IMG/VR virus record: IMGVR_UViG_3300029959_000009
Coordinates: 6,699-70,698 of that record
Source of the DNA: a virus
Lineage: Duplodnaviria; Caudoviricetes
DNA length: 64,000 nucleotides
Strand: one strand, 5' to 3'
Notes under the pieces: model-generated
What the model saw: only the letters and a program-made list of their open reading frames with translations
What the model was told of the DNA's origin: nothing
Database searches by the model: none
Part shown: one piece after another, positions 1-64,000 of the stretch
How the letters are laid out: each line of letters begins with the position of its first letter
Position numbering within the stretch: the stretch's first letter is position 1
Program-made: the position numbers and the translations under genes

Positions 1-517
1 GCTTTGCCCTGGCGAGAGCGGCTTCGGCCAACGTGGCGATGACTACGGGTTTCTCCTCGTTGCCCTGGATCGTCACTGTATCAGACCATCCAAGATATGT
101 GTCGGCGTATGTCTCCAGAAGGCCGTGGTCCCCGGCTATCCTCTCGTGCTTAACTGTGGTCGGCTTGCCTTCGCCGTCTAAAGAGTTGCACGCAGGGCAC
201 TTGCCGAACCACTTCATAGGGTCTTCTGTGATCTCCTTGCAGTCGGGGTTCATGCAGAAGGTGAAGAATCGGTCCCGCATGGCGACTTCGACCAGCTGGC
301 GCTTTTCGACGTTGCCCGTGACCTCGCCGCTGTCCATGATGGCTTGAAGCTCGGGATCCTGCTTCAGTCGAACCCCGAAGTGGTCCTCGGACATGCCTAT
401 GGACCTGGCGATCTCTCGCTGGGTACACTTCAGTTTCGCTAAGTAGCGCACCTTATCGAGGGGGATGGGCTGGTAGGATCTCGGTGGGCGGCCTCGCCTG
501 CGTTTCTGTTCTTCCAT
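1..517 (-). CDS. Probable terminase small subunit (3' end outside window)
   Basis: Hand-translated from ATG 517: MEEQKRRRGRPPRSYQPIPLDKVRYLAKLKCTQREIARSIGMSEDHFG..., with an N-terminal HTH and no stop before base 1. Same strand as the virion operon. Absent from the ORF track because it has no stop. Confidence 0.5.
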   Translation of the reverse strand, partial: MEEQKRRRGRPPRSYQPIPLDKVRYLAKLKCTQREIARSIGMSEDHFGVRLKQDPELQAIMDSGEVTGNVEKRQLVEVAMRDRFFTFCMNPDCKEITEDPMKWFGKCPACNSLDGEGKPTTVKHERIAGDHGLLETYADTYLGWSDTVTIQGNEEKPVVIATLAEAALARAK

Positions 518-558
518 AATGATGCTCTTTATCCTAGAAAAAATATCGGCGTTAGGGG

Positions 559-716
559 GATTTTCTGTAGATTTTTCAGGGAATTTGGAACGAATATTAA
601 GAGGATATTCTGATTTATTATTGATTTATCAGGCTATTATTTGGATTTATTTCAGTAATTCAGGATATTTCTAAGCCATTTTTGGGCTATTTTTCGAGAA
701 TTAAAAGAGATTATTT
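559..716. other. Phased A/T-tract (bent DNA) segment upstream of the TerS-like gene
   Basis: About 15 (G)ATT(T) tracts starting near 559,570,581,592,603,612,623,634,644,655,664,677,688,698,709, spacing about 10.7 bp. Confidence 0.55.
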
Positions 717-1147
717 GGGAGGCCATCGCGCCTTTTGGGCCTGCCAATAGCGATTATTTAGCAGGCAATCGATATGAGCATCCCAGCAGAAGGCTGAGGG
801 GCGAGGCTTGCCTCTCCGCAAAAAGTCGGGAAGCGTCTGGCAGGGTGACTCTTCTCCCTGATTAGGATGTGGTACAGATTAGCGTACTGGCTGCCCTGGA
901 ACGGGAAGAGGCTTCATCTATCATACGATCAGCCAGACCAGTTACCCGGTCTCATGCCTCCGATTCCGCGTCCTTCATTTGCTTGTACGAGTCGTTTTGT
1001 CAGATTCTAAACCGTGTCTCTATTCCTCATCGCCCTAGTGATGAGGGGAAGTGCCCAACCTGGAATTGCAGGTACGACTCTAGCAATAGACTATTCAAGG
1101 TAAGATGATATGACTGATATAGCTAACGGTGATAGGTACGCGCTCCT

Positions 1148-1190
1148 CCCCGGCCTGAAGACCGGGGACTCCGCGCTGTTACGAGTTGAA
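1148..1190 (-). mobile_element. IS200/IS605-type left-end hairpin remnant
   Basis: ccccggcctgaagaccggggact differs at one base from the left-end hairpin of the 11840-12257 element. On the minus strand it reads TTCAA|ctcg, versus TTAA|ctcg in the intact elements. Confidence 0.5.
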
Positions 1191-1375
1191 TGACTGCAGG
1201 CACTCCCAAGAAATTTAATCCTTTTTTAGAACCTCTTTTTCAAGATTCTCTTTTAATCTAAACCTGTGATCCTCTGCGAACATCCACGGCTCAGATCGCT
1301 CAGGATACTTCGCTAAAAGCGCCCGAAGGCCCCAAGAAGAGGGTTCGGTCGTCTTCCTAATACAGGCGTCGCACA

Positions 1376-1525
1376 TTAGTAGCCCTCGGCATTCATCCTC
1401 TCTTCGAGGATCTCCCAAATAAGGTCGGACTGCTTATGCACAGTTCCCTTCTTCTTTATCGTCATTATTTGGAAGCGTTCGAGCTGCTCAGGGTCCTTTA
1501 CAGTTAATGAGATCTTTTTCTGCAT
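1376..1525 (-). CDS. Small ribbon-helix-helix-like protein (49 aa)
   Basis: MQKKISLTVRDPEQLERFQIMTIKKKGTVHKQSDLIWEILEERMNAEGY: N-terminal beta strand plus S-D-L-I helix pattern. Confidence 0.5.
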   Translation of the reverse strand: MQKKISLTVKDPEQLERFQIMTIKKKGTVHKQSDLIWEILEERMNAEGY

Positions 1526-1529
1526 ACTG

Positions 1530-1555
1530 AGTACTTATAAGCAATAGTACTTATA
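1530..1555. promoter_or_regulatory. Direct-repeat operator AGTACTTATA x2
   Basis: Exact 10-mers at 1530-1539 and 1546-1555, directly upstream of the RHH start. Confidence 0.5.
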
Positions 1556-1585
1556 CCTTATGGATCTAAAAGGAGTGCGAAAAAT

Positions 1586-2515
1586 TTAGGTTATGTCGAA
1601 GTCTTCCCAGCTTTCAGCCTGGCAGACTTCGCAGGATGGGTTTTCAGGCTCTTTTACAGGCTTTTTATCCTTGTAGGACCTCGTGCAGGCATTCCAGCCA
1701 GGGCACGCGAGAGGGCAGTCATCGCAGGATTTGGGCCCTATTATTTCGAGCTCATCAGGATTATGGGGGTTATCGTCGTATGGATCCTCTGGATTCTTCG
1801 CAGGCTGATATGGAGTGTTATTTATCAGCCCATATTCTGAGCTTTGGGTCTCAGGATCGCAGGGCTTTTCATCGCTTGGAGCTGGAGAATATTCTCCATT
1901 CTCCAGGATTCTAGGGGCGATAATAGCCTCGATCCATGTGTTTTGATCCTCGTTATAAGCGATCTTCAGAGGGCTATCGCGATCACTTACGAATACGACG
2001 TCTATATTCGTATTAAGCGCCTTATCAGGTATCTCCCTTATAGCCTCCCTTAAGAGTTCATTGGATAAGAGAAGATCCTTATTTGGGCCTACATATCCCC
2101 TCTCAAGGCAAACCATGAAATCTGAGGGGTTATGCCTATCATCAAAGGGCATAAAGAAGATTTTTCCAAGCCTAAAGGATATCTGCCAGTATTCGACAGA
2201 TGGCATTTTTACGCAGCACGTATCTTTAGGAGTTGGCTTTTTATCTCCATGACAATAAGAGCTGCCTGTCATCCTATTATACGCCTTGCCCATCTTAAGG
2301 CAGTTCTTTAAGAGCTTTAGAGGTACTCTGATAGAGGAGTCGTAAGGGTAGGACTCTAGGAGCCTCGCGAGGGATTTGATGCCTATATCGTCCCCCTTTG
2401 TGGTCTCCTTTGTTGGTGCGACCCAAACGATTGTATTAGAGGGGTTTATATAAAAAGTCCTGTTGTCGATGCTTGCGATGTTGGGGCAGTTCTTAGCTAT
2501 CCTTTCAAGGCACAT
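1586..2515 (-). CDS. Hypothetical protein (309 aa) with Cys-rich C-terminus
   Basis: Long ORF with an upstream GGTGGA RBS and TATA box; no family recognised. Confidence 0.65.
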   Translation of the reverse strand: MCLERIAKNCPNIASIDNRTFYINPSNTIVWVAPTKETTKGDDIGIKSLARLLESYPYDSSIRVPLKLLKNCLKMGKAYNRMTGSSYCHGDKKPTPKDTCCVKMPSVEYWQISFRLGKIFFMPFDDRHNPSDFMVCLERGYVGPNKDLLLSNELLREAIREIPDKALNTNIDVVFVSDRDSPLKIAYNEDQNTWIEAIIAPRILENGEYSPAPSDEKPCDPETQSSEYGLINNTPYQPAKNPEDPYDDNPHNPDELEIIGPKSCDDCPLACPGWNACTRSYKDKKPVKEPENPSCEVCQAESWEDFDIT

Positions 2516-2533
2516 GGTTATCCACCAAGTACC

Positions 2534-2611
2534 ATAGTACTATCTTATCCTATATAAACCTTAGTACTATTGTTCTAAGGCGAAAGGTATAAATAGGTTC
2601 AATAGTACTAT
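2534..2611. promoter_or_regulatory. Divergent archaeal promoter with three TAGTACTA palindromes
   Basis: TATATAAA at 2551-2558; CGAAAG-G-TATAAATA (BRE+TATA-like) at 2581-2594; palindromes at 2535, 2562 and 2603, between the divergent ORFs starting at 2515(-) and 2653(+). Confidence 0.65.
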
Positions 2612-2652
2612 AGTATCTTGTGCGCTGAGAGAGCGTGCAGGTGAGCTAAGAC

Positions 2653-2976
2653 ATGAGTGCTTCTGAGATTGAAAAGGCGAAGCTTCAAGCTATAATCGAC
2701 AGGCAGAGGGCAGAGCGCGAGGTATCACTCCTTCAGGCTGAGATTCAAGGTCACAAGAACTATGAAAATTATGTGAGGTGCTGCATAAAAGCGAATGAGA
2801 AGCCCCTGAACTACGATGAGTACACAGCGCAGACGTACACTGTGAACGAGAACCTGAGAGCGCTAAACGATCCTTGCGCGTGGTTCTACAACGATGCAGG
2901 GCTAAGGGAGAAGGCGAGGATTCGAGCGCAGACAGATGAAGGAAAGAAGGCTCTGCATTGGGGCGAGGTGGCATAA
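2653..2976 (+). CDS. Hypothetical protein
   Basis: First gene after the promoter, with a GGTGAG RBS. Confidence 0.65.
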   Translation: MSASEIEKAKLQAIIDRQRAEREVSLLQAEIQGHKNYENYVRCCIKANEKPLNYDEYTAQTYTVNENLRALNDPCAWFYNDAGLREKARIRAQTDEGKKALHWGEVA

Positions 2977-3138
2977 ATGTCCCCCCTCCCCTCTTCCTCC
3001 CCCCAGGATGAGTTCATGAAGCTCCCCCTCGCTGATCGTATCGCAGCCTGGGAGATCGCCAGGGAGCGCAAGGGACCTGCAGCACAAATTAAGATCGCAG
3101 ATATGCTAAAGGCCCATAAGTTCATAGTGGAGGCCTGA
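2977..3138 (+). CDS. Hypothetical protein (53 aa)
   Basis: ATG abuts the previous stop; MSPLPSSSPQDEFMKLPLADRIAAWEIARE... Confidence 0.5.
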   Translation: MSPLPSSSPQDEFMKLPLADRIAAWEIARERKGPAAQIKIADMLKAHKFIVEA

Positions 3139-3142
3139 AGCG

Positions 3143-3349
3143 ATGCAAAAGCGCTTTGGCCCTGAGACGAACGCATATAACGCGCGCTGCTATCATGAGC
3201 GCTTCATGCGAGATATAGCGAAAGGGGACCTTTCAGAGGTCTCCACGCCTTACCTTGAAGCTCTGCAGATGGAGATCGCTGCAGAGCTGCAGAGCAGAGA
3301 CGTTGATGGATTCCAAGATGTGGAGAAATATTATGCAGGATGTGAGTGA
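3143..3349 (+). CDS. Hypothetical protein
   Basis: Tightly packed in the plus-strand operon. Confidence 0.55.
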   Translation: MQKRFGPETNAYNARCYHERFMRDIAKGDLSEVSTPYLEALQMEIAAELQSRDVDGFQDVEKYYAGCE

Positions 3350-3475
3350 AAAATGAAAGAGGATAAATCTAAGTGGGCTCCAAAGCCAGAAGGCATGAAT
3401 GAGTTCTCATACTCCATGGGCCAGCGCCAGATTGCGCAAGCGAAGGCGCAAGGGCGATGGAGAGGCAATAATTAT

Positions 3476-3517
3476 TAGCAGCTCTGGAAGGCCAGGGTTC
3501 GATTCCCTGGGCTGCTA
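3476..3517 (+). ncRNA. tRNA-like minihelix (acceptor stem + T-arm only)
   Basis: tagcagc/gctgcta 7-bp stem stacked on ccaggg-TTCGATT-ccctgg, with a 9-nt linker in place of the D and anticodon arms. Confidence 0.4.
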
Positions 3518-3532
3518 TCAAAATCTAAGGAG

Positions 3533-3814
3533 ATGAATAAAATGAAGATAATCGTGAGGACTGACAACGTAATGCGTGACGATTTCGCTTCCCTTGTGCA
3601 GGTGGAGAGGGGAGATGGGGCGCTAGCTACTAATGATGGTAGCGTAACCAGGTTCGAGCGCTTTCCTGTAGGCACCTACCTGATAGAGATGTACGCAAAC
3701 AGGACAGGATCGCAGAAGTTCTACTATCCCTGCCCTATTGGCTTCGAGAAGGCGCTCAGGGCAATGAGCCAGGATGATGCCTACGAGGCCATGAACATAT
3801 ATGTATTCGCATAG
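3533..3814 (+). CDS. Hypothetical protein
   Basis: AAGGAG RBS; operon context. Confidence 0.6.
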   Translation: MNKMKIIVRTDNVMRDDFASLVQVERGDGALATNDGSVTRFERFPVGTYLIEMYANRTGSQKFYYPCPIGFEKALRAMSQDDAYEAMNIYVFA

Positions 3815-3888
3815 GCTGCAATAGCGTCGCAGAGCCAGGAGTCGCGATCCTGGCTGCAGCATCAATCGATATGGAGGATTGAATAAAT

Positions 3889-4230
3889 ATGGAAACGCTT
3901 GAGATCGCATTGAAACGCCCTAGGGGCGAAATAAAAACTGTGACTGTGGATATACAGGAGATCCCTGAGGGGGATACGTTGGGCTGGAATTACAGGGCCT
4001 GGATCAATATCGCTGGAATGACAGTCGAATTCATGCAGGCAGCAAAGGGAGATAGAGATATCAGAGATTATTTCCCCTTCGAAGAGCATGATACCTACAG
4101 GGATGAGGGAGTCGTCGCCCACAGGACGCCTATCAATTCTTTTCAGGACTGGATTGACTGGCTGAAAGAGTATGTATCTGGCCTAGATCCTCGCGACATA
4201 TTCAAGGCCAGGCGCGAAGAAGGCCTTTAA
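3889..4230 (+). CDS. Hypothetical protein
   Basis: GGAGG RBS; operon context. Confidence 0.6.
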   Translation: METLEIALKRPRGEIKTVTVDIQEIPEGDTLGWNYRAWINIAGMTVEFMQAAKGDRDIRDYFPFEEHDTYRDEGVVAHRTPINSFQDWIDWLKEYVSGLDPRDIFKARREEGL

Positions 4231-4273
4231 TTATTTTTCCTAATTATAATAGCGATAATAAGAAGGTGAGCCA

Positions 4274-5047
4274 ATGGAATTATTCGATCCAATAAAAAGA
4301 AGTGAGGAAGTTGAGGCAATCGTCATGAAGGGGCCAGCGCGCGCCTACTATCGCTTTAGGTTCGCGCGCTTCTATGGTGGTATAATTACAGCAGACGCAA
4401 TAGGCTGCAATCTCCTTTGCGCATATTGCTGGAGCTTCCAAAAGAACTTGAGTCCAGAAGGCCAGGGAGAATTTTATCGCCCCTCTGAAGTGGCTCTTAA
4501 GCTTCGCAAGCTGTCGCGCTCTAATGACTGCGATCAATACAGAATATCAGGAAGCGAGCCTTTCCTAGGAGAGGCAAGCGCGAAACATATAGAAAGAATT
4601 ATAAATGTGGTGGGAGGAAGCTGGGTAATCGAGACCAATGGGCTTATCATTGGTTATCAGCCTAAGATATTGGATTTATTCAAGAATCTGGATATTTTCT
4701 GGAGAGTGACCATAAAAGGCCATAATAAGGAGATCTTCGAGAAGGTCACAGGGGCGAAAGGGGAGTTTTTCAAGTATCCTCTTCAAGCCATCGATGAGCT
4801 GAAAGCCAGGGGTTTAAGGCTGCAAGTGGCCTATAATCCTGAGTTTGTACGTCTTAACCTGCCAAGGATAGACGTAGAGCATGAGAAGCTGCACACCTAT
4901 TCTGGAGTGGCTGCAAGGATGAAAGCTAGAGGCTTAAGGGGAGGCGATAAGCCAGAAAAGGCAGAAGGCAGAAGGGAGAGGCCCAAAAGGGCCCCTAGAC
5001 AAACTGCCTTGAACTGTGATGAGGGTATGTATCAGGATCTAACCTGA
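4274..5047 (+). CDS. Radical SAM protein (archaeal COG5014-like)
   Basis: RFYGGIITADAIGCNLLCAYCW contains CxxxCxxC; also SGSEP (GGEP-like) and IETNG motifs. Confidence 0.85.
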   Translation: MELFDPIKRSEEVEAIVMKGPARAYYRFRFARFYGGIITADAIGCNLLCAYCWSFQKNLSPEGQGEFYRPSEVALKLRKLSRSNDCDQYRISGSEPFLGEASAKHIERIINVVGGSWVIETNGLIIGYQPKILDLFKNLDIFWRVTIKGHNKEIFEKVTGAKGEFFKYPLQAIDELKARGLRLQVAYNPEFVRLNLPRIDVEHEKLHTYSGVAARMKARGLRGGDKPEKAEGRRERPKRAPRQTALNCDEGMYQDLT

Positions 5048-5217
5048 TATCTCCCTACCTTCTCCTGGGTTTGATGGTCCAGGCTCCAGGCACTTTCCCA
5101 CCTGTCTGTCTCTTGCCCTGGATGGTGCCTCTGCCTTTTCTGGCTCCACCGCCTCCACCACCGCCTTCTTTAGTGCAAATCATGTCTTTTGTCACCTCCT
5201 GAATAGATTAACTAGGA

Positions 5218-6366
5218 TTAAATTACGTTCTGCTCGTTGAACATCTTGGTAAACGTGGCGCGATCCATGGCCCGGCGATCCTCGATCCATTCCCAGCCAT
5301 GCTCTTGGCAGACCTTTTGAATCGTCTTCCCCCCACCGTAGACACAGAAAATGATATCCTTTTTACCCTGGCGCGCCTCTTCGGAGCCTTCGAGGAATCG
5401 CTGCTTTGCGAGCTCGTACTGCGGGAGGTTCTTATCAGGCCACTCGCTGTAGCCCCTGGTGAAGTATGCTCTCCATCCTGGAGGTATCCCGAGCATGTTG
5501 AGGTCGAAGAACCGCTCGTTGACGTTCATGTCAGCGTAAATCAAGCGCCCGTTTTCTTGCCAAAATCTCGATATCCATCTTTTTTCATAAATTTTACCGA
5601 GGACGTAGGCGCGTCTCATATCCCGATAGTTACTGAAATTGGGTTCGACTAAGTTCCTCGCGCCCGATTTTAGCGGCTTGGTGGGATCTTTCCAGAGGGA
5701 TTCAAACTTGTCGTCCTCACAGTACCAATGAATCGTTCCCCGGCGCTGTGTGCGGTGATTGATATCCCCCCATTGAACTACGGGCCGATCCGGGAAAGTA
5801 TCGGCCTGCATGTTAAGAGCTAATACCGGCACTTCCCAATCGTTATCGGTCGGATAGGTGATATCAGGAACGTCTTCTTTAGTGAGTTCTTCGGGCTTCG
5901 GGGGTTTATAAGACTCTATATTGAACTCTGGAAGGGGGTCTTCTATCCATTTATCGAGTTGTAAAGGCTTTAATGGCTCTAAATCAAAACCGCCTAGCTT
6001 TAGGGCCGAAAGCTCTTCGGTCATCACCGAGTTGTCGTACTTTGCGATATTAGCGCTTCGGTTATGTGCTATTCGATATGCTTTGGCTTGGTCTTTGTTA
6101 AGCTTCTCGCAGATGAGAACAGGTACTTCCATCATGCCCTTTTGTTTTGCGGCGATCAGCCTGCCGTGACCTGCTATAATCTCCAAATCGGCGTCGCAAA
6201 TAATTACATCAGAGAACCCAAAGCTGTCGATGCTGGAATAGATAGCTGCTAAGTCGCGCTGGCCGTGTTTCTTGGAGTTTCGTTCATAGGGCCGAATGGA
6301 GTCCACGGGCAGAACATCGATTTTTAAGCCGAGCTCCGCTAACTTGGTAGAGATATCCTGTTCCAT
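5218..6366 (-). CDS. ParB/Srx-like N-terminal domain fused to DUF4417-like domain
   Basis: IRPYERNSKKH...IIAGHGRLIAAKQ (ParB) and IHWYCEDDKFESLW...PNFSNYRD (DUF4417-like). Confidence 0.75.
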   Translation of the reverse strand: MEQDISTKLAELGLKIDVLPVDSIRPYERNSKKHGQRDLAAIYSSIDSFGFSDVIICDADLEIIAGHGRLIAAKQKGMMEVPVLICEKLNKDQAKAYRIAHNRSANIAKYDNSVMTEELSALKLGGFDLEPLKPLQLDKWIEDPLPEFNIESYKPPKPEELTKEDVPDITYPTDNDWEVPVLALNMQADTFPDRPVVQWGDINHRTQRRGTIHWYCEDDKFESLWKDPTKPLKSGARNLVEPNFSNYRDMRRAYVLGKIYEKRWISRFWQENGRLIYADMNVNERFFDLNMLGIPPGWRAYFTRGYSEWPDKNLPQYELAKQRFLEGSEEARQGKKDIIFCVYGGGKTIQKVCQEHGWEWIEDRRAMDRATFTKMFNEQNVI

Positions 6367-6390
6367 TAAAATCAAGCTCGAATTAAAAAT

Positions 6391-7092
6391 TTATTCGGGG
6401 TCTTCCCACTGTCTGCTTGAGGGGTTCCAATAGGTGTATTTTCTCTCTGGGTGATGTGGGCAAAATCCGAAATGTCCTATAGAGAAATTGCAGTTCATGC
6501 AGAGGATACGATACTCTTTTTTTAATTCCTCGGGCCACCCCAGTCTGTTAAACTCTTTTAGTAAAGAGTTCCCGGATTTGGCCCTAGGAGATCGTCTATA
6601 ATCATTGCCGTGCCCATTTATATGATCTATCGAGAGAAATTCGCGCGTTGATTCTCCACAGCAAGCACATGGCCCGAAAAATTCCAACGCACTCTCCCAA
6701 AGATGATCTAAATATTTCTTAAATCTTTTTGAGTATTTTTCTGGACACGCCTTCCGGTCCTTTTTGGCAAATTCTGAGACGTGGCGAGAGATGTCCTTCG
6801 GCTTTGAGTAATAATAATCCATCGCGTGCTTTATGTTACAGTCTTTGCATATCGCATGTAGCCCCAGCCGTTTATTTCGTTCGCATTTATGGAACTCGCC
6901 CAGGGGTTTTTCTTCGCCGCATCTACTACAGCGCTTCGTTTCTGGCAAAACTTCCAACCGACGAACTCTTAATGACTCGTAATAGCATTCATTGGAACAG
7001 AATTTGCGGCCTCGATTGGCTACTGAATAATAAGTCTCAACTTCTTTACCACATGTCTTACATTGAAATTTTATGGTTCGTGATGGTTTCAC
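6391..7092 (-). CDS. HNH homing endonuclease with N-terminal zinc fingers
   Basis: CACCGE..LSIDHING...ILCMNCN catalytic region; several CxxC pairs. Confidence 0.8.
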   Translation of the reverse strand: MKPSRTIKFQCKTCGKEVETYYSVANRGRKFCSNECYYESLRVRRLEVLPETKRCSRCGEEKPLGEFHKCERNKRLGLHAICKDCNIKHAMDYYYSKPKDISRHVSEFAKKDRKACPEKYSKRFKKYLDHLWESALEFFGPCACCGESTREFLSIDHINGHGNDYRRSPRAKSGNSLLKEFNRLGWPEELKKEYRILCMNCNFSIGHFGFCPHHPERKYTYWNPSSRQWEDPE

Positions 7093-7786
7093 TTAACCCG
7101 CCTCCGATAGCGTCTCCGAGATTGTCAAGAGCTGGAAAGGGCTCTCGGATAAGCGCCCGTTCGGGACTGGGGATCAGCCAGCCTCTATCCAGCAATTATA
7201 CTCTGACACCTGAGTATTAATAATCAGCGCTATTTAAACGCTATCAGTGCGGCGTGAAAGTGATTATTTCTTCTGGTCTCGCTTCATTATCTCAGCGATG
7301 TTCGGGAACGGCTGAAAGCTCAGGTCCGGCTCATGGGCGCGACAGGGCTTGCCGTCGATTATCGGCTTTGGCTTCATCGGCGGCTGATCGGGTATATCGT
7401 CCATGTAGTCCTCTATCATTTTTGTAAAATGATCGCGCGGGCCTCTCGCTGTCTCCTCCGGGCCTTGTTGGAGGCAAGTTTGAACCTGTTGGTGAACCAT
7501 GAAAAGGGTTAGATTCTGCCCGGATAAGGAGGCCGAGGCTCGCGGGTATTTTTATGAACCATCGGGAATTTCCTGATGGGTGGATCGGATGGTGTAAACG
7601 CCCGGGGGCCTCTGGCCTTGCTTCGGTGCACCTCAGCGTCGGGCGTGTTACTAGAAGAGATGCGGCCCGATCTAAAGGTGAGTGTGGGGGATTGATCTGA
7701 GAACAGGATCGGGCCGCTACGAGAGATTGGGGTTACTGGAAGCTGTCGCTATCTCGCCTCTGCCACCTCCATCACAGCCCGAAGGC

Positions 7787-8176
7787 TCAGTACAAGGCAG
7801 AGCGAACGGCAGACTCGGGAATTGTTGTAAACCTCATCATAGTCTTGCAGAAGTATTCGTCCTGTAAGGAGGCATCCCACCCCCAGGGATCCTCGAACCT
7901 CTGCAGGGCTTTCATGATGAGATGGACCTGGACCTGTGCCAGAGGATATTTTTTATTGATGTCTGAGAGGACTTTTTCAAAATACCCTACCGGCGACGGT
8001 CTGCAAGAACTTGATGGAGCATGCACGAGGCCGCAGATAGTACAAAAGGCGTGCGGTCGCAGGCCGCCAACCGCAGGTAGCCAAACTTGCTCCCGCTGGC
8101 TGCACCTGACATGACTATGCTGTTTCTGGCTCACCTGAACACCTGGGCTTCCCGGCGTGGCGGCTCCAACCACCAC
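7787..8176 (-). CDS. Hypothetical Zn-binding protein (start uncertain)
   Basis: HxxC...WLP...HAFCTICGLV pattern followed by a helical region. Confidence 0.5.
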   Translation of the reverse strand: MVVGAATPGSPGVQVSQKQHSHVRCSQREQVWLPAVGGLRPHAFCTICGLVHAPSSSCRPSPVGYFEKVLSDINKKYPLAQVQVHLIMKALQRFEDPWGWDASLQDEYFCKTMMRFTTIPESAVRSALY

Positions 8177-8536
8177 AATAGATTATTAATGAGGAGAGTA
8201 TATAAATGTTTGTGCGATCAGGGCAACGACTGTTAATGTCTGGCCTTTATGTGATAATAATAGTAAATTCGATAAGAAACGGTATTAAGGAAAAGAATAA
8301 TAAAAATGGTTAAGAGATAGTGGAGATTTATATTATTTATCTATATGATGCCCTTTCGCGTCGATCGCCAGCCCAAACGTCCGGTACTGTTCGTGCTTGG
8401 TGGCTGCGAGTATGGCGGCCTCCCTGAGTATTGATCGTTCTATCCGATCTGCAGTAGGGGCAGAAGGTTCGACCGTAAGCCTCTTTCACCCAGCTATATG
8501 TCTCATCGAATAGTTCCCGCTCTGATGTTTCTTGAG

Positions 8537-8884
8537 TCATGGTTGGGGCTCCTGCTCTTCGTCGCTCACTAATACCAAGCTCCCTTTCGGTATTCTTCCG
8601 TCCATCGCGTCCTCCTCAATGATTACGGCTTTGGTTCCGAATGGTGTCTTGATGCCTCGCTCGAAGGCGTTTCTGATCGCCTCTTTAGTATAGAGATTAC
8701 CATCACTGCCCGTCTGGTCCGGGATGAGGATGACTCCTAAGATTATCATTGTTGGGGCTCCTGTTTCGCCGAGCTCGCCCCCTCCTGCAAGAACTGTCTC
8801 GCCAATGACCCAAGATACGCAATCTCTCTTACATCGAAATCTCCCCGAATAAGCGTCTGGAAGTTCTTTGCGAAGTTTACCCAT
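8537..8884 (-). CDS. Hypothetical protein
   Basis: ATGA-type overlap with the next gene. Confidence 0.5.
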   Translation of the reverse strand: MGKLRKELPDAYSGRFRCKRDCVSWVIGETVLAGGGELGETGAPTMIILGVILIPDQTGSDGNLYTKEAIRNAFERGIKTPFGTKAVIIEEDAMDGRIPKGSLVLVSDEEQEPQP

Positions 8885-8999
8885 CCAGTAGATGTGCCAG
8901 AGAGCTCACACATTATTTTTTGAAGCTCGATGCCGCGCTTTCTGGATATGCCTATAAAGCCATCCGTGAGTATATTTATTTTACAGATTTCTTCGGGGG

Positions 9000-9152
9000 T
9001 CATTGCTGTAGCTCCTCGACAGGCAGCTTTACATTCCGCCTACAGGACGGGCAGGTCACGTAGGCGGGGCAGTCCTTTGTGGAGCGCTTCGTGCCCTGGT
9101 AGTCCCACCCCTCGGCACGCTTGCAGCCGGGGCGGGTGCATTTGACGAACAT
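9000..9152 (-). CDS. Zn-ribbon microprotein (50 aa)
   Basis: MFVKCTRPGCKRAEGWDYQG...VTCPSCRRNVKL. Confidence 0.55.
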   Translation of the reverse strand: MFVKCTRPGCKRAEGWDYQGTKRSTKDCPAYVTCPSCRRNVKLPVEELQQ

Positions 9153-9833
9153 GGGCCTAAGCCACCTCGTAACCCTCTTCTCTCAGGACATCATAGAAGT
9201 CTTTGGTAACGATTTCATCCAGCTTTACGCCGTGTGCGCTTACTAGCGCTTTGATACGCTCATCTCCGATCTCATCTATTAACGTTTGATATGTCCTGAG
9301 ATATAGTTCAGTTATTGCCATCTCAATCCTCCTTTCGGGCCTCTTCAGGCCTTGGAAATCCGTGGTCTCTCGGGTCCGCAAAAAAACACTGCGCATGTTC
9401 CCTTCTCACATATTCTCCTTCTGGGTGGCCGGGAGAATAATCCCTCCACCAATAGAGGGTAAAACGGCATCGGCCCAGCTTGTCACTCGTGCCGTTGTAT
9501 TCTATTCTGATTCCGTCCGTGTCCTTTGCGCCTCTGACCGTTTCCTCAATCCTCCTTTTCGTTGGTCAGTAGTAGTCAGTAATAGTATTTATAACTATCG
9601 TCCAAAAGTTATTTATTATCTAAGAAGATATTATATATCTGCGTTATATCCCCCTAAACCCAGCTCTCCGCAAAAGCTCTTTTGCTAACCAGGAGTCATT
9701 GTGGGGACTCCTTTTCGAAGTCGTCGCACTGATCTATCGCCTTCCCGTAAACGTCATCGCCATTATAATATGCGGCGATTTTGCCACAGCGAGAGAAGGC
9801 CACGCAATCTAAACAATCATGAAACTCGGCCAT

Positions 9834-10139
9834 TCATGTTTCTCCCCGTATCTTTCTCAAGTAGTCCAAAGAGGCCTCTAAGGCCTCGGCTATCTGAAGC
9901 TCGTTGTTCGTATTGTGTTTATTAGCTTCCTCTTTAAGATGGGTCTCCAGCATATCTAAGAGCCCTTCAAGCATATCTAATTCATACTGTAGGTCCAATA
10001 CCTGATGCTGGATTGGACGACCGCTCACCGTTCGCCTTACCCACTCAGCTACCGATTCCCCCGGCTTGCCGAAATTGTTCTTTAGCCGTTCATAGTCCGA
10101 TTCATAAATCCAGACCTGTTTCTTTTGTTCCTTTTCCAT
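9834..10139 (-). CDS. RHH/antitoxin-like DNA-binding protein with coiled-coil tail
   Basis: KQVWIYESDYERLKNNFGKPGESVAEWVRR pattern; AT-rich TATA region upstream. Confidence 0.55.
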   Translation of the reverse strand: MEKEQKKQVWIYESDYERLKNNFGKPGESVAEWVRRTVSGRPIQHQVLDLQYELDMLEGLLDMLETHLKEEANKHNTNNELQIAEALEASLDYLRKIRGET

Positions 10140-10569
10140 GTATAAAGTTTATAAACCTTATAAGATTTATAGTTATCGCCCTAAAATTATTTATTATCAA
10201 GTAGTTATTATATAGCTACAAATTATAGCTCTTTAGCAGCCCGCCCGAAAAAGTCCTTTTGCTAACCCCGCCGTTCCTAAGACTATAAGAATATACTCAG
10301 TTCTCCGCCTACCCCTATAGGTCTACGCGGCAGGTTGTACGATAGAATTTTTGGTCTGCTGATAGCGATTATTCGATAGCTGGCAATTGTCGATAGTTGA
10401 TTCTATAGTCTATGGAATACATCGTTAGCCAAAAGAGGGTTTTCCCGTGTTAACTCCTTTCGCGAATTGGTACGTATAACCTGCAAATATTAAGTTTCTA
10501 ATACATTCGATGAGCAGAGGCGTGATTTAATTCTAAGAAATTTCTCTGATCTGACATCCATGATAGTTG

Positions 10570-11118
10570 CTATGAATTGCCTGTAATATCCGATTTTTCG
10601 CCTATCTTAAGATAACAGTCTATAAACCTGGTGGGAGTGTACTTATTATTCTCCTCATCGTATTCAAATAAGCCCCTATTAAATAACATCTTTAATATTT
10701 CGTAAGCAGACCAATGAAGCTTAATATGTTCTTTCGATGACAATATGACTAAATTATCGGGTTCGTTATTGGTTTTATCGAAGTCTATATGATGCACAGC
10801 CTCTTCTCTGGTCGGGCAGCGGCCATATTTTTCTTCGGCTACTGTGATGTGCAGGGGAACTCTGCCCATCTTATCTGCCCTTTGGTGTCCGGGCCTATAG
10901 ACTCTGACATACCCCGCTTGATCTATGATATTATCTCCTTTCCAGCCAATGCCGTGTTTCCCATCAGCCATCCTCTTTGCCCAAACCTCTTTTTGCCTCT
11001 GTGCTTTGTCTTTCTGTTGCTGTTCGAGATATGCCTTCTCATATGCTTCTTTTTGCGCTTTAATGATTTTCTCCCTTTCTGGCTCCCAGGTCCTCCGAGT
11101 CCACCAGCCAAATCTCAT
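10570..11118 (-). CDS. HNH endonuclease (HNH_3-like)
   Basis: GYVRV...HITVAE...VHHIDFDKTNNEPDNL...EHIKLH. Confidence 0.85.
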   Translation of the reverse strand: MRFGWWTRRTWEPEREKIIKAQKEAYEKAYLEQQQKDKAQRQKEVWAKRMADGKHGIGWKGDNIIDQAGYVRVYRPGHQRADKMGRVPLHITVAEEKYGRCPTREEAVHHIDFDKTNNEPDNLVILSSKEHIKLHWSAYEILKMLFNRGLFEYDEENNKYTPTRFIDCYLKIGEKSDITGNS

Positions 11119-11400
11119 GAAGTTCTGGGTGTACCTCGAACGCTATAGGCGACCCGTCTTCTCCTGTGAATTGTATATCGGCGTCCGGGTCTGTGTATGC
11201 TTTCCCATGTCTGCATGAGGATTGGAACGGCGTGATTCGCTTTCGTTTGTCCTGGATATACACATCCTTCACTGGCTCAATGTCTCCGGTGCCCCTCCCG
11301 GGGCGTGGCTCGTTGCCTACGATTATATTCGGGTTGCACCCAACCAGCCTATCGCCTTCGCCGCCCTTTGCGAATGTTGCCTCCTTACCGCCCCGCATAA

Positions 11401-12271
11401 TCAACTTTGACTCTTCGCACTCTCTGCAATCCTTTCCATCACATTGTTTATCGTGCATTGATACCTTCTCCTTTCCTTTACCTGATATCCAAATATCGCA
11501 TTCTCCGGGTGCTGCTCTATCCAATCGAGGCTCACCTCGACCACCTGGAACCGCACCGCCTTCACCCACTCTTCCTCATCCCATGGCCGCTCGAAAATCC
11601 TCTCCCACACGACTTTGAACTCTTCCAGGGAGTTGTAGCCCTCGTTCCAGGCGCTTGCCGCCGTCATGTCGCCCAGCTGCTCCTCCCACCTGTCGAGGAT
11701 CTCCAGTTTGGCGAAGTATTCGGGCTTCAGCATGAGGGGCTTGGCCTGCTGGACGCTCCAGCGCTTGACGCGCCAGGTGCGCCACTGCCGCCTGGTTTCG
11801 ACCTTGCGACCGCATAAGATTTTAGGAATGTGTTCGACTGTGAACTCCTCCCACGCCCTAAAGGGCGGGGCTTCCCACTGGTACTTCCTGGTAGGGGATC
11901 ATAGCCCTCTGGCTCCTCGCCCGTTTTGTGGGAATTTTCGGTTTCCGCTTCATCGGGGTCAACTTGAGCCCTTCTTGCAAAGGGGTACAGAGGTTGTCCG
12001 CTCGACGGACAGACTTTCGGGGTGTTCCCTCCCTACTATTGGACCTACAAGAGGTCATAAGATCTCCCTTCAGGGAGAAATGATCGATCACCCAAGTAGC
12101 GCTTTCAGCCTGCATGAGATCATATCTTGGAATGGAATAGGTCGTTATGAGATATATGGCTAATGTACAGAGCGAAAGTAATCAAGGGGAGGACTCCACT
12201 CTCATCCCCGGCCTGAAGTCCGGGGACTTCCCGTTCCGTCCTCTCCGCTCCTGCGAGTTAAACAATAGCAT
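11401..12271 (-). pseudogene. ASCH-domain gene split by a non-autonomous IS605 derivative
   Basis: Joining 12271-12258 to 11839-11401 gives MLLFKVEHIPKILCGRKVETRR...AWNEGYNSLEEFKVVW, a typical ASCH GxKxxTxR motif, in frame. Confidence 0.8.
11840..12257 (-). mobile_element. Non-autonomous IS200/IS605 derivative (418 bp)
   Basis: The first ~70 bp nearly match the left end of the 27148 and 37268 elements. Right end gggaagccccgccctttagggcgtgggaggagTTCAC. Inserted 3' of TTAA; no tnpA or tnpB. Confidence 0.85.
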
Positions 12272-12764
12272 TCCGTATGCACTCCTTGACATGATCCGGG
12301 TATTGGGAGACGTGCCAATAACCAAAAATCAAACACTTCCAACCCAATTCTCGATACATTCTCAGTTTTTTGGCGGCACGCCCGCGCCCGTTCTCGTCAA
12401 AGAACTCTGCCTCGAACTCGATTACTATCTTTTTGCCCGGAAGAGCATAATCCGCCAGACCGGCCCCCTCGATCTTATATTGCCATATAAATCCCAACTC
12501 TTCGAGCCATGGTTTTAAGATGACCTCGCAGCGGGATTGTTTCCGGCCTCTGTGTAGCTTGGTTATTACGCCTGCTTTTGTCATGATTTCGCCATGTTTT
12601 TTTCTCAATTCAGGCGTCCAATTCGTTGGGTGTGGGATGTTTCCGGGTTTAAAGCGCGTCTTCGCCGCGCGCTCCTCCCACCCAGGCGTCGCTCGAATTT
12701 CTAACATTCGCTTGCGTAGTCTCGCTTTGTGCTCTGGAGATCGCTCATAGACACCGCTGGGCAT
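12258..12764 (-). CDS. Free-standing DUF559/Vsr-like (PD-(D/E)XK) endonuclease with NUMOD3-like N-terminus
   Basis: RSPEHKARLRKR...SRCEVILKPWL...ADYALPGKKIVIEFEAEF...GWKCL. Confidence 0.7.
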   Translation of the reverse strand: MPSGVYERSPEHKARLRKRMLEIRATPGWEERAAKTRFKPGNIPHPTNWTPELRKKHGEIMTKAGVITKLHRGRKQSRCEVILKPWLEELGFIWQYKIEGAGLADYALPGKKIVIEFEAEFFDENGRGRAAKKLRMYRELGWKCLIFGYWHVSQYPDHVKECIRNAIV

Positions 12765-12922
12765 GATTTCACGCCCTTATTTTATAGTTGAGTCTATTAA
12801 TGCCCATCAGCGCCACCGCCTTCTCGTCCTCTGCACCGCAGCCGCCTTTTCCATGGCCACGCCCAGCAGGACGCCCGCGCCGAAGATGACGAAGGCCAGC
12901 AATAAGGAGGGGGTTGGAGGCA

Positions 12923-13186
12923 CTATTTGACCTCCTTGACATCCATTTCCCAATCCGGCTCTCGGATCACTTCGGCGTTAGAGTCTGGCTGGTCGGCCCA
13001 ACCATCCATATGAGATAGCTGTATCCGGTTGGCGATGAGATTATGGGCTATGTGCTCGGCGATCTGTTCGGGTGTGTGTAGATCATAGAGCTGCGACCGC
13101 CAAGTATCATCCACTGCCTCAATCACCGCATCATCCAGCTCTATTACGGCGCTGCCTCTGAACTCGACTAGGAATTTACGTTTCAT
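12923..13186 (-). CDS. Hypothetical protein
   Basis: Likely start MKRKFLVEFRG; operon-packed. Confidence 0.5.
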   Translation of the reverse strand: MKRKFLVEFRGSAVIELDDAVIEAVDDTWRSQLYDLHTPEQIAEHIAHNLIANRIQLSHMDGWADQPDSNAEVIREPDWEMDVKEVK

Positions 13187-13440
13187 CCCATCACCCGCTC
13201 GATCGTTACCTTCGCCGCCGACGCCGCCCCGCATTCGCCGTCCACGGATATGACGACCTTGCCATTTACGGGCCAGCCGAGCATTTTGCGGAATTTTTCC
13301 GAGAGTACAATGGATACCTCCTGTTTTGGAGGCCACCCCACGAACACCACAGTGAGATTTAAGGGCGTCATCCGGGCGTTCCAGCCGCCGTCCATCTTGC
13401 CCAGAATGTACGCTCTGTAATCAGCCGGTTCTCCGCTCAT
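13183..13440 (-). CDS. Hypothetical protein
   Basis: Likely start MSGEPADY; ATGA overlaps on both sides. Confidence 0.5.
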   Translation of the reverse strand: MSGEPADYRAYILGKMDGGWNARMTPLNLTVVFVGWPPKQEVSIVLSEKFRKMLGWPVNGKVVISVDGECGAASAAKVTIERVMG

Positions 13441-13793
13441 CTCGCCATCCTCCTCGCTCTTTCGATCCGGGCCTGCTGCACCTCTCGGTTCTCCCTGGCG
13501 GCCTCTTCGACCTCCTCCAGAATCTTCTCCAGGGAGACGGCCAGCTTGTAGATGTTGACGGGCCGGTCGAGAGCGCCCATCCCGCGCTCTGTGGTTATCC
13601 AGCCCTTCTTCTCGGCCATTCGGGCGGCCCGGCTGATGTCGGGCTGCCGCAGGTTCGCGCCGCGCTGGATTGCGAGGACGTCGGCCTGCTTGTTCTTGGC
13701 GAGGTGGGTGATGAACTTCGCCAGGATGCGCTTCATGCCTGCCCGGACGAGGAGGGCGATGATGACGTCGGGGGAGGGGGCTGCGGGCTTCAT
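13437..13793 (-). CDS. Methanogen-type wHTH transcription regulator (COG4738-like)
   Basis: LRQPDISRAARMAEKKGWI...RPVNIYKLAVSLEKILEEVE. Confidence 0.7.
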   Translation of the reverse strand: MKPAAPSPDVIIALLVRAGMKRILAKFITHLAKNKQADVLAIQRGANLRQPDISRAARMAEKKGWITTERGMGALDRPVNIYKLAVSLEKILEEVEEAARENREVQQARIERARRMAR

Positions 13794-14167
13794 TGGGCAA
13801 CCTCCGGGTTGTCTAAAGCATCCTCTACTGCTCTCGCTGCTTTTAGCAGCCTTTCCAGACAAAGGATATCATCGCTCATGGTCTCCGGTCCGGCTACCGC
13901 CCTCAGAAGCCCGATGGCTGATTTCAGATGATAGCTATCCCCGTTCTGAAATACCGCCACGGGCTCATGATATCGATAATATCTCAGATAATGCTCTATC
14001 TCCCGAGTATCCACGCGATCCATGACGGTCTTAGGACATATCCGGAGAATCATATCTCGTCTATCGCGTAACATGTTGTTGATATCTTTCTGGAGCGCGA
14101 CGTTCGCAGCTTCCAGTTCCGCTATCCTCACCTTGTGCGTCTCGCACTCGCGGAGATCTGCGCCCAT
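13790..14167 (-). CDS. Hypothetical coiled-coil protein
   Basis: Operon packing. Confidence 0.55.
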   Translation of the reverse strand: MGADLRECETHKVRIAELEAANVALQKDINNMLRDRRDMILRICPKTVMDRVDTREIEHYLRYYRYHEPVAVFQNGDSYHLKSAIGLLRAVAGPETMSDDILCLERLLKAARAVEDALDNPEVAQ

Positions 14168-15367
14168 CTAAACCGCCTCCTCTTCGTCTTTAACTCCAAG
14201 CTCCTGCTTGATCTTCGCCAGCCTGCGCTCGATGTCGAAGCCGGTGTACTCCAGGCCCATCGACCTTTTCAGCTCGACGGCGATCTCTTCGGGCGTGAAC
14301 TCGACTAGATGGAGATCCCAGATCTTGCCGTCCACGGCGGCCCGGCTGCACCCATCGGGCGCGCCCCGTGACATAGAGACTGATGGGGGCCAAGATTCCT
14401 TTCCTTCGGGGAGGGGCTTTGATGGCGCCGCGGGCTGTGGCCGCGCCTTGGGTGCGGGGATATCCGGGGCGGGCGCTTCCTCTTTGGCGTGCGGCCGTCT
14501 GGCCAGTATGGAACGTACTTTCGTCCACGGGCACTCGATCCACTCATCGGCCCACAGGGCTTTGCTGATGTCCTTGACGGCCATTCCCCGGTCGGCCAGC
14601 GCGTACACGCGGCCCTTTAGCTCTTCATCGTCTATCTGCTTCGGCTTCTGCTCGCTGGACTCGGGGGTCTGGACTGTGCTTTCTGCCGTCTGCTCTGTGG
14701 CCTCTGCCCTCCGCTCTGCGACGCGGGATATGGTCGCCTGCACCTCGCCGTCGTTTGAGATCTCCCCTGACGCAGATATCACGAGATCCAACCGGCCATA
14801 ATCATGCGGCTTTGCCGATAGATCGAAACAGATGTTTCGCATTGGGTCTTCTGCTATCTGCTCTACAGGCTCCGCGGTCTGGACGGCGGGCTCTGGGGCC
14901 TGTAGAGCGGCTTCTGCCTTCTGCTCTATGGGCTCTGGATTCTGGCTTATGCCCTCTGGCTTGCAGACTTCAACATGTTCCTCTACAGGCGGTTCCTTTG
15001 GGGCAGCCTCTAATATCCAGGCGCGCCCTTCCGGGGAGGTTGCCGGGGTTCTCCGGGCTTCGTTCTTCTTCGCTGTGTTGTAGCGGCTCTTTACGCCGTC
15101 CGGGGTGATGCCATCGTACCCCTGCTCTTTGAGAGCATTGGTAATGGCCTTCCATCGGATGCCCTCATCACCCAGCTTCAGGACGATGGCGTTTATGCGG
15201 TCGTTCTCCTCCTGGTCGCGCTGTTTCTTCGTCTTTGCAGGCTCGGCCATGGTGACGAGCTTATCGATTGTCTTTTCGATCTCTGGGAGCTTGTTAGCCC
15301 TTACGAGATCGGCAGGGATTTTGTCGTCTGGAAATAATATACTGAAAATACGGGATTGCTTGTTCAT
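14168..15367 (-). CDS. Hypothetical protein with several HTH-like modules and E/Q/P-rich linkers
   Basis: 399 aa; WKAITNAL, VKDISKAL and PEEIAVEL helical modules separated by EQ(K/T)AE repeats. Confidence 0.6.
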   Translation of the reverse strand: MNKQSRIFSILFPDDKIPADLVRANKLPEIEKTIDKLVTMAEPAKTKKQRDQEENDRINAIVLKLGDEGIRWKAITNALKEQGYDGITPDGVKSRYNTAKKNEARRTPATSPEGRAWILEAAPKEPPVEEHVEVCKPEGISQNPEPIEQKAEAALQAPEPAVQTAEPVEQIAEDPMRNICFDLSAKPHDYGRLDLVISASGEISNDGEVQATISRVAERRAEATEQTAESTVQTPESSEQKPKQIDDEELKGRVYALADRGMAVKDISKALWADEWIECPWTKVRSILARRPHAKEEAPAPDIPAPKARPQPAAPSKPLPEGKESWPPSVSMSRGAPDGCSRAAVDGKIWDLHLVEFTPEEIAVELKRSMGLEYTGFDIERRLAKIKQELGVKDEEEAV

Positions 15368-15978
15368 TTCAGGGCCTCCTCCGAGACCGGCGTTGGTCGA
15401 ATGATTCGAAGAGTCTCGACTGCCTCATTGGCGGCGTACAGTTCTTGGTGTAGTTCCGTAATTTTGGCCCCCAGTTCTATAACCCTGGCCTCTGCCCTCG
15501 TCGCCCGGATCTTCCACGAGCCTGCGATATGACGCAGTTCGTCGATAACGTCCTGGGTTAGAGCTGTGCCCTCAGACTCCGTTTCCTCGGGGATTGTCTC
15601 CGCTTCAAGATGGACTTTTATCAGAAATTTCAGATTGCGTATCTCTTTTTCGCGTGCGACGATTATAGAATCCTTCGCAGCGATCTCATCTATCAACTCC
15701 CGGATTTGTGGGCAGAGCGTGGCTCCTGCCCCATGTGCATCTGCGATCATGCCCGAACCTCCGTCTGCCCGTAATCGAGAGCTCGTGTCGGCGTACTCCC
15801 GGAGCTCTGCGATCCTTACGTCCCTGGCATCAAGATCGTTTACCAAGCTCTGAACCTGTGGAGGCAGGACGACCTCGGGCGTCCTTGTATCGACAGCGGC
15901 CGGCTGCAGCTCCCGGACCTTTCGGGGCAGATCGCAGCGCAGCTCGGCGTTGTGCGGGCAGATATCAGATATGTCCAT
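15364..15978 (-). CDS. Hypothetical coiled-coil protein
   Basis: Operon packing; heptad-like segments. Confidence 0.6.
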   Translation of the reverse strand: MDISDICPHNAELRCDLPRKVRELQPAAVDTRTPEVVLPPQVQSLVNDLDARDVRIAELREYADTSSRLRADGGSGMIADAHGAGATLCPQIRELIDEIAAKDSIIVAREKEIRNLKFLIKVHLEAETIPEETESEGTALTQDVIDELRHIAGSWKIRATRAEARVIELGAKITELHQELYAANEAVETLRIIRPTPVSEEALK

Positions 15979-16221
15979 CTGCCTCAGCCCCAGACGAGAT
16001 TAACTGCCCACAGACAGAGAGAGAGAGCACTACAGCGTATTCTAAGAAGAGCGGTACATTTTCCAGACGTAAGATACGTTTACCTTTCATTTGGCTCACC
16101 TATTTCCTCTGCAGCTCGCCCCTCTCCCAAGGGTACGCGCGGGCGGCAGAAATGCTTTATTTATTATACACCTTGAAGGATGCCATACTATATAAGTGTT
16201 ACCGCTTTCACAGATAGCGAT

Positions 16222-16497
16222 TTAGGGCAACCTTCGAGGGATGTGGACACTGGACAGACGGGCCTCTAGCTTCTGGCTCCAGACATTCCCGCAGGCCTGG
16301 CATTTCCACCCGCCTTTCAGAGACTTGATCCAGCTGTCGGGATTCTCATGGCCCAGGAACATGCCTTTGCCGCCACAGGAGCACCGGGACTCGCGGGTAT
16401 CCAGATTGATCTCCTGGGGGGGATGCTCCAGCTGCTCCTCGGGGTCGGCTTCGTCGTAAGACATATTTTGGCTCACCTTCTTGCTGGCCCGCCCCAA
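16222..16497 (-). CDS. Zn-ribbon protein
   Basis: CSCGG...WKCQACGNVW. Confidence 0.55.
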   Translation of the reverse strand: MGRASKKVSQNMSYDEADPEEQLEHPPQEINLDTRESRCSCGGKGMFLGHENPDSWIKSLKGGWKCQACGNVWSQKLEARLSSVHIPRRLP

Positions 16498-16506
16498 CGG
16501 GATTGC

Positions 16507-16755
16507 TCACCAGACCACACCAGAGATTTGTTTTCTCCAACGTGCCGGGATTTGTTCATTGAGGATCTTGTTGATCTCTATAGGCGATAGCTTGCGATTG
16601 CATGTCGCCACGATTGGCGCGGATAATGAATCCCTCGGGCGCACTTCGGGCTCAAAGGATATTACGGGTGTAGTCAGATAGTCGATCTGGGCCAGCGCGA
16701 GTTCCATGTCGCACGGGACGTTTTCGGTCTTTGTGTTTGTCTTGGTGGATTTCAT
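16507..16755 (-). CDS. Hypothetical protein
   Basis: AGGAG RBS upstream. Confidence 0.5.
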   Translation of the reverse strand: MKSTKTNTKTENVPCDMELALAQIDYLTTPVISFEPEVRPRDSLSAPIVATCNRKLSPIEINKILNEQIPARWRKQISGVVW

Positions 16756-16770
16756 AATTTTAACTCCTAA

Positions 16771-16970
16771 ATCGTTTAATTAAACGTTTAATAGTCGGTC
16801 TGAATCTTTCCTGCTAATGATTGATTTCTTTATATACTACTCTCTGAATCTTCTTCTCTTCTCAAAACTAACTCTATACATTTCTAACATACTTTCCCCG
16901 TCACAAGTATTACGCTAGAGCGTTATACCATGACGGCCGAGAGATCCAATTAAACGTTTAATTAAACGAT
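16771..16970. repeat. Perfect 22-bp inverted repeat built from overlapping palindromes
   Basis: atcgtttaattaaacgtttaat (16771-16792) is the exact reverse complement of attaaacgtttaattaaacgat (16949-16970). Confidence 0.85.
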
Positions 16971-16971
16971 C

Positions 16972-17451
16972 TCACCTCTTGGAATACCTCTTAAGTTCGA
17001 TAATCTTCATGTTCGCCCTTCTCGGATGCCAGGCGACATTAAATCGAGAATCTGAGGCTATAAGGGTTCTGAGTTGGCATATCCTGGACTTTCCGACGCC
17101 AAGGATGTTTCCAGCTTCCGCATAGGTCACCCCCATTTGGCCCGCTCTGTTGCGTCTATCAAGTTCTATCGCGAGCTTATTCAATTGCCTTGTAGTTTCT
17201 TCGGTGCTTTCGTGTGTCTTTTCGAGCTGTGATATGCGTTTATGGGCTTCTGCAAGCTGGCGCCCGCTCCAATCAAGGTCCTCGTCGCGTTGTTTCTCTA
17301 AAAGAGCGATTCTTTCGTTGAAGTCGGCCTCAAGCTCAGCAATCTTGGCTTGCTGTTGCTTGATTTGACACTGTGCCTGTCGCAGCTCGGCCTCTAGCAC
17401 GCTCTGCGATGAAAAACTATTTAAGCTATCCGCTGAATATGATTGATCCAT
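16972..17451 (-). CDS. Coiled-coil protein with C-terminal HTH
   Basis: Long heptad region followed by VTYAEAGNILGVGKSRICQL. Confidence 0.6.
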   Translation of the reverse strand: MDQSYSADSLNSFSSQSVLEAELRQAQCQIKQQQAKIAELEADFNERIALLEKQRDEDLDWSGRQLAEAHKRISQLEKTHESTEETTRQLNKLAIELDRRNRAGQMGVTYAEAGNILGVGKSRICQLRTLIASDSRFNVAWHPRRANMKIIELKRYSKR

Positions 17452-17923
17452 AAGGATGCTCTCCTTAGCGTTTTCGTCTGGCTGTTCCCGCAGCCAGCAA
17501 TCTTAATTTTCTTTGCAGAAGCTATTATCGAAATTGGTATATTAGAATGTTGCTTATAGCCGCCTAAGGCTAACTCAGCAATCCCTCTAAAAGTAACGCT
17601 TCTATGTACTACCGATACGAAAGTTTTATATGCGATTGGTATAACTAACATATTGTAGCGTCCTTGATGCTATCGTTTTGGCTCACCACTCTGCTTTGCA
17701 GAGGCTGAAACGGCTTCCCGGTGTCGCTCCTACGACATCGGGTTCTTCTATTCACGATTTACCACTCAAAGCATCTCCCTAATCCCCTCTTTGATCCTCC
17801 CGCCGAATTATCTCACCGTCGCCCCTCTTTTATAGTTTCTGCGAGGGAGCGGGGCGAAAGTATTTTTGAGATACCTATTTTAGTACCTTTATCCCTTACT
17901 ATGGTTAGGGGGGATTTACAGCC

Positions 17924-18205
17924 TTAAAAGGCTTCCGATCGAATGAGTCCGAAGACCTCATCAAGCAGCTCAACCGCCCGCTGTCCCTTTTTTGTGAGGA
18001 AGTATCTCGACCCCGTTGCCGGATGCGTTTCTGACGTGATCAGGCCCTTATCCACCATATAGTTGATGTAAGTATCTATGACGGTCCACCGAATGCGGTT
18101 TTCGGTAACCGCTATATTTCGAGTACAGCCGCCGTGCTCACATGACTTCAGAATGCCATAGATGACCTCTGTCATGCCCCGGTATCGCGAGGGTTCTATC
18201 GGCAT
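17924..18205 (-). CDS. Archaeal winged-helix regulator (COG3432/HTH_45-like)
   Basis: RYRGMTEVIYGIL...YINYMVDKGLI...YFLTKKG. Confidence 0.75.
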   Translation of the reverse strand: MPIEPSRYRGMTEVIYGILKSCEHGGCTRNIAVTENRIRWTVIDTYINYMVDKGLITSETHPATGSRYFLTKKGQRAVELLDEVFGLIRSEAF

Positions 18206-18454
18206 GGCTCACCTTTTCGACTCACTTTTGCCCCTTCTTTATTTATACTATCTATTATTCTATTAATTCTCTTCGAGGATATATCTGTGAACCCTTCTTA
18301 AATATTTGTTGCCGTCCTGGATAATATAAGATCATTGGTTATATTTATGGCGTTCGTCTTGACCATCTCGCCGCGTCTGTTCGGTAGTATTCGTTCGGTC
18401 CTATTATAATGGTTAAAGGGGTAAAATGTAAAAAAAGACAGACAGCGCGCGCGG

Positions 18455-18820
18455 TCAGCGCCCGTCCTGCTGCCCCACCATCGCCCTTCGCGCCTCAGCC
18501 GCCGCGTTCCGCACCTTCGAGTGCAGCGCGTCCTCCTGCGGCACACGGTTGGCCATCTCCTTCGGCTCGCTGGAGAAGGCCGCCGCCAGCGCGCCCCGGA
18601 CGATCTTCTTTATCCTCAGGACTGCCAGGGCATCAAGATCTCTCTGGGCCTGCCTGATGGTAGCATCGTAGAACTCCCCTTCCAGGGGAGTAGCGGCCAT
18701 CTCCACCTCGGCGACGGCTCGGGAGATACTGCGACGTGCCTGATCGTAAAAGTCGGCGGGGAGGGGCTGGAGGTCTGCAGCACCCCTCTCGGCAAGAACG
18801 GCCTGGTGGAGTTCATCCAC
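18455..18820 (-). CDS. GINS15-like A-domain protein
   Basis: ELHQAVLAER..DLQPLPADFYDQAR...LRIKKIVRGA resembles the archaeal GINS alpha-helical domain. Confidence 0.65.
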   Translation of the reverse strand: MDELHQAVLAERGAADLQPLPADFYDQARRSISRAVAEVEMAATPLEGEFYDATIRQAQRDLDALAVLRIKKIVRGALAAAFSSEPKEMANRVPQEDALHSKVRNAAAEARRAMVGQQDGR

Positions 18821-18990
18821 GCGCAGGCCCCTTCAGCGACGAGACCGAATAGACATACGCCGCCCTCGGGCCGTTCCTCTTCTGGCAGATCTTCTTTGCG
18901 TGCTTCTTTCCGTAGAAGCGCTTGCCGTGGATTACCTGGCCCGTGGCCTTGTTGAATATCCTCAGCCGCACGAGCTCTTCGAGGGGCATA

Positions 18991-19374
18991 CTAGCACCCC
19001 TCTCGCTCGCTTTTCAGCACATCCAGCGCCTTCGAGAGTTGCGCGGGCGTGGTCGTTACCTCCTCACCGTCGTGCTTGATTGTGATGGTGGTATCCTTAT
19101 CTCGGCTGAACTGGTCGAGCGTCGCGTTCACAGGCTCCAGCAGGGCCGTTGATACCTCGATGCTGCCCGCCTCTCTGGCTGCCCTGCCTTCTTTTAGGGC
19201 GTCCTTAATTGCGACCAGCTGCCGCTCGACGATGTGGTACTTCTTGGACTTCTCGGCCAGGCTGTCGGAGTGCTCGGGAAGGTTCTTGAAGAGGATGGAG
19301 ACGGCCTCCGACATCCTCTCTACGACTGTGCCTAGTGCAGCCTCGGGGGTGAACCCATCGTTTACGAGGGTCAC
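18991..19374 (-). CDS. Hypothetical protein
   Basis: Operon packing. Confidence 0.55.
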   Translation of the reverse strand: MTLVNDGFTPEAALGTVVERMSEAVSILFKNLPEHSDSLAEKSKKYHIVERQLVAIKDALKEGRAAREAGSIEVSTALLEPVNATLDQFSRDKDTTITIKHDGEEVTTTPAQLSKALDVLKSEREGC

Positions 19375-19673
19375 TCGCTGGCCTCCTTGCCCTTCTCTAT
19401 CAGCTTCTTTGTCTTCTCCCCTCCCTTTTTACCGGCCTCGGCGACGGTCCTGCACTCTTCGCAGCACTCGTCCTCTTTGGCCTTCTCTGCAGCCTCCTTG
19501 GCCAGTGCCTCCTTGCCCTTCCTGATCAGCTCCCCGACCTTGCCGCCGCCCTTCGCCCCAATATTCACATAATATTCGTGCCCGTGGCGCTCGGAGGTCT
19601 GAAGACCTCCGCGTCTTCCTGCTTCTGCTACTGTCATTCCGCCTTTCTTTTCGGTTTCCTTCTTTCCTGTCAT
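19371..19673 (-). CDS. KGG-motif (general stress/Em-like) protein
   Basis: MTVAEAGRRGG...HGHEYYVNIGAKGG...AEAGKKGGEKT. Confidence 0.7.
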   Translation of the reverse strand: MTGKKETEKKGGMTVAEAGRRGGLQTSERHGHEYYVNIGAKGGGKVGELIRKGKEALAKEAAEKAKEDECCEECRTVAEAGKKGGEKTKKLIEKGKEASE

Positions 19674-19700
19674 TTTAGCTCACCACTTTATTAATTATGA

Positions 19701-20438
19701 TTACGATTCCTGTTCAATCCGAGGAGCAAGTAAATACTCCACCAGCACGCCCTTCGCAATCTCGATCACAAGCCTCATCGGATAGTTGTTCCCAATCTCC
19801 AGATGGACGCTCGGAGCCTTCCCGGCCGCCTTCGCCATATCCTCTAAATAGTCCAGGGAGAACAAAGAATGCGCCTGCCCGTGCCTGCCGCCGAGCATCA
19901 GCGACAGCTCGCGCTCGAACCGCACCGAGTCTATGTCGCCCTTTGCGCCCGCTATGAACTTCGCGTCGTCCATGCCGAAGGCGATGTGGTCGCTGACCTT
20001 CTTGGCCGCCTTGATGATGTGCTTGAACTCGAATCCTGCCATATCCACCCAGACGGGCAGATCAACCTCAGGAACGACAGGCGGCTTGCGAAGTGCCGTT
20101 ATGTCGATCAGCGAGAGCTTATACGACAGCCCGCCCATGCCGACCAGGAGCTTCATGTTCTCCTCGTCGAGCTGCAGGGCGACCGCCTCATCGTCCTTCG
20201 CCATCGCCAGGGCATCCTCCAGCCGCACGAGATCCACCCCGATAGAGCCGGGGGTAGTCTTGAAGAACTCGAACGACGACGCGGCCATCTTCAAACAGAC
20301 CATGCAGATGTTCGCCGCGTCTACGGACTTGACCTCAAGACCCGTATCAGAGACCTCGATTTTACACTCCTCGACGAGGCTCGATATGGACTCAATGGCG
20401 TTCTTGAGGATCTTTGCGTTAATGACCACCTTAAACAT
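19701..20438 (-). CDS. pcn: DNA polymerase sliding clamp PCNA
   Basis: 245 aa; VDAANICMV, IGVDL..L, FSLDYL and YLLAPRIE motifs. Confidence 0.95.
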   Translation of the reverse strand: MFKVVINAKILKNAIESISSLVEECKIEVSDTGLEVKSVDAANICMVCLKMAASSFEFFKTTPGSIGVDLVRLEDALAMAKDDEAVALQLDEENMKLLVGMGGLSYKLSLIDITALRKPPVVPEVDLPVWVDMAGFEFKHIIKAAKKVSDHIAFGMDDAKFIAGAKGDIDSVRFERELSLMLGGRHGQAHSLFSLDYLEDMAKAAGKAPSVHLEIGNNYPMRLVIEIAKGVLVEYLLAPRIEQES

Positions 20439-20577
20439 GCTTTTTGGCCCCCCGGTGCTGGCGCTTCTTCGGTGCGTCCAATCGTCTCTTGCACCTTGGG
20501 CAACTCTTCGGCTTGCTCACGCGCGGTTCCCAATGGTAATTACAATATGGGCATTGCCTATCCCTGGTCAACGGCAT
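20431..20577 (-). CDS. Zn-ribbon microprotein (48 aa)
   Basis: CPYCNYHWEPRVSKPKSCPRCK; overlaps the PCNA start. Confidence 0.6.
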   Translation of the reverse strand: MPLTRDRQCPYCNYHWEPRVSKPKSCPRCKRRLDAPKKRQHRGAKKHV

Positions 20578-21083
20578 GTAGACCACCGGCTAAAAGCGCT
20601 GCTTACTATCGCTAGAATAGCTTTCATCTGTCTGGCTCACCGAGCAAGCTATAGGGTGTCATGCTATATATACTTAATGACAAAAGGTACGGAGAAAAGG
20701 TTAGAGGAAAAGAGGGGCGGGCGGGCTACTTGATGGAGCCGTACCAACCCACGAGCAGGCCCGCCAAGGTGCATCCCGCGATCAGGTAGATATAGAACCA
20801 AAATCCACGGTCAATGCAGTAGTCTAGGAACGACATGCACCGCTCGCCTCCTGCGAGTTAAAGAACCTCTTCGACCTCCCGCACCTTTTTAGAAGATATG
20901 ACGCGATCCGGCCATGACATCGCTCGCTATACGCAGAGCGATGGGTTCCGTCTCGGCGGCACTCGAACTCATAATACGAATCAGGATCTTTTAGGTAAAA
21001 ATGAGAACATGTCGCGCAATCCATGAACGCTGAGTAAAACTCGGCCCTAAGCGAGTCGATGTAAGCCACTAAAATTTTATCGC

Positions 21084-21605
21084 TCATTTTAACCCCTCAA
21101 CCTCCCTGCATATCTCTGGGTACTTCTTCCGCACCGCCCCCTCCATCATCTCTCGGATGTCCTCGCTCATTTTATAGCGGGGCGTCGTGAGGTCCAGGTA
21201 GTTCAGCACGCTTCGCACCAGGGGCGAGTACACCGTCGCCTTCGGGTATCGTCTGGCCTCTGCAACGGCCTGCGCGAGCAAGGCGGAGTCTATAGGCCGC
21301 TCTCTGGACTCTGCCCTATGGTCTCTGGGGTCGGAGCTGGGCATCTGCTGTATGAACTCGTCTGCTGTCTGCTCTCCGCCTTCTGCGGTCGGCGGGGCGC
21401 CCTCTGCTTTCTGCTCTGCGGCCTCTGCATCGATGCGCTTGATGTTCCACCTCACGGTCGAGTGGGGATACTTGAGTTCTTTTGCTATTGCTCGCTCAGA
21501 CGGCCGAGGGGTCTGCGACATCAGCGAGCGGAGGTGCGCGAGGGCCTCCTCGTTCTCGGCCAGCTTGGGGCGGTCGATGGCGGCCTTCATAGGATTGCCC
21601 TCCAT
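21084..21605 (-). CDS. HTH DNA-binding protein
   Basis: PSERAIAKELKYPHSTVRWNIKR. Confidence 0.6.
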   Translation of the reverse strand: MEGNPMKAAIDRPKLAENEEALAHLRSLMSQTPRPSERAIAKELKYPHSTVRWNIKRIDAEAAEQKAEGAPPTAEGGEQTADEFIQQMPSSDPRDHRAESRERPIDSALLAQAVAEARRYPKATVYSPLVRSVLNYLDLTTPRYKMSEDIREMMEGAVRKKYPEICREVEGLK

Positions 21606-22096
21606 GGTTGGGCCTCCCGATTCTTCGCCGCTTCAGCCAACTCTCGGCATATATGCCCTTTCAAATCTGGTACTATGTTCATGTTTTCTATGTGGTCATG
21701 GAGAACATGAGAAACGGCGGCCTGGAGCGCGGCGTTCTCAGCCCGCAACTCCTCGCACTTATATCCGGATTCTTCGGATATCTTCAGGATTTCCTGCAGG
21801 GCGGCATCTTTCTTTGCGAGCGTTTGGCGGGCAGCTTCCAGCTCGACCATCAATTCGGGCAGCTTGTTAATCGCTTCGACTATAAGATCGGCGTCCTCTT
21901 TGGATGTGTAGAAAAGGGTGTCAGTTAGCGTAAATTTGGGTGATACGCAAACTGCAGTCAGTCCTATCAATCGAATCGAATACCAGGGCCGAGGGGCAGC
22001 CCCCCTCATCAATTCTTTTAGTCCATCCAGATCCATGGGCTTTTTGGTCGGCCTGTCGTGCTCGCCTGGGTTGGGCGGCAGTGTTGCCTCTTTCAC
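21587..22096 (-). CDS. Ead/Ea22-like hypothetical phage protein
   Basis: LKELMRGAAPRPW...DADLIVEAINKLPELMVELEAAR pattern. Confidence 0.5.
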   Translation of the reverse strand: MKEATLPPNPGEHDRPTKKPMDLDGLKELMRGAAPRPWYSIRLIGLTAVCVSPKFTLTDTLFYTSKEDADLIVEAINKLPELMVELEAARQTLAKKDAALQEILKISEESGYKCEELRAENAALQAAVSHVLHDHIENMNIVPDLKGHICRELAEAAKNREAQPWRAIL

Positions 22097-22239
22097 GTCT
22101 TCGGCCCCCTCTTCTTAATCCTCAGCTCGAGTATCGCGCCCTTCTCCAGGCGCAGCGTCCTTCGGACGGCCAGCGGGATCGTCACCCTCCCCTGATCATC
22201 CATCTCCACAGTAGCGGGAAATTCTTCCTCTTCCTTCAT
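22093..22239 (-). CDS. AbrB/MazE/SpoVT-family DNA-binding protein (48 aa)
   Basis: VEMDDQGRVTIPLAVRRTLRLEKGAILEL; first gene after the divergent promoter at about 22240-22337. Confidence 0.75.
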   Translation of the reverse strand: MKEEEEFPATVEMDDQGRVTIPLAVRRTLRLEKGAILELRIKKRGPKT

Positions 22240-22337
22240 TACATCCCCCTTGTATCCCCTCTCTATTTATATCTAATCCTGGAAGAGGGGGATAAGCTTA
22301 AGTAGCCAGCGGGCATAATGAGGATTGGTGAGTCGAA

Positions 22338-22802
22338 ATGAACAAGATCAAGCTATTTTACTTAGGAGTCCGTCTCCCCCAACAGCCCGAAGAGGCCCGC
22401 ATGGCCGCCCTCCAGTTCTCCGACGAGCGTTGGGGCCTGGCTAAATGCGATTGGCACAGATACCCCGCAGTGGATGCGAAGCGCTACCCGACCATGGACG
22501 AACTCGTAAAGGCTTGCTACCCCAACGCGCTACAGCATCGCCGCCTCGTGGAGGAGATGGACGGCATGACGGTAGGCGACGGCCTGAAGCTAAGTCACCT
22601 CCTCAGGCGCGCCCTTGCAGCCGCCGAGCTGCCTGTCGATAAGGTGCGCTCGACCGACATGCCGCTCTATACGCGCGACTTCGATATCGTGCTGGATGCC
22701 AAGAGGCTGACGATTGGCAAGGATGCTGCTATCGAGAAGGCGAAGGGCATAGCGAAAAAGATGCTGCCGGGGCACGCGAGCTTCTCAGTTTATGCTTATT
22801 GA
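22338..22802 (+). CDS. Hypothetical protein
   Basis: GGTGAG RBS; first gene of the rightward operon. Confidence 0.6.
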   Translation: MNKIKLFYLGVRLPQQPEEARMAALQFSDERWGLAKCDWHRYPAVDAKRYPTMDELVKACYPNALQHRRLVEEMDGMTVGDGLKLSHLLRRALAAAELPVDKVRSTDMPLYTRDFDIVLDAKRLTIGKDAAIEKAKGIAKKMLPGHASFSVYAY

Positions 22803-22808
22803 GGTGCT

Positions 22809-23147
22809 ATGCCCCTCAAATGTTATTTTATCCCCGACCCATCCGAAGACGATGGATCCGGCATTGCTGTAATTGCCAGCATCTCGAACGAGGCTAAGAA
22901 GATCGGCTACAAAGAATATGGGGCCGATTGGATCGATATTAAGCCGAAATGGCAGCGAGACGTGAATACAGAAGGCCTCAAGCCAGGCATCTTAGGCGAA
23001 GAGGAGGGGTCGAGGCGGCGTGCCTATTCCTGGATCGAGGGCACATGCCCTAAATGTGGAAATGTAGATCGCCTAGAGTTCACAGATGGTCTAATCGCCT
23101 GCGCCGACTGCCGCGACGCGCGGGAATGTCGAGAAGAGGGGGCCTGA
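22809..23147 (+). CDS. Hypothetical protein with C-terminal Zn ribbon
   Basis: GAGGTG RBS; CPKCG...CADC. Confidence 0.6.
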   Translation: MPLKCYFIPDPSEDDGSGIAVIASISNEAKKIGYKEYGADWIDIKPKWQRDVNTEGLKPGILGEEEGSRRRAYSWIEGTCPKCGNVDRLEFTDGLIACADCRDARECREEGA

Positions 23148-23301
23148 GTATGCCCCTCAAACCCCCTCCGCCCCAAATCCCGGAGTGCTTGGCCTATTCA
23201 ATCTGCCACAAGTCGAAAAAGGATAACTGCGGCAAGTGCGCCGATGGCAGCGAGGAGGGGTGGCGGGAGACGGTGAGGGTGAAGATGCGGGAGGGTAAGA
23301 G

Positions 23302-23601
23302 TTGAACTTTCCCAACCGGGTTAAGAAACGGCTCGGCCGCGCCCCTCCGAAGAAGCTTTTGGAGATCCAAATAGAGACGAAATGGAGTCTTGAGATCATC
23401 CGGGATGGCGCTAAAGGCGTGATTGAATCGTCCGATATCAAAACAGACGATTTCGAGACGGCTGATATAATCCTTCATAGTAAACAGGATGATACCAAAG
23501 TCTATTTCATCCTCCGAAACTGCGCCGTCGAACAAGGCCTCTTCGACCTTCGATTCTCCACAAAAGAGAGGCCCATCTACAATGAGGAGGTAGAGCCGTG
23601 A
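23302..23601 (+). CDS. Hypothetical protein
   Basis: Operon packing. Confidence 0.5.
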   Translation: MNFPNRVKKRLGRAPPKKLLEIQIETKWSLEIIRDGAKGVIESSDIKTDDFETADIILHSKQDDTKVYFILRNCAVEQGLFDLRFSTKERPIYNEEVEP

Positions 23602-23632
23602 TCGGGGTCGTTCCACGTCCGGGGCGTATTGC

Positions 23633-24115
23633 ATGAATGTTCGACGTCTCGCGTCAGGCGGTGGTGTGATTTTTTACGTAACTTCTGCGGCGAACCCGGC
23701 CGTAGAGTACCGCGTCGTCTACAACCCCATCACGCGGCGCTGGCACTGCTCCTGTCTTCATTGGGTTAATCGCTGCTCCTTATCAGGCGAGTCCTGCAAG
23801 CACATTCTAGCAGCCCAGGAGCAGCACCCCGCCGCCTTTGTCATCGACCAGCCCGAAGAGAAGACGCAGGGCCGCACGATGCTCGATGCCCTGGAGGGCC
23901 GGGGGCCGAGGGAGATCGACGGCAACGCGGCTGAGAGGATGCTGCGAAACTCCGAGGCCCGGCTGCGGGTGGCCGAGGCGGCCAGGGTGGCGCGCCGGCA
24001 CCAGCTGAAGAAGAGACTCGATGCGGGGTACAAGAAGCTGCGGAGGAGCAGGCCGTGCAAGCTGGAAGGGAGCATAAGGCCGGGCGGGAAGATGAACTTT
24101 AGCGAGGAGCTATGA
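23633..24115 (+). CDS. SWIM zinc-finger protein
   Basis: YRVVY...WHCSCLHW...SCKHILAA. Confidence 0.75.
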   Translation: MNVRRLASGGGVIFYVTSAANPAVEYRVVYNPITRRWHCSCLHWVNRCSLSGESCKHILAAQEQHPAAFVIDQPEEKTQGRTMLDALEGRGPREIDGNAAERMLRNSEARLRVAEAARVARRHQLKKRLDAGYKKLRRSRPCKLEGSIRPGGKMNFSEEL

Positions 24116-25287
24116 TCTACCAAGGCGACTGTCTGGAGGTCCTCAAGACACTGCCGGGTGAGTCGGTGGACTGCTGCGTGACCTCGCCCCCTTATTTCAA
24201 CCTCCGAGACTATCAAGTCGAAGGACAAATAGGCCTCGAAGATAGCCCCGAAGAGTACGTCGAGAAGCTTGTGACCGTCTTTGGAGAGGTGCGAAGAGTC
24301 CTGAAGGATCGCGGGACTTGCTGGATTGTGATAGGCGATTCTTACGCCGCTAAAAGGGGTTATCAGGTTCCAGATAGTAAGTACAAAGACGTTGGAAACA
24401 GTCGAGGCATGAAGGCCAGTGATTACGGCCTGAAGCCCAAAGACCTGATCGGCATCCCCTGGATGGTGGCTTTTGCTCTGAGGGCGGATGGATGGTATCT
24501 CCGAGGAGATTATATTTGGGCAAAACCGGCACCGATGCCAGAAAGCGTAACTGATCGGTGCGTAAAATCCCATGAATATATATTTCACTTCTCAAAGAAG
24601 GCTAAATATTATTTCGACCATATAGCCATCGAAGAGGATTCGGTAAGCGACCATAAATCAGGAAATGGGTTCAAACGCTCAGCTCGAGTATCCTATCAGA
24701 ACCAAGACGGCTCAGCTCGAGGGAATGAGGATCAATGGGGTGAAGTTGGTGGCAAGCGTAATAAGCGGTCGGTGTGGGCGATCAATACTAAACCATTCAA
24801 AGAGGCACACTTCGCAACATTCCCACCAGAAATCCCGGCGATCTGCATTAAGGCCGGGACCTCCGAGAAGGGCGTATGCCCTGCGTGCGGGGCGCCGTGG
24901 GTTAGGCAGCTCGAAAAGAGCCACGTTAAACCCGTAGATTACGCGGGCAAGTCCTCCACGCAAGATAAGCAATTCTCAAGCCGTCGTATCTCCGCAAATA
25001 CGCGGGCCCGGAGGCTTGCAGGCGGCGAGCACGATAACCCCTTTCCGGCCGCCAAAACAATCGGCTGGCGTCCCTCCTGCTCCTGTATCCTAGATTGTGC
25101 TTGGGGCGGCCCGATTCCGGCCACTGTCCTCGATCCCTTCTTCGGAGCTGGAACCACGGGCGTCGTTTCGAGGAAGCTCCTGAGGAACTACATCGGTATC
25201 GAGCTGAACGGAGATTACATCAAGATCGCCAAGACGCGGCTAGCTAAGATCCCCGCCCCCCTGACAATGTTCGCGGGCGGTGATTGA
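24112..25287 (+). CDS. DNA methyltransferase, beta class (N4-cytosine/N6-adenine)
   Basis: VTSPPY catalytic motif before the VLDPFFGAGTTG SAM-binding motif; HFATFP. Confidence 0.92.
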   Translation: MIYQGDCLEVLKTLPGESVDCCVTSPPYFNLRDYQVEGQIGLEDSPEEYVEKLVTVFGEVRRVLKDRGTCWIVIGDSYAAKRGYQVPDSKYKDVGNSRGMKASDYGLKPKDLIGIPWMVAFALRADGWYLRGDYIWAKPAPMPESVTDRCVKSHEYIFHFSKKAKYYFDHIAIEEDSVSDHKSGNGFKRSARVSYQNQDGSARGNEDQWGEVGGKRNKRSVWAINTKPFKEAHFATFPPEIPAICIKAGTSEKGVCPACGAPWVRQLEKSHVKPVDYAGKSSTQDKQFSSRRISANTRARRLAGGEHDNPFPAAKTIGWRPSCSCILDCAWGGPIPATVLDPFFGAGTTGVVSRKLLRNYIGIELNGDYIKIAKTRLAKIPAPLTMFAGGD

Positions 25288-25530
25288 ATGGGCGCCCGTC
25301 TCCACCGCTGCAAAGAAACCCGCGACCTGGACTACAAGATCCGGGACAAGATCCCCGAAGGCGAGTTCCGCACGCGGGACTTCGCAGCCTACGGCCCCGC
25401 TCACCGCCTGGGCGGCATGTTCCGCTCCTGGTGCCTGCGAGGGTGGCTCGTCAAGGTGCGAATAGAGCGCGAAGGTAAGGCAAGCGTCAACGTCTGGCAG
25501 AAGACAAAGAGCTTCGGAAGGAGGGTTTGA
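25288..25530 (+). CDS. Small wHTH-like protein, tandem paralog 1
   Basis: Aligns end to end with 25531-25779. Confidence 0.6.
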   Translation: MGARLHRCKETRDLDYKIRDKIPEGEFRTRDFAAYGPAHRLGGMFRSWCLRGWLVKVRIEREGKASVNVWQKTKSFGRRV

Positions 25531-25779
25531 ATGGTCCACAGATCTCACAATTCCAAAGAGGGCCGGGACATCGACTACCGGCTACGAAAAGAGCTACAGG
25601 ACGGGGAGTTCAGAGCCAAAGACCTGCTAGAGTACGGCTCCGCCAGGGCGATTAGCGGCGTGCTGCGCTCCTGGAAGAACAAAGGCTGGATTCGGAAGGT
25701 CCGAAAGGGGCGGGACGAGGGCGGCTCCCGGTTCCACGTCTGGCAGAAGACCGAGCTGTTCGGGAGGAATGTAGCTTGA
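25531..25779 (+). CDS. Small wHTH-like protein, tandem paralog 2
   Basis: DxDY....GEFR..D....G....G..RSW...GW..KVR...VWQKT..FGR is shared with paralog 1. Confidence 0.6.
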   Translation: MVHRSHNSKEGRDIDYRLRKELQDGEFRAKDLLEYGSARAISGVLRSWKNKGWIRKVRKGRDEGGSRFHVWQKTELFGRNVA

Positions 25780-26198
25780 AATCCAGATCATGCAAGAACA
25801 AAGGATATCGCCTGCAGGTCGAAACGCGAGATAAGATCCTCGCCGCCCTGGGCGTATCCGAGGCCGACGTCCTGAGCCGGTCGATGGGCTCAGCTGGGGC
25901 GGATATATGCCTCTCCCAGGCGGCCAGAGATAAGCTCCCTATCGCGTTCGAGTGCAAATACACGGAACGGCTGGAGGTATGGGATGCTCTCAAGCAGGCC
26001 GAGGCCAACGCGAAAAAGGAGGGGCTCGCGCCCTGCGTAGTCTTCCGCCGCAATCGGTCGGAGACCTACGCGATCCTGCGCTTCGACGACCTGCTGCACC
26101 TTCTGGTATCTGCAAAGCAGAAGGCAGAGGGCGGAGAGCAGAAGGCGGAATCTGGAGAGCAGAGAGCAGAAAGGTTAAATAATAGTAAGGATAACTAG
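25776..26198 (+). CDS. Holliday junction resolvase-like PD-(D/E)XK nuclease (Hjc/D14-like)
   Basis: KGYRLQVETRDK...GADI...FECKY...WDALKQA. Confidence 0.75.
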   Translation: MKSRSCKNKGYRLQVETRDKILAALGVSEADVLSRSMGSAGADICLSQAARDKLPIAFECKYTERLEVWDALKQAEANAKKEGLAPCVVFRRNRSETYAILRFDDLLHLLVSAKQKAEGGEQKAESGEQRAERLNNSKDN

Positions 26199-26533
26199 AT
26201 TATCGGTGAGCTGAGACGGCTGGAAGTTCTCTGAAGACCCCCTTCAGGAATTTGCTACTCCCTTAATTCTAGCCAATCTCTCACTTTTCATGTGGAGCGA
26301 AAGGGGCCGAAGAACAGGAACGGACTTAACTGACTTGGGGCCCTTGTTCCAACAGCATGATAAGAGGGGCGCGGCGTGCCCGCGTCAACTGAATTGACTG
26401 CGATCTAGCTCCTTCCTAATTAACATCTAGCCATTGGTCGGGGAACGTCAGACACTCCCCGACACCCTCCTTTTGCACCTCGACCGCCCACAGACCGATA
26501 ACTTTATATTCGACCACCACCACTACTACTTCT

Positions 26534-26668
26534 ATGGCAAGCACAGACGGACAGAAACTTAAATGTCCTCTTTGCGGCAATGAGTGGAAATACAAAGGCT
26601 GCAAAGTTCTTGCTACCTGCTCAAGTTGTGGACATAAGATAAAAGTTAAAGAGAATAAAATAGATTAG
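26534..26668 (+). CDS. Zn-ribbon microprotein (44 aa)
   Basis: CPLCGNEWKYKG...ATCSSCGHKIKV. Confidence 0.6.
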   Translation: MASTDGQKLKCPLCGNEWKYKGCKVLATCSSCGHKIKVKENKID

Positions 26669-26673
26669 AGGGA

Positions 26674-27069
26674 ATGTATATGAGAATCGCAACAATCAGC
26701 ACAATGCTGGCGCTGGCTTTCGTCATCGCCACGGGCGCGGCCGTCTCCGCAGGCGACTTTGGAAGCGTTGACGCTTTCGCCGACTCCGGGGAGGCTTACC
26801 TCAGCCAGGCCAAGGACGGGCTTGTTATTCAGGTCAACGGCGACGAGGCCATAATCACCAACGTCGGCGGGGATAAGCGCGACGTCGGAGGCCTGCGGAT
26901 CACAGCGGGCGGTGTCGGAATGGCTGACCTGGTGGGGATCACACCCTACACCTGCATACTCTACAGCGGGCAGAGCTGCACCGTGAAGCTCGATAAGCCT
27001 GTGGCGACCGGGGAGAGCGTGAAGCTGACGAACGGCATGGGCATCTATACGCAGGGAACGGCCCGCTAA
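26674..27069 (+). CDS. Secreted or surface protein
   Basis: Hydrophobic signal peptide followed by a beta-rich Ig/pilin-like domain. Confidence 0.6.
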   Translation: MYMRIATISTMLALAFVIATGAAVSAGDFGSVDAFADSGEAYLSQAKDGLVIQVNGDEAIITNVGGDKRDVGGLRITAGGVGMADLVGITPYTCILYSGQSCTVKLDKPVATGESVKLTNGMGIYTQGTAR

Positions 27070-27274
27070 ACACCTTTTTGGGGTGCGATATGGATTTCAA
27101 AGAGTTGCGGATGCGGCGCAAGATTATCTACGTGTCCGAGAAATTAACTCGCAGGAGCGGAGAGGACGGAGCGAGAAGTCCCCGGACTTCAGGCCGTGGG
27201 ATGAAAGCGGAGTCCTCCCTTTTTCTTACATGATCACCGATAACTATTTAAGGCAATAATGGGATACACTTATT

Positions 27275-27694
27275 TTGGTAAAACCTATGAAGTATAAGCT
27301 CGATAGATCTGCTCATTCCGTGTATTCTCTCCATTATCATTTGGTGGTAGTGGTGAAATACCGGAGGAAAGCACTCTATGATGAGGTGATTAGGGAGCGC
27401 CTGAAGCAGATCATATGGAGTTTGACGGATGATCTTGGAATAGAAATACTTGCACAAGAGCCTGCTGAAGATCATCTTCATGTGTTGTTCAAGGCCACGC
27501 CTAAAACCAATCTGGTCAACATTGTGAACGTCATCAAAGGCGTAACTGCTAGAAGGCTTAGACAGGAATTTCCACAGACCAAAGCGTTTCTTTGGGGAGA
27601 TTCTTTCTGGTCCGACTCCTATTTCATAGCCTCAACAGGGCAGGTTAGCATTGATATCCTGATGCAGTATGTAGAATCTCAGATGGAGAAGTAA
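27275..27694 (+). CDS. tnpA: IS200/IS605 Y1 HUH transposase
   Basis: YHLVVVVKYR, DHLHVL (HUH), IKGVTAR, WSDSYF. Confidence 0.95.
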   Translation: MVKPMKYKLDRSAHSVYSLHYHLVVVVKYRRKALYDEVIRERLKQIIWSLTDDLGIEILAQEPAEDHLHVLFKATPKTNLVNIVNVIKGVTARRLRQEFPQTKAFLWGDSFWSDSYFIASTGQVSIDILMQYVESQMEK

Positions 27695-28881
27695 TGACTA
27701 TCAGCTACAAGTATCCGATATTCCCAGATAAAGCGACTCAGCAAAAGTTAGCTGAAGCTCTGGATGCTTGTAGATGGCTTCATAACCGACTTCTTCAAGA
27801 GCTGAACGAAGCTAGGGAGAAAGGTATCAAACTCAAAACCTATGACACCCAGAACATGATACCCTCTCTGAAGCTTGAGAATCCCAAACTGAATCTGGTC
27901 TATTCCAAAGTTCTTCAGATGGTCAACTACACTCTCTGGTCTAACATCAAAGGTCTCTCGGCTTCTAAGAAGAATGGCCGAAAGGTAGGTCATGTCAGAT
28001 TCAAAGGTTATGGCTGGTATAAGACCATGAACTACAACCAGTCTGGATTCAAACTGGATCAAGATCACGGCAGATTGCATCTATCCAAGATAGGCGACAT
28101 CAGGATCAAAATGCATCGCAAGATCCAAGGATGCATCAAAGCAATCCTAATCAAGAGAGAAGGCAGGCAATGGTTTGCTATTGTTCAAGCCGATCAAGAT
28201 CCAGAGCCATTGCCAGAAACTGGTAATTCAATCGGGTTAGATGTCGGCCTGAAGTCCTTTGTTGTAGATACTGGTGGCAATTCTGTAGAGAATCCGAGAT
28301 TTGCTGAGAAATCTGCTGATAAGTTAGCTAAGGCTCAGAAACGATTGGCCAGAGCCGAACAGGGATCTAACAACCGCCGAAAGATCAAAGAGCAGATAGA
28401 GACGATCCATAAGAGGATCAACAACCAGAGAGATGATTTCCTCCATAAACTTTCAAGGCTCTATGTCAATAACTACGATAATATCTGCATAGAAGATCTA
28501 GATGTCAAAGGTCTGAAAGAAAAAGGCCACAACAAAGGAAAGCATCGTAGTATCCATGATGCGTCCTGGGCCAAATTTGCGTTCATGCTTTCGTACAAGG
28601 CTGAAAGTGCTGGTCGAAGGCTGATCAAGGTCGATCCAAGGAACACAACTCAGAGGTGTTCCAATTGTGGAAGTATTGTTCCAAAAGATGAATCTGTCAG
28701 AGTTCATGAGTGTCCTTACTGTGGGTTCTCATGTGACCGTGACTATAACGCTTCCATAAATATACTCATCGCAGGGATGGAACAGCCCGTAGCGCCCATA
28801 GAGTCAAAACCTCTACATCGCATATCTGTGATGCAAGTTTTGGCGATGAAGTGGGAAGCCCTACCCTTTAGGGTAGGGTAG
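27694..28881 (+). CDS. tnpB: RNA-guided endonuclease TnpB
   Basis: RuvC motifs IGLDVG, IEDL and DRDYNAS; CxxC/CPxCG zinc finger. Confidence 0.95.
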   Translation: MTISYKYPIFPDKATQQKLAEALDACRWLHNRLLQELNEAREKGIKLKTYDTQNMIPSLKLENPKLNLVYSKVLQMVNYTLWSNIKGLSASKKNGRKVGHVRFKGYGWYKTMNYNQSGFKLDQDHGRLHLSKIGDIRIKMHRKIQGCIKAILIKREGRQWFAIVQADQDPEPLPETGNSIGLDVGLKSFVVDTGGNSVENPRFAEKSADKLAKAQKRLARAEQGSNNRRKIKEQIETIHKRINNQRDDFLHKLSRLYVNNYDNICIEDLDVKGLKEKGHNKGKHRSIHDASWAKFAFMLSYKAESAGRRLIKVDPRNTTQRCSNCGSIVPKDESVRVHECPYCGFSCDRDYNASINILIAGMEQPVAPIESKPLHRISVMQVLAMKWEALPFRVG

Positions 28882-29166
28882 TTCACTTGTGGACGTGTTG
28901 CGTGGTCTGGGAGACGTCGAGACGATCTCCTTGCCGATGGTAAAACCTCCCGAAGAGGGCAGCATCGTCGTTAGGGTGTGGCCGGATTACACGCGCCACG
29001 CTTTTGCTGTCGAGATGGTTAATGAGAACTGGCCGGTAGTGCTCGATGGCTGTAGATGTCCTGAAGGGGATGCTGAAGTTGTAAGGCGGTTCTTCTATGT
29101 CGATGCAGAGAACCCCTCGGTGCTGAAGACAGTCGAAAGATAGCCAAAGCTAGGAGTGGTAGAGAA

Positions 29167-29370
29167 ATGACGAAAAAGAGAACTAAGAAACACCTCACCG
29201 AGCGGCTGCCCGCCCTTCTCGGCGCTTCGATGGGGCCGGGAAAGACTGTCACGCAGCTCACGTGCCCGCACCTGCATTGCAGCGCCTTGCCGAACGAATA
29301 TCCTTATGCGGTGTGCCAGGACTGCGGGGCGAAAGCGAGGCTGCAGATAAAGAAAACATCTATTCCATGA
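29167..29370 (+). CDS. Small Zn-ribbon protein
   Basis: CPHLHC...VCQDCG. Confidence 0.5.
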   Translation: MTKKRTKKHLTERLPALLGASMGPGKTVTQLTCPHLHCSALPNEYPYAVCQDCGAKARLQIKKTSIP

Positions 29371-29422
29371 GAAGCTGCCCAGGGCAAAAGACACGCCCTG
29401 GGCCGAAAGCAATCGAAAAGAG

Positions 29423-30874
29423 TTAAGTCGGCGGCGGGTTAATCAGCACGTCGCCGGGGTCAAGCCTACTATCGCTCTCGACCGTTATTTTATCCCCCAG
29501 CGCCGCTATCGTCGTCGCCCCATCGGTCGCCGATAGCGCTGTGATCTCGTCTATCCCGTAGAACCTGTCGCCCCATTCTCCATCTCCAAGATATTGAATG
29601 CGGGCCGCGTCGTACAGGTCCGAGAACTGCAGCTCCTCGCCTATCATGAAGTCGTCCAGGAAGGCCTCTATCGAAGCCTGTATGAGGTCGTCCAGGTCAC
29701 TCTCGGGCGTCGCCGTGGCAACGTAGGTCATCACCACATCGATAGTAACCTTCTCCGGGAGCAGGAACAACAGCGGCGGCGCGCCGTACCCTATCAGCAC
29801 ATCGTACTCGAACGCCCCTGCGTAGGTATCCACCGGCACAGAAGCAACATCAGTATCCCCTTCAGCCAGCGCAACCTCGACATACTGCCCCTCGACCGTC
29901 CCGGCTGGAACGGAAGCCGTGGCCTCGTGGGTCGCCCCTTCCGGCGTCACGTAGTCGAACGTGAACTCGTCGAGCGCCGTCACGCTCACCCTGGCCCTGA
30001 GCCAGATCTGGCCGCCTGCAGCATCCCCCAGGTCGCCGGTGTTGGCGTCTGCCTCCAGATGGGCCGCCAGCATCCCCCGGCCGCATACGCCTGCCGAGAT
30101 GCACTCCTCGATGGCATCCCCGACCAGGCCTATGTTGGTCTCGGTGGGCGTGGTATCGACGATGATCTCTGCGTCTCCCCGGCCCTTGTTGTAGACTTTT
30201 GCCTCCCTCACAATCTTGGAGCCGCTGGACTCGACCGCCTCCAGCCACTCTTTCATAGTCGGGACTGTCGCCCGGCCGTACTCTGTCGCTGTCGCTATGT
30301 ACCTCTGCCGCAGGTCGTCGTCGCTCTCCTCGTCTGCCCCGCCTGTGAACGTGAGCGGGTTTGTGACGTAATCCACGCCGGAGAGGCCGCCAGAGACGGC
30401 GACTATTGCGGCTGCCCGGACGTTCCCCCTGGCCCCTGCCTCGGAGGCTTCGACGTATGCGGATATCGAAGTCTGGCCGGCGAGCAGCGTAACCGCTGCG
30501 ATGGTGACGAAGTAGACTGGTCCCTCGCCGTCCGTGTCCTGGGCACTTACTTCTGTGCCTGCGGGAATCGGGATGTCGGCGCTGGCAGCCGTCGTGCGGA
30601 TAAAGTTGATCTGGCCTGTGGCCTTGGTTCCCGTGAGCCTCGTTAGGCCCCGGTCCTTCGCCAGGTCGTCGAGGTCTGCCCCTGTGGCGGTGAGGACGTT
30701 CTGGGCCTCGGCAGCGTTCTCGATCTTTACCTCTAGTCCCTGGACGACTTTAGCGAACGGGATTGTAGTCTTGCGGAGCATCGAATGCAGAGACCAATCG
30801 CAGAGGCTCGGATTCTCCGCTATTGTATCGGCTTCTATAGTAGCAAGAATTTGTTCAACTGTGCGAACGGCCAT
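29423..30874 (-). CDS. Baseplate J-like wedge protein
   Basis: ATGADLDDLA...RLTGTKATG, A.EAGARGN, FTGGADEESDDDLRQR. Confidence 0.9.
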   Translation of the reverse strand: MAVRTVEQILATIEADTIAENPSLCDWSLHSMLRKTTIPFAKVVQGLEVKIENAAEAQNVLTATGADLDDLAKDRGLTRLTGTKATGQINFIRTTAASADIPIPAGTEVSAQDTDGEGPVYFVTIAAVTLLAGQTSISAYVEASEAGARGNVRAAAIVAVSGGLSGVDYVTNPLTFTGGADEESDDDLRQRYIATATEYGRATVPTMKEWLEAVESSGSKIVREAKVYNKGRGDAEIIVDTTPTETNIGLVGDAIEECISAGVCGRGMLAAHLEADANTGDLGDAAGGQIWLRARVSVTALDEFTFDYVTPEGATHEATASVPAGTVEGQYVEVALAEGDTDVASVPVDTYAGAFEYDVLIGYGAPPLLFLLPEKVTIDVVMTYVATATPESDLDDLIQASIEAFLDDFMIGEELQFSDLYDAARIQYLGDGEWGDRFYGIDEITALSATDGATTIAALGDKITVESDSRLDPGDVLINPPPT

Positions 30875-30876
30875 AA

Positions 30877-31329
30877 CTAGCCCCTCCCGCCTGTTATGAA
30901 TTCAAGTGCCTTAAGCGTCTTCCTGGTCTGCCTCCACAGCTCGAGCAACCCTTCGGAGTCCGTGAAGAATGCGACCTCTTCAGAATTGAACATCGCAGAA
31001 ACAGCTATGCCGTGGGTGTTCGTCAGCTCGTCGAAGGCATTGACGCACCGCACGTTGGTTATCGTGTACTCCGGGAAGTTGTATTCCATGTTGGCTTTGA
31101 GTTCGAGCTCCAGCTTATTCAGGTTGGTATTGATCGCCTTCCCGAAATGGTATTTGTGCAGGATGCAGCCGCAAAGGGGGTCGATATCCTCGCCGAGGGG
31201 CGTGGACGCCCAGATGACGATATGCTGCTTTAAAAGGTTCCACTCGCCGCAAATCACGGCGAGGTCGCCGGTTGGGGTGAGAACTTTATCCATATTACCG
31301 TGACAACGGAAGGAACCGTGATTATCCAT
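30877..31329 (-). CDS. Baseplate wedge/sheath-initiator protein (gp25/W-like)
   Basis: GDLA...LKQHI...TPLGE...P.CG motif and position just upstream of J. Confidence 0.7.
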   Translation of the reverse strand: MDNHGSFRCHGNMDKVLTPTGDLAVICGEWNLLKQHIVIWASTPLGEDIDPLCGCILHKYHFGKAINTNLNKLELELKANMEYNFPEYTITNVRCVNAFDELTNTHGIAVSAMFNSEEVAFFTDSEGLLELWRQTRKTLKALEFITGGRG

Positions 31330-31375
31330 CCTAAGGTTGCATGCGAGGTCACAGACTGGCGTTTTCTATCCCTCC

Positions 31376-33196
31376 TCAGTGGCTTGATACAGTCATGTTC
31401 TCAACATCACATGATATCGTTGAGCCGCCCGATCCTGTGTTGAGCGACGAGAGGCCGTAAAGATATCTGTAAGCGGCCGGGATATTAGCATCTGATATCG
31501 ATAGCGTGTCTAGAAGCTCCGTCATGTTCTGGTCGGTGTAGATTTCCAGGGAGGCGACGTTCTCTCCATCGGGCTTTCGCAGGATGCAATAATACTGAGT
31601 GCCTATGGAGATATCCGCCGTGTCGTAGGTTACGACCGACGAGCCATTCCACAGGAGGAGCCCCGCCACCGAGCCGCCGAGGTTTGCGGCTTCGCATACG
31701 AGCTTGTAGCCGGTTGCCCCAAAGATATCCGCAGCGTTCGCGTTGGTCAGGCTGCAGCATCCACAGGCCCCGCCGCTGATGGCGTTCACCTTGAAGCCGA
31801 ACAGTATCCGCACGTCCTGGAAGTAGTCGGCCCCGAAGTCTTTGCAGACGTAGGCAGACTCGGCGCACGTCAAATCGGAACATGCTGCCTTAGAGGCCGT
31901 GACCGTAACGCGACTGTTCGGGTCGGCCTCCGAGTATGTGGTGAAGTCCTGGGCGCCTAAGCAGCTGCAAGGCCCGTGCGAGCACGCGCCGTCTATGCTG
32001 AGGCCGCCTGTGATACGCACGTTGCCGTCCAGGGTGATGACCCCCGCAGAAACGATATGCACCTCGGCCGGGCCGTGGATGTAGACCTTCTGCCCGGCCT
32101 TGGCCACCACCTCGATATCGCCGTCTTCCTTGATATCGATATAGTTGCCCTTGTCCTCGTTCGATAGCCAGATCCGCCCCTTCTTCGGGTCGTTGACGCC
32201 GAAGAGTTCGATATGGGCCGCCGCACTCGGCGCGCTCCGCAGCGAGAGATTCGCCCCTACGCCTGTATCCTCTGCCCTGAAGTGGATATGAGAGCGGCCA
32301 ACGTGGGCTTTCTGTGCCTCCAGCCAGATTCGGCCCTCTGTGCCGTTGCCACATTTGGAATCCACGCAGAAGAGGGAGCCGCAGGACCAATGGAGCTTGA
32401 ATCGCCGGGCGATGTCATCCGACCCCTCGTAGTCTGAAGAGAGGATTTTGAGCCAGGTGTTCATAGCTGGCACAGAGCCCGAAAGAGGCTCGCTCTCGCA
32501 CTCAATGTAATCCGGCCCGTCACCTGAGCCGTCGCCGTTCAGCTCACAGAGCTTGCAGTCGGGAACGGCCTTGCCCTTCTTGCACTCGAAGACCGCCATG
32601 CAGTCGCGGGTTTTGTCGAAGTAGGAGAAGCAGACCGGGCGGAGCTTGCCCGCCAATGTTACCTTGCTGTGGTCGAAGGTGGTCTCCCACGGTTTCCCGT
32701 GCTCATCGTCTATAGATCTTCGGGGGATGCGGAGCCACTGGTCGAGCCTGAACCGCCAATCGAAATAGTTATCGTAGTCGCCGTTATCCCAATCCTCGTG
32801 CGCTCCATCTGGCGGGATGCCCTGGTGAGCAGAGCTGCGGCACACGGGCTTCTGGCCGTTCGGGGGCATAGTGCCGACGATGACGGGCCGGTCGTTCATG
32901 TAGAAGCCGATCAGGACTGAATCACCCACTCGCGGAGTCCAGGGAGTGCCCGAGCGGTTGCCGATGTGCCTCTGTAGGACGGGGACCCTCAGGCGGTGGG
33001 CGGGGCCGTTCGGCGGGACGCTGGAGGGGTTAGACGGCACTGCATCCTGTATTATGACGTCGCAGTGCTGCCAGTTCCAATCCTCCGGGTCGTTGTGGGT
33101 CCAGACCCGGACGACCTGCCCGACCTCGAAGTTCTTGCGGAGCTGGTCCATACGCAGGGACTCGTCCCGGCCCACGTTCTTCATTTCTGTGACCAT
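31376..33196 (-). CDS. Baseplate central spike (gpV/gp5-like) with C-terminal extension
   Basis: OB-fold WTPRVGDSVLIGF...PVIVG, beta-helix-like repeats, extra C-terminal domain. Confidence 0.75.
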   Translation of the reverse strand: MVTEMKNVGRDESLRMDQLRKNFEVGQVVRVWTHNDPEDWNWQHCDVIIQDAVPSNPSSVPPNGPAHRLRVPVLQRHIGNRSGTPWTPRVGDSVLIGFYMNDRPVIVGTMPPNGQKPVCRSSAHQGIPPDGAHEDWDNGDYDNYFDWRFRLDQWLRIPRRSIDDEHGKPWETTFDHSKVTLAGKLRPVCFSYFDKTRDCMAVFECKKGKAVPDCKLCELNGDGSGDGPDYIECESEPLSGSVPAMNTWLKILSSDYEGSDDIARRFKLHWSCGSLFCVDSKCGNGTEGRIWLEAQKAHVGRSHIHFRAEDTGVGANLSLRSAPSAAAHIELFGVNDPKKGRIWLSNEDKGNYIDIKEDGDIEVVAKAGQKVYIHGPAEVHIVSAGVITLDGNVRITGGLSIDGACSHGPCSCLGAQDFTTYSEADPNSRVTVTASKAACSDLTCAESAYVCKDFGADYFQDVRILFGFKVNAISGGACGCCSLTNANAADIFGATGYKLVCEAANLGGSVAGLLLWNGSSVVTYDTADISIGTQYYCILRKPDGENVASLEIYTDQNMTELLDTLSISDANIPAAYRYLYGLSSLNTGSGGSTISCDVENMTVSSH

Positions 33197-33216
33197 ATAA
33201 ATCCCTTTGTATAATA

Positions 33217-33612
33217 TTATCTCCTACTTCCCCACTCCGGTATCACGAGCAGCCTGTACCACCCGGAAGGTATCACCTCATCCGACTTTGCCGCCCTGAT
33301 GGCAGCCAGCGGGTTGCTCATCGATACGTACAGCTCCGGGTTGATTAGCAGGATCAGCCAGCCATCCGTCAACCCCCTCTTTAGATGAGCTATGTCGTAG
33401 CTGGCGTTCTTGGCGTAGATATCGACCGCCAGGCGCTTCGAGCAGACCACATAAAGGCTCCTTGCCCCAAAATCCCCCATGAGGATCGCCGGGTCGTCTG
33501 CTCCATAAGAGAATGTGGTCTGTCGGCCGTGCGTCGTGGTGCTCTCAATTAGCGGTAACATCTCAGAGCCCCAGGTCGCGGTCTGCGTAGATCTGCGCCG
33601 AGTTCGCCTCAT
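33217..33612 (-). CDS. Hypothetical baseplate-region protein
   Basis: Position between the hub and spike genes. Confidence 0.5.
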   Translation of the reverse strand: MRRTRRRSTQTATWGSEMLPLIESTTTHGRQTTFSYGADDPAILMGDFGARSLYVVCSKRLAVDIYAKNASYDIAHLKRGLTDGWLILLINPELYVSMSNPLAAIRAAKSDEVIPSGWYRLLVIPEWGSRR

Positions 33613-34804
33613 TAAGAACGAATGGCGCTACCTCTATGTAGGACACCCACCCGGCTTTTGAAGAGTAATTCGTCTTACAGCGAGTGACAAACCCCGACAT
33701 CTCCGGGCCGAGAGCCCATACGTATCTCTGGACCTCTCCGGGACTGTTCAGCATCAGCCGAGGGTACTTGTAAGAGACCTTGGACTTGAGCTTTGGAGAT
33801 CGGCCAACGACGGCCGGCATGGAGCGGTTCCAGAAGGTTACATACCTTGCCAGCAGCCGCAAGGCCCTATTGCGGCACTCCAATTCAGTGCAGCAGTCGG
33901 GATAATAGAACGTCGGGGCATCTATCCGCCCGTAGTTTTCGAGCATACTGGCGGCCACCTCCGCGCCCCCCTCGCCGTTCTCGTTGTTCAGGATCATGGC
34001 CAGGTCGGCGTCGGTCGTCTCGTAGAACATCGCCCTGTCGGGAAGGTTGGAGGCGTGAGGATGCGTCGGGTCGGCCGGGCTGGCCCCGCGCACTGTGACC
34101 CTGTTGCACAGCCCTACGGCCGACTCGCTCTGGGCAGGGTACTTCATCCGGCCGGTATAGGGTGGATTAATACCGCGCACGCCGGGAGGGACGTATTGGA
34201 GCTGGTTGTTCTCGTCCATGAAAACCTCCTGGCCGTCGTTCTCTGCCAGGTAGTCCAGCACGCCTTTGCCGCTCTGGTCCCTCAAAAACCCCCACTCGCG
34301 TTTTTCCATACCCGCAGGTACTTTTATCTCGCCCTCTTCTAGCCCGTACTGCTCGCATATCCGGTCTATAATGGGCCTGGTGGGCTTCCCCTTGTGGTCG
34401 AAGATATCTTGCTTTAGGTAGGCGTTCGCCTTCAGGTCGGACGTCCCGGCCGAGATCTTGCAGGTGGTGTAGCCGTAGTCTGCCTTCTGGGCGAGGCCCG
34501 TAAAAACCAATGCACTGTGAACCGATGGGCCTGGGTACTCTATGGAGATGAGTATTACCATGATGAGGGAGAGGGGCGACACCTCCGGGTCCGTCTGGAA
34601 GTTCTTTTTGTTCTCGAATGGGGCTGATGTCTCCCCGACCACATTAACTGCCCCGTCGAACCTCCCTCCGACGTTGGATAAGGTGATGTCGGCCTGCTGT
34701 ACATACGAGGTATTGGACGACGGGATGAGTACATCGATATCAGCGCCCATCACGAACGGGCTAACGTCGATATTGTCGATCAAAACGTAGTGAGCGATTG
34801 GCAT
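33563..34804 (-). CDS. Baseplate hub protein (gpD/Mu gp44-like)
   Basis: ADITLSNVGG, DYLAENDGQEVFMDENNQLQY, NRVTVRG, plus position. Confidence 0.7.
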   Translation of the reverse strand: MPIAHYVLIDNIDVSPFVMGADIDVLIPSSNTSYVQQADITLSNVGGRFDGAVNVVGETSAPFENKKNFQTDPEVSPLSLIMVILISIEYPGPSVHSALVFTGLAQKADYGYTTCKISAGTSDLKANAYLKQDIFDHKGKPTRPIIDRICEQYGLEEGEIKVPAGMEKREWGFLRDQSGKGVLDYLAENDGQEVFMDENNQLQYVPPGVRGINPPYTGRMKYPAQSESAVGLCNRVTVRGASPADPTHPHASNLPDRAMFYETTDADLAMILNNENGEGGAEVAASMLENYGRIDAPTFYYPDCCTELECRNRALRLLARYVTFWNRSMPAVVGRSPKLKSKVSYKYPRLMLNSPGEVQRYVWALGPEMSGFVTRCKTNYSSKAGWVSYIEVAPFVLNEANSAQIYADRDLGL

Positions 34805-34850
34805 TTGACCTCAGTTAATTATTTATATCATAACTGCGATTCATATATGT

Positions 34851-34985
34851 ATGGCATTAAAGCGTTACACATGTTTGCGGTGTGGTAAAGAGTGGATACC
34901 GCGAAAGGATGGAAAGCCCCGAACCTGCCCCAACCCGAAATGCAGGTCGGTCTATTGGGATGTGCCCCGGAGAGAGAAAGAATGA
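34851..34985 (+). CDS. Zn-ribbon microprotein (44 aa)
   Basis: CLRCGKEWIPRK...CPNPKCRSVYW; ATGA overlap with the endonuclease gene. Confidence 0.6.
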   Translation: MALKRYTCLRCGKEWIPRKDGKPRTCPNPKCRSVYWDVPRREKE

Positions 34986-35818
34986 GGAAAGGCAGCCACC
35001 TATCAGAGGAACATAAAGCGAAATTATCTAAAGCTAATATGGGAAAGCACCCATCACCCGAAACCCGCGCAAAGATGTCGAAGTCGCGCAGTGGGGAGAG
35101 GCATTACTTGTATGGAAAGCATCTATCGCCTGAAGTAAAAGCCAAGATATCTAAGACAGAACGAGGGAAGATCATTCCTGAAGATGTGCGCCTCAAGATG
35201 TCCGAGTCCCACAAAGGCGCTAGAAACTGTAATTTTGGGAGAGAGTTTAGCGAGGAGCATCGCGCCAAAATATCACAAGCAAGAAGAGGCCGACGCGCCC
35301 CTCCAGAGACCCGCGCAAAGATGGCTGCCTCGCAAAGCGGTCGTCGGCACTCCCCGGAGACGCGTGCCAAAATGTCTGCTTGGCAAATAGGGAGGAAATT
35401 GCCCCCCGAAACGGTCGCTAAGGTCGTAGCTACAAACGTTCGCCTCGGAACCCGCGCGGGTGAGAGGAATGGCAGGTGGAGAGGGGGCGTATCATTCGGC
35501 CCATATTGCCCAAAGTTCAACTTTGAATTTAAAGAACGTGTGCGGGAGTTCTTTGGTCGCAAATGCTTGATTTGTGATAAAACGGAGGCAGACAATGGCA
35601 GAAAGCTCGACGTGCATCACGTTGCTTATGACAAAATGATTTGTTGCAATGATAAAAAACCTTTGTTTGCTGCCCTTTGCACATCACACAATTCAATCGC
35701 CAACAATGGCCGAGATGGTTGGGAGCATATGTTTACATACATCATCGAGGAGGTATATAAAGGCAAATCGTTCTACTCGAAAGAGGAGATGTCTGCATTA
35801 AAATGTAACAAAAATTAA
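34982..35818 (+). CDS. NUMOD3-repeat HNH homing endonuclease
   Basis: About eight H-S-(E/P)E-x-R/K-A-K-M/I-S repeats followed by CLICD...LDVHH...ALC; opposite strand to the virion operon. Confidence 0.85.
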   Translation: MRKGSHLSEEHKAKLSKANMGKHPSPETRAKMSKSRSGERHYLYGKHLSPEVKAKISKTERGKIIPEDVRLKMSESHKGARNCNFGREFSEEHRAKISQARRGRRAPPETRAKMAASQSGRRHSPETRAKMSAWQIGRKLPPETVAKVVATNVRLGTRAGERNGRWRGGVSFGPYCPKFNFEFKERVREFFGRKCLICDKTEADNGRKLDVHHVAYDKMICCNDKKPLFAALCTSHNSIANNGRDGWEHMFTYIIEEVYKGKSFYSKEEMSALKCNKN

Positions 35819-35826
35819 TATATATC

Positions 35827-36258
35827 CTATACTATATTATTGTCGTTGCACTCAACAAGAGTAACGTCCCACTCGATTGCAAACGTCTGCATACCCGTCC
35901 TCGGCACTCTGCGGAGCTTGCTTTCGATATACATCAGGAGCGGAGAGGATCTCAGGAGGTGGCACTGGACCTCATGCGGCGCGTAGTTGTCGAGGGCGTC
36001 CATGGTCTCTTTGTCGTCTTTGGTGAACGTCGTAACAACGAAATGCAAGACCTTCAGGGCGACGGGTTCCGTGGCTTGGGTGATGGTCATATAGCCAGGA
36101 ACGGGCTGCCTTACGACCTCGAAGCGTTCCGTGATTTCAAGGACATTGGGCATCGGCAAGCAATCCTCCTCCCAAGTGCCCTCCTCGGCGCTACTCGACC
36201 TATTGAACTCAATGCCGTCAATAGCAAATGGAATAATATCATCTTGATATTCGACCAT
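35827..36258 (-). CDS. Tail-associated protein following the tape measure (possible tube initiator); contains the array's gapped match
   Basis: GGTG RBS before ATG 36258; myovirus gene order TMP-X-hub. Confidence 0.6.
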   Translation of the reverse strand: MVEYQDDIIPFAIDGIEFNRSSSAEEGTWEEDCLPMPNVLEITERFEVVRQPVPGYMTITQATEPVALKVLHFVVTTFTKDDKETMDALDNYAPHEVQCHLLRSSPLLMYIESKLRRVPRTGMQTFAIEWDVTLVECNDNNIV

Positions 36259-36297
36259 AACACCGTCCAAGAAAAAAATAAACTTGCCTCTTGTAAT

Positions 36298-36600
36298 TCA
36301 GATCGCGCTTAAGATATCATCCAACTTTTGACTCAGCTTTTGAGGATCTTCTATAAGCTCGTACCCCAATCTATAGATCCGCCAACCCTCATTCTTTAAG
36401 ATCTTGTCTCGAAACCGATCACGCCTCTTATTGCTACTGCCATCATGGCATGGGCCATCGGCTTCGATAACAATCCCGCCTTCAATCACAATATCCAAGA
36501 CGAACCCCGAAGGAGTTGGGTGTTGAGCTAAAAACTCAACATCTCGCGCCTTCAAGGCATCCATCACCACTTTCTCAAGCGATGTTGGTTTGTAATCCAT
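36298..36600 (-). CDS. DUF559/Vsr-like endonuclease
   Basis: TSLEK..., LDIV...VIEADG..H...RDRFRD..L...GWRIYR. Confidence 0.85.
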   Translation of the reverse strand: MDYKPTSLEKVVMDALKARDVEFLAQHPTPSGFVLDIVIEGGIVIEADGPCHDGSSNKRRDRFRDKILKNEGWRIYRLGYELIEDPQKLSQKLDDILSAI

Positions 36601-36700
36601 ACACTACCACGCAACACTTCACATAGCACGGCATCACAGTGCAACTCATCACAAGACAAGGCCGAACAGGGCCATACAGGGCGCGACAGCGCATCGCCTC
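36601..36700 (-). ncRNA. Pentamer array, 20 x NN-(T/G)GY; putative gapped guide RNA
   Basis: gaggc gatgc gctgt cgcgc cctgt atggc cctgt tcggc cttgt cttgt gatga gttgc actgt gatgc cgtgc tatgt gaagt gttgc gtggt agtgt. G at position 4 in 20/20 units, Y at position 5 in 19/20, TGY 13, GGY 4. Confidence 0.85.
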
Positions 36701-37394
36701 GTTTAAACCGCTCCTACTAAGGAGCAGGCTTTACCTCATCGACCTTTGTAACGGCAAATCTCCCATAGGGGCCACCGCGTTCAGGCCGGAAATCTCCAAG
36801 TCCTATCCTAGTGCCTGCATAGCTTAAGATTTCTTCGACTATCGAACCCCCATGATTGACATCCAAAAATACTGGATCTATCACTTTAATTTGGAATTCG
36901 CATGCCCACGCATCGAACCTCGGGCGGGCCTTCAGAACTCGTGCCCTATTGATTACAACAGGCCGAAGGTCCACAACCCAATTGCCTATCAGCAATGGCT
37001 CCTCGGGCACCGTCTCTAGGCCACTCATGACGAGGTCTTTAAAGGTCTTCTTGCCTTTACCGCCCACTCTGAAATTTGTAGCAGCTCGGCGCATCGATGC
37101 TAGGAGGTTCATACCAGGCATCACGACTTCGCCCTCGGCGTTCAAATATAGGCCCATCTGAGCTTCTTCTTCCGGGGTCCACTTAGGGGCGTTCTTGCCA
37201 CGCTTTTGGCTTTCTATCATCTCCCTTGTACTATGCATCAACAGGGGCTTTATACCTTCGATTTTAACTCGCAGGAGCGGAGAGGACGGAGCGAGAAGTC
37301 CCCGGACTTCAGGCCGTGGGATGAAAGCGGAGTCCTCCCTTTTTCTTACATGATCACCGATAACTATTTAAGGCAATAATGGGATACACTTATT

Positions 37395-37814
37395 TTGGTA
37401 AAACCTATGAAGTATAAGCTCGATAGATCTGCTCATTCCGTGTATTCTCTCCATTATCATTTGGTGGTAGTGGTGAAATACCGGAGGAAAGCACTCTATG
37501 ATGAGGTGATTAGGGAGCGCCTGAAGCAGATCATATGGAGTTTGACGGATGATCTTGGAATAGAAATACTTGCACAAGAGCCTGCTGAAGATCATCTTCA
37601 TGTGTTGTTCAAGGCCACGCCTAAAACCAATCTGGTCAACATTGTGAACGTCATCAAAGGCGTAACTGCTAGAAGGCTTAGACAGGAATTTCCACAGACC
37701 AAAGCGTTTCTTTGGGGAGATTCTTTCTGGTCCGACTCCTATTTCATAGCCTCAACAGGGCAGGTTAGCATTGATATCCTGATGCAGTATGTAGAATCTC
37801 AGATGGAGAAGTAA
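37395..37814 (+). CDS. tnpA: IS200/IS605 Y1 transposase
   Basis: Translation identical to 27275-27694. Confidence 0.95.
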   Translation: MVKPMKYKLDRSAHSVYSLHYHLVVVVKYRRKALYDEVIRERLKQIIWSLTDDLGIEILAQEPAEDHLHVLFKATPKTNLVNIVNVIKGVTARRLRQEFPQTKAFLWGDSFWSDSYFIASTGQVSIDILMQYVESQMEK

Positions 37815-39001
37815 TGACTATCAGCTACAAGTATCCGATATTCCCAGATAAAGCGACTCAGCAAAAGTTAGCTGAAGCTCTGGATGCTTGTAGATGGCTT
37901 CATAACCGACTTCTTCAAGAGCTGAACGAAGCTAGGGAGAAAGGTATCAAACTCAAAACCTATGACACCCAGAACATGATACCCTCTCTGAAGCTTGAGA
38001 ATCCCAAACTGAATCTGGTCTATTCCAAAGTTCTTCAGATGGTCAACTACACTCTCTGGTCTAACATCAAAGGTCTCTCGGCTTCTAAGAAGAATGGCCG
38101 AAAGGTAGGTCATGTCAGATTCAAAGGTTATGGCTGGTATAAGACCATGAACTACAACCAGTCTGGATTCAAACTGGATCAAGATCACGGCAGATTGCAT
38201 CTATCCAAGATAGGCGACATCAGGATCAAAATGCATCGCAAGATCCAAGGATGCATCAAAGCAATCCTAATCAAGAGAGAAGGCAGGCAATGGTTTGCTA
38301 TTGTTCAAGCCGATCAAGATCCAGAGCCATTGCCAGAAACTGGTAATTCAATCGGGTTAGATGTCGGCCTGAAGTCCTTTGTTGTAGATACTGGTGGCAA
38401 TTCTGTAGAGAATCCGAGATTTGCTGAGAAATCTGCTGATAAGTTAGCTAAGGCTCAGAAACGATTGGCCAGAGCCGAACAGGGATCTAACAACCGCCGA
38501 AAGATCAAAGAGCAGATAGAGACGATCCATAAGAGGATCAACAACCAGAGAGATGATTTCCTCCATAAACTTTCAAGGCTCTATGTCAATAACTACGATA
38601 ATATCTGCATAGAAGATCTAGATGTCAAAGGTCTGAAAGAAAAAGGCCACAACAAAGGAAAGCATCGTAGTATCCATGATGCGTCCTGGGCCAAATTTGC
38701 GTTCATGCTTTCGTACAAGGCTGAAAGTGCTGGTCGAAGGCTGATCAAGGTCGATCCAAGGAACACAACTCAGAGGTGTTCCAATTGTGGAAGTATTGTT
38801 CCAAAAGATGAATCTGTCAGAGTTCATGAGTGTCCTTACTGTGGGTTCTCATGTGACCGTGACTATAACGCTTCCATAAATATACTCATCGCAGGGATGG
38901 AACAGCCCGTAGCGCCCATAGAGTCAAAACCTCTACATCGCATATCTGTGATGCAAGTTTTGGCGATGAAGTGGGAAGCCCTACCCTTTAGGGTAGGGTA
39001 G
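37814..39001 (+). CDS. tnpB: RNA-guided endonuclease TnpB
   Basis: Translation identical to 27694-28881. Confidence 0.95.
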   Translation: MTISYKYPIFPDKATQQKLAEALDACRWLHNRLLQELNEAREKGIKLKTYDTQNMIPSLKLENPKLNLVYSKVLQMVNYTLWSNIKGLSASKKNGRKVGHVRFKGYGWYKTMNYNQSGFKLDQDHGRLHLSKIGDIRIKMHRKIQGCIKAILIKREGRQWFAIVQADQDPEPLPETGNSIGLDVGLKSFVVDTGGNSVENPRFAEKSADKLAKAQKRLARAEQGSNNRRKIKEQIETIHKRINNQRDDFLHKLSRLYVNNYDNICIEDLDVKGLKEKGHNKGKHRSIHDASWAKFAFMLSYKAESAGRRLIKVDPRNTTQRCSNCGSIVPKDESVRVHECPYCGFSCDRDYNASINILIAGMEQPVAPIESKPLHRISVMQVLAMKWEALPFRVG

Positions 39002-39060
39002 TTCACCCTCGAAGGTTTTCATCAACGGTTCGGGCTTAAACTCCATCAGTTCTCACCGAT

Positions 39061-39135
39061 TAGCATACGTGCATAATAGTATAAGTATCTATTGGTGCAT
39101 AGATGCTAATACATAACAAACTATATAAACTCATG
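39061..39135. promoter_or_regulatory. Divergent promoter of the RAMP cassette and the RHH gene
   Basis: TATATAAA at 39122-39129 (TTTATATA on minus); TAGCAT/ATGCTA inverted pair at 39061 and 39103; GTGCATA twice. Confidence 0.5.
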
Positions 39136-39151
39136 TGCCGTAATGCTTATT

Positions 39152-39310
39152 ATGGCGCGAACGACCTTAACTTTATCCGATCCGATCATGCGCACTCTAA
39201 GAACCCACGCAGCCCGGACGAAGAACAGCTCCAAAGCCCAAAGCGAAGTTGTTGAGGAGGCTCTAAAGGAGTATTTCGAGAGATACCACATTCAGATAGA
39301 AGCTTCGTAA
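39152..39310 (+). CDS. Ribbon-helix-helix (CopG-like) regulator (52 aa)
   Basis: MARTTLTLSDPIMRTLR...QSEVVEEALKEYF. Confidence 0.75.
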   Translation: MARTTLTLSDPIMRTLRTHAARTKNSSKAQSEVVEEALKEYFERYHIQIEAS

Positions 39311-39328
39311 CCAGAGTTGTGTAACCTC

Positions 39329-41764
39329 TCAAGCGATATAGGCTCTGTTGGCCCTACCCACGGCGGCCTCGACCTTGCTCTTGAACTCAAAGCTACTCAG
39401 CTCCTTCTCAAGACCCTCCCGGATCTGTCTGGCTATGCTGTAGCCGTCTGCCCCTCCGGTCGGTGCTACGTGAATATCGCCGATCTGGACAGTAATATTG
39501 CCTCCGCCAGACCCGCCCGCTGCTATGTCTTTGAGGCTGTTTATCAGAACAGAGGACCTCGCCACTTCAGCCGGAACGATGGGCTCGCCCTCGTCAACCC
39601 AGGCGAGGCCGGAGCGCTGGACCTCTCCACCGACTGCATTTTTATTCCTGAAAATGTAGTCGTAGGCCATCCGGCCGTACAGCTGCAGGCCGCCCTCCAC
39701 ATCAGCCGACCCCTTGATTTGGTCGGATGGCTTGGTGCGGATATCCAGGCCGCCCGGCCCCTTGATATCGTTGGTGTATGCAGGATTGTAGAATGGGTTT
39801 CCAGAGGCCGCGCCCAACGGCGAAACGTCTTTATCTCCGGCGTTGGGGTTTGCCAGCTTGTTTCGCAGGGCATCAACCATGTCGTTATACTTCTTTTCGT
39901 TAGCTCCTTCTGGCCTCATGGGCTTGCCCGTTTGGGCTTCCTCGATGGCTGCTAAAATGGTGGCGTTGCCGAAGTCGTACTTATCTCGGCCTTTGCTATC
40001 GTCGAGGCTCTTGACCCAATCGACCAGCTTCCATTTTGCGTCCTCTGTGAGCGGCTTCTGCCCGCCGCCAGTGAACTTATCGACGATCTGCTTGAGGTAC
40101 TCGTATATTTTCACCAGCGGGGCGAGCTTATCGACGATTGCCCCATGGATATCTCTGAGCCAGTTAGTGAACCCGTCCCAGAGGTCTTTCATCTTCTGCA
40201 GCACGTACAGAATCATATCCTGTACGCGCTTGGAGGGTAAAAGAGCCTCGGCGAAGCCTGCCACAAGGCCCATGGGAGAGAGCTTGATAGCCAGCCCGAT
40301 GCCGCCTTTCAGAGCGCCCCCGATGTCGCCGGACTTCCACAGCTTGTAGAGGGCGTCTACCTGGTCGAACAGGCCCGCCACGTAACCGGATACTGTTTCG
40401 ATGGCCTTGCCAACGCCGCTGAAGTAATCCCCCTCTCCGAGAATCCCGAATGAGGCGAGCAGGCTGTTAAGCCCGTTGATCAGGTCTTTGCCGATCTCGC
40501 TTTTGGCGAAGTGGTCCCACGCCTTGCTGAAGACCTGGAACCTGGACTCCAGCGAGGAGAGGACGACTGCCAGGGCGACAATAGCGACGATTGCGAGCCC
40601 GATGGGGTTCGCCAGCAAAGATGCTGTGAGGGCCGTGATGCCGCCCGTGACCAGGCCGAGGATCGTCGGGAGGACTGCAAAGGCTGTGCCCAGGCCCAGG
40701 ACCACGGCAATCAGGGCCGGAACCTCAGGAACCAGTGCAAGGAGCTTTACAACCGCCGTCGTAAATCCCATTATGATGGTCGCCGCTGGCCTGATGGCGT
40801 TGCCTATCCCCTCGTTCAGCTTCTCGAACGACCTGGTAAGATCCCTCATGCCGACGCGGTAGCTGTCGGTGTCGGGCTCAACCTGCTCCCCGATCCTCTC
40901 CAGTGCTTTTGAGGCCAGACGGCGGCGGGCCTCGGCCTCGACTACCTCATCGGATTGATAGGCAAAACTCTTCTCGCGCTGGACCTTCAGCTTCTCGGTC
41001 TGCAGCGTCCCGGCCTTGAAGAACTCGGGCATCTTGCTCTTCACGATGCGCCCGATATCCGAGTTCTCGTCCAGGGGGTTCGAGAGTGTCTGCAGGAGGC
41101 CTTTCTCGTCGGTTATCCCGAAGCCTGCCAGCGATTGCCCGAACGTCGAGGACATGATGCGCTCGGCGTTCTTGATATTCTTCTGGATCACGGACTGATC
41201 GCGGTAGCCCGTCATTGCCATATATCCGGCGAGGTTGCCCCTGGTGAGCGAAGACGTGCCGAAGCCCTGATCGCCCTTCGAGATGAAGTTCAGGACACCC
41301 CCTGCCTGGCTTCCGAGCTGGTCCCTGATCATGGCGATGTTCAGCCGTTGGGCCTCTGCGACCTGAAGGGCAGACTTGGCGTAAGCGACCATCCCGGCCG
41401 CAGCTCCCGCTACGATGAGCTTGCCGGCGTCGAGCTTCTGGAAGAACGAGCCGACTGTATCCCCTGCCTTCTTCGACTGATCGGCCATAGCCCGGAGCTT
41501 ATCGTTCATCCCTCCGAGGGCCTTATCCTGCTCCTTGATGCCTTTGGTAGCCTTGGACGTGTCGATCTCACCAGCGGCTTTCGTGGCCTTCTCGACGCTC
41601 TTTATGGCCTTTTCAGCCTCTTTGGTGGCGACGGCTACGGTCATCGTGTAGCTCTTCGCCGTGAGTGCCGTGGCCTTCGCCAAGAGTCTGTCGAGGCCCT
41701 TTTCGCCGCCCTCGTCTCTAAGCAGGGTTCGGATGATGAAGTCTCTGATATTCTCTGTCGCCAC
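39329..41764 (-). CDS. Tail tape measure protein
   Basis: 811 aa, Ala/Gly/Lys-rich helical, NPIGLAIVAI hydrophobic segment, downstream of the chaperone. Confidence 0.9.
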   Translation of the reverse strand: MATENIRDFIIRTLLRDEGGEKGLDRLLAKATALTAKSYTMTVAVATKEAEKAIKSVEKATKAAGEIDTSKATKGIKEQDKALGGMNDKLRAMADQSKKAGDTVGSFFQKLDAGKLIVAGAAAGMVAYAKSALQVAEAQRLNIAMIRDQLGSQAGGVLNFISKGDQGFGTSSLTRGNLAGYMAMTGYRDQSVIQKNIKNAERIMSSTFGQSLAGFGITDEKGLLQTLSNPLDENSDIGRIVKSKMPEFFKAGTLQTEKLKVQREKSFAYQSDEVVEAEARRRLASKALERIGEQVEPDTDSYRVGMRDLTRSFEKLNEGIGNAIRPAATIIMGFTTAVVKLLALVPEVPALIAVVLGLGTAFAVLPTILGLVTGGITALTASLLANPIGLAIVAIVALAVVLSSLESRFQVFSKAWDHFAKSEIGKDLINGLNSLLASFGILGEGDYFSGVGKAIETVSGYVAGLFDQVDALYKLWKSGDIGGALKGGIGLAIKLSPMGLVAGFAEALLPSKRVQDMILYVLQKMKDLWDGFTNWLRDIHGAIVDKLAPLVKIYEYLKQIVDKFTGGGQKPLTEDAKWKLVDWVKSLDDSKGRDKYDFGNATILAAIEEAQTGKPMRPEGANEKKYNDMVDALRNKLANPNAGDKDVSPLGAASGNPFYNPAYTNDIKGPGGLDIRTKPSDQIKGSADVEGGLQLYGRMAYDYIFRNKNAVGGEVQRSGLAWVDEGEPIVPAEVARSSVLINSLKDIAAGGSGGGNITVQIGDIHVAPTGGADGYSIARQIREGLEKELSSFEFKSKVEAAVGRANRAYIA

Positions 41765-41768
41765 GGGA

Positions 41769-42092
41769 TTACCTCTTCGGCCTGTGCTTTGCGTTCCTCT
41801 CTTCCCAGGTTCTTTGTACCCGGTGGGCTGCCGCTATCTCGGCGTTAAGCCCGTCCTGCTTCATCCTTTCGAGCTTGGGCAGCATCTTCGCTGCGATCTG
41901 CTCCGGCGTGCCTCCGATGCCGGGGCCGCCTCTTCTGGCCCGCTTACCCCTCTTCATGTCTATCTTGAACTGTATAAAGCGGTTCAAGAACTGGATTTGG
42001 GGCCTGGTGAGCTTCCTTATGTCGCCGTTGGCGAACTTGTAGCCTTCCAGAAGCTCAAGTACAATCAGTTGGCCGGAGTCTGACCAAAAAAA
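41769..42092 (-). CDS. -1 frameshift extension of the tail assembly chaperone (GT-like)
   Basis: The -1 frame is open from the slippery site A AAT TTT TTT (42095-42086) to the stop at 41769. Confidence 0.75.
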   Translation of the reverse strand, partial: FFWSDSGQLIVLELLEGYKFANGDIRKLTRPQIQFLNRFIQFKIDMKRGKRARRGGPGIGGTPEQIAAKMLPKLERMKQDGLNAEIAAAHRVQRTWEERNAKHRPKR

Positions 42093-42571
42093 TTTGCTAC
42101 CACTGCGGGGGGCACATTGCTTATCGTCTGAATCCTTTTGCTGATCCTCTCGGTGAGGCCGTAGCGGAACTTCGGAACCATGACCCTCAGCCCGTCGTCT
42201 ACAATGCCCCGCTTACAATACTCCTGGCTCTGAAGGAAATCCATGTAGTTCATGTCGCCGATGTCGATTGCGCCACCGGACAGGATTGCGTCGACTGCCC
42301 CCTCGGTAAGCTTCGCCTCTTCTTCTGGGGTGGGCTTATCGCCCTTGCTCATACGAGACATGAGGGCCTTATCCTGTTTCAGCTTCTCGGCGACCTGTTT
42401 CATCATCTCGGAACTGAGCTTCATGCTGCGGTTGACGTCTGTAATCTCTGCCTCTGTTAAGGGGCGGATCTGGACGGCGAACAGCTCGCCGAGGTATTCG
42501 ATTTCTACGGTCTCTGTATAGGTATCTCCCGCCAGTAGGAGGGCCTTTAAATCGTCTGCGCTTCTTGCCAT
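42065..42571 (-). CDS. Tail assembly chaperone (G-like)
   Basis: Position between tube and TMP; VQIRPLTEAE motif; ends near the slippery site. Confidence 0.75.
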   Translation of the reverse strand: MARSADDLKALLLAGDTYTETVEIEYLGELFAVQIRPLTEAEITDVNRSMKLSSEMMKQVAEKLKQDKALMSRMSKGDKPTPEEEAKLTEGAVDAILSGGAIDIGDMNYMDFLQSQEYCKRGIVDDGLRVMVPKFRYGLTERISKRIQTISNVPPAVVANFFGQTPAN

Positions 42572-42633
42572 AATTAACCCTATTATTTAATATCTAAGTT
42601 ATCATCAAAAAGTAAAATGGCTGGCAGAATTAT

Positions 42634-43182
42634 CTATATTCTGCCGCTCCATTGATACTCTATGGCCAATCCGTCGAACTTGCTCTTGCTGACGCCGCCC
42701 TGCCCGAACGTCCACGAATCCGACTTGGCTTTGCACTTCTCCAAGCTGAGGAGAGGGCGTCTGCCCGCGTAGCCCTTCGCCGGATCGCCTAAATACGTGA
42801 CATACACCGCATGGTATACGGCCTCTCCGTGGGGTCCTGCAAACAACGCCTCTCTCAAGGCATCCACTTCGTCTTTTGTGAGCCACGACCCAAATTCTAC
42901 TCCGTAATTTGAATCTATGTCGCCGCCCGCCAATGCGTATGCTCTGGCGCGAGAAGCTCCATGGACTGGCTGGATGTTCTCGGTCGTGTTGATGGACAGA
43001 GAGTCCATTGGGACCATTCTCCCAGCCACCTTGAGCAAGATGTCTCGGTTCGTCACGGCCATTACCTTAATGCCCGAACCGTGCTCCATCTCCACCGGGA
43101 CGGTCGTATATCCGTCCCAAGAATCCCCTGGGTCTAAATTTTGAGTAGGCCCGGTTATGAGAGTATCTTCAATATATCCCAT
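42634..43182 (-). CDS. Tail tube protein
   Basis: Beta-rich 182 aa directly after the sheath gene. Confidence 0.7.
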   Translation of the reverse strand: MGYIEDTLITGPTQNLDPGDSWDGYTTVPVEMEHGSGIKVMAVTNRDILLKVAGRMVPMDSLSINTTENIQPVHGASRARAYALAGGDIDSNYGVEFGSWLTKDEVDALREALFAGPHGEAVYHAVYVTYLGDPAKGYAGRRPLLSLEKCKAKSDSWTFGQGGVSKSKFDGLAIEYQWSGRI

Positions 43183-43186
43183 TTAT

Positions 43187-44869
43187 TTAGGCCCCCTGAA
43201 GCTCTGCCAGATCCGTGTAGACGCCCATCTTCATTGCTACCTCGATCCATTCGATGTGCCCCATCGGTATGAACTTCAGCAGGAAGTGTACCAGGTTGGG
43301 GTTAGTGCCGTCCGGCGTTACAACAGTCACGAAGTCATAGATCGCCTTGACCTCATCCCGCAGCTCCCGCAGGAAAGCATCAACAGAGAGCTTCATAGCC
43401 TCCCTGGTGTCTGCGTCATTCTTGCGGTTGAGGAACGGGGTCATGGTGTCCTTGCACTTGACTATGATGTAGTTGGCCGTCCTCTGGTCCACGGTTCGGG
43501 AGAACTGGTCGAGCTTGTCGGTCGTTATGCCCTTAACAGGCCCTACGCCTGCCTTGGTCTTGACCACGACGTAAATACCGCGAGTGGTCAGAGCCCGGAC
43601 ATAATCGTCGTTGATGGTGTCCTCTAAATCGCCGTGCAGGCCGTTAGCTCCCTTGAGCCGGTTCTCATCAGCAGCTACAGACTCGCCCAGAGGAGCCCAG
43701 GCCTCACGGGCGGCGTGCAGCACCGCGAGGTTCTTCCTGCGCTCGGACTCGTCCCACGCCGGGTAGACTATCGCAAGGTGTCGGTTGCTGCGCTTCATCC
43801 CCTCGATCACCATCTGCCCCGGAGTCTCGGAGGGTTTGGTCGGGACGAATACCAGCGTCGGCCTGAACTTGGTGTTCTCTGCTGTGGCCCACTGCGAAGC
43901 GATAACGTGCAGGTCGTAGGTGTTCGGCTGCACCTCGTAGGCCGTCAGGGCAACGCAGGTCGGCACAACGTCGAGCTTCTTGAGCTCGTTCGAGCACTCG
44001 TTGAGGGCCTTCGTCCAGTCGGAGGTAGCAATCGTCGAGCCGTCAGTGCCGCCAGTGAGGGGCGTTCGGACTGCTGCAGGCAGATGGGTCATGCCGGCCG
44101 CTATCTCGAAGGTCGCCAGAGATGAGGAGGCGAAGGCGTCCACGAGGTCGTCGAGATCCTTGATATCCTCCCGGTACTCGGTCGTCACGTTGTCGGTAAT
44201 GACCACATCGATGCCGTAGTACCACAGAGAGTAGACTACCTGATCGGCCGCAGTCGGGTCCTCGGCTGCATAGAACTTCAGAGCGCCGGTTACCGGGTTG
44301 AGCCAGACCTTGCCGGCTGCCAGGTTCTCCTCCAGATAGACGAGCGTCTTGGCGACTCCGTTTACCGTGACATAGGCCGCGGAAGGCTGCGGGTTGATGA
44401 AGTTGGCCTGACTGAGTGCGTATGCCCCACCGAGGCCGTTTCCTGCGAAGTAGTCTTGCTCTGCGTGAGCAATCACGCCCGCTGAGGGGGTGACAGATAC
44501 GCCGTTGCCCCATGCGCCAGGCGACTTCGCGGTTACAGTCCCTACGACATTCGGGGCGCTCTGGTTGTCCGACAGGTCGGCGTCTGCAGAAGCGTAGCCC
44601 GCGCCCAGAATCCTCTTAGCAAAGATCCTCGGAGCGCCTTCACCGAAAGCGTCCTGGATGGCCTCCATCAGGTCGCCGCTGCCGTAATAGGCTGCAGCCG
44701 CCAGGGCCGATGTCATGCCTACGAGGTCAGTCGGGCCTCTGGCCGACTCTCCCAGCAGGAGCAGGGTGTGGGCGGTCGTGGCGCTCGTGATAGGCCCCAC
44801 GGCCTCCAGGGTGATACCGATCCCTGGCAAAATGTTCTTAATTGAGTAATCGCCGTAAGTATAAACCAA
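43187..44869 (-). CDS. Tail sheath protein
   Basis: GESARGP, AFGEGAPRIFAKR, TAKSPGAWGNG, LTGGTDG and C-terminal sheath motifs. Confidence 0.9.
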   Translation of the reverse strand: MVYTYGDYSIKNILPGIGITLEAVGPITSATTAHTLLLLGESARGPTDLVGMTSALAAAAYYGSGDLMEAIQDAFGEGAPRIFAKRILGAGYASADADLSDNQSAPNVVGTVTAKSPGAWGNGVSVTPSAGVIAHAEQDYFAGNGLGGAYALSQANFINPQPSAAYVTVNGVAKTLVYLEENLAAGKVWLNPVTGALKFYAAEDPTAADQVVYSLWYYGIDVVITDNVTTEYREDIKDLDDLVDAFASSSLATFEIAAGMTHLPAAVRTPLTGGTDGSTIATSDWTKALNECSNELKKLDVVPTCVALTAYEVQPNTYDLHVIASQWATAENTKFRPTLVFVPTKPSETPGQMVIEGMKRSNRHLAIVYPAWDESERRKNLAVLHAAREAWAPLGESVAADENRLKGANGLHGDLEDTINDDYVRALTTRGIYVVVKTKAGVGPVKGITTDKLDQFSRTVDQRTANYIIVKCKDTMTPFLNRKNDADTREAMKLSVDAFLRELRDEVKAIYDFVTVVTPDGTNPNLVHFLLKFIPMGHIEWIEVAMKMGVYTDLAELQGA

Positions 44870-45084
44870 AGTTTCTCACCTTCTTCTTAGCATTTTGCTG
44901 CTTATCCAGACCTATCAGGGATGTCGATCTTCACTTTGCGGTTCAGGTCTCGCGGGTTCTTTGCGACCTCTTTATCCCAATCCTCGCGGCTCATCCAGCC
45001 GGGATTAACGGCGGGATTGGCGTCCTTCAAGCGCACATATTGCACAGTCATAGAAAACCTCCTAAAAAAAGAATAGAAAGATGG

Positions 45085-45744
45085 CTACTCTGTCAGTTCC
45101 AGGATAATCGAAGCCTCGAAGCTTGATTGAGGCATATCGGCGAGGCGCATGTCGGCTTTGAGGAGCAGCGGCGCTCTTAGCGTCAGGTGCTCCATCTCCG
45201 CCAGCGGCCAGCCCATCCACGGCTCAAGTTCGATAGCCTTAATGGGTTCGCCGGTCTCGACCTCTGTGAACTTGTAGAGTATCGGTACTTCTAAAAGAGT
45301 TCTATAGACTCTCTTTTTGAGCCTTTGATCTAAATAGCTGCCCAGAGGCCGGGCCGATGCCTTCTCCGGGCCTGTCGTGACTCCCTCGTAGTCCAGCGAG
45401 AGCCCCAGGCGCTCCCTTTCAATCTGGCGGGCCAGCTCGAACTCGTAAGCCTGGACGGTCGCTTTGTTGGTGCTGCAGACGTAGATGTTGAGGGTTCCAT
45501 GGTTGATCTGGCCCCGTTCGTCGTCGATCTTCGACGTTCCCGAGTTCCAGGTCTCCCGGATCTGTGTCCTGATGTTGTAGAGGTATCTGGGGCCAGGGAT
45601 GACAGAGAACGATATCCAGCTCGTTGTAGCCGGGTCGTGATGCCACCCCCCGCCGTCGTCCTCGAATACCAGGATGGGGGTGCTGTTTATCGTGGTCGGC
45701 AGGGCAGCGAGAACCGCGAGCCTCTGCGTGGGTGAGAGGCTCAC
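45085..45744 (-). CDS. Probable tail terminator/completion protein
   Basis: Position upstream of the sheath; alpha/beta pattern. Confidence 0.5.
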   Translation of the reverse strand: MSLSPTQRLAVLAALPTTINSTPILVFEDDGGGWHHDPATTSWISFSVIPGPRYLYNIRTQIRETWNSGTSKIDDERGQINHGTLNIYVCSTNKATVQAYEFELARQIERERLGLSLDYEGVTTGPEKASARPLGSYLDQRLKKRVYRTLLEVPILYKFTEVETGEPIKAIELEPWMGWPLAEMEHLTLRAPLLLKADMRLADMPQSSFEASIILELTE

Positions 45745-46907
45745 GGCGTCACCTCCTCGTCCTTCCGGCTGTCGAACTCCACATAGGAACGCGGGTCTGC
45801 CCTAATCCTGAACTTCTGGATGTGGTACTTCTCCAGGTCCGTCAGGATCTCCGAAGCGCTGTCGGGCAGCAGAAGCATATAGGCCGCGAAGGTCTTGGTC
45901 GCAGGCCCTAAGACGAGGATGTCTGCATCCAGGGGCGTCCAGGGAACGGCCGTCAGCCTCGTTGAGGCGGCCAGCTCGAACTCGTGGGTGGCCGCAAGCA
46001 GCTCGTCGGCCGTAAACTCTTCTGTCACCTCGTCCCTCAGGGCGATCCTGGCCAGAGGGGTCTTCTGGACTTCCCCCCTGAGAGCGATATCGGCGTCGAG
46101 ATCTGCCGGGACGTCGGCTCGTAGGGCTATGTCGGCGTCGAGATCGGAGGGGTGGTCTGCGCTGAGCCATTCGTCGGCCCGAAGCGTTACCCGCTCCTCA
46201 TCCTCTATCAGGAGTTCAGCATCGACGCTCTGGTGGGCGGTGTGGTACGGCAAATCCATCGTAATGCCGAAGACGACACCGTTGTTGCAGTAGCTCACCG
46301 AGACCGTGTACGGCCCGACCGTGCCTGTTTTGCTGAACCCCTCGTAGAACGGGGCCCAATAAGCATCTGTGGCCCAATATTTCGTACCCCACACGGCGAA
46401 GGTCTCGAAAAGCACCAGCAGCCCGCCGATGATTACATCCCGGTTATACCCAGGAATGCTCCCCCGCAGCAGGGCGTCGTTGTTGAGCAGGACCCCGTTA
46501 ACCCTGTTGTAGAGGGCGTTGAGGACCGTTAAGATGTTCGAGCCACGCGGATAGCTGGCAATCAGGCTGCTATATGCTGCCCCCCCGGCGTATTTGGTGT
46601 AGTTCCAATAGGGGTTATCGGTGCGGGTGGCCACCGACTTATTGAAATATAGGCTGGACTGGTTCCGCGCGTGGGCGAAATTGAAATACCGTTCAATGTA
46701 CGTCCACGGTGCCGCCCTGGTGTAGTATTTCGATGCAGGAAACGACAGCTGGCCGGATGAGTAGACGGCCCCCATCGGAGCCAGCCAGAACATCAGCTCG
46801 CTATAAACCGCTCCGCCCGCCGCTAGGACAGCCTCAAGCCGGTCTCGCCACAGAGCGAGAGCGACCTTCTCGTCGGCTGTGAGGTATCGCAGGTTATCGC
46901 CAGGCAT
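45741..46907 (-). CDS. Virion protein with C-terminal 14-aa repeats
   Basis: Nine LDADIAL-type 14-residue repeats at 46226-45849. Confidence 0.6.
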   Translation of the reverse strand: MPGDNLRYLTADEKVALALWRDRLEAVLAAGGAVYSELMFWLAPMGAVYSSGQLSFPASKYYTRAAPWTYIERYFNFAHARNQSSLYFNKSVATRTDNPYWNYTKYAGGAAYSSLIASYPRGSNILTVLNALYNRVNGVLLNNDALLRGSIPGYNRDVIIGGLLVLFETFAVWGTKYWATDAYWAPFYEGFSKTGTVGPYTVSVSYCNNGVVFGITMDLPYHTAHQSVDAELLIEDEERVTLRADEWLSADHPSDLDADIALRADVPADLDADIALRGEVQKTPLARIALRDEVTEEFTADELLAATHEFELAASTRLTAVPWTPLDADILVLGPATKTFAAYMLLLPDSASEILTDLEKYHIQKFRIRADPRSYVEFDSRKDEEVTP

Positions 46908-48140
46908 CTACTCCACCACCAACTTTGTTAAAGCCGCATACGCTGCGTCCATCGCCGGGTTGCTCGGCCTCTTCAAGGTCGTGATGCTGCCGCCGAGCAC
47001 GTCTGTGAATGCCGTTCCGTCGTTTGATACAGTCATGGCGTGCCTCAGCTCCCCGTCGATCCTGCGGTCTCCTGAGATCAGCAGAGAGGTATCTGTAACG
47101 TCTGCCCCCATGCGGCGGGTCTGCGAGATGTTCAGGCGGTGCCTCTCAGAGAGGGCCATATCCACAACGGGCGAGAATGTGCCCGCGCCCCGGCCGACAA
47201 AAGTCCTTATGATGTTCGCGCCGGTCAGGATGGCACTTATCATCCACCTGCTCTTCGCAGGGTCCAGCGGGTCCAGAGTATCCCAGAAAGCGACCTGCCG
47301 CCAAATAGGCTGCTCTGCGCCTATCTGGCTCCAGGCCCGGACGACTGCGGAGAGGTTGATTGCATCCCAGGTGTCGCCCAGGTCCTCCGTTTCAACCAGT
47401 GCGTAGCCGCACGTAGCTATAATTCGGCCCTGGTAGCCGTCGATGCTGTTATACCGGGCGTTCGTAGTGTATCCCGATATGGCGGTGAGGTCGCATACTT
47501 GCACCCAATTTATAGCTCTATCTTCGGATAACCATATAGCAGAGCCGGTATGGGTGAAAAGGTGGTTGGGCTTGACCCAGACGACGGACTTGCCGACCGG
47601 CACACCTTCGCCTGCTGCTGCTGCGAGTTCCCACAGAGAGCCTGCCTTCAGGCTGTCGAACCACCCGTATGAGGTGCTGGCGAGCGTCCAGTTGTGACCT
47701 ATAGAGGTTATATCGTAGATCTCAGGAGCTTCCAGGACTTTCGACCACGAATCGCCGCTGTCTGGTGAGTGATAAATCGCCTCGTTGCCGTCCGACAGCT
47801 CGCAAAGGGCGATCACGTTTTCGCCGTGCGTCTCGATAACTTCTCTGATGCCCACCACCGACGCGGGCGACACGGTGTCGGGAACCTCCTCATCGAGGTC
47901 AGGTTCGGGTTCGCCTAAGAAGGGCGGCACGTCCTCCCATAGTTCGTACTCGGGAACCTCGGCGGCCAGGTCTGGGTCATCCGACCCGCCCGGCACCGGG
48001 GGCCAAGAAGAGAACTCCGGGACCGTCCCGTCGCTTATGCCGATGGGGGGCGTCCATCCCCAGGCGTTCCAGCCCAGGGCGTCGTAGGTTCGCATGAGCC
48101 GGTTCTCGCCCAGCACCGCACCAAATACAGCTCTCCTCAT
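46908..48140 (-). CDS. Virion protein with BNR/Asp-box beta-propeller repeats
   Basis: YHSPDSGDSW, SEDRAINW, TEDLGDTW, SNDGTAF. Confidence 0.65.
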   Translation of the reverse strand: MRRAVFGAVLGENRLMRTYDALGWNAWGWTPPIGISDGTVPEFSSWPPVPGGSDDPDLAAEVPEYELWEDVPPFLGEPEPDLDEEVPDTVSPASVVGIREVIETHGENVIALCELSDGNEAIYHSPDSGDSWSKVLEAPEIYDITSIGHNWTLASTSYGWFDSLKAGSLWELAAAAGEGVPVGKSVVWVKPNHLFTHTGSAIWLSEDRAINWVQVCDLTAISGYTTNARYNSIDGYQGRIIATCGYALVETEDLGDTWDAINLSAVVRAWSQIGAEQPIWRQVAFWDTLDPLDPAKSRWMISAILTGANIIRTFVGRGAGTFSPVVDMALSERHRLNISQTRRMGADVTDTSLLISGDRRIDGELRHAMTVSNDGTAFTDVLGGSITTLKRPSNPAMDAAYAALTKLVVE

Positions 48141-49418
48141 AGTAAAACACCAAGGAGACCCACTCCCTTCGGGAGGCGGGAGGAATTGGGCGCAGACTCC
48201 AAAACATTCATATATGATGCGTGCAATCTATCTCTTAGATGACTGAACTTGTATTGACCACGGTTTGCAAGCTGAATCCAACACTCGAACAGATATCCGA
48301 GATAGAGGATACCTTGAAGGCGTTCGCCGATGCTTGTAACTGGATCAATCGGAACGTGCCCGAGAACCTTAGAAACAGCGTGGTAATCCACCACATGGTT
48401 TACAAGGATGTCAGGGCGAAGTTCGGCCTCTCCGCCAATCTTGCCGTCAGAGCCATCAATAGGGTTGCAGGAAATCGCAAGACCGCCCTGAAAGACCGTT
48501 CTACCGTCAAGAACTTTGAGCCTACCAGTATCGACTACGATGCCAGGATCTTTGCCTTCAGAGAGAAGGACGAATCCGTCAGCCTTACCCTTCTCAGATC
48601 CAGGCAGAGGGTTAAGCTGGTTCCCGGAGACTACCAGAAAGATAGCCTCAAAGGTTCCAAGCCCACAAGTGCTACGCTCTGCAAAAAAAGATCTGAGTAT
48701 TACATCAATATTCAGGTCAAGAGTGAAGCGCCTGAAGAGATCCGGACTGATACGGTTTTGGGGGTAGATCTTGGTATCACCGATATTGCGGTGACCTCTG
48801 AAGGCCAGAAGTTTGGCGGCAAGACGATCAAGCAAATCAAGACCCATTACGCTTCTATGCGAACTGCCCTCCAACAGAAAGCCGTGAAAGGTACAAGAAG
48901 CTCTCGAAGAAGATGCAGAGAGCTTCAGCAACGACTGTCGGGCAAGGAGAGCAGATATCAAAAACAAATTAACCATGAAATCAGCAAAGCGATTGTGACC
49001 AGAGCTAAGGAGATTCCTGCTAAGATAGCTTTGGAGGATCTTTCTGGCATCCGCGAGCGTGTTAACCAGAAGACTGGGAAGGATCAACGTAGACGGGTTA
49101 ACGGTTGGGCTTTCTATCAGCTCAGAGTGTTTCTGAGCTACAAGGCACTTCAGGCCGGCATCCCTCTCGTGTTGGTCAATCCGGCCTATACCAGTAAGAC
49201 CTGCCATATCTGCGGCACTATCGGATCTCGTAACGGGAAACATTTCAAGTGTTCCTCTTGCGGTTGGTCTGGGGACGCTGATTTCAATGGTGCTCGAAAT
49301 ATCGCTATGCTTGGGTGCTTTGTAGGCGCGCCTAGAGGCTCGGAAGAATTGCCAAGTATCAAGGCCGTTCTTTCAGGGCTACTGAAAGCTCATCCCCTTT
49401 AGGGGGTGGGTAGCTTAT
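48141..49418 (+). mobile_element. TnpB-only IS200/IS605-family (IS1341-like) element
   Basis: Left hairpin near 48158-48180; right hairpin ctcatcccc-ttta-gggggtggg then agcTTAT; inserted after TCAT; removal restores an ATGA stop/start overlap. Confidence 0.85.
48239..49402 (+). CDS. tnpB: RNA-guided endonuclease TnpB
   Basis: GVDLG, ALEDL, CHICG, CSSCG and DADFNGARNI all intact. Confidence 0.95.
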   Translation: MTELVLTTVCKLNPTLEQISEIEDTLKAFADACNWINRNVPENLRNSVVIHHMVYKDVRAKFGLSANLAVRAINRVAGNRKTALKDRSTVKNFEPTSIDYDARIFAFREKDESVSLTLLRSRQRVKLVPGDYQKDSLKGSKPTSATLCKKRSEYYINIQVKSEAPEEIRTDTVLGVDLGITDIAVTSEGQKFGGKTIKQIKTHYASMRTALQQKAVKGTRSSRRRCRELQQRLSGKESRYQKQINHEISKAIVTRAKEIPAKIALEDLSGIRERVNQKTGKDQRRRVNGWAFYQLRVFLSYKALQAGIPLVLVNPAYTSKTCHICGTIGSRNGKHFKCSSCGWSGDADFNGARNIAMLGCFVGAPRGSEELPSIKAVLSGLLKAHPL

Positions 49419-50419
49419 GCTGCCTCCAGCATTATTCTAGCCTCCACAGGCCGGAGCCTGTTGGCCTGCAAGAGCATGTCAGCCTCTACCGGCGTCTGGA
49501 TATCAGATACCATGCGGGCGTATGCCCGGAAGGTCGTCTCCACATCTCCCTGCAGAGCTTCATTGGCTGTTAGGGGCAGATCCTCCCGACCTGATAGGGC
49601 TATGTCGGCGTCTAGTTCGACAGTTGTCTCGTCCTGGATGGCCTCCGAGGCCCGTAGGGCAGTGTGAGTAACGCTGCCGACCACGATATCAGCGTCGAGC
49701 GTTACCGACGAGCGGGCGGCCATGAACACGCTCGCCTCGAACGTCGTCTCGACCTTATCCCTGAGCAGGATTGAGGCGGCCAGGTTATTGTAAACCGGGC
49801 CGTGCATGAGCATATCGGCCGTCAGGTCCACGTAAGGGATGTAGAACCTGTAGTCAACCCCGGCCGCTACCGTGTTCGGCAGAACGAGGTCGATGAGTGC
49901 CAGCCTGTCCCGTGCCTTCTGACGGGCGTAGGCGTTTGTGATGTAGATCCTGCAATAGCCGGGCCAATAGGTGTCTACCCTGCAGCAGTTCGGCCACTCG
50001 CAGATAATACTAATAATCTCTTCGATGGCCGCCTTAGTGCCCGACCCGGCTACCTGCAGTAGGTAAACCTGTAGCCTCTTGCGGTACTGGTCATCCGTCT
50101 CACCGTATCGCCTTTTTAGCTCGTAAACCCTCCCCCAAATGTTATCAAGATCGCTGCCCGTCGCAAACTCGATCCTCTTTAGCAGCCCCATTTTATAGTT
50201 AAGGTCGGTGACGTAGGCGAGCTGGTTGGCGAGGGTGATTAGCTGCGGTGTTATTATGTGGTTCTGCCTGGGGCTGTTGTCAGTCACAGGAGCGAGGACG
50301 ATATCGGCCGAGAGTGCCAGGGCGTTCGACGGTTCGGCCAGCCAATCGAACGTGAAGGCGGCCAGGTCCTCGAAAGAGAAATCTGCCCAATGGCTAAAAG
50401 GCGCTCGGTAAGTGACCAT
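49415..50419 (-). CDS. Baseplate wedge protein (gpI-like) with 14-aa repeat tail
   Basis: ATGSDLDNIWG...RRYGETDDQYRKRL, AGSGTKAAIE..I; repeats at 49825-49418. Confidence 0.7.
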   Translation of the reverse strand: MVTYRAPFSHWADFSFEDLAAFTFDWLAEPSNALALSADIVLAPVTDNSPRQNHIITPQLITLANQLAYVTDLNYKMGLLKRIEFATGSDLDNIWGRVYELKRRYGETDDQYRKRLQVYLLQVAGSGTKAAIEEIISIICEWPNCCRVDTYWPGYCRIYITNAYARQKARDRLALIDLVLPNTVAAGVDYRFYIPYVDLTADMLMHGPVYNNLAASILLRDKVETTFEASVFMAARSSVTLDADIVVGSVTHTALRASEAIQDETTVELDADIALSGREDLPLTANEALQGDVETTFRAYARMVSDIQTPVEADMLLQANRLRPVEARIMLEAA

Positions 50420-50437
50420 GCTTTACATCCCTGAAGA

Positions 50438-51058
50438 CTACTGCGGCGCGGGCGGGTTGTACGGGTGGACGCTGATCTTGCCCCGCGTTATTCTGAGTTC
50501 GATATTGCCCGTCCTTATCCAGCGCTGAAAATCGTACTGCATCCCGTCTGAGCTTATGACGAACTTCTTTAGTCTCTTGAGGCCCCGCGTTTTACCAGCG
50601 GCCTTGCAGTCCGGGCAGAGGACCATGTTGTTCAGCACCAGGGGCACGGGCTTCTTCTGCTGGCAATCGGCGCAGAACCACTCGTCTTTATCGTGGCACG
50701 CCGGGCACTCTGCCTTCGACGAAGGGTCGAAGGGAAAGGTATGGCCGCACGAGAGGCACTTCACGGTTGGCGTGGTGTGGCGCCTCTCATCCATGCCTGC
50801 CACTATCCCGCCTCCGAGGTCCTGGACCTCCACGGGCATCGCCTCTATGGAGAGGGCAGCGACCTTCGAGACGGCCCGGACCTTTAGGGCGAGATCCTTC
50901 GAGAAGGGCACAAGGGTTATGGAGGATGGCTTATCTGGCAGCGCGTGCCACGGAAACTTTTTGCCTGTGTCGTCGAACTGCGGTATCCTCCTGCCGTCCG
51001 GCATGGTGGCAATCCAGTAATAGCGCCAGTATGGCAGAGGGTCGGTTGAGGTTGACAA
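50438..51058 (-). CDS. Double zinc-ribbon protein
   Basis: CLSC, CPAC, CADC, CPDC. Confidence 0.6.
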   Translation of the reverse strand: MSTSTDPLPYWRYYWIATMPDGRRIPQFDDTGKKFPWHALPDKPSSITLVPFSKDLALKVRAVSKVAALSIEAMPVEVQDLGGGIVAGMDERRHTTPTVKCLSCGHTFPFDPSSKAECPACHDKDEWFCADCQQKKPVPLVLNNMVLCPDCKAAGKTRGLKRLKKFVISSDGMQYDFQRWIRTGNIELRITRGKISVHPYNPPAPQ

Positions 51059-51072
51059 AGGAGACTCCCTTT

Positions 51073-51660
51073 TCAGACCACATCTGCTGCAAGCACAAAG
51101 GTAACAGGGGCTTGCTCTCCATGCGCGGCCCCGCTGTACTGTTCACTCTGCAGCAGGAAGCACTTCGACTTCCCGGCCACTGTGATGTCCCGGGTATCGA
51201 CCACCAGGGGCGAGGACTCGCTCAGGTCGTCCACATCGACGACGGCAATCGTCTGGCCCTTGTAAACAGCATGGCCGTTTGTGCCGTCTTTGATTGCATA
51301 GCCTGTGAGCCCAGGCGTCCCGGCGCTCTGCTGATACGACCCGACCAGGAACCCATGGCCGCCGCTGGAGTCATCCAGCCTTCCGGCGACAACTCTGCCC
51401 TTGTTTCCAGGGAACCAAGTGGCCGCGACGTTCCCAGGACCCCAGAACCTCAGGTTGTTGATGAGGCTGAAATCGCCGCTGTAGTCCAGGCACAGGGTTA
51501 TCCAGTAGGAATAATACGCCGCGACTCCCGCAGGCGGGACCTTGCAGGGCGTGACCAGGCCAGGAGCGTGCTCATCCGACGTACAGAACCTTATAGCCGC
51601 GACCTCGTTGTAGTTCGGCCCGGCATCGGTAAGTTGATCGATTGCGATTACCTCTCCCAT
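51073..51660 (-). CDS. Hypothetical virion protein
   Basis: Operon context; GAGGT RBS. Confidence 0.6.
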   Translation of the reverse strand: MGEVIAIDQLTDAGPNYNEVAAIRFCTSDEHAPGLVTPCKVPPAGVAAYYSYWITLCLDYSGDFSLINNLRFWGPGNVAATWFPGNKGRVVAGRLDDSSGGHGFLVGSYQQSAGTPGLTGYAIKDGTNGHAVYKGQTIAVVDVDDLSESSPLVVDTRDITVAGKSKCFLLQSEQYSGAAHGEQAPVTFVLAADVV

Positions 51661-51664
51661 AATT

Positions 51665-52129
51665 TTACCTCAAGAAGATTTTTTTGTAATGCTCAGAAAG
51701 ATCGTTAAAAAGCGGGCTGAAAACCTCGTCCTTGATGTTGTCCATCTCGGACCTTACAGCAGGGTTCGGCGGGCCGTTCCCTGATCCGTACTCCCGGATG
51801 CTGGCGGCCTGCGCTCGCTCAGGCCCCCGGATGCCCACATCGACCGAATCCTCTTCCGCATTCACCTCAAGAGAGGCGGCGAGCTCATCTGAGGTGACTT
51901 GCCGACACCTGCAAGTTTTGCCGTGAAAGGGCGGCTTCATTCGGCCGTTGCTGTAGGGCCGGTCGAGGGGGATAACACCGTCCAGCTCGGCCAGCTGGCA
52001 GACCGGGCAGACTCGCCCATCCCCGGCCGTTATGATGAACTTGGTCTTTCCACCCGGACCCAGAGACTCAGCAATAACGGCTTTGAGCCTCTGACCGTGC
52101 GCCTCCAGGAGATCCTTCATGATCACCAC
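51665..52129 (-). CDS. Head morphogenesis (gp7/MuF-like motif) plus HK97-gp10-like region
   Basis: GDGRVCPVC...PPFH..CRC followed by VDVG....AQAASIREYG.G..PP.P. Confidence 0.5.
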   Translation of the reverse strand: MVIMKDLLEAHGQRLKAVIAESLGPGGKTKFIITAGDGRVCPVCQLAELDGVIPLDRPYSNGRMKPPFHGKTCRCRQVTSDELAASLEVNAEEDSVDVGIRGPERAQAASIREYGSGNGPPNPAVRSEMDNIKDEVFSPLFNDLSEHYKKIFLR

Positions 52130-53166
52130 GCCAAGCCGACAAGCTGGGCGCCCGTGGCCTTGTTACCTGGGTATAGTGTCTGAAGGAGCTTTGCGGCCAC
52201 CAAGTTAACGTACTCGGGCTCGTGGCTTACTGCCTGTAGATCAAGCGTCCAGGGGTGCGTGTGGTTTGGCAGGCTGAAGTAGTTACTCCCTATCGGCCAC
52301 TGCTTCTTTAAAGAACGGATCCAAGACGCGCCCGCCCCCGACGTGCCGCTCAGGCCGTTGTGTCCGTGGATGGATGTGCCGGTAAGTGTGGCGTTCGAGT
52401 TCGCGCTTTCGATAAACCGCCCGTCCCATCCCGACATAATCGACCAGAGGGCTGAGGGCTGCCCATCGAAGAAGCATATCGAGCCCTGGAGCGCCTTGGC
52501 CGTCTGAGCGAGGCACTGATAGAATCTCGTCTGGACTCGGGCAGGCATCGCGGAGGCCTCCGAACTGACGGCGGCCGCACCTGCCGGGTGTGGATGATCT
52601 TGATCGCGATTAACGGTTGTTGACGGCGTTCCCATGAGCGCAGCGAATGTCGGCCCCATCGCTGAGTTTAGAGCAACAGTAACGCTATGGCCGATTGTGC
52701 CCCTCCCTCCCTGCGATCCGGGGGAGGCTCCCATTTTCATCAACCGGCCGTCTGGCGAAGCGTAGCGCTGAACCTCCGCCCAATCGAGGACGGCCTCTGA
52801 GAGTAGGAGAGAGCCCGTGGGGAACCTTCGCACCTGGGCCTCCCAGGTGAGATAGTCCATGTAGATGAGTTCGAACTCCTGATAGTATGGGTCGTTCGTG
52901 GCCGTGAGGCCCGTAGTCGTCCCCCTTGTGTGGTTGTTGTGCCTCTGCATGAAGACGTTCGATCCCGACTCATACTCAGCGGAGACGTTTGTACCGTACC
53001 CTAATAAGAAGTTGATAACAGGATGTTCATGCTGAAGAGCCCCGCCCAGGCCCAAAGCCTGCCCGGCCGTTGCGGTGCAGCGGATGTGTCGGCCGTTCAG
53101 GCCCACTACCTTCTGCCAGGGAGCCTCCGGCACGCCTCCGGGCCAGGGGAGGATTATATTAGTCAT
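52123..53166 (-). CDS. Tail fibre/collar-type protein
   Basis: Repeated H-x-H motifs (QHEH, DHPH, NHTH) and P.YV.L tail-collar motifs. Confidence 0.6.
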   Translation of the reverse strand: MTNIILPWPGGVPEAPWQKVVGLNGRHIRCTATAGQALGLGGALQHEHPVINFLLGYGTNVSAEYESGSNVFMQRHNNHTRGTTTGLTATNDPYYQEFELIYMDYLTWEAQVRRFPTGSLLLSEAVLDWAEVQRYASPDGRLMKMGASPGSQGGRGTIGHSVTVALNSAMGPTFAALMGTPSTTVNRDQDHPHPAGAAAVSSEASAMPARVQTRFYQCLAQTAKALQGSICFFDGQPSALWSIMSGWDGRFIESANSNATLTGTSIHGHNGLSGTSGAGASWIRSLKKQWPIGSNYFSLPNHTHPWTLDLQAVSHEPEYVNLVAAKLLQTLYPGNKATGAQLVGLAW

Positions 53167-54164
53167 CAGGTGGCCTCGCAGGTCAGCGAGCAAAGGATCT
53201 GCTTCACGGCGGTTATGCCGGAGACCCGGATAGAGACCCAATCACCCGCGTCTATGGCGATGTTCAGTCCAGTCTCCTCGTATTTCGTGTTGGCTGCTAT
53301 TGAGAAGACATCAAGCGCACTGCTCCAAGTCCCTGCGTAAGTCCTCTTGTAGAGCGTGCAGGCGATCGACCCTGTGACGTCCGAAGTCTCCCTTACCCTC
53401 GCAGCGACGATCTTGCATGCTATGGGAGCCCTGAACTCCATCCGGCCGTCTGTTATGACGTCCACGCCGTTACCGAATGGGTAGCCGATATCGAAGGTTC
53501 TGGTGATCCAGGAGCCGTCCCCCTTGAGAGTCTGGGCGGTTCCGGGAAGCTTCTGCATCAGGCCGTGCTTCTCAGTCGAGGCGTTCAGGTCCGTGTTATC
53601 GTCCGGGGCGGCCATGTCGTCGAGCTTGGGCAGACCCCAGTAAGGATCATCGGCCCCCTGCATAAGCACATATCCGAGAGTGCCTTTTGCCAGCTCTACC
53701 CAGGCCGACGCCCCCTTATACGGGATTGCCCCTCTGGCTGTGAGGAGCGATCTGAGAACGTACTGAGTGTGCGAATCTCCGACCAACAGGTCCGTGAGCG
53801 TAGAGTGCGAGGGGTATCCAAAGACCGGGTTAGCTCCGACTCCCTGAGTCAGCAGAGACTTGCCAGACACGCCAGGGCTGAGGGCCGCCAGCTGGGTCGC
53901 ATTCCTGAAGAGGAGCATCCCTTGGTCTGTGAGGATGGTGTCAACCAGCCCGACTTCCAGGTCTTCGGGAGCGACGCCGGAACTCTCCAGGAGACCGCCC
54001 GCGCCGTACACGGGAATCTTCCCGGCCGCTGCGAGGTTCTTGATCTGTACCTCATCGTCTAGCTTTTGTAAATCGGCGGAGTAAAGGATGGGGAAATAAT
54101 CGCCGAGGTGCTCGGTTCCGAGCTCGATCTTGTGAAGACTTAGCCGGGGAGTTAGTTCAGACAT
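53166..54164 (-). CDS. Tail fibre protein
   Basis: G.VL...GA.A.P.W fibre repeats, LDDMAAPDDNTDLNAST motif, C-terminal jelly-roll-like domain. Confidence 0.6.
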   Translation of the reverse strand: MSELTPRLSLHKIELGTEHLGDYFPILYSADLQKLDDEVQIKNLAAAGKIPVYGAGGLLESSGVAPEDLEVGLVDTILTDQGMLLFRNATQLAALSPGVSGKSLLTQGVGANPVFGYPSHSTLTDLLVGDSHTQYVLRSLLTARGAIPYKGASAWVELAKGTLGYVLMQGADDPYWGLPKLDDMAAPDDNTDLNASTEKHGLMQKLPGTAQTLKGDGSWITRTFDIGYPFGNGVDVITDGRMEFRAPIACKIVAARVRETSDVTGSIACTLYKRTYAGTWSSALDVFSIAANTKYEETGLNIAIDAGDWVSIRVSGITAVKQILCSLTCEAT

Positions 54165-54255
54165 GAAATTACCTCAGGAAAGCAGGGGGTTTGCTGGTCG
54201 AATTGTTATTTATAATAGAGAGTTTATTATTCTCAAAAAAGAGTATGGGCCGAGC

Positions 54256-54642
54256 TTATGCGCCCGGTGCTACCGCGCTCCGTCCTACCAGGATCGTTAT
54301 ATCGTTGTCTTCCGTCGCGTCGGCGTTGGTGAAGGTTATGGTGCTCGTGTCCTCTCCGAGCAGAGCCACCAGGCCCTCGTTCATCAGCTCCAGCGGGCCG
54401 TCGAGCGTGATGGGAGATCCTAAGCCCACCGCCATAGTCAAATCGTCGTACCTCTCAGCCGTTATGGCTATGAACTGCACCGCAACGGTTGCCGGGTGGA
54501 CGAGGACGATGAGGGGCACAGAACTCTTCACGGCGGTCGCTTCGATCTTCTCCACGACCTCGACATCCACGAAATCGCTGACAGTGGAGGAGAGGCCGTC
54601 CGGTGTTGATGCTGAAATGGATCTTGTTATCCTGTCGGTCAT
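54256..54642 (-). CDS. Hypothetical structural protein
   Basis: GAGGT RBS; beta-rich. Confidence 0.55.
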   Translation of the reverse strand: MTDRITRSISASTPDGLSSTVSDFVDVEVVEKIEATAVKSSVPLIVLVHPATVAVQFIAITAERYDDLTMAVGLGSPITLDGPLELMNEGLVALLGEDTSTITFTNADATEDNDITILVGRSAVAPGA

Positions 54643-54800
54643 CTTAATACCTCAGAGTTTTTCTATTATTTTCGATAGCAGCAAACTATTTTCTTTAGAG
54701 TATAATTTCATCAGTACAAGCAAAATTGCTAGATTCAAGCAACATGATATTGCACAGAGGGCCAGGCATATCATTGTCATTATGCACTGGCCGTCTGGCA

Positions 54801-55064
54801 TTATTTGCAAACCTCTTGTTTGATTGCCGATACTTCTTTGCCTATCTCTCGGGCGCGCTCGTCGTGGCTGTTGAGACAGTTGATGAGCGTGCAGATCTTT
54901 TCGACTAGCCGCTCGTTGTTCTTCTCGCTCTGTTTCATGCTCGTGTTCGTGATCCAGTAGACCAGATACACGATTAGAGCTACAATGGCGATTATGAGGA
55001 AGGCTATGAGGGTTAGGTTAAAGTCTCCGCCAGCTGCTTTCATCAGCTCAGTCTCGCCCGTCAT
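54801..55064 (-). CDS. Single-TM membrane protein with coiled coil (holin-like)
   Basis: LIAFLIIAIVALIVYLVYW followed by a coiled coil. Confidence 0.5.
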   Translation of the reverse strand: MTGETELMKAAGGDFNLTLIAFLIIAIVALIVYLVYWITNTSMKQSEKNNERLVEKICTLINCLNSHDERAREIGKEVSAIKQEVCK

Positions 55065-55153
55065 GCTGCCCCGGAAGAGCTAAGTATCTGAGAGCTAAAT
55101 GAGCCTGTGGCGGGCTCCGTTCCTGTCGGTCGTATCGACATGGAGCAGCCCGC

Positions 55154-55402
55154 CTACTTGAGCAGCTTCTCCTTTGCGATCTCCTCTCTCTTCTCAGCCT
55201 CGGTTACTTTCCTCAGCCCGGCCATGACGAGGCCGATAACAAGCAGAAGGGTCGCGGTGCTCGTCGGCAGGCCTATGTTTGCCAGGAATGCGGAGATCAG
55301 GTTAAGCGATTCTGGGCTGATGTTTCCGAGCAGCCCCATGAGCAGCATGGCAAGAGCCACGGCATACGTCTTATATCCTTCGAGCATCACTTTTACCACC
55401 AT
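55154..55402 (-). CDS. Small multi-TM membrane protein (holin-like)
   Basis: LEGYKTY-AVALAMLL...GLVMAGLR. Confidence 0.55.
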   Translation of the reverse strand: MVVKVMLEGYKTYAVALAMLLMGLLGNISPESLNLISAFLANIGLPTSTATLLLVIGLVMAGLRKVTEAEKREEIAKEKLLK

Positions 55403-55746
55403 ACCAATGTATCGTTAATTTCAGTCATGTTTTCAGTCGTATTGCCCACCGATGCCGGGATCTCTGGGACGCTCTGAGTGAAATTTCTAAGGGCGCTCGT
55501 GATCCCCGCTCCGGCCTCCTGTGCTACTGTCTGAGTCTCGCTGGTCATGTAGCCGATATCGTCCATGTGCCAACGGGGCTGCTTGACCAAGGGCGCATTG
55601 CTCAAGGCTATCGACCACGCGCTTGTGGGATCGACGTTCTGAAGGCTTATGACCGGCGCAGGGGCTTTGTACTTGATCTGATCTGACGGGAGCTCTGCCA
55701 CGGCCAGAGAGGCCAGGAGCATCAGGGCGATGAGGATTGTTCTCAT
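55393..55746 (-). CDS. Secreted protein
   Basis: Signal peptide MRTILIALMLLASLAVA. Confidence 0.55.
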   Translation of the reverse strand: MRTILIALMLLASLAVAELPSDQIKYKAPAPVISLQNVDPTSAWSIALSNAPLVKQPRWHMDDIGYMTSETQTVAQEAGAGITSALRNFTQSVPEIPASVGNTTENMTEINDTLVWW

Positions 55747-56060
55747 CGCTTCTTCCTCCCCAGAGTCGAGGTATTGAAGTATCCCGGCACGCCCTCTTGA
55801 CCCCGCCTTCTCATATCAGCAAGCTTGGCCTTCGGGTCATAGTCATAGGCCTCGATCCACTCCAAGCGAGTGAGATAGACGCCCGGATCGTCCGGCGTTC
55901 CGTACATCTGGTTGTCTCCCTCGCCTATGACGCCGGAAGGCAGCTTCCATTCAAACGATGTCGGGAGGATGCACCCGCACGCCTCTGCCCCACTGCCATA
56001 ACCAGCAGGAAGCGGAGTGTTCGGTGCTCCACACGACTTGCACAGAAATTTCTTAGGCAT
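55743..56060 (-). CDS. Hypothetical Zn-binding protein
   Basis: CKSCG...CGC. Confidence 0.55.
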   Translation of the reverse strand: MPKKFLCKSCGAPNTPLPAGYGSGAEACGCILPTSFEWKLPSGVIGEGDNQMYGTPDDPGVYLTRLEWIEAYDYDPKAKLADMRRRGQEGVPGYFNTSTLGRKKR

Positions 56061-56560
56061 GGAAGGGAGTTCTGTGATCTCTCCGCAGCCAGCGCATTTT
56101 AGTTTGACTATGATATCATCTCCTTGTTTGCTTTATCACAACTAACAACAGCGTCGCCGCATGTCGCTCTACAAAAGCACCTAAAACAAGCACTTTCAGG
56201 ACGATTTGAGCCGCCCGATTCTCTCTTTGGATCTTGAGATTTAGGCATCGTTAAGAGCATCGCGCTTTTGCTGCTCTCGATTCTCGCTAAGAAAATATTA
56301 TAAATATGCTTCTAAACCGAAGAAGCTTGTATCTCGCGCCAAGATTCTATCTCAGAACCACATCGATATCGTGTGATCCATTTTTGTCTTTTATCACCGC
56401 TATCAGCAGGCGCTATTTTCTGCTCCTATAGTATGTGTTCAAGTGCGGATACCAAAATGGTAGGTGGCAAAAGTACACATCTACCCCAGATCGTTGATTA
56501 CGAATACGTACCAATAAGTATTAATACTAAGCACGTATTGGTATGTATTGGTGAAATGCG

Positions 56561-57055
56561 ATGAGTGACAGTATGAAATATCTAGGAGCCGCAACAGACT
56601 GCGGCGAGTATTGGGAAGACTGGAACAGCGAGGCCAAGGATCTTGGTCCTGGAGTATCCTTCACGGTCAGATGCGCCGAGGATGGAGGCAAAGGCCCGCA
56701 TCTGATATGTTGCTACGGCCTTCAAAATGATGTGAATCTTGAAGCCGTGGCGAGAGAGGCCGAGAGGATAATCACGGCCTACAAGGCACACGACACCGTC
56801 AGGTTCCCGAATGGCCGCCCGATTCAGGGGCCGCTCAGACCCCCAAGACCGGAATACTGGCCAACGCTCGAAGAAGTGCTGGTTCTCTTCAGGGAATCAG
56901 TGCCCCGACACAAGGCGACAAATCAGCGCATGGGAAGAATGGTGTGGAGCATCCGAGATGTCGTTTGGGATGTCACGGGGTCGGGCGCGATGACGGATCG
57001 TGTCATTGAGCGTGTGGGGATGGCCGAACTGGAAAGAATCTACGAGGAGGTCTGA
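56561..57055 (+). CDS. Hypothetical protein (plus-strand island)
   Basis: GGTGA RBS. Confidence 0.6.
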   Translation: MSDSMKYLGAATDCGEYWEDWNSEAKDLGPGVSFTVRCAEDGGKGPHLICCYGLQNDVNLEAVAREAERIITAYKAHDTVRFPNGRPIQGPLRPPRPEYWPTLEEVLVLFRESVPRHKATNQRMGRMVWSIRDVVWDVTGSGAMTDRVIERVGMAELERIYEEV

Positions 57056-57057
57056 AA

Positions 57058-57201
57058 ATGGCCTTCTCAAAAATCACCCTGACCATCCGAGATGATCAGA
57101 AGAAAGCTCTGGCAGATCATCCAGAGATTAATGTCTCTGGAGAGCTTCAGAATGCACTGGATAAGAGACTTGGGCTGAAGCCCAGCGAGGAAATAAAATG
57201 A
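57058..57201 (+). CDS. RHH/antitoxin-like protein (47 aa)
   Basis: MAFSKITLTIRDDQKKAL..HPEINVSGELQNALD. Confidence 0.6.
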   Translation: MAFSKITLTIRDDQKKALADHPEINVSGELQNALDKRLGLKPSEEIK

Positions 57202-57467
57202 AAGTCGTCGGAGTCCAAGAGAAACGCTGCCTCGACTGTGAGCACCATTTCCTCCAATGGACCCACATCCACAGAGGCATTAGAATGCCCACCCTAAAGC
57301 CCGACAAAATCCATGAGATTGAGCCAGAGGGCAGACCATGCCCGAACTGCGGCAAGTCTGACATCGTTGATGCTGTGCCGAAAGAGGTTGAGCGGCCAGC
57401 GTATCAGATTCAGAAAGAGAGGCCGAAGAGGAGGAAATCCTCGACCCTTCGACATCTCGGGCTTTAG
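57198..57467 (+). CDS. Zn-ribbon protein
   Basis: CLDCEH...CPNCGKSD. Confidence 0.55.
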   Translation: MKVVGVQEKRCLDCEHHFLQWTHIHRGIRMPTLKPDKIHEIEPEGRPCPNCGKSDIVDAVPKEVERPAYQIQKERPKRRKSSTLRHLGL

Positions 57468-57597
57468 TCTATTTTTTATTCTCCTTTTCTTATACTCCTA
57501 TTTTCGCTATGCGCTGCATGGGTATTCGCGGTAAAGGGGATGTATTCCTATAGAGACTGGAATGAACGAGAAAAGAAAAGACGGTTGGACAAAAGTA

Positions 57598-58371
57598 TCA
57601 CAAGCTCAATATCGCGTTTTTCACATATTCTGCCATAATATAATATCCACTCGATGATAAATGTACCCCGTCTAAATAATATCTAGCATCATATGCGACG
57701 CTGTCAGGATCGCCGATGTTGATCCCGATGACCGGATCAAGTGCGACATCCGCCAGCGCATCTGCGAAATCGGTATATCCTGCACGCAAGGCAATGTTTA
57801 ACGCGTCTCGGTGGGGCTCATAGCCTACCACTTCGTACTCTGCCGGGAGAGACAGGACCACAACCTCGAAGCCCGTTGCCTTTCGAGCCAGACACCAGGT
57901 TTCGATGTAGCCATACACATCGTCTTCATCAATCGAATGCTCTGGGCCATGCCTGAGATCGTTTACAGTTAGAAGAACCGCTATGTTCTTCTGATAATCG
58001 GAATCATACAGGGCATCGACATTTGCCACCGCGCGATCTAGTATCGCGGGTGGGTTATATGTACTCATGTATGAGCCAGAGATTCCAACATTTGTTACTT
58101 TTTGCAAGCCGGCGTCTCGGAGCATATACGCGAGCCAAGCGGGATACGACATCTGGACATTGTAGCCGAACGTCACCGAGTCACCTTCGCAAACAATATT
58201 TTTGAACTGGCTCTTGTAATTAGCTTGCAAATACCCGCTGAGCGCAAATGCGCTATTTCCATAGACGGCATTTGCAATTCTGCGCCCCATGGCTGATATT
58301 CCTGGATCGGATGACCCGATACAATTCTCGAAATCTTGCCCGGTTGCGATCCATCTAGGCGCGCCCCTCAT
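57598..58371 (-). CDS. SGNH/GDSL hydrolase
   Basis: EGDSVTFG (block I), NVGISG, VND, DGVHLSSSGY (DxxH). Confidence 0.85.
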   Translation of the reverse strand: MRGAPRWIATGQDFENCIGSSDPGISAMGRRIANAVYGNSAFALSGYLQANYKSQFKNIVCEGDSVTFGYNVQMSYPAWLAYMLRDAGLQKVTNVGISGSYMSTYNPPAILDRAVANVDALYDSDYQKNIAVLLTVNDLRHGPEHSIDEDDVYGYIETWCLARKATGFEVVVLSLPAEYEVVGYEPHRDALNIALRAGYTDFADALADVALDPVIGINIGDPDSVAYDARYYLDGVHLSSSGYYIMAEYVKNAILSL

Positions 58372-59723
58372 ACAGGCTCCGAACAGAATCGAGTAGTCTG
58401 ATAGACCGCTGCTGTGCCTCTACTACCGGGACGGCGATACGCTGGCCCGCAATATGCTGCGAACGTTGGAATGCCCCCCCCAAGCATTTTTTGTATGGCT
58501 GCAATCCCCTGGCTATAGATCTGCCCCCTTCCGAGAGATGCTTGCCAAGCATTTGCAGGAGCGACATTTGCGCTAGCATTCCCGCTTGTCACTGTCTGCG
58601 GATCTCCGCTGACCACTACCTGATGGGTATGCACCGCCGCCGTCCCGAACTCAGACATATTGTCCTCGAGGTACTGTTCCAGAGTACCAGTGGCCCCAAT
58701 AACGCCGTAATGGGAAATGATTGATTTCCCGGTGGAGTCAAGGGGGAAATTTGAAATTGTTGGATTCACCGCCCCTGCTACACAAGTTCCCACGGGGCTA
58801 CCAGTTGCGGCTTTCAAGAACTCCGAATCGAACAGCATTCGTTTTCCTTGAAGGTGGCCGTAAGTTGTCAGCGTCTCGTATGGGACAGATACCTTGATGG
58901 TCGCGCCGAAGACCGATGTTATTGTCGCGCCCACGCCGTTTGCCATATATATATCTGAGCGAAGAGCAGGTATGCCGTCGCTTGGAGTCAGACTCAGTTT
59001 CACCATGCCTTCTGGCGTCGATTTCGGTCTATCGAGCAGATCCCAAATTGAATTGAATATGATATCACCCATCAGGAAGCCATAATATGGGTCAGTGCCC
59101 TGAACTAGATTCTCGCAGCCATTCAGGTCGCATGTCCAGGTGACTTGATCATCTACGACAGTTTCACCGGGAGTGGTTGGCCATGTCGGTTCTGTGGCCG
59201 CATCGGTTTTGAAGTCGCCTGCCCGCGAAGTACATCGATAGAGAAGCTTTGTAGCACCGGGAGTGACAGGTTGAACGACATAATTTACTGTGGTTACGGT
59301 ATCTGCTGCCCAGGTCGGTGCAGTGACGTAGGGAAGGCAGTGGAAGCCGCCAATTTTTCTAGAATTGTTTGCATCATAGCCACTAGGCCAGGTAGACGCA
59401 TCTGATATCAGGATCTTCGGAGCAGTTCCAGATACAGGGACACATGCATAGATGTAGAAGTCCTTTCCTGCTCTGTTAGCCGCGACTGTGTAGTCGGTCG
59501 GCGTTTGTGTATCCCATGTAGCTGCGATATTGAGATCATATTCCTGTGCTGATGTCAGCTCATAGCCTCGTCCTGCTCCAATAGCCCCAATTTTTACGAG
59601 CAATTCTGCCGGAGAGACCAATATCGTTCTATCTGCGGCTAGGCTTTTAATATGCCATGTAGTATCTGATCTACTGTATGCGTTTGGTTGGGCAGATCGC
59701 CTTTCAAGGACCCCCATGCTCAC
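58368..59723 (-). CDS. Major-tropism-determinant-like (CLec/FGE-type) receptor-binding protein
   Basis: SRKIGGFH, SIWDL..RPK..PEGMV, GKRM...EF..AATGSP, LGGG...CG...RFCSEP. Confidence 0.65.
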   Translation of the reverse strand: MSMGVLERRSAQPNAYSRSDTTWHIKSLAADRTILVSPAELLVKIGAIGAGRGYELTSAQEYDLNIAATWDTQTPTDYTVAANRAGKDFYIYACVPVSGTAPKILISDASTWPSGYDANNSRKIGGFHCLPYVTAPTWAADTVTTVNYVVQPVTPGATKLLYRCTSRAGDFKTDAATEPTWPTTPGETVVDDQVTWTCDLNGCENLVQGTDPYYGFLMGDIIFNSIWDLLDRPKSTPEGMVKLSLTPSDGIPALRSDIYMANGVGATITSVFGATIKVSVPYETLTTYGHLQGKRMLFDSEFLKAATGSPVGTCVAGAVNPTISNFPLDSTGKSIISHYGVIGATGTLEQYLEDNMSEFGTAAVHTHQVVVSGDPQTVTSGNASANVAPANAWQASLGRGQIYSQGIAAIQKMLGGGIPTFAAYCGPAYRRPGSRGTAAVYQTTRFCSEPV

Positions 59724-60127
59724 ACCTCAAGCTCTTCAGACAGTATCATAATCACTCTGCCAGCAGAATCACATTTCAGCGGCGTAATTGTGCCATCTGC
59801 CCGCTTGCCGCAGAGCACAAGGTAGGGTGTATTGGCATCGGCCTGGGCCAGGAGCTTCCCATTCATCGCCGCCAAAGTCGATTCCGTAGCCGCGCCTGTG
59901 GCCGGAAGCCGAGCCAGGATGTCGGTGAGCAGCTTTGCCAGAGATCCAGCGGCCGGGTTCAATAGCGCCCCGAGCCTATCCTTCACGGTTCCGAGGGTCG
60001 TCTCGCTCGCCAGATCCGCGCCCTCGGCTGGCGCGAGTGTGCCCCGCACATACAGATCGCCCTCATCACCGCACTCAAGCGCCTTCGGCCTCTCATCCGA
60101 GCGCTTCCTTCCGTAAAGTTGAGCCAT
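59720..60127 (-). CDS. Hypothetical virion protein
   Basis: ATE.TLAA fibre-like motifs. Confidence 0.55.
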   Translation of the reverse strand: MAQLYGRKRSDERPKALECGDEGDLYVRGTLAPAEGADLASETTLGTVKDRLGALLNPAAGSLAKLLTDILARLPATGAATESTLAAMNGKLLAQADANTPYLVLCGKRADGTITPLKCDSAGRVIMILSEELEV

Positions 60128-60237
60128 GAAAATCTCCTAGATCTTAATCGCCTTCGGGAGGCGTTCCCTAGTTCAGAGCCTAATCTATGCTACAAAGGTA
60201 ATACTTTGCAGCCCGAAAATGGTTTTATAATAAAGTC

Positions 60238-60678
60238 TCAATAATCGTTATCAGAGGGGTAATCGAACTGCCCAATAGAGAACTTCGCCGTCGCTGGCGT
60301 CGAGTGGTGGAAGGTTCCTGTTGGCTTGGTGGGATAGGACTTGATAATCCCTATGAGGTCGTCGGCCACTTGCCGCAGGCCAGCCAGCTTATCCCCTGTG
60401 GCCCTGACAATCTCCTCTGCTATTGGCGACCATTTCCCCTCTTCATAGGAGCCCGGAACGACATTAAGAACGCGGTCTGCATAGGCCTGATACGCCAGGA
60501 AAATCGCAAAAGCGCTTTCAGCCGTAGGGAAGAACTCAGCGGGCGCGCTATATCGATACTGCAGGACGGTGATGTACGACGCTGCCCTGGTTATGGCGCT
60601 GGCGATGGCCACCGCCGAGAGCTCGCTGGCCTCTGGGATGTTGATAGCCGCCCGGACATCCGCCTCTGTGATCGTCAT
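60238..60678 (-). CDS. Probable head-tail connector/adaptor
   Basis: ITEADVRAAI...AITRAASYI helical pattern downstream of the capsid genes. Confidence 0.5.
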   Translation of the reverse strand: MTITEADVRAAINIPEASELSAVAIASAITRAASYITVLQYRYSAPAEFFPTAESAFAIFLAYQAYADRVLNVVPGSYEEGKWSPIAEEIVRATGDKLAGLRQVADDLIGIIKSYPTKPTGTFHHSTPATAKFSIGQFDYPSDNDY

Positions 60679-60692
60679 TATTTTAGACCTTC

Positions 60693-61196
60693 TTATGCTG
60701 TTGCGTTCCGTGCTACTATGAAAACCAGTTTTGAATCGAATGGCCCCAGATTGTGAAAGGTAAAATCGTTTACTGAGTTTCCAAGAAACGATATGTTTCC
60801 GCTCTCTATGAATAGGACAGGGCCGCTCAGACGGTAATTATTAGGGCGTCCGTCTAATGTGAAGTGGAGATCCTCGTAGCTGTCTGAAGTGACCACAAGC
60901 GCTTTGACATTTTCGGAGTCGCTCGGTTGGATTTTCACTGTTGTGGGGTCGGTGCTAAATTCGTTTAATAGCAGGGGCACCATCGACCAGTCTGATATTT
61001 CCTCGACTACCGCGTCCGGGTCGGGGTCGGGTTCCGCCCATTCGCTGTATTCGGGGACGGGCTCCGATAACGAAATTCCTGCCGGGATCGTTATGCCGAT
61101 TTTGGAGTATGCCTCCACCGCGAAATGGTTTTGAAAAGATAACCGTGGGCCTTTGGAGCCTAGATTAACTTCAGTTTGACAGCTAAATACTAACAT
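60693..61196 (-). CDS. Hypothetical protein
   Basis: Intact ORF, more AT-rich than its neighbours. Confidence 0.5.
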   Translation of the reverse strand: MLVFSCQTEVNLGSKGPRLSFQNHFAVEAYSKIGITIPAGISLSEPVPEYSEWAEPDPDPDAVVEEISDWSMVPLLLNEFSTDPTTVKIQPSDSENVKALVVTSDSYEDLHFTLDGRPNNYRLSGPVLFIESGNISFLGNSVNDFTFHNLGPFDSKLVFIVARNATA

Positions 61197-61256
61197 AGCA
61201 ACCCCTGACCGACGATTGCGTCAAAAAAAATGGTTGGCGGGAGTTGAGCCCGCCCT

Positions 61257-62522
61257 TCATCCCACTACCAGCACAGACACGTACCCCGTATCCGATCCGG
61301 TTTCGCAGGTGACGTTGAACCCTGCCGTGGTGGGTGATGCCCATGCCAGGTCCTTCGACGCGGCCGCTGCGCCTTTGTAGGTCAGGAGAACGTCATAGGT
61401 GGCATTCTCCCAATCAGCTTCAAGGCCCATGCCCTGCGCCCCGTAACCTACTTCGGTGTTGGGTATTCCGCAGAGGGTGTTCAGCGTGCCGTTGCCTGCA
61501 GTAACCTTGTGAGTCCTGCCAGTGCCAGCCCCGGATATGATCAGAGTGCCCGAAGAGGCGTCAGCATCGACCCGCGCCATGTCGCCATTGATCAGCGTGG
61601 CGATCTCCGCAGGGGTTACGGCCGTCACATCGGCACAATCTCCTGTGCCTGCCGTCTCGGCTCCTCCATCGGGGCCGATGTCCAGCTCCTCAGTACAGTT
61701 TCCAGCCTCAGCGCGGGTTATGACGACCCTTGAGCCTGTGCCGAGCTTGGTGCTGGTGATGATGTACTTGTTGACGCTGAAGGCGACGGTTTCCAGGCCG
61801 CTTGTGGCTGCCCTTATGGCCAACTGCATCGCAGCCGCAACATCATTTCCGGTAACGGCTCCAGTCCAGTCGCAAGTGACCTCGACGGCCTCGCCGCCGT
61901 CCATCGCTATCATGAACTTGGTATCAGCATCGCCCGACATATCGGTCTTGGCTGATGTGCCGCCTGTCCAATTGGCTGCAGCACAGTTCAGAGTAGCAGT
62001 CTCCTCGGCCTGGGCATCGTAGGTGAGCTTGATCGTGCCGTTGTTGCCGGGAGTTGACATATCCACAGGGGCGTCGATGCCTGTTATGAACGGGGCCGCG
62101 TCATCCTGGAAGAGGACGGGCGTTACGCCGCCCGCGAGCTGGATGGTCTTCCGGGCGAACCTCTCGATGCCCGCCTCCAGCTGGAGGGCTGTATCAGCGA
62201 GATCGAGGGACGCCTGGACGGCTGCGGCGAAGTCGGTCTTGGGGATGCCTGTCCCAGGCTTCGTGTACTTGAGCCCTATCGACGTGACGAGCTCGTTTAT
62301 GGCCGCCTGCAGGCTGGTCCTGGCGCTCGTTGTGAGGGCGGCCAGGCTGCCGACCTTGGCGTCTGCGGCCATCTTGGCGTTCGTTATCGAGTTGTCGGCT
62401 ACCGGAGTAGATGAGAGGGCGTTGATCTGCTCGGCAGTCGCCGTAACCTTTACCATCGCTCCACCGCTGCCGGGAACGTAAAGCTCCTCGATCTCCGCCT
62501 TGACGATGCGGAGGAGCTTCAT
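61257..62522 (-). CDS. Head fibre/decoration-like structural protein
   Basis: DNSITNAKMA, VGSLAALTT..LQAAINEL fibre motifs; Ala/Gly/Thr-rich. Confidence 0.6.
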   Translation of the reverse strand: MKLLRIVKAEIEELYVPGSGGAMVKVTATAEQINALSSTPVADNSITNAKMAADAKVGSLAALTTSARTSLQAAINELVTSIGLKYTKPGTGIPKTDFAAAVQASLDLADTALQLEAGIERFARKTIQLAGGVTPVLFQDDAAPFITGIDAPVDMSTPGNNGTIKLTYDAQAEETATLNCAAANWTGGTSAKTDMSGDADTKFMIAMDGGEAVEVTCDWTGAVTGNDVAAAMQLAIRAATSGLETVAFSVNKYIITSTKLGTGSRVVITRAEAGNCTEELDIGPDGGAETAGTGDCADVTAVTPAEIATLINGDMARVDADASSGTLIISGAGTGRTHKVTAGNGTLNTLCGIPNTEVGYGAQGMGLEADWENATYDVLLTYKGAAAASKDLAWASPTTAGFNVTCETGSDTGYVSVLVVG

Positions 62523-62544
62523 CTTTATGCGGCCCCATGGCCTT

Positions 62545-62760
62545 TCAAACGACAACATCTGCGGCCACCTCCATCGGTGTTGTTGGCATCTCTTCGGCTG
62601 TCCTGTAGATGCTGCCTGCGCTTATGAGGCGCTTTATGGTATCCGGCATCTTCGCGGCTTCCTTATCGGAGAGGACGGAGCCCCGCGCGTATTTGCGCGG
62701 TGGCTTTTTGGCATCCTTGCCGTCGTGTCTCTCGAAGCCTCGCACTATCATGAATGGCAT
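62545..62760 (-). CDS. Small head-associated protein
   Basis: Directly after the MCP; GGAGG RBS. Confidence 0.55.
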   Translation of the reverse strand: MPFMIVRGFERHDGKDAKKPPRKYARGSVLSDKEAAKMPDTIKRLISAGSIYRTAEEMPTTPMEVAADVVV

Positions 62761-62772
62761 AGTGCAGCCTCC

Positions 62773-63825
62773 TTAAGCTATGCAGTTCAGGCCGAACAGC
62801 CCGGCGTCCGGCGTCATCAGGACGGGGGCCCAGCACTGGAAGCCCTGGTAGTAGGTCGTGTGGGTGTGCAGGTCGGGAACCTGTACCATTGCGGTGTCAA
62901 ACCCGCCGAGGGGCTGGTTGAAGGACAGGTTCATGCCTGCGATGGTCTTCATGACTCCGGGGGTTGTGACGTAGCCATACCAGAAGCTCTTACCGAAGAT
63001 CCAATCCAGATCGACGGTGTCCCCAGGGGCGCTCTTGTTGTACATAGCCCCGGCGACGATGATGTTATCCACATCGAGAGCGGCCGCGATCATCTGTTCG
63101 TTCAGCTTGGTTGGAACCTTCTCTGCGCCCTGCGGGTTGCGGTACATGCTGATGAGCTGCTCGTTGATCCTCACCGCCTCGTACACCTGCTCGCCCATTA
63201 TCAGGGTGTTCGGCTTTACGCCGCACTTCTGTTTGATGGCGAGCTTCATATCCTTGAACAGAGTCAGAGGATCGGAGTCGGCATCGTTGAAGCGTCTGAA
63301 GGTCTCGCCTGTGGTGACTTCTCCAGGGGCCCAGGTCTCGCCGGAGTTGACGCCGGTTATGTCGATTCCCCAGACGCCGTTAGTGAAGTATTTCTCGGCG
63401 ATTAGGAGTTCCTTGTTCAGCTGGAGGACGTCGGTTACCATCTGAGTCGTTGCGTACTCGATGGGATATCCCTCGTCAGCCACGAAGGGGATATCCGCAA
63501 GCAGTGGCATCTCGAAGGCGTACCTCTGACAGACATAGCTGCCGGGGGTGTCTACCTTGAGCTCGCCCTGGGGCGGGACTGTGCCGGGCCGCCAGGTCCC
63601 TGCCTTGTTTGTGAAGGCGTTCTCCTTAGCCCACTTTGGATAGAGGCCTGCGATCTGGTTGACCCCAATCATAGGGAACCACTGATCGGCGACGAAGTTT
63701 GAGGGCTCCTGCCTGTAGGCGAGAGACCAGCCCGATTCAAGACGGGCGACGTGGAGCTGTGAGTAGTCCACGCCCTTATTGATGACCTGTTGAGCCAGGG
63801 CCGCTACTGTTTCTCTGTAACCCAT
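62773..63825 (-). CDS. Major capsid protein (HK97 fold, lambda gpE-like)
   Basis: 350 aa, GAGGTGA RBS; FVADQWFP, W..ADSDPL, KPNTLIMGEQVY, DAGLFGLNCIA. Confidence 0.8.
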   Translation of the reverse strand: MGYRETVAALAQQVINKGVDYSQLHVARLESGWSLAYRQEPSNFVADQWFPMIGVNQIAGLYPKWAKENAFTNKAGTWRPGTVPPQGELKVDTPGSYVCQRYAFEMPLLADIPFVADEGYPIEYATTQMVTDVLQLNKELLIAEKYFTNGVWGIDITGVNSGETWAPGEVTTGETFRRFNDADSDPLTLFKDMKLAIKQKCGVKPNTLIMGEQVYEAVRINEQLISMYRNPQGAEKVPTKLNEQMIAAALDVDNIIVAGAMYNKSAPGDTVDLDWIFGKSFWYGYVTTPGVMKTIAGMNLSFNQPLGGFDTAMVQVPDLHTHTTYYQGFQCWAPVLMTPDAGLFGLNCIA

Positions 63826-63835
63826 GAAAATCACC

Positions 63836-64000
63836 TCACTCCGGGATGCTTACGTACACAGGCCCGCCGAACAGCCTGACAGTCGCGGGCAGGCCTGCGG
63901 CAGCTCCAACCTCGCACTGGCCGACGATGATATCACCGTCTGAGGGCGTAGCCGCATCTCCTACTCCGCCTGTGCCGACCTTGACAGGCTGGCCTGGGGG
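63836..64000 (-). CDS. Capsid cement/decoration protein, C-terminal part
   Basis: GQPVKVGTGG..ATPSDGDIIVGQCEVGAAAG..ATVRL, immediately upstream of the MCP. Confidence 0.65.
   Translation of the reverse strand, partial: PPGQPVKVGTGGVGDAATPSDGDIIVGQCEVGAAAGLPATVRLFGGPVYVSIPE

Follow-up and report, generated by a model that had tools for sequence, protein, structure and literature searches.

A tandem pentamer array in the viral DNA analysed here is quite probably a VIPR guide RNA with which a Methanothrix virus targets rivals' alleles of the adjacent tail gene, its own copy of that gene being altered. The array lies in a 64,000-nt stretch (the window) of a 70,698-nt contig. It is found next to a gene homologous to vipr, and its variable letters match the neighbouring gene specifically when one base is skipped after each pair. 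Foreign alleles of this gene fit the array better than the virus's own allele, and the cassette carrying the array is present in some relatives and absent from others.

VIPR ("Viral Interference Programmable Repeat"), described in 2026, is a CRISPR-related RNA-guided DNA-binding system of viruses that consists of a small RAMP protein, Vipr, and vrRNAs built of GGY/NN pentamers (bioRxiv 10.64898/2026.04.26.720920, 10.64898/2026.04.26.720927). According to these VIPR preprints, the NN dinucleotides pair with double-stranded DNA, skipping every third base, and either strand is targeted. Natural targets, defined by an NN match of at least 80%, are mostly coding, with the wobble base skipped, and belong to competing phages and satellites; the published survey contained no self matches of 80% or above. 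Seven types and accessory genes vap1-6 are distinguished, and YNNNG repeat variants are mentioned. Virus-borne VIPRs silence and do not cut, the nuclease partners being located mainly in host defence islands. The wobble-skipping NN-x code that an initial annotation of this DNA had read from the letters is thus real and corresponds to the published VIPR 1-nt skip rule, so that the locus is a further example and not a new principle.

The vipr locus and its cassette

The features of the locus are listed below in window coordinates.

34892..35818, plus strand: HNH gene with four NUMOD3 motifs, homing-endonuclease-like, flanking the target gene at its other junction; listed for context, outside the VIPR system
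35827..36258, minus strand: target gene, encoding a 143-aa tail-module protein; directly after the tape measure gene in relatives
36109..36168, minus strand: near-self protospacer-like site within the adjacent tail gene (codons 31-50), matching at 31/40 NN letters (77.5%)
36298..36600, minus strand: DUF559/MTES_1575 restriction-endonuclease-like gene, candidate vap; D36, E46, D48 and H52 invariant
36601..36700, minus strand: vrRNA-type array of 20 pentamers NN-(T/G)GY, recognized from its sequence and from similar arrays beside Vipr homologs
36705..36731, minus strand: hairpin with a 6-bp GCUCCU/AGGAGC core and a 4-nt loop, across the vipr stop codon, just 5' of the array (dG -15 kcal/mol, z -2.3)
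36717..37267, minus strand: 3' part of vipr, codon 14 to stop (ORF 36717-37241), a RAMP protein homologous to SUSP1 Vipr by profile match
37268..39006, plus strand: IS200/IS605 element with TnpA (37395-37814) and TnpB (37814-39001), identified by sequence, inserted after TTAA in vipr
39007..39046, minus strand: 5' part of vipr, ATG and 13 codons, MEFKPEPLMKTFE, severed by the IS and recognized by comparison with homolog N-termini
39143..39310, plus strand: ribbon-helix-helix (RHH) gene, divergent from vipr, at the left end of the cassette, identified by sequence comparison
39329..41764, minus strand: tape measure gene, followed within about 12-40 nt by the target gene in cassette-less relatives

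The vipr gene encodes a lone small RAMP protein. A profile built from the window ORF and 38 homologs matches the "SUSP1 Vipr protein" (PDB 36pp_D) with E=3e-22, the match spanning profile positions 2-178 and chain positions 2-190; phrog_4652 is matched as well. Counterparts of the GGY-contacting residues are conserved, namely the histidine in PLLMH, the arginine in RPRF and D-F-R in GLGDFRP. When the Vipr fragment or the target protein served as a single-sequence query, IMG/VR gave no matches; homologs of both were recovered by alignment-based searches.

The array extends from 16 nt past the stop codon of vipr to the start codon (ATG) of the DUF559 gene (ORF 36298-36600). Position 4 is G in all 20 units and position 5 is C or T in 19, while T predominates at position 3 (14 units, the others having G in 4, C in 1 and A in 1), indicating that the first G of the triplet is relaxed. 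The array therefore shows the tandem-pentamer organization of VIPR, a GGY-like triplet with a hypervariable NN, and its 20 units exceed the 9-16 given for published type II. Pentamer arrays adjoin Vipr homologs in about 64-66 of the 69 IMG/VR loci with family members, and because of this synteny we rejected a coding repeat or an IS-related repeat as the nature of the array. CTG/CAG-rich repeats with a 21-nt period (7 codons) are present elsewhere in the window, inside ORFs on both strands (14642-14958, 21361-21428 and 26108-26171). These are probably coding heptad-like repeats that are not related to the pentamers.

The hairpin just 5' of the array has counterparts 5' of every array in two other cassettes, L005 and L023, and is a possible handle or processing signal. 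The structured 3' tail or pseudoknot of published vrRNAs is absent after the array, which runs into the next ATG, and no Rfam family matched the cassette. Since tails vary among the published types, the missing tail bears on the type of VIPR and not on the kind of system. A TTTAAA sequence follows the hairpin at 36703-36708 (minus strand), 3-8 nt before the array. It might serve as an archaeal TATA box, though a start about 25 nt downstream would fall within the array. No equivalent was seen ahead of array 1 of L005.

The vipr reading frame begins with MEFKPEPLMKTFE from the ATG at 39046, is interrupted by the 1,739-nt IS and resumes with VKIEGIKPLLMH...; apart from the IS it is open. A second copy of the IS at 27148-28886 is 100% identical over 1,739 nt, and the insertion in vipr is therefore recent. 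One IS end is partly repeated near 12184-12262 (92.5% over 80 nt). A contig from another sample, L096, is identical to window positions 29827-37404 and likewise starts inside the IS. Because vipr is split, the VIPR system is probably not working in the present genome and, as judged from the sequence, the guide is probably idle. IS200/IS605 elements are capable of precise excision. Such an event could reactivate the guide, and so could Vipr provided in trans, the situation described for solo vrRNAs.

The state of vipr raises the possibility that the system is dead here and that the array and its match are functionless fossils. The IS at codon 14, found in the same state in the second sample, and the single array of the window, compared with four in the sister cassette L005, speak for such a relic. 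We regard it as possible, though on balance unlikely: the identity of the IS copies places the insertion in the recent past, the array is regular in 19 of its 20 units, the vipr frame is otherwise open, precise excision is within the capacity of this IS family, and solo vrRNAs that use a rival's Vipr are documented.

The DUF559/MTES_1575 gene is the accessory gene of the cassette. It is located beside vipr in the window, in L005/L006 and on the Logan contig that encodes the closest Vipr homolog, P0024, and the order vipr-array-DUF559 is also found in the 7 nearest IMG/VR loci (L023-L027, L029 and L030). Only in the window and in L005/L006 does the complete set RHH-vipr-array-DUF559 separate the tape measure gene from the target gene; about 15 other relatives are cassette-less. 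The cassette is thus polymorphic for presence and absence at one precise site, as is typical of homing elements.

Related genes are observed at other junctions. Just downstream of the target gene, L010 (902-1054) and L019 (578-730) have close RHH homologs (74-81% identity) at the contig end, and L005 has one (1627-1782) ahead of its tape measure gene, which suggests further cassettes at these junctions. Homologs of the HNH gene occupy the same or nearby junctions in L021 (1337-1651), L001 (13265-13567), L008 (2077-2316) and L099 (6833-7813), and the tail module has the appearance of a hotspot for such free-standing genes of the homing-endonuclease type. Elsewhere in the window, a 451-aa ORF (58368-59723, minus strand) matches the second domain of Mtd (PF21916, E=5.6e-15), a fold of diversity-generating-retroelement targets.

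The probable guide and the alleles of its target gene

The NN letters of the array, identical to those listed in the initial annotation, match codon positions 1 and 2 of 36168-36109 (EDCLPMPNVLEITERFEVVR) at exactly 31 of 40 nt and 14 of 20 units, as was also stated there. The site is on the same strand as the array, in frame with the 143-aa ORF, and 433 nt away. We scanned both strands with the NN letters spaced by 0, 1, 2 or 3 free bases. With a skip of 1, 36109-36168 scores 31 and the runner-up 23, in the 64-kb window as well as in the whole 70,698-nt contig. Scans with skips of 0 and 2 reach at most 23, and a skip of 3 recovers only the array itself. Foreign alleles score up to 35/40 at the 1-nt skip, the spacing used by VIPR. 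Shuffled arrays, proposed earlier as a control, fall short of the real one (maximum 27 in 400 unit-order and 400 nucleotide shuffles), and so do reversed arrays (23-25). Binomial tails of 4.9e-12 per site and 6.3e-7 across the window agree well with the first rough estimates of about 4e-12 and 6e-7.

The target protein has 22 homolog clusters, one of them from a Methanothrix MAG. Its AlphaFold model is weak (pLDDT 61) and Foldseek returned sub-threshold matches only, to tail-tube, Dit and baseplate-hub proteins, so that the label "tail gene" rests mainly on position.

When read as codon positions 1 and 2, the guide spells [DE][DE]ARP[IM]PSLL[DE]VT[DE]RY[DE]VV[SR], and a cognate target would encode roughly ...EDARPMPSLLEVTERYEVVR. 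The family consensus at the target site is E-D-D-A-R-P-M-P-x-P-x-E-x-T-E-R-Y-E-V-V-R. At units 3, 4, 12 and 16 the guide has the consensus residues A, R, V and Y, and the virus's own protein has C, L, I and F. To compare alleles, homologs from the metagenome homolog search were scored directly against the guide, yielding 17 distinct alleles with self included. Thirteen of these, all foreign, score 32-35/40 and the best, L013/L014, L021 and L092, reach 87.5%; self and one foreign allele (L017) score 31/40, and 2 foreign alleles score below 31/40. Relative to the published definition of a natural target (at least 80% outside the genome, self below 80%), the 13 foreign alleles are at 80-87.5% and self is at 77.5%. 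These comparisons support the proposal that the guide corresponds to a related virus's allele, both by the 13 of 17 alleles that surpass self and by the consensus residues at the four units.

The near-perfect homolog matches that had been expected were not obtained, 87.5% being the best found. No perfect target, or one of at least 90%, was detected for the window guide in any collection searched (IMG/VR, GTDB and the recovered homologs). The S-L-L of the guide at units 8-10 fits no sampled allele, and an exact gapped-pattern scan of IMG/VR with these units left free returned only L021. The GTDB species genomes contained no relative of the target gene and no match to the core guide pattern.

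The guide has the sense of the coding strand, as had been noted; pairing would therefore be with the template DNA strand, in line with VIPR. The related suggestion that a code in codon phase is blind to synonymous escape is mostly true. It does not extend to six-fold degenerate codons: the alleles switch two in-site Arg codons between CGN and AGR, and Leu between CTN and TTR, changes that are synonymous yet alter the NN letters.

Another substitution is seen in two independent cassettes. At unit 3 of the window (site 36160-36162), and at 5439-5441 and 5445-5447 of L023, Ala (GC) of the guide and the consensus is replaced by Cys (TG) in the allele of the carrier. This two-base change strips both paired bases at little cost to the protein. 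The cassette-less L097 and L098 share these Cys residues, a pattern that would be compatible with repeated escape.

By analogy with the published systems, the array would be expressed and form an RNP that acts by silencing or cleavage, with an effect on fitness. In the mechanism that we favor, each conserved xGY triplet would be bound by one Vipr protomer and 20 NN dinucleotides would be presented. These would pair with double-stranded DNA with the third base skipped, placing the contacts at codon positions 1 and 2. The cognate target would be the 143-aa tail gene as found in related, mostly cassette-less Methanothrix viruses, and binding, possibly followed by DUF559 cutting, would block the competitor's tail and baseplate genes. 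The virus's own copy, altered at bases that determine the amino acid (A>C, R>L, V>I, Y>F and a variable tripeptide), falls just below the published threshold. The guide and the putatively resistant allele lie side by side by virtue of a mobile cassette of roughly 1.3 kb (RHH, vipr, array and DUF559) at the tape-measure/tail-gene junction. With vipr recently split by the IS200/IS605 element, the guide would be idle unless the IS excises or a co-infecting relative supplies Vipr.

Several observations weigh against this explanation. A target of at least 90% is absent from the collections searched and units 8-10 (S-L-L) are unmatched; vipr is broken at codon 14, with the same state in a second sample; and the RNA has a 5' hairpin instead of the published 3' tail, with mostly T, not G, at the first position of the triplet.

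Probable guides beside their targets in three cassettes

The sister cassette L005 can be compared directly with the cassette-less L011. Their flanks are 93% and 97.6% identical, and 1,624 nt of L005 (4431-6054) stand in place of a 12-nt spacer in L011. The differences in the right flank are nearly all in its first 35 nt, which are the target of the fourth guide of L005 (a4); the 99%-identical homology block resumes right after this site. Guide a4 matches L011 at 24/24 from the insertion junction on, L008, L093 and L094 at 23/24, and its own flank at 18/24. When extended to 18 units, across one irregular 4-nt unit, the match is 33/36 for L008, L011, L093 and L094, and 27/36 for self. At L005 5979-6010, a4 runs on past the 4-nt unit TTGG without losing the register of the target (F-D-I-V-T); the unit is either an assembly error or a 4-nt step that Vipr filaments can accommodate. 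Targets of the other three guides (a1-a3) were not found among the loci examined.

The third cassette, in L023, is more distant and occupies the next junction along the tail module. Its array 2 matches the cassette-less L099 at 34/36 (94%), compared to 27/36 (75%), in frame, for the 409-aa gene that flanks the cassette. There the family consensus reads IFSGEIQKAEADELFLKI and the self sequence VCSGEIQKCECDELFLKI, with the same Ala>Cys (GC>TG) double change as at unit 3 of the window. Exact-pattern scans of IMG/VR with the full guides of L023 array 2 and L024 array 3 gave no matches.

Near-matches at the array's own locus are more frequent than expected: they occur with p<=0.01 in 7 of 104 unique arrays, compared to 1 expected, and all 7 are on the same strand as the array, 77-1,300 nt from it. 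In-strand near-matches of 68-79% were also observed in cassette-flanking genes of L024 (2348-2395, array 3694-3773), L086 (3474-3515, array 3760-3829) and L083 (3483-3518 and 5251-5310). The L024 near-match falls in the gene upstream, at its 3' end, and two of the mismatches there result from synonymous changes of codon family, for Leu and Arg.

In L005, the window and L023, the cassette-less allele thus carries the predicted recognition site near the insertion point, and the carrier would be immune by its sequence, a configuration of the homing type. This permits a refinement of the best explanation, in which Vipr and DUF559 would cut the "empty site" in a co-infecting relative and repair would copy both the cassette and the resistant flank. 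The presence or absence of the cassette at the same junction agrees with it, as do the perfect match of a4 to L011 from the junction and the return of near-identity just past that target. The window allele is about 82% identical to the cassette-less L095 over the cassette-proximal 240 nt and about 97% distally, the D..E.D..H motif of the DUF559 nuclease is invariant, and free-standing HNH homing-endonuclease genes are found at the neighbouring junction. However, published virus-borne VIPRs silence rather than cut, the window target is 90-150 nt into the gene and off the junction, the near-self site of L024 is on the opposite side of its cassette, and ordinary recombination mosaicism could yield the same breakpoints. 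We therefore consider drive by homing rather unlikely. The sequences suggest, equally tentatively, that cassettes of the Vipr-DUF559 clade may be selfish elements, either RNA-guided homing elements or tightly linked "poison-antidote" elements composed of guide, nuclease and recoded flank. If so, a co-infecting relative would be silenced, or cut and turned into a carrier. Homing would also explain why guide and target are adjacent, and phage homing endonucleases would thereby gain a first RNA-guided counterpart based on a RAMP protein.

The guide might alternatively time or dampen the virus's own tail operon through the 31/40 match, since the site is in the same genome and on the same strand, 433 nt off, at the head of the baseplate genes. 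The VIPR preprints, including the structural one, give no data on mismatch tolerance, and that of a 20-unit guide could be broad enough for such a role. A regulator is expected to fit its own operator best, however, and here 13 of 17 alleles fit better than self; in the other two cassettes foreign sites match at 92-100% and self at 75%, and the published survey is without self matches of at least 80%. Since self ranks near the bottom of the matches in each of the three cassettes, self-regulation is very improbable. Chance resemblance of a short repeat to coding sequence, which gains something from the pattern having been picked after the data were seen, is refuted by the contig scan (next best 23) and the shuffles (maximum 27), by the failure of every skip other than 1 nt, by the codon phase of the match and by the recurrence of the pattern in other cassettes, and its probability is negligible.

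Relationship to VIPR and other known systems

The locus extends VIPR to tailed viruses that belong to the important methanogen Methanothrix, and it combines a VIPR carried by a virus with a partner resembling a nuclease. In each of three independent cassettes, the guide fits the rivals' version of the adjoining gene and the carrier's copy is recoded there. The VIPR preprints do not describe such a linkage of weapon, target and resistance allele, nor an archaeal-virus setting, a DUF559 partner or a replicated guide-beside-target arrangement that is precise to the junction. The cassettes provide a testable model for the spread of VIPR and for the avoidance of self-targeting, and they display natural escape routes in the form of Ala>Cys double changes and six-fold Arg/Leu codon switches.

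The locus resembles VIPR in its lone RAMP protein homologous to Vipr, its fixed-triplet pentamers with hypervariable NN and its in-phase NN-x targets. As in VIPR, the system is virus-borne, the targets are in competing viruses, self is below 80% and an accessory gene lies beside vipr. It differs from the published systems by its occurrence in an archaeal (Methanothrix) tailed virus, by a triplet that is mostly TGY and by 20 units instead of 9-16. Other differences are the small 5' hairpin in place of the 3' pseudoknot tail, a target that is the cassette-flanking gene, and the DUF559 nuclease-like and RHH accessory genes on a virus.

In SUSP1-family phages, solo or orphan vrRNAs use a rival's Vipr, and their self-match is consistently below the rival match (bioRxiv 10.64898/2026.10.15.759431). 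The window guide is similar in its lower self-match and in that it could use Vipr in trans, a likeness that matters here because vipr is disrupted by the IS. That preprint does not mention homing, insertion junctions or archaea. The targets of solo vrRNAs are vipr genes, other vrRNAs, satellites and host REP decoys, as opposed to the structural tail gene beside the cassette in the present case.

Phages harbor free-standing homing endonuclease genes, for example of the HNH/NUMOD3 or GIY-YIG type, between structural genes. The cassettes are like these genes in being mobile and located in a module junction, in the recognition of the cassette-less allele nearby, in the immunity of the carrier flank and in the presence of a nuclease. 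Unlike in these genes, recognition would be RNA-guided, by Vipr and vrRNA, and not performed by the nuclease itself.

IS200/IS605 transposons are retained through guidance of TnpB/IscB by omega RNA. Both arrangements involve a mobile element with an RNA guide for a sequence that is present where the element is absent. The IS copy in vipr is an unrelated element of the TnpB type and not part of the VIPR guide. A TnpB guide is transcribed straight from the flank, whereas the vrRNA is a gapped form with 5 nt per codon and no simple flank transcript.

Follow-up and report, generated by a model that had tools for sequence, protein, structure and literature searches.

A VIPR cassette with a predicted homing-endonuclease-type nuclease and a guide near-cognate to the neighbouring tail gene of an archaeal tailed virus

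In an archaeal tailed virus (Caudoviricetes) whose relatives are binned with Methanothrix, a RAMP gene, a tract of pentameric repeats and a small DUF559 nuclease lie next to a tail gene that the repeats partly match. Does the repeat RNA address the nuclease to that gene in rival viruses, so that the cassette spreads or excludes competitors, as an earlier note on this DNA had proposed? We address this question in a window of 64,000 nt, the whole stretch analysed here (IMG/VR record IMGVR_UViG_3300029959_000009, positions 6,699 to 70,698).

Judged by homology, the locus is a VIPR (Viral Interference Programmable Repeat), a CRISPR-like RNA-guided system. In the VIPR preprint, the system comprises Vipr, a vrRNA and an accessory gene, vap; seven types are distinguished, with Escherichia phage SUSP1 and a Pseudomonas fulva prophage as type II exemplars, and targets are recognised through pairing of NN dinucleotides, one base being skipped at the wobble position (bioRxiv 10.64898/2026.04.26.720920). 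VIPR structures (10.64898/2026.04.26.720927) and a VIPR competition study (10.64898/2026.10.15.759431) have also been presented. VIPR as a type of system is already known from these 2026 preprints, and by its profile match the RAMP of this locus belongs to the characterised Vipr family; new here is the nuclease, a predicted stand-alone homologue of the I-Bth0305I catalytic domain that is constantly found downstream of vipr in this clade. The cassette (~1.3 kb) consists of a ribbon-helix-helix gene, vipr, one 20-unit vrRNA and a Vsr-like nuclease, and it lies exactly between the tape-measure gene and the following tail gene. Its features and borders are as follows:

39329..41764, minus strand: tape-measure protein gene (PHROG tape-measure families); its stop codon delimits the cassette on the upstream side
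39143..39310, plus strand: small ribbon-helix-helix gene, divergent from vipr and first gene of the cassette (PF01402 RHH_1, E 2.5e-5, above cut-off), likely a regulator
39007..39046, minus strand: 5' fragment of vipr, codons 1-13 and the first base of codon 14, in an open frame once joined to the 3' part
37268..39006, plus strand: IS200/IS605 element within vipr, after TTAA, with tnpA (37395..37814) and tnpB (37814..39001); Pfam Y1_Tnp, OrfB_IS605 and Cas12f1-like_TNB
36717..37267, minus strand: 3' part of vipr (RAMP, Cas7-like; PHROG phrog_4652), by itself without the first beta-strand
36710..36725, minus strand: 6-bp hairpin GCUCCU/AGGAGC spanning the vipr stop codon, presumed 5' handle of the vrRNA
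36601..36701, minus strand: vrRNA repeat tract, 20 units and a closing T, Y-NN-K-G, the TGY variant of GGY
36298..36600, minus strand: DUF559/MTES_1575 nuclease, 100 aa (Pfam), presumed VIPR accessory nuclease, its start codon adjoining the last repeat unit
36109..36168, minus strand: near-cognate vrRNA site in the resident ORF147, codons 31-50 counted from ATG 36258; 31/40 by the one-base-skip rule, in frame
35827..36258, minus strand: ORF147, conserved tail-module gene with 17 homologues, directly after the tape-measure gene in relatives

When the two vipr fragments (39046..39007 and 37267..36717) are joined, they form an open frame of 196 aa, whose N-terminus (MEFKPEPLMKTFEVKIEG...) aligns with those of intact homologues (~176-216 aa). 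The family profile matches 36pp_D, 'SUSP1 Vipr protein', in the PDB (E 1.1e-16, covering 10-186 of 189), in keeping with a small single-RRM RAMP homologous to characterised Vipr. The AF2 model of one homologue (P0009, pLDDT 83) finds its best structural matches in Csm3/Cas7 subunits, and the fold is thus predicted to be Cas7-like. This is the sole likeness to class 1 CRISPR-Cas: there are no long direct repeats with spacers in 26-40.5 kb and no cas families among the neighbouring genes. Beside vipr lie tandem pentamers of the vrRNA type, in which a fixed trinucleotide alternates with variable NN; TGY is a consensus variant, and such scaffold variants are listed in a further preprint (bioRxiv 10.64898/2026.10.21.760802). 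With the RAMP family identified as Vipr and the array as vrRNA, the earlier note's view of the two as a guide system is borne out.

In this genome vipr is not intact. The IS200/IS605 element, which carries a Y1 transposase and TnpB, splits codon 14, and the remaining frame lacks the first strand found in all homologues. A second copy (27148..28886) is 100% identical over 1743 nt; each copy follows TTAA, their flanks are unrelated, and the identity of the two copies indicates that the insertion is recent. Because vipr is split, no filament is expected here now, and VIPR probably does not operate in this genome; the break affects activity here, not membership of the VIPR family. The cassette is contained in one DNA sequencing run only (X1, probably the source sample), in which the depth over the IS is ~3x that of its flanks, and in runs X2, X3 and X24 the coverage extends little beyond the IS element. 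Among the source-sample contigs, which drop rare variants, no IS-free vipr joint was found, and none of the RNA sequencing runs lists cassette sequence.

The guide array consists of 20 consecutive Y-NN-K-G pentamers (36701..36602, minus strand) that begin 16 nt past the vipr stop, with G at position 5 in 20/20, Y at position 1 in 19/20 and K at position 4 in 18/20 units. The last pentamer ends at 36602 and is followed by one closing T (36601) and then by the DUF559 ATG (36600), and the nuclease indeed adjoins the guide, as had been noted earlier. No other run of at least six such pentamers occurs in the 64 kb window. Tandem Repeats Finder (35-38 kb scanned) does not report the array, because only 2-3 letters are fixed per unit. 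Related loci carry homologous arrays, 1-4 per locus, between vipr and DUF559, and a hairpin precedes the first array in 9/10 folded loci, with differing stem sequences; the folding window of the tenth, L004, stopped inside the hairpin, and by eye a similar hairpin also stands ahead of its array and of the later arrays of multi-array loci. An Rfam search of six cassette loci gave no family match and no hammerhead. Two other views of the array, as a 10-bp-periodic DNA binding site and as a TRAP-like triplet-plus-spacer RNA for translational control only, were dropped once the family proved to be Vipr and the NN letters were found to match a target. The array and the flank of the other IS copy also share a 15-nt inverted match, which was dismissed because one of that length is expected by chance.

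The nuclease ORF (36298..36600) scores above the Pfam thresholds for both MTES_1575 and DUF559. Across all 100 aa, its profile aligns with the catalytic domain of I-Bth0305I (3r3p_A, E 2.3e-10), a phage-borne EDxHD homing endonuclease encoded in a group I intron and equipped with an N-terminal NUMOD/HTH region (PMC3239194; PDB 3R3P). Residues D36, E46, H52 and D61 are invariant in the nuclease family and align with D196, E, H213 and D222 of I-Bth0305I; the AF2 model has a pLDDT of 92. The N-terminal NUMOD/HTH DNA-binding region is absent, and Pfam shows no other domain in the protein. Since all 100 aa align with the catalytic domain and there is no NUMOD/HTH, we class the protein as a homologue of the catalytic domain only and not as an EDxHD homing endonuclease; it is a bare catalytic domain of this type. 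The analogy to homing endonucleases drawn earlier gains substance, the homology being to the catalytic domain of a true one. As an accessory (vap) gene with a DNA-related function beside vipr, DUF559 is far from absent from most homologous loci, an absence on which the earlier proposal would have foundered: it lies downstream of vipr in 13/13 loci whose Vipr is at least 43% identical, and beside vipr in none of the more distant loci. Its ATG adjoins or falls within the last repeat unit in 6/10 loci.

We compared the NN dinucleotides of the guide with candidate targets by the one-base-skip rule, in which one target base is skipped after each pair. The best site for the 20 dinucleotides is 36168..36109 (minus strand), where 31/40 letters and 14/20 units agree, in frame with ORF147, the skipped base being the codon wobble base. 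The next best site on either strand of the window reaches 23/40, 200 shuffles of the array unit order never rise above 27, and the binomial expectation of such a match over the window is 6e-7. Skip lengths of 0, 2 and 3 give only background in the window, except for the array matching itself. By the published code, the guide is thus predicted to address one window site only, codons 31-50 of the adjacent gene. The matched site begins 432 nt from the DUF559 ATG, in agreement with the ~430 bp given in the earlier note, and lies ~100 bp from the insertion point, the empty junction of related viruses; in a 70 kb genome, a target would fall within ~160 bp of the junction by chance in about 0.5% of cases. 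As previously counted, the resident allele is mismatched at six units (3, 4, 8, 9, 12 and 16). These mismatches are common to other members of the ORF147 family and are ordinary family polymorphisms, not private escape changes.

Related viruses provide natural empty sites. ORF147 has its 17 homologues at 62-88% identity, the order of tape-measure gene, ORF147 and a 396-413-aa gene recurs in L006-L011 and L107, and the C-terminus of the window tape-measure protein aligns with the relatives' tape-measure genes. In ~12 distinct loci the stop codon of the tape-measure gene overlaps the start of ORF147 or is only a few bases away from it; these are the empty sites sought between the two genes. The cassette occupies the junction here and in L006/L007 only, where Vipr is 48% identical and a ribbon-helix-helix gene lies at the equivalent place. 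The window and L006 have the site in common; because neither their cassettes nor their flanks are similar, no recent transfer is apparent. Within ORF147, identity to L106 shows a step, the near-identical patch being the 3' third; we rejected this as a co-conversion tract of the cassette, since the patch is away from both the cassette and the guide site and adjoins an HNH insertion. An HNH/NUMOD3 gene lies 9 nt beyond ORF147.

Against the homologous sites of the relatives, the guide scores 24-35/40, mostly 32-35 and always in frame, compared with 31/40 for the resident allele. The score is 35/40 in L012, L020 and L021; 34/40 in L008/L009, L014, L016, L019, L022 and L106; 33/40 in L006, L015 and L018; and 32/40 in L107. 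Some cassette-free alleles fall below self, those of L109 and L024 at 29/40 and that of L010 at 24/40. Most alleles at 32-35/40 exceed the 80% cut-off that the VIPR preprint uses for natural targets, with perfect runs of 7-9 units, against runs of at most 4 in the resident allele. For most foreign alleles the fit to the guide exceeds that of the resident allele, by a gap of 1-4 letters of 40. A perfect target, with units 5-13 searched as an exact pattern, is not found in IMG/VR. The suggestion that polymorphisms protect the resident allele stands in part: most foreign alleles do match better, but the difference is 31 against mostly 32-35, some foreign alleles score 24-29, and the mismatches are not private.

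Other cassettes of the clade sit at different junctions of the structural module, beside portal, capsid, minor capsid and baseplate J genes. A neighbouring target is found in 2/5 testable loci, this one and, more weakly, L003, and not in L001, L006 and L033. The L003 case concerns the core of vrRNA 1, which matches, in cassette-free relatives, the final 60 nt of the gene immediately upstream of the cassette; its best 10-unit window reaches 18/20, attained by 0/300 shuffles, and the whole array only 22/32. The L001 guides reach at most 60% against four cassette-free portal relatives, the four L006 arrays have no match to the flanks of cassette-free relatives, and the L033/L116 guides have none at 16/20 or above in eight cassette-free relatives. 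Across the 750 kb of loci compared, no 10-unit window at 18/20 was found for the guides of L001, L004, L006, L026, L027 and L029-L032. Single queries with P0001 and P0003 against viral contigs returned no relatives.

We give a probability of about 0.5 to the reading that this is a VIPR cassette whose guide-addressed nuclease acts on the rival's allele of the adjacent gene, in homing or in rival exclusion, and which is probably off here. In a mixed infection, Vipr protomers would coat the vrRNA and the filament would open the rival's allele. Having no DNA-binding domain of its own, the nuclease would be directed by the filament-bound site and would nick or cut the DNA at that point. If the break were repaired with the cassette-bearing genome as template, the rival would acquire both the cassette and the resident allele linked to it (marker exclusion or homing); left unrepaired, the cut would simply eliminate the rival. 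Filament assembly or 3' processing of the vrRNA probably also controls translation of the nuclease, which we propose because the nuclease start codon lies in or against the last repeat unit. The earlier proposal as a whole is thereby favoured by the guide system, the constant nuclease, the empty sites and the better foreign matches, and weakened by the modest gap between self and foreign alleles, the split vipr and the three cassettes without flank targets.

The strongest competitor, doubtful yet to be taken seriously, is that VIPR would only silence the tail gene of co-infecting relatives without cutting, DUF559 doing something else (non-specific degradation of silenced DNA, vrRNA processing or an unrelated defence) and the adjacency arising by chance or linkage. 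Indeed, transcriptional silencing is the sole demonstrated VIPR activity; according to the VIPR preprint, the system usually targets genes of competing elements, and what its nuclease accessories do is described there as open. Furthermore, 3/5 testable cassettes are without a neighbouring target, and a weapon turned on close kin has to remain in linkage with the allele that resists it, which would explain the adjacency without homing. Against silencing alone stand the strict linkage of the nuclease in the clade, the retention of all its catalytic residues, its closeness to a proven homing-endonuclease domain, the low chance of a target so near the junction (~0.5%) and the second, weaker case in L003.

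It is unlikely that DUF559 acts by itself as a free-standing homing endonuclease recognising its own preferred sequence, VIPR being co-resident cargo or protecting or repressing the nuclease and the guide match being unused for cutting. The isolated catalytic domain of I-Bth0305I dimerises and the enzyme is most specific around its cleavage site (PMC3239194), and free-standing homing genes often reside in structural operons of phages, as with the HNH/NUMOD3 gene 9 nt past ORF147. However, the nuclease has ~100 aa and lacks the NUMOD/HTH region by which I-Bth0305I contacts up to 60 bp (PMC3239194), it is confined to loci whose Vipr belongs to this clade, the vrRNA contains its start codon, and the cassettes occupy many unrelated junctions. 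Slightly more improbable again is a relic, in which the system is dead in the lineage and the imperfect matches reflect drift of an old guide without present function. The split vipr, the lack of a perfect match among sampled alleles and the lack of an IS-free joint in the source-sample contigs, which drop rare variants, agree with a relic, whereas the complete identity of the IS copies over 1743 nt points to a recent insertion, 20/20 units retain their scaffold letters, and both the nuclease and the remainder of vipr have open, conserved frames. The least probable reading is that the partly matching guide binds the virus's own ORF147 and times or damps tail-gene transcription downstream of the cassette: the resident 31/40 site does lie in the first gene downstream in the same operon, and VIPR represses from either strand within coding regions according to its preprint (bioRxiv 10.64898/2026.04.26.720920), but most foreign alleles match better although a regulator is expected to match its own target best, the same preprint reports no self hits at 80% or above, and other cassettes here have no near-self hits.

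A guide-addressed nuclease at this locus would combine features of several known systems. The locus resembles type II VIPR in its homologous small RAMP, its pentamers of three scaffold and two variable letters, the one-base skip at the wobble position, and in being carried by a virus and directed, here by sequence match, against a gene of competitors related to it. It differs in its scaffold (mostly TGY here, GGY in type II), in the hairpin ahead of each array in place of the 3' pseudoknot tail of published type II VIPR, and in its accessory, a Vsr-like nuclease rather than a DNA-binding protein; moreover, the target lies in the gene beside the cassette and vipr is broken by an IS in this genome. 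As far as the available preprint text goes, the nuclease-bearing types III and V are proposed to destroy targets rather than repress them, are described as enriched in cellular defence islands and have HNH as the only nuclease named. The predicted nuclease accessory is common to these types and to the present clade, which in contrast lies within viral structural operons and carries a DUF559/EDxHD domain.

With I-Bth0305I the nuclease shares a homologous catalytic domain with the catalytic Asp, His and Asp kept, a phage-borne setting and a target, here a predicted one, in the element-free allele; here, however, the catalytic domain is alone and free-standing, and always paired with a predicted RNA-guided DNA binder. 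The free-standing Seg and Mob homing endonucleases of T-even phages carry out intronless homing and marker exclusion by cutting a neighbouring gene of relatives without them; the resident allele differs at the site, flanking markers are co-converted, and DNA is recognised by protein domains. The present gene is likewise inserted between conserved genes, but its address would be an RNA guide. TnpB and IscB of IS200/IS605 elements are guide-RNA nucleases that recut the empty donor site and so retain the transposon. They resemble the present cassette as parts of a selfish element with an RNA guide addressed beside its own insertion point, and an IS200/IS605 copy sits inside this cassette; they differ in being single large RuvC nucleases with a contiguous guide, of another family and code, whereas here binder and nuclease are separate small proteins.

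More tentatively, DUF559-type VIPR cassettes in general may be RNA-programmed homing elements, in which a Vipr-vrRNA filament has taken the place of the protein DNA-binding module that the catalytic domain formerly used. In such elements, one or more guides of every cassette would point to the gene beside the insertion point in cassette-free relatives, and the cut would copy the cassette and the linked resistant allele into rivals. Changes of NN letters would re-aim such an element at new junctions, which would explain cassettes at many places in viral structural operons.

The first description of VIPR dates only from 2026, and this locus is a concrete, testable case for its nuclease partners: it offers a natural guide, target alleles graded 24-35/40, natural empty sites, and a nuclease nearest to a homing endonuclease minus its DNA-binding part. 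Even if the nuclease is not directed by the guide, VIPR would still be used between close archaeal viruses against a core tail gene, and the weapon would still be kept beside a less well matched allele. If it is, this would be the first RNA-guided homing endonuclease made from two small proteins (Vipr ~176-216 aa, nuclease ~100 aa), and it would join the homing endonuclease field to RNA-guided systems.

The locus is securely a nuclease-bearing VIPR (Viral Interference Programmable Repeat) cassette, which lies between the tape-measure gene and the next tail gene, all on the minus strand except for the ribbon-helix-helix gene and the IS200/IS605 element:

39329..41764, minus strand: tape-measure gene, the upstream border of the cassette
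39143..39310, plus strand: small, divergent ribbon-helix-helix gene
37268..39006, plus strand: IS200/IS605 element (tnpA and tnpB), after TTAA within vipr codon 14
36717..37241, minus strand: RAMP-like gene (vipr), visible frame
36725..36710, minus strand: 6-bp hairpin spanning the vipr stop codon
36701..36602, minus strand: pentamer array, 20 units of Y-NN-K-G with a closing T
ATG at 36600, minus strand: nuclease ORF of 100 aa, above both the MTES_1575 and the DUF559 cut-off in Pfam
between the nuclease ORF and ORF147: T-rich spacer of 39 nt
36258..35827, minus strand: ORF147, a conserved tail-module gene

VIPR was reported in 2026 preprints: Vipr, a small ancestral RAMP, coats a vrRNA built from YNNGG pentamers, whose NN letters recognise double-stranded DNA by skipping one base, usually the codon wobble, and the systems are mainly viral and directed against competing elements (bioRxiv 10.64898/2026.04.26.720920). 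A profile of the window's RAMP family aligns over its full length with the solved SUSP1 Vipr protein (PDB 36pp, E 1.1e-16), and the structures nearest to the AlphaFold model of the Vipr homologue P0009 (pLDDT 83) are Csm3/Cas7 backbone subunits. At the level of sequence, VIPR membership is supported beyond mere resemblance. Unit position 5 of the array is G in 20/20 units. The scaffold is mostly TGY, a variant of GGY; another preprint already includes non-GGY scaffolds, TGH/NN among them (bioRxiv 10.64898/2026.10.21.760802). The 64-kb window holds no second run of at least six such pentamers.

The 20 NN dinucleotides were compared with the window at skip lengths of 0, 1, 2 and 3 bases. A skip of one base is the only one to yield a match, at 36168..36109 on the minus strand (31/40 letters, 14/20 units), in frame with ORF147 and with the wobble base skipped. 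The runner-up on either strand reaches 23/40, 200 unit-order shuffles never exceed 27, and a binomial estimate gives 6e-7 expected matches across the window. The earlier note had the geometry right: the nuclease ATG follows the last pentamer with zero spacing, the matched site is ~430 bp away, and six units (3, 4, 8, 9, 12 and 16) mismatch self, the carrier's own allele.

ORF147 homologues were found in 16 other sequences at 62–88% identity, besides the window's own record. The proposed empty sites do exist: in about 12 distinct related loci (including L008/9, L010/11, L012, L015–L020, L022, L024, L107 and L109) the stop codon of the tape-measure gene overlaps the start of ORF147 or is no more than a few bases away from it, and the target starts ~100 bp from the junction. 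The cassette occupies this junction only in the window and L006/7, whose Vipr proteins are just 48% identical. At the homologous site, the guide scores 35/40 in L012, L020 and L021; 34/40 in L008/9, L014, L016, L019, L022 and the closest relative, L106; 33/40 in L006, L015 and L018; 32/40 in L107; 31/40 in self; 29/40 in L024 and L109; and 24/40 in L010. Most foreign alleles are above the 80% cut-off applied to natural targets in the VIPR preprint (bioRxiv 10.64898/2026.04.26.720920), and self is slightly under it. Perfect unit runs reach 7–9 in foreign matches versus at most 4 in self. The guide agrees with the DARPMP...ERYEVVR type, the common one; the carrier's allele is of the DCLPMP...ERFEVVR type. 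On present data, the guide discriminates only slightly between self and rival alleles. No perfect target (guide units 5–13 as an exact pattern) was found in IMG/VR.

A DUF559 gene follows vipr in 13/13 loci with Vipr at least 43% identical to P0009, usually with arrays in between; in L031 and L105, vipr overlaps the DUF559 gene with no array between. Beside more distant Vipr relatives, no DUF559 nuclease was found. The clade nuclease profile aligns over the entire protein with PDB 3r3p (E 2.3e-10), the catalytic domain of I-Bth0305I, prototype Vsr-like EDxHD homing endonuclease (PMC3239194). The catalytic D196, H213 and D222 of I-Bth0305I have their aligned counterparts in D36, H52 and D61, which are invariant in the clade. 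I-Bth0305I has an N-terminal NUMOD/HTH DNA-binding region, whereas the window nuclease is the catalytic domain alone. The nuclease ATG lies against or inside the last pentamer in 6/10 loci (window, L004, L026, L027, L029, L030), the others having an 18–25-nt spacer. YATGG(AT) tends to close the arrays in L001, L003, L006, L026, L029, L032 and the window (36603..36595), frequently as YATGGAT; it recurs ahead of each hairpin in multi-array loci, and its ATG GAT is the nuclease gene start in the window, L026 and L029. This suggests a duplicated unit including the nuclease gene start, or a shared processing signal. L026 has about four arrays between vipr and DUF559, and L006 has two more hairpin-plus-pentamer arrays downstream of DUF559 (L006:5720-5990), four in total.

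Five cassettes (window, L003, L001, L006, L033) could be compared with cassette-free relatives of their flanks. The window is positive for a neighbour target and L003 more weakly so: the core of its vrRNA 1 (L003:3584-3663) has an in-frame match in the final 60 nt of the DnaT_2-like gene directly upstream, as read in cassette-free L118, L120, L122 and L124 (about 4478-4525). The best 10-unit window scores 18/20, reached by 0/300 shuffles, and the entire array just 22/32; units 3–13 score 20/22 in L118 versus 17/22 in self. The guides of L001, L006 (four arrays) and L033 have no neighbour target in such flanks.

The RAMP-RNA filament of the earlier note is not expected in the window genome at present, because the IS200/IS605 element interrupts vipr. 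At the N-terminus, Vipr homologues extend ~20 residues beyond the visible frame, and removal of the element in silico (39046..39007 joined to 37267..36717) restores the canonical N-terminus in an open frame of 196 aa. A second, 100% identical copy at 27148..28886 likewise follows TTAA, and the insertion into vipr looks recent. A 7-bp inverted repeat (CCTTCGA/TCGAAGG) brackets the TTAA in vipr. Since vipr codons begin right after the right end of the element (39007 onward), the TnpB guide would presumably be addressed to restored vipr.

On the other side of ORF147, a NUMOD3/HNH homing-endonuclease gene (34892..35818, plus strand) precedes a 413-aa tail gene. ORF147 and the 413-aa gene are adjacent in L006–L011, L107 and L106, so that selfish-looking insertions flank ORF147 on both sides. 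ORF147 differs from L106:17-442 at 62 positions over its first 253 nt and at 8 over the final 172 nt, with an identity break near 36004 (permutation p < 1/2000); the ~170-nt near-identical patch adjoins the HNH insertion, the guide site lies outside it, and the next gene is just 79% identical. PCNA (19701..20438), a weak tail sheath match (43187..44869) and baseplate J (29423..30874) suggest a myovirus-like virus of archaea. At 70.7 kb, the record is estimated to be 67% complete, and one related contig has been assigned to a Methanothrix MAG (GCA_041664085.1).

That a guide match leads to cutting is our inference. Four readings compete with it: silencing only, which would dispense with cutting; an autonomous homing nuclease, which would suit the kinship with I-Bth0305I, less so the bare catalytic domain; self-regulation, which would act on the carrier's own site, where the match is lower than in most foreign alleles; and a relic, which would suit the split vipr, in a cassette otherwise intact. 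We favor, at roughly even odds, a reading in which, during mixed infection, the Vipr-vrRNA filament would mark the rival's allele and the nuclease, itself without a DNA-binding domain, would cut or nick there, so that the rival may be excluded, or the cassette and its linked allele copied into it.

Follow-up and report, generated by a model that had tools for sequence, protein, structure and literature searches.

VIPR systems pair a lone Cas7-like (RAMP) protein with a guide RNA made of five-letter repeats, as laid out in two 2026 preprints (10.64898/2026.04.26.720920 and 10.64898/2026.04.26.720927). The experimental exemplars in these, and in another preprint (10.64898/2026.10.15.759431), are the type II systems of Escherichia phage SUSP1 and of a Pseudomonas fulva prophage. 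According to the same work, published natural targets match the variable dinucleotides (NN) at 80% or more with one base skipped, usually at the codon wobble position, and the survey reported there contains no self-targets at or above 80%. Non-canonical repeats of the forms NNNGG, YNNNG and NNNNG appear in 10.64898/2026.04.26.720920, and WGT/NN and TGH/NN clusters, of about 10 repeats each, in 10.64898/2026.10.21.760802.

We analyzed a window of 64,000 nucleotides from the 70.7-kb genome of a virus in IMG/VR. PCNA and sheath genes are present in this genome, and the virus is a tailed, PCNA-encoding virus of Methanothrix-like archaea (methanogens), a host call made because of PCNA and one provirus relative in an NCBI Methanothrix MAG. 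A first-pass annotation had described here a RAMP-like gene, a pentamer array, a DUF559 nuclease gene and a divergent RHH gene, all set in a tail operon, and had likened them to phage VIPR systems. Those systems do exist in the two preprints cited first, and our coordinates and Pfam matches agreed with the gene calls:

35827 to 36270, minus strand: tail-module target gene for a conserved 143-147-aa protein, function not assigned
36271 to 36282, minus strand: oligo-T run (TTTATTTTTTTC), 3' of the nuclease gene, at the cassette end
36298 to 36600, minus strand: small DUF559/MTES_1575 nuclease gene (Pfam MTES_1575, E=1.6e-10; DUF559, E=2.5e-7)
36601 to 36700, minus strand: vrRNA repeat tract, 20 units of NN-N-G-Y
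36705 to 36731, minus strand: stable hairpin that takes in the vipr stop codon and lies 4 nt 5' of the array; stem CUGCUCC/GGAGCGG
36717 to 37267, minus strand: 3' part of vipr, 183 codons and stop, RAMP/Cas7-like, G-loop GLGDFRPE..GPYGRF
37268 to 39006, plus strand: IS200/IS605 element inserted after TTAA within vipr, with TnpA (37395-37814; Pfam Y1_Tnp, E=1.9e-39) and TnpB (37814-39001; OrfB_IS605, Cas12f1-like_TNB)
39007 to 39046, minus strand: 5' piece of vipr, ATG plus 13 codons plus 1 nt (MEFKPEPLMKTFE...), severed from the remainder by the IS
39143 to 39310, plus strand: RHH (CopG-type) gene, divergent from vipr (Pfam RHH_1, E=2.5e-5)
39329 to 41764: tape-measure gene, flanking the cassette

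A sheath gene and a Baseplate_J homologue also surround the cassette, in keeping with the tail-operon setting. The explanation that best covers the whole, and that we consider very probable, is a VIPR cassette of RHH gene, vipr, one vrRNA and DUF559 gene lying between the tape-measure gene and a tail gene. The cassette is present in the window and in the related loci L070 and L071, whereas in L072-L081 the tape-measure gene abuts the target gene; synteny across L070-L081 showed that the target gene directly follows the tape-measure gene in cassette-free relatives. When the cassette was compared by blastn with 50,697 phage records, no match was obtained, and GTDB representative genomes yielded no relative of either Vipr or the target gene.

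The RHH gene, which probably encodes a transcriptional regulator of the cassette, is 81% identical and has the same position and orientation in the sister cassettes L001, L070 and L071. The same RHH is also found with a different insert in L079/L080, so it is uncertain whether the gene belongs to VIPR proper. A similar oligo-T run closes the L070 cassette, and from its sequence the run is a possible archaeal-type terminator.

A Vipr homologue split by an insertion sequence

The vipr open reading frame at 36717-37241 (-) ends in a TAG at 36717-36719. Removal of the IS in silico yielded an in-frame Vipr of 196 aa, the rejoined protein that had been proposed at first pass, and joining the 5' piece to position 37267 restored, in the translations, the family N-terminus V-x-I-x-G-x-x-P-L-L-x-H. 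Placing the IS boundary after TTAAC (5 nt) produced an in-frame TAA and was therefore discarded; only a boundary between TTAA and C gives the 196-aa frame.

The RAMP fold suggested by the first-pass annotation was recovered by several methods. A profile of 41 members of the Vipr family (43 homologues were found) matched SUSP1 Vipr (PDB 36pp_D) with E=2.6e-21 over positions 3-180 of 184; the single sequence, with no profile, matched that structure with E=0.0086, and phrog_4652 was matched with E=9.7e-15. The AF2 model had a pLDDT of 89.5 and a pTM of 0.82, and its best Foldseek matches were Csm3/Cas7 subunits at a probability of about 1.0. The reading frame is that of a true Vipr homologue. Like the homologous proteins of about 20 kDa in SUSP1 and P. 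fulva, it is a minimal RAMP that has a single RRM, a G-loop and a thumb. In the cryo-EM structure of SUSP1, H17, R138, D177, W178 and R179 hold the GGY scaffold trinucleotide. Their equivalents here are the H of PLLMH, the R of the invariant RPRFD and, within GLGDFRP, D, F and R, the W-to-F change being conservative. Comparison across loci showed that where A or S takes the place of the D177 equivalent, the arrays lack G1, the first scaffold base.

Vipr and the Cas7 backbone of class 1 CRISPR systems (Csm3/Cmr4/Cas7) have the same fold, and in both each subunit covers a constant length of RNA in which one base is flipped. Of every 5 nt, 2 bases are read by Vipr, compared with 5 of every 6 nt in the class 1 backbone, and the cassette, in contrast to class 1 systems, has no CRISPR array, other cas genes or spacer acquisition module; a scan of the cassette and adjacent genes found no cas genes within or beside it.

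The interrupting element has the traits of IS200/IS605, namely a Y1 TnpA with TnpB and insertion 3' of a short motif, a class that has neither terminal inverted repeats nor target duplication. Another copy at 27144-28886 is 100% identical over 1743 bp, TTAA(C) precedes both of these copies as well as one short derivative, and all three terminate in GTTCAC. Since the two copies are identical, the insertion must be very recent. The IS puts 1.7 kb between most of vipr and the start codon and promoter of the gene, so the product may not be made now, and the VIPR system in this assembly is probably inactive for as long as the IS stays in place; elements of this family typically excise seamlessly. 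The same separation is one point in favor of a dead relic, in which the IS has permanently inactivated the cassette, the array is decaying and the T-rich scaffold is drift. We consider this unlikely, given the recent insertion and the capacity for seamless excision. Apart from the IS, vipr is free of lesions, and the DUF559 frame is intact with its conserved residues kept. The composition of the array, described below, bears on this reading as well.

The pentamer array and its hairpin

The array begins after a 16-nt gap (36701-36716) past the vipr TAG and remains in register throughout; the base that follows it, at 36600, opens the DUF559 ATG, as the first-pass annotation had placed it. That annotation had counted exactly 20 pentamers of the form NN-(T/G)GY. 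There are indeed 20 in-register units, but the strict form fits 17 of them, the exceptions being CGCGC, GATGA and GAAGT. Position 4 is G in 20/20 units and position 5 is a pyrimidine in 19/20 (one A, in GATGA), whereas position 3 is T in 14, G in 4, C in 1 and A in 1. In array order the guide dinucleotides are GA GA GC CG CC AT CC TC CT CT (units 1-10) and GA GT AC GA CG TA GA GT GT AG (units 11-20). A 21st in-register unit, ATGGA (36596-36600), overlaps the DUF559 start, and a terminal unit AT-GG-H recurs at the 3' ends of arrays in L001, L002, L004 and L070. Because this last unit holds the nuclease start codon, loading of Vipr on the RNA may gate translation of the nuclease.

Twenty phase-locked G residues have a genome-wide expectation of about 6e-7, and the next-longest run in the 70.7-kb genome is 8. 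Of 69 homologous viral loci, about 58 have pentamer arrays that adjoin vipr, so the 5-nt periodicity that the first-pass annotation had proposed to look for beside homologous genes is present there. We also considered that the tract is no guide, being a chance or slippage simple repeat or an array that binds protein at the DNA level. The expectation above, the family-wide association with vipr and the non-repetitive NN positions, which decode to the neighboring gene only by the published rule (see below), effectively refute this reading, and we give it almost no weight.

G1 is G in 4/20 units of the window, against about 60% in sister arrays, which is what drift in a dead cassette could look like; the invariant G and the near-invariant pyrimidine, however, show no decay. 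Though G1 is mostly T, the H and D of Vipr that contact it are conserved, and binding of the T-rich array by Vipr is assumed in our analysis.

The hairpin at 36705-36731 has a minimum free energy of -15 kcal/mol (z=-4.3; 0/200 shuffles as stable). In 8/8 further arrays tested (L070, L001, L002) there is a hairpin at the equivalent place. The stem sequences differ, and for this reason MAFFT with RNAalifold found no consensus for the 5' hairpins, which we assessed by individual folds with shuffles. The hairpin is a candidate 5' handle or vrRNA processing signal. Downstream of the array no structured 3' vrRNA tail of the SUSP1 type was evident, as the array runs into the DUF559 frame, and an Rfam scan of 35.5-39.5 kb matched no families.

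Like SUSP1 and P. fulva VIPR, the locus has tandem pentamers on the vipr strand with a fixed trinucleotide and a variable NN. It differs from them in its first scaffold base (mostly T), in its archaeal host and in the IS within vipr. Its 20-21 units compare with 9-16 in the studied VIPR clades, and its clade has a 5' hairpin at each array and no evident 3' pseudoknot tail, whereas type II has a conserved structured 3' tail. Assignment to type II (9-16 YNNGG units, pseudoknot 3' tail, DNA-binding vap1) was ruled out by the unit number and the nuclease accessory, and further by the 5' position of the hairpin with nothing structured downstream. Among the non-canonical variants, the array fits YNNNG, which is equal to N-G-Y with its first base relaxed, and T-G-Y falls within the TGH/WGT motifs, though those clusters have about 10 repeats. 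VIPR itself, nuclease accessory genes, archaeal-virus hosts and TGH/WGT repeats are all already described in 2026 preprints. The TGY variant in an archaeal virus noted at first pass thus stands as a description, but not as a novelty, relaxed repeats and archaeal-virus VIPRs having been reported.

Guide decoding and the flanking tail gene

We decoded the guide by the published 1-nt-skip rule, pairing two bases and skipping one. The best site in the virus's own genome was:

36109 to 36168, minus strand: near-self protospacer in the adjacent tail-module gene, codons 35-54 (EDCLPMPNVLEITERFEVVR)

The guide pairs there with codon positions 1 and 2, and the wobble base is skipped. The match of 31/40 is the sole outlier in the 70.7-kb genome (binomial genome-wide expectation 1e-6); elsewhere in the genome, or with skips of 0, 2 or 3, the maximum was 23/40. 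The VIPR-like reading of the first pass is therefore supported, and the guide also follows the published code, in codon register as in SUSP1 and P. fulva VIPR, which likewise target competing viral elements from a minimal locus with an accessory DNA-acting gene in a viral genome.

The target protein has 17 homologues of 62-88% identity, one of them an NCBI-named Methanothrix sp. MAG protein. Alleles of related viruses matched the guide better than did the virus's own: 35/40 in L077/L078/L081, 34/40 in L072 and L083, 33/40 in L070 and L079/L080 and 32/40 in L074, all in codon register, while 200 shuffles of unit order reached at most 27/40. The nine foreign alleles thus lie at 80-87.5% and self, the worst of the 10, at 77.5%, a small margin. 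The six codons at which guide and self mismatch are amino-acid changes (A/C, R/L, S/N, L/V, V/I and Y/F), and in several cases the residue encoded by the guide is present in relatives. The best natural target was the 35/40 of these alleles, and pattern scans of IMG/VR and JGI metagenomes found no perfect one: an exact target for units 10-20 had 0 matches in IMG/VR, and one for units 8-17 had a single match in JGI metagenomes, by chance (22/40 overall). A peptide-pattern search of IMG/VR for the target protein found none, and the exact target allele (...ARPMPSLLEVTERYEVV...) is unsampled.

Sister cassettes showed the same tendency. Guide vr4 of L070 matched L072, a cassette-free Methanothrix provirus, at 33/34 and its own locus at 27/34, at another site within the same tail gene; the target sites in L072 lie 27-160 bp from the junction of tape-measure and tail genes. 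L001 vr2 and L002 vr3 had significant near-self matches in flanking genes (0/300 shuffles). Each of four carriers (window, L070, L001, L002) has a single guide that significantly matches its own locus, and this guide points to a flanking gene. L070 vr1-3, L001 vr1 and L002 vr1-2 had no match in their flanks, and neither for these nor for the L004, L006 and L018 arrays was a significant target found in the DNA compared.

These matches could also mean self-regulation, in which the real target is the resident tail gene and the cassette times repression of its own late genes: the adjacent gene is the top match in its own genome, and three sister cassettes have near-self matches too. But 9/9 foreign alleles tested outscore self, the L070 guide matches the foreign allele better than self, and the self match falls below the 80% line at or above which the published survey has no self-targets. 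We regard self-regulation as very improbable. The target differs in kind from those of SUSP1 and P. fulva VIPR, which are a satellite or a lysogeny regulator, whereas here it is the cassette-flanking gene in close relatives.

The nuclease and the proposed action of the cassette

The DUF559 gene is predicted to encode a Vsr-like nuclease of PD-(D/E)xK type, a clade-specific, vap-like accessory. It adjoins vipr in nine loci (L001-L006, L018, L070 and L071), which rank among the closest Vipr relatives of the window in the set, and in the P0002 contig; D36, E46, D48 and H52 are invariant. Type II vap genes, in contrast, are predicted DNA-binding proteins. VIPR types III-V also combine Vipr with a predicted DNA nuclease, and their guides match viral sequences, according to the available text of 10.64898/2026.04.26.720920; in that text HNH is the sole nuclease domain named and DUF559 goes unmentioned, and types III and V are described as occurring preferentially in the defence islands of cells, whereas our cassette lies in a viral tail operon.

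By homology, Vipr protomers would polymerize on the RNA, one per pentamer, with N-G-Y buried and NN displayed, and the filament would bind at the tail gene in the double-stranded DNA of a relative, whether co-infecting or resident. Going by gene association, the DUF559 nuclease would then cut the marked DNA, which would lead to exclusion of, or homing into, cassette-free relatives. The flanking-gene guide, together with the clade-specific DUF559 gene, suggests such exclusion or homing, and a search of text from three of the four VIPR preprints did not find this described.

A doubtful alternative is a silencing-only exclusion weapon, in which the RNP blocks transcription of a competitor's tail gene and DUF559 is a separate gene, selfish or defensive, that is carried along with the cassette. 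Silencing has been shown experimentally for type II VIPR (SUSP1, P. fulva), and the placement of DUF559 relative to the arrays differs between loci. However, tail proteins are diffusible, so the carrier's copy would complement the rival in a co-infected cell and the weapon would be weak, and the presence of DUF559 in 9/9 of the closest Vipr relatives compared, plus P0002, argues for a functional tie.

Tentatively, in this Vipr clade DUF559 may convert VIPR, otherwise a silencer, into an element for RNA-programmed homing or allele exclusion. The guide would recognize the neighborhood of the insertion site in cassette-free, co-infecting relatives, a cut about 30-160 bp from the empty site would follow, and repair from the carrier genome would copy in the cassette with its linked resistant allele. 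Such a homing (gene-drive) cassette extends our best explanation and does not exclude it. Free-standing homing endonuclease genes of phages, such as T4 seg/mob, are known for marker exclusion. As in those, a nuclease cassette sits between conserved genes, the target is in the neighbor gene of cassette-free relatives, and the resident allele differs there, but recognition would come from an RNA-protein filament, whereas homing endonucleases use their own DNA-binding domain. For homing speak the strict tie of the nuclease to the Vipr clade with its invariant catalytic-type residues, presence or absence of the cassette exactly at the tape-measure/tail-gene junction, the closeness of the L072 sites to that junction, the flanking-gene guides of the four carriers, and a classical HNH homing endonuclease that flanks this tail gene on the side away from the cassette. 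Against it, published VIPRs silence, most guides of the sister cassettes lack a flank match, the carrier's own allele is still 77.5% matched, and a co-conversion tract could not be demonstrated. Homing is accordingly possible, though less likely than not.

The locus contributes to an RNA-guided family first described in 2026 a clear archaeal-virus example and a natural target decoded outside bacteria, and the ten alleles at 31-35/40 are a natural test set for mismatch tolerance. It is also a case of one RNA-guided element, the IS605 TnpB, disabling another. In at least four related cassettes, the only locally matching guide targets the flanking gene as rivals write it, and a small Vsr-like nuclease gene is always present. 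If the nuclease link is functional, VIPR serves targeted cutting or homing besides silencing, and the link is relevant to the question of how selfish viral elements could give rise to RNA-guided nucleases, CRISPR effectors among them. The homing element, if true, would amount to an RNA-guided gene drive that occurs naturally in viruses of archaea.

The Vipr protein and its pentamer array

The arrangement that the first-pass annotation had described, a RAMP-like ORF with an adjoining pentamer array, a DUF559 gene and an RHH gene, was confirmed from the sequence.

Features of the cassette and its flank (window coordinates, strand)
39143-39310, plus: RHH gene, on the opposite strand to vipr
96 bp: divergent intergenic region between the RHH gene and vipr
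39046-39007, minus: first 13 codons of vipr
37268-39006: IS200/IS605 element, 1739 bp, with TnpA and TnpB on the plus strand
37267-36717, minus: remaining 183 codons of vipr
36731-36705, minus: hairpin across the vipr stop codon
36700-36601, minus: array of 20 pentamers
36600-36298, minus: DUF559/MTES_1575 gene, 100 codons, beginning at the base directly after the array
36282-36271, minus: oligo-T run
36270-35827, minus: conserved tail-module gene, 143-147 aa

The 174-aa ORF matched no Pfam family, and we found 43 homologues of 170-237 aa. These share an N-terminal V-x-I-x-G-x-x-P-L-L-x-H strand, an invariant RPRFD-x-W and a glycine-rich loop, GLGDFRPE(..G)FGRF. The family profile matched the SUSP1 Vipr protein (PDB 36pp) from end to end (E=2.6e-21; E=0.0086 for the window sequence alone). 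The AlphaFold2 model was confident (pLDDT 89.5, pTM 0.82), and its best Foldseek matches were all Csm3-type Cas7 subunits (probability ~1.0, TM ~0.5), so that the proposed RAMP fold was borne out. The SUSP1 cryo-EM paper describes a scaffold grip in which H17 and D177 hold G1, R138 and W178 hold G2, and R179 holds Y3; the window equivalents of H17, D177, R138, W178 and R179 are H, D, R, F and R. By sequence homology, the ORF is a Vipr.

The array units followed the pattern NN-N-G-Y: position 4 was always G (20/20 units), position 5 was a pyrimidine in all but one unit (19/20), and position 3 was T in 14 units, G in four, C in one and A in one. The strict (T/G)GY pattern claimed earlier for exactly 20 pentamers therefore failed for three units, but the 20 in-register pentamers ending at the DUF559 ATG stood. 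For the genome of this virus, the expected number of runs of 20 phase-locked Gs is about 6e-7, and the next-longest run was 8. The ATGGA at the nuclease start is a 21st in-register unit.

A constant unit AT-GG-(A/T/C) usually closes the arrays of this clade (window 36596-36600; 5007-5011 in L001, 3283-3287 in L002 and 4889-4893 in L004, all loci of relatives). Among nine folded arrays from the four closest cassettes, AT-GG-H was the last unit in most, and a stable hairpin of variable stem sequence lay directly upstream of all nine (z -2.2 to -5.0); no SUSP1-type 3' tail was visible in the arrays of these cassettes. In the window, the terminal AT-GG unit provides the ATG of the DUF559 gene. Because a Vipr filament on the guide RNA would cover this start codon within the last unit, the layout suggests that translational coupling is possible.

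Two viruses lacking VIPR (L079 4720-5276; L080 2512-3068) have another insert directly behind the target gene, in which an RHH gene 76% identical to that of the window sits with a 131-aa ORF. RHH may regulate accessory inserts in general and not be a VIPR component.

The locus is a member of the published VIPR family. Preprints from 2026 cover VIPR, its code and its structure (10.64898/2026.04.26.720920,.720927; 10.64898/2026.10.15.759431) and its presence in archaeal viruses; seven types are described, nuclease-bearing ones included (10.64898/2026.04.26.720920). Relaxed repeats have been described as YNNNG (10.64898/2026.04.26.720920) and as TGH/NN and WGT/NN (10.64898/2026.10.21.760802), so the TGY array is not the novel variant it was taken for. 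In architecture, the window locus differs from type II (SUSP1) VIPR.

Matches of the guide to the flanking tail gene

By the published decoding rule, guide NN pairs with target NN and then passes over one target base. A scan of both strands of the complete 70.7-kb genome, allowing skips of 0-3, gave a single outlier, at 36109-36168 on the same strand with skip 1, which matched at 31/40 positions (genome-wide binomial expectation 1e-6); the maximum elsewhere was 23. In the adjacent tail gene this site spans codons 35-54, with the skipped base at the wobble position. All nine foreign alleles of the gene outscored the virus's own.

Matches of tail-gene alleles to the window guide
L077, L078, L081: 35/40
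L072 (Methanothrix MAG provirus), L083: 34/40
L070, L079, L080: 33/40
L074: 32/40
Self (the window's own allele): 31/40

As controls, 200 shuffles of unit order reached at most 27, and other skip lengths 23. Read in this way, the guide "encodes" [DE][DE]-A-R-P-M-P-S-L-L-E-V-T-E-R-Y-E-V-V-R; at this site the family consensus is D-A-R-P-M-P-x-P-x-E-x-T-E-R-Y-E-V-V-R and the self allele E-D-C-L-P-M-P-N-V-L-E-I-T-E-R-F-E-V-V-R. A perfect target, an allele encoding ...DARPMPSLLEVTERYEVV(R/S), was not found in IMG/VR or JGI metagenomes. These code-conforming matches to relatives' alleles, together with the Vipr homology and the array architecture, support the VIPR-like reading of the locus.

Sister cassettes and the associated nuclease

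In the related virus L070 the gene order is tape measure, RHH, vipr, two arrays, DUF559, two arrays and tail gene. The fourth guide of this cassette matched the start of the tail gene in the cassette-free L072 at 33/34 positions over 17 units, and its own allele at 27/34. This array contains one 4-nt unit (5979-5982, TTGG, lacking Y), after which the target register is kept for four more units; this reflects either tolerance of an irregular unit or an error in the assembly. The last arrays of L001 and L002 each showed a significant near-self match in a flanking gene (27/38 and 25/32, respectively, each with 0/300 shuffles), and the remaining arrays of these two loci had no local match in the flanks. 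In cassette-free L072-L081, the tape-measure gene runs straight into the target gene, indicating that the cassette is an insertion at that junction. Distances from this junction to the guide targets are 27-160 bp.

Between the target gene and the tail gene that follows it, in opposite orientation, lies the gene of a 308-aa homing endonuclease (34892-35818, plus; phrog_314 E=9e-22, phrog_655, phrog_8048), which combines repeated NUMOD3-like motifs with an HNH region. The target gene and its tail-gene neighbour are contiguous in L070 and L072, and the small tail gene is thus flanked by two different nuclease cassettes.

The search of homologous loci for 5-nt periodicity, which the first-pass annotation had proposed, found G-Y arrays beside vipr, mostly on the vipr strand, in ~58/69 IMG/VR loci with relatives. 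A DUF559 homologue was present in nine loci (L001-L006, L018, L070 and L071), which are among the closest Vipr relatives of the window in the 69-locus set (37-48% identity). On the contig of P0002, the closest relative at 53% identity, vipr is followed by a 222-nt gap and DUF559. Residues D36, E46, D48 and H52 were invariant among the nucleases compared.

The first scaffold base is relaxed in the closest clade, being G in ~57-65% of units in L001, L002 and L070, and the window is extreme, with G in 20%. Across all loci, arrays lacking G1 tend to accompany A/S where SUSP1 has D177, or N where it has H17, and the window Vipr retains both residues despite its rare G1. In L049, L050, L051 and L055 (IMG/VR), the G-loop aspartate (SUSP1 D177) is replaced by A/S, G1 occurs in only 3-29% of units and the first scaffold base is A- or T-rich instead. 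Such a pairing fits the structural role of this residue in reading G1.

The interrupted vipr gene and a proposed mechanism

In the assembly, the IS cuts vipr off from its start codon and from the presumed promoter. Another copy (TnpA-TnpB), 100% identical, lies at 27144-28886, and a gene-free, MITE/PATE-like derivative of ~430 bp at 11833-12262 has IS-like left (92% over 80 nt) and right ends. All three elements are preceded by TTAA(C) and terminate in GTTCAC. Only a boundary after TTAA restores the vipr frame, giving a 196-aa protein whose N-terminus (MEFKPEPLMKTFEVKIEGIKPLLMH...) agrees with the family. The identity of the two copies indicates a recent insertion. IS200/IS605 elements typically excise seamlessly, and such an excision would undo the disruption. 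By the known logic of TnpB, its guide would be the 16-20 nt to the right of the IS, here at 39007-39026 (CCTCGAAGG...), with TTAA(C) from 37264-37267 as the TAM. A restored vipr would then be cut again by TnpB, with one RNA-guided element policing the gene of another.

The 70,698-bp genome encodes PCNA, a tail sheath, a tape measure and a Baseplate_J homologue, and a MAG listed at NCBI as Methanothrix sp. carries a relative of the tail module beside an integrase. From this gene content and relative, the label of archaeal tailed virus appears reasonable. The PCNA (PCNA_N, PCNA_C) is at 19701-20438 (minus) and an N6/N4 DNA methylase at 24112-25287 (plus). A 451-aa protein (58368-59723, minus) with the second domain of Mtd (Pfam mtd_2nd, E=5.6e-15) may be a diversity-generating retroelement target or a receptor-binding protein.

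The SUSP1 structures suggest by homology that one Vipr would bind each pentamer, sequestering N-G-Y and presenting NN, and that the guide would pair in gapped fashion with the tail gene's template strand. DUF559, as its association with vipr would suggest, might then cut the marked DNA, leading to exclusion or homing. Since tail proteins act in trans, silencing alone looks a weak weapon; this, and the constancy of the nuclease in the clade, is our argument, rather than evidence, that the nuclease matters to the system's function. The searched text of the VIPR discovery and competition papers makes no mention of homing, DUF559/Vsr nucleases or flank-gene targeting. What this locus adds is a decoded target, which is a rival allele of the flanking tail gene, the recurrence of flank-gene targeting in sister cassettes, and a clade-specific nuclease beside vipr, which makes a reading as RNA-guided homing or exclusion worth a test at the bench.
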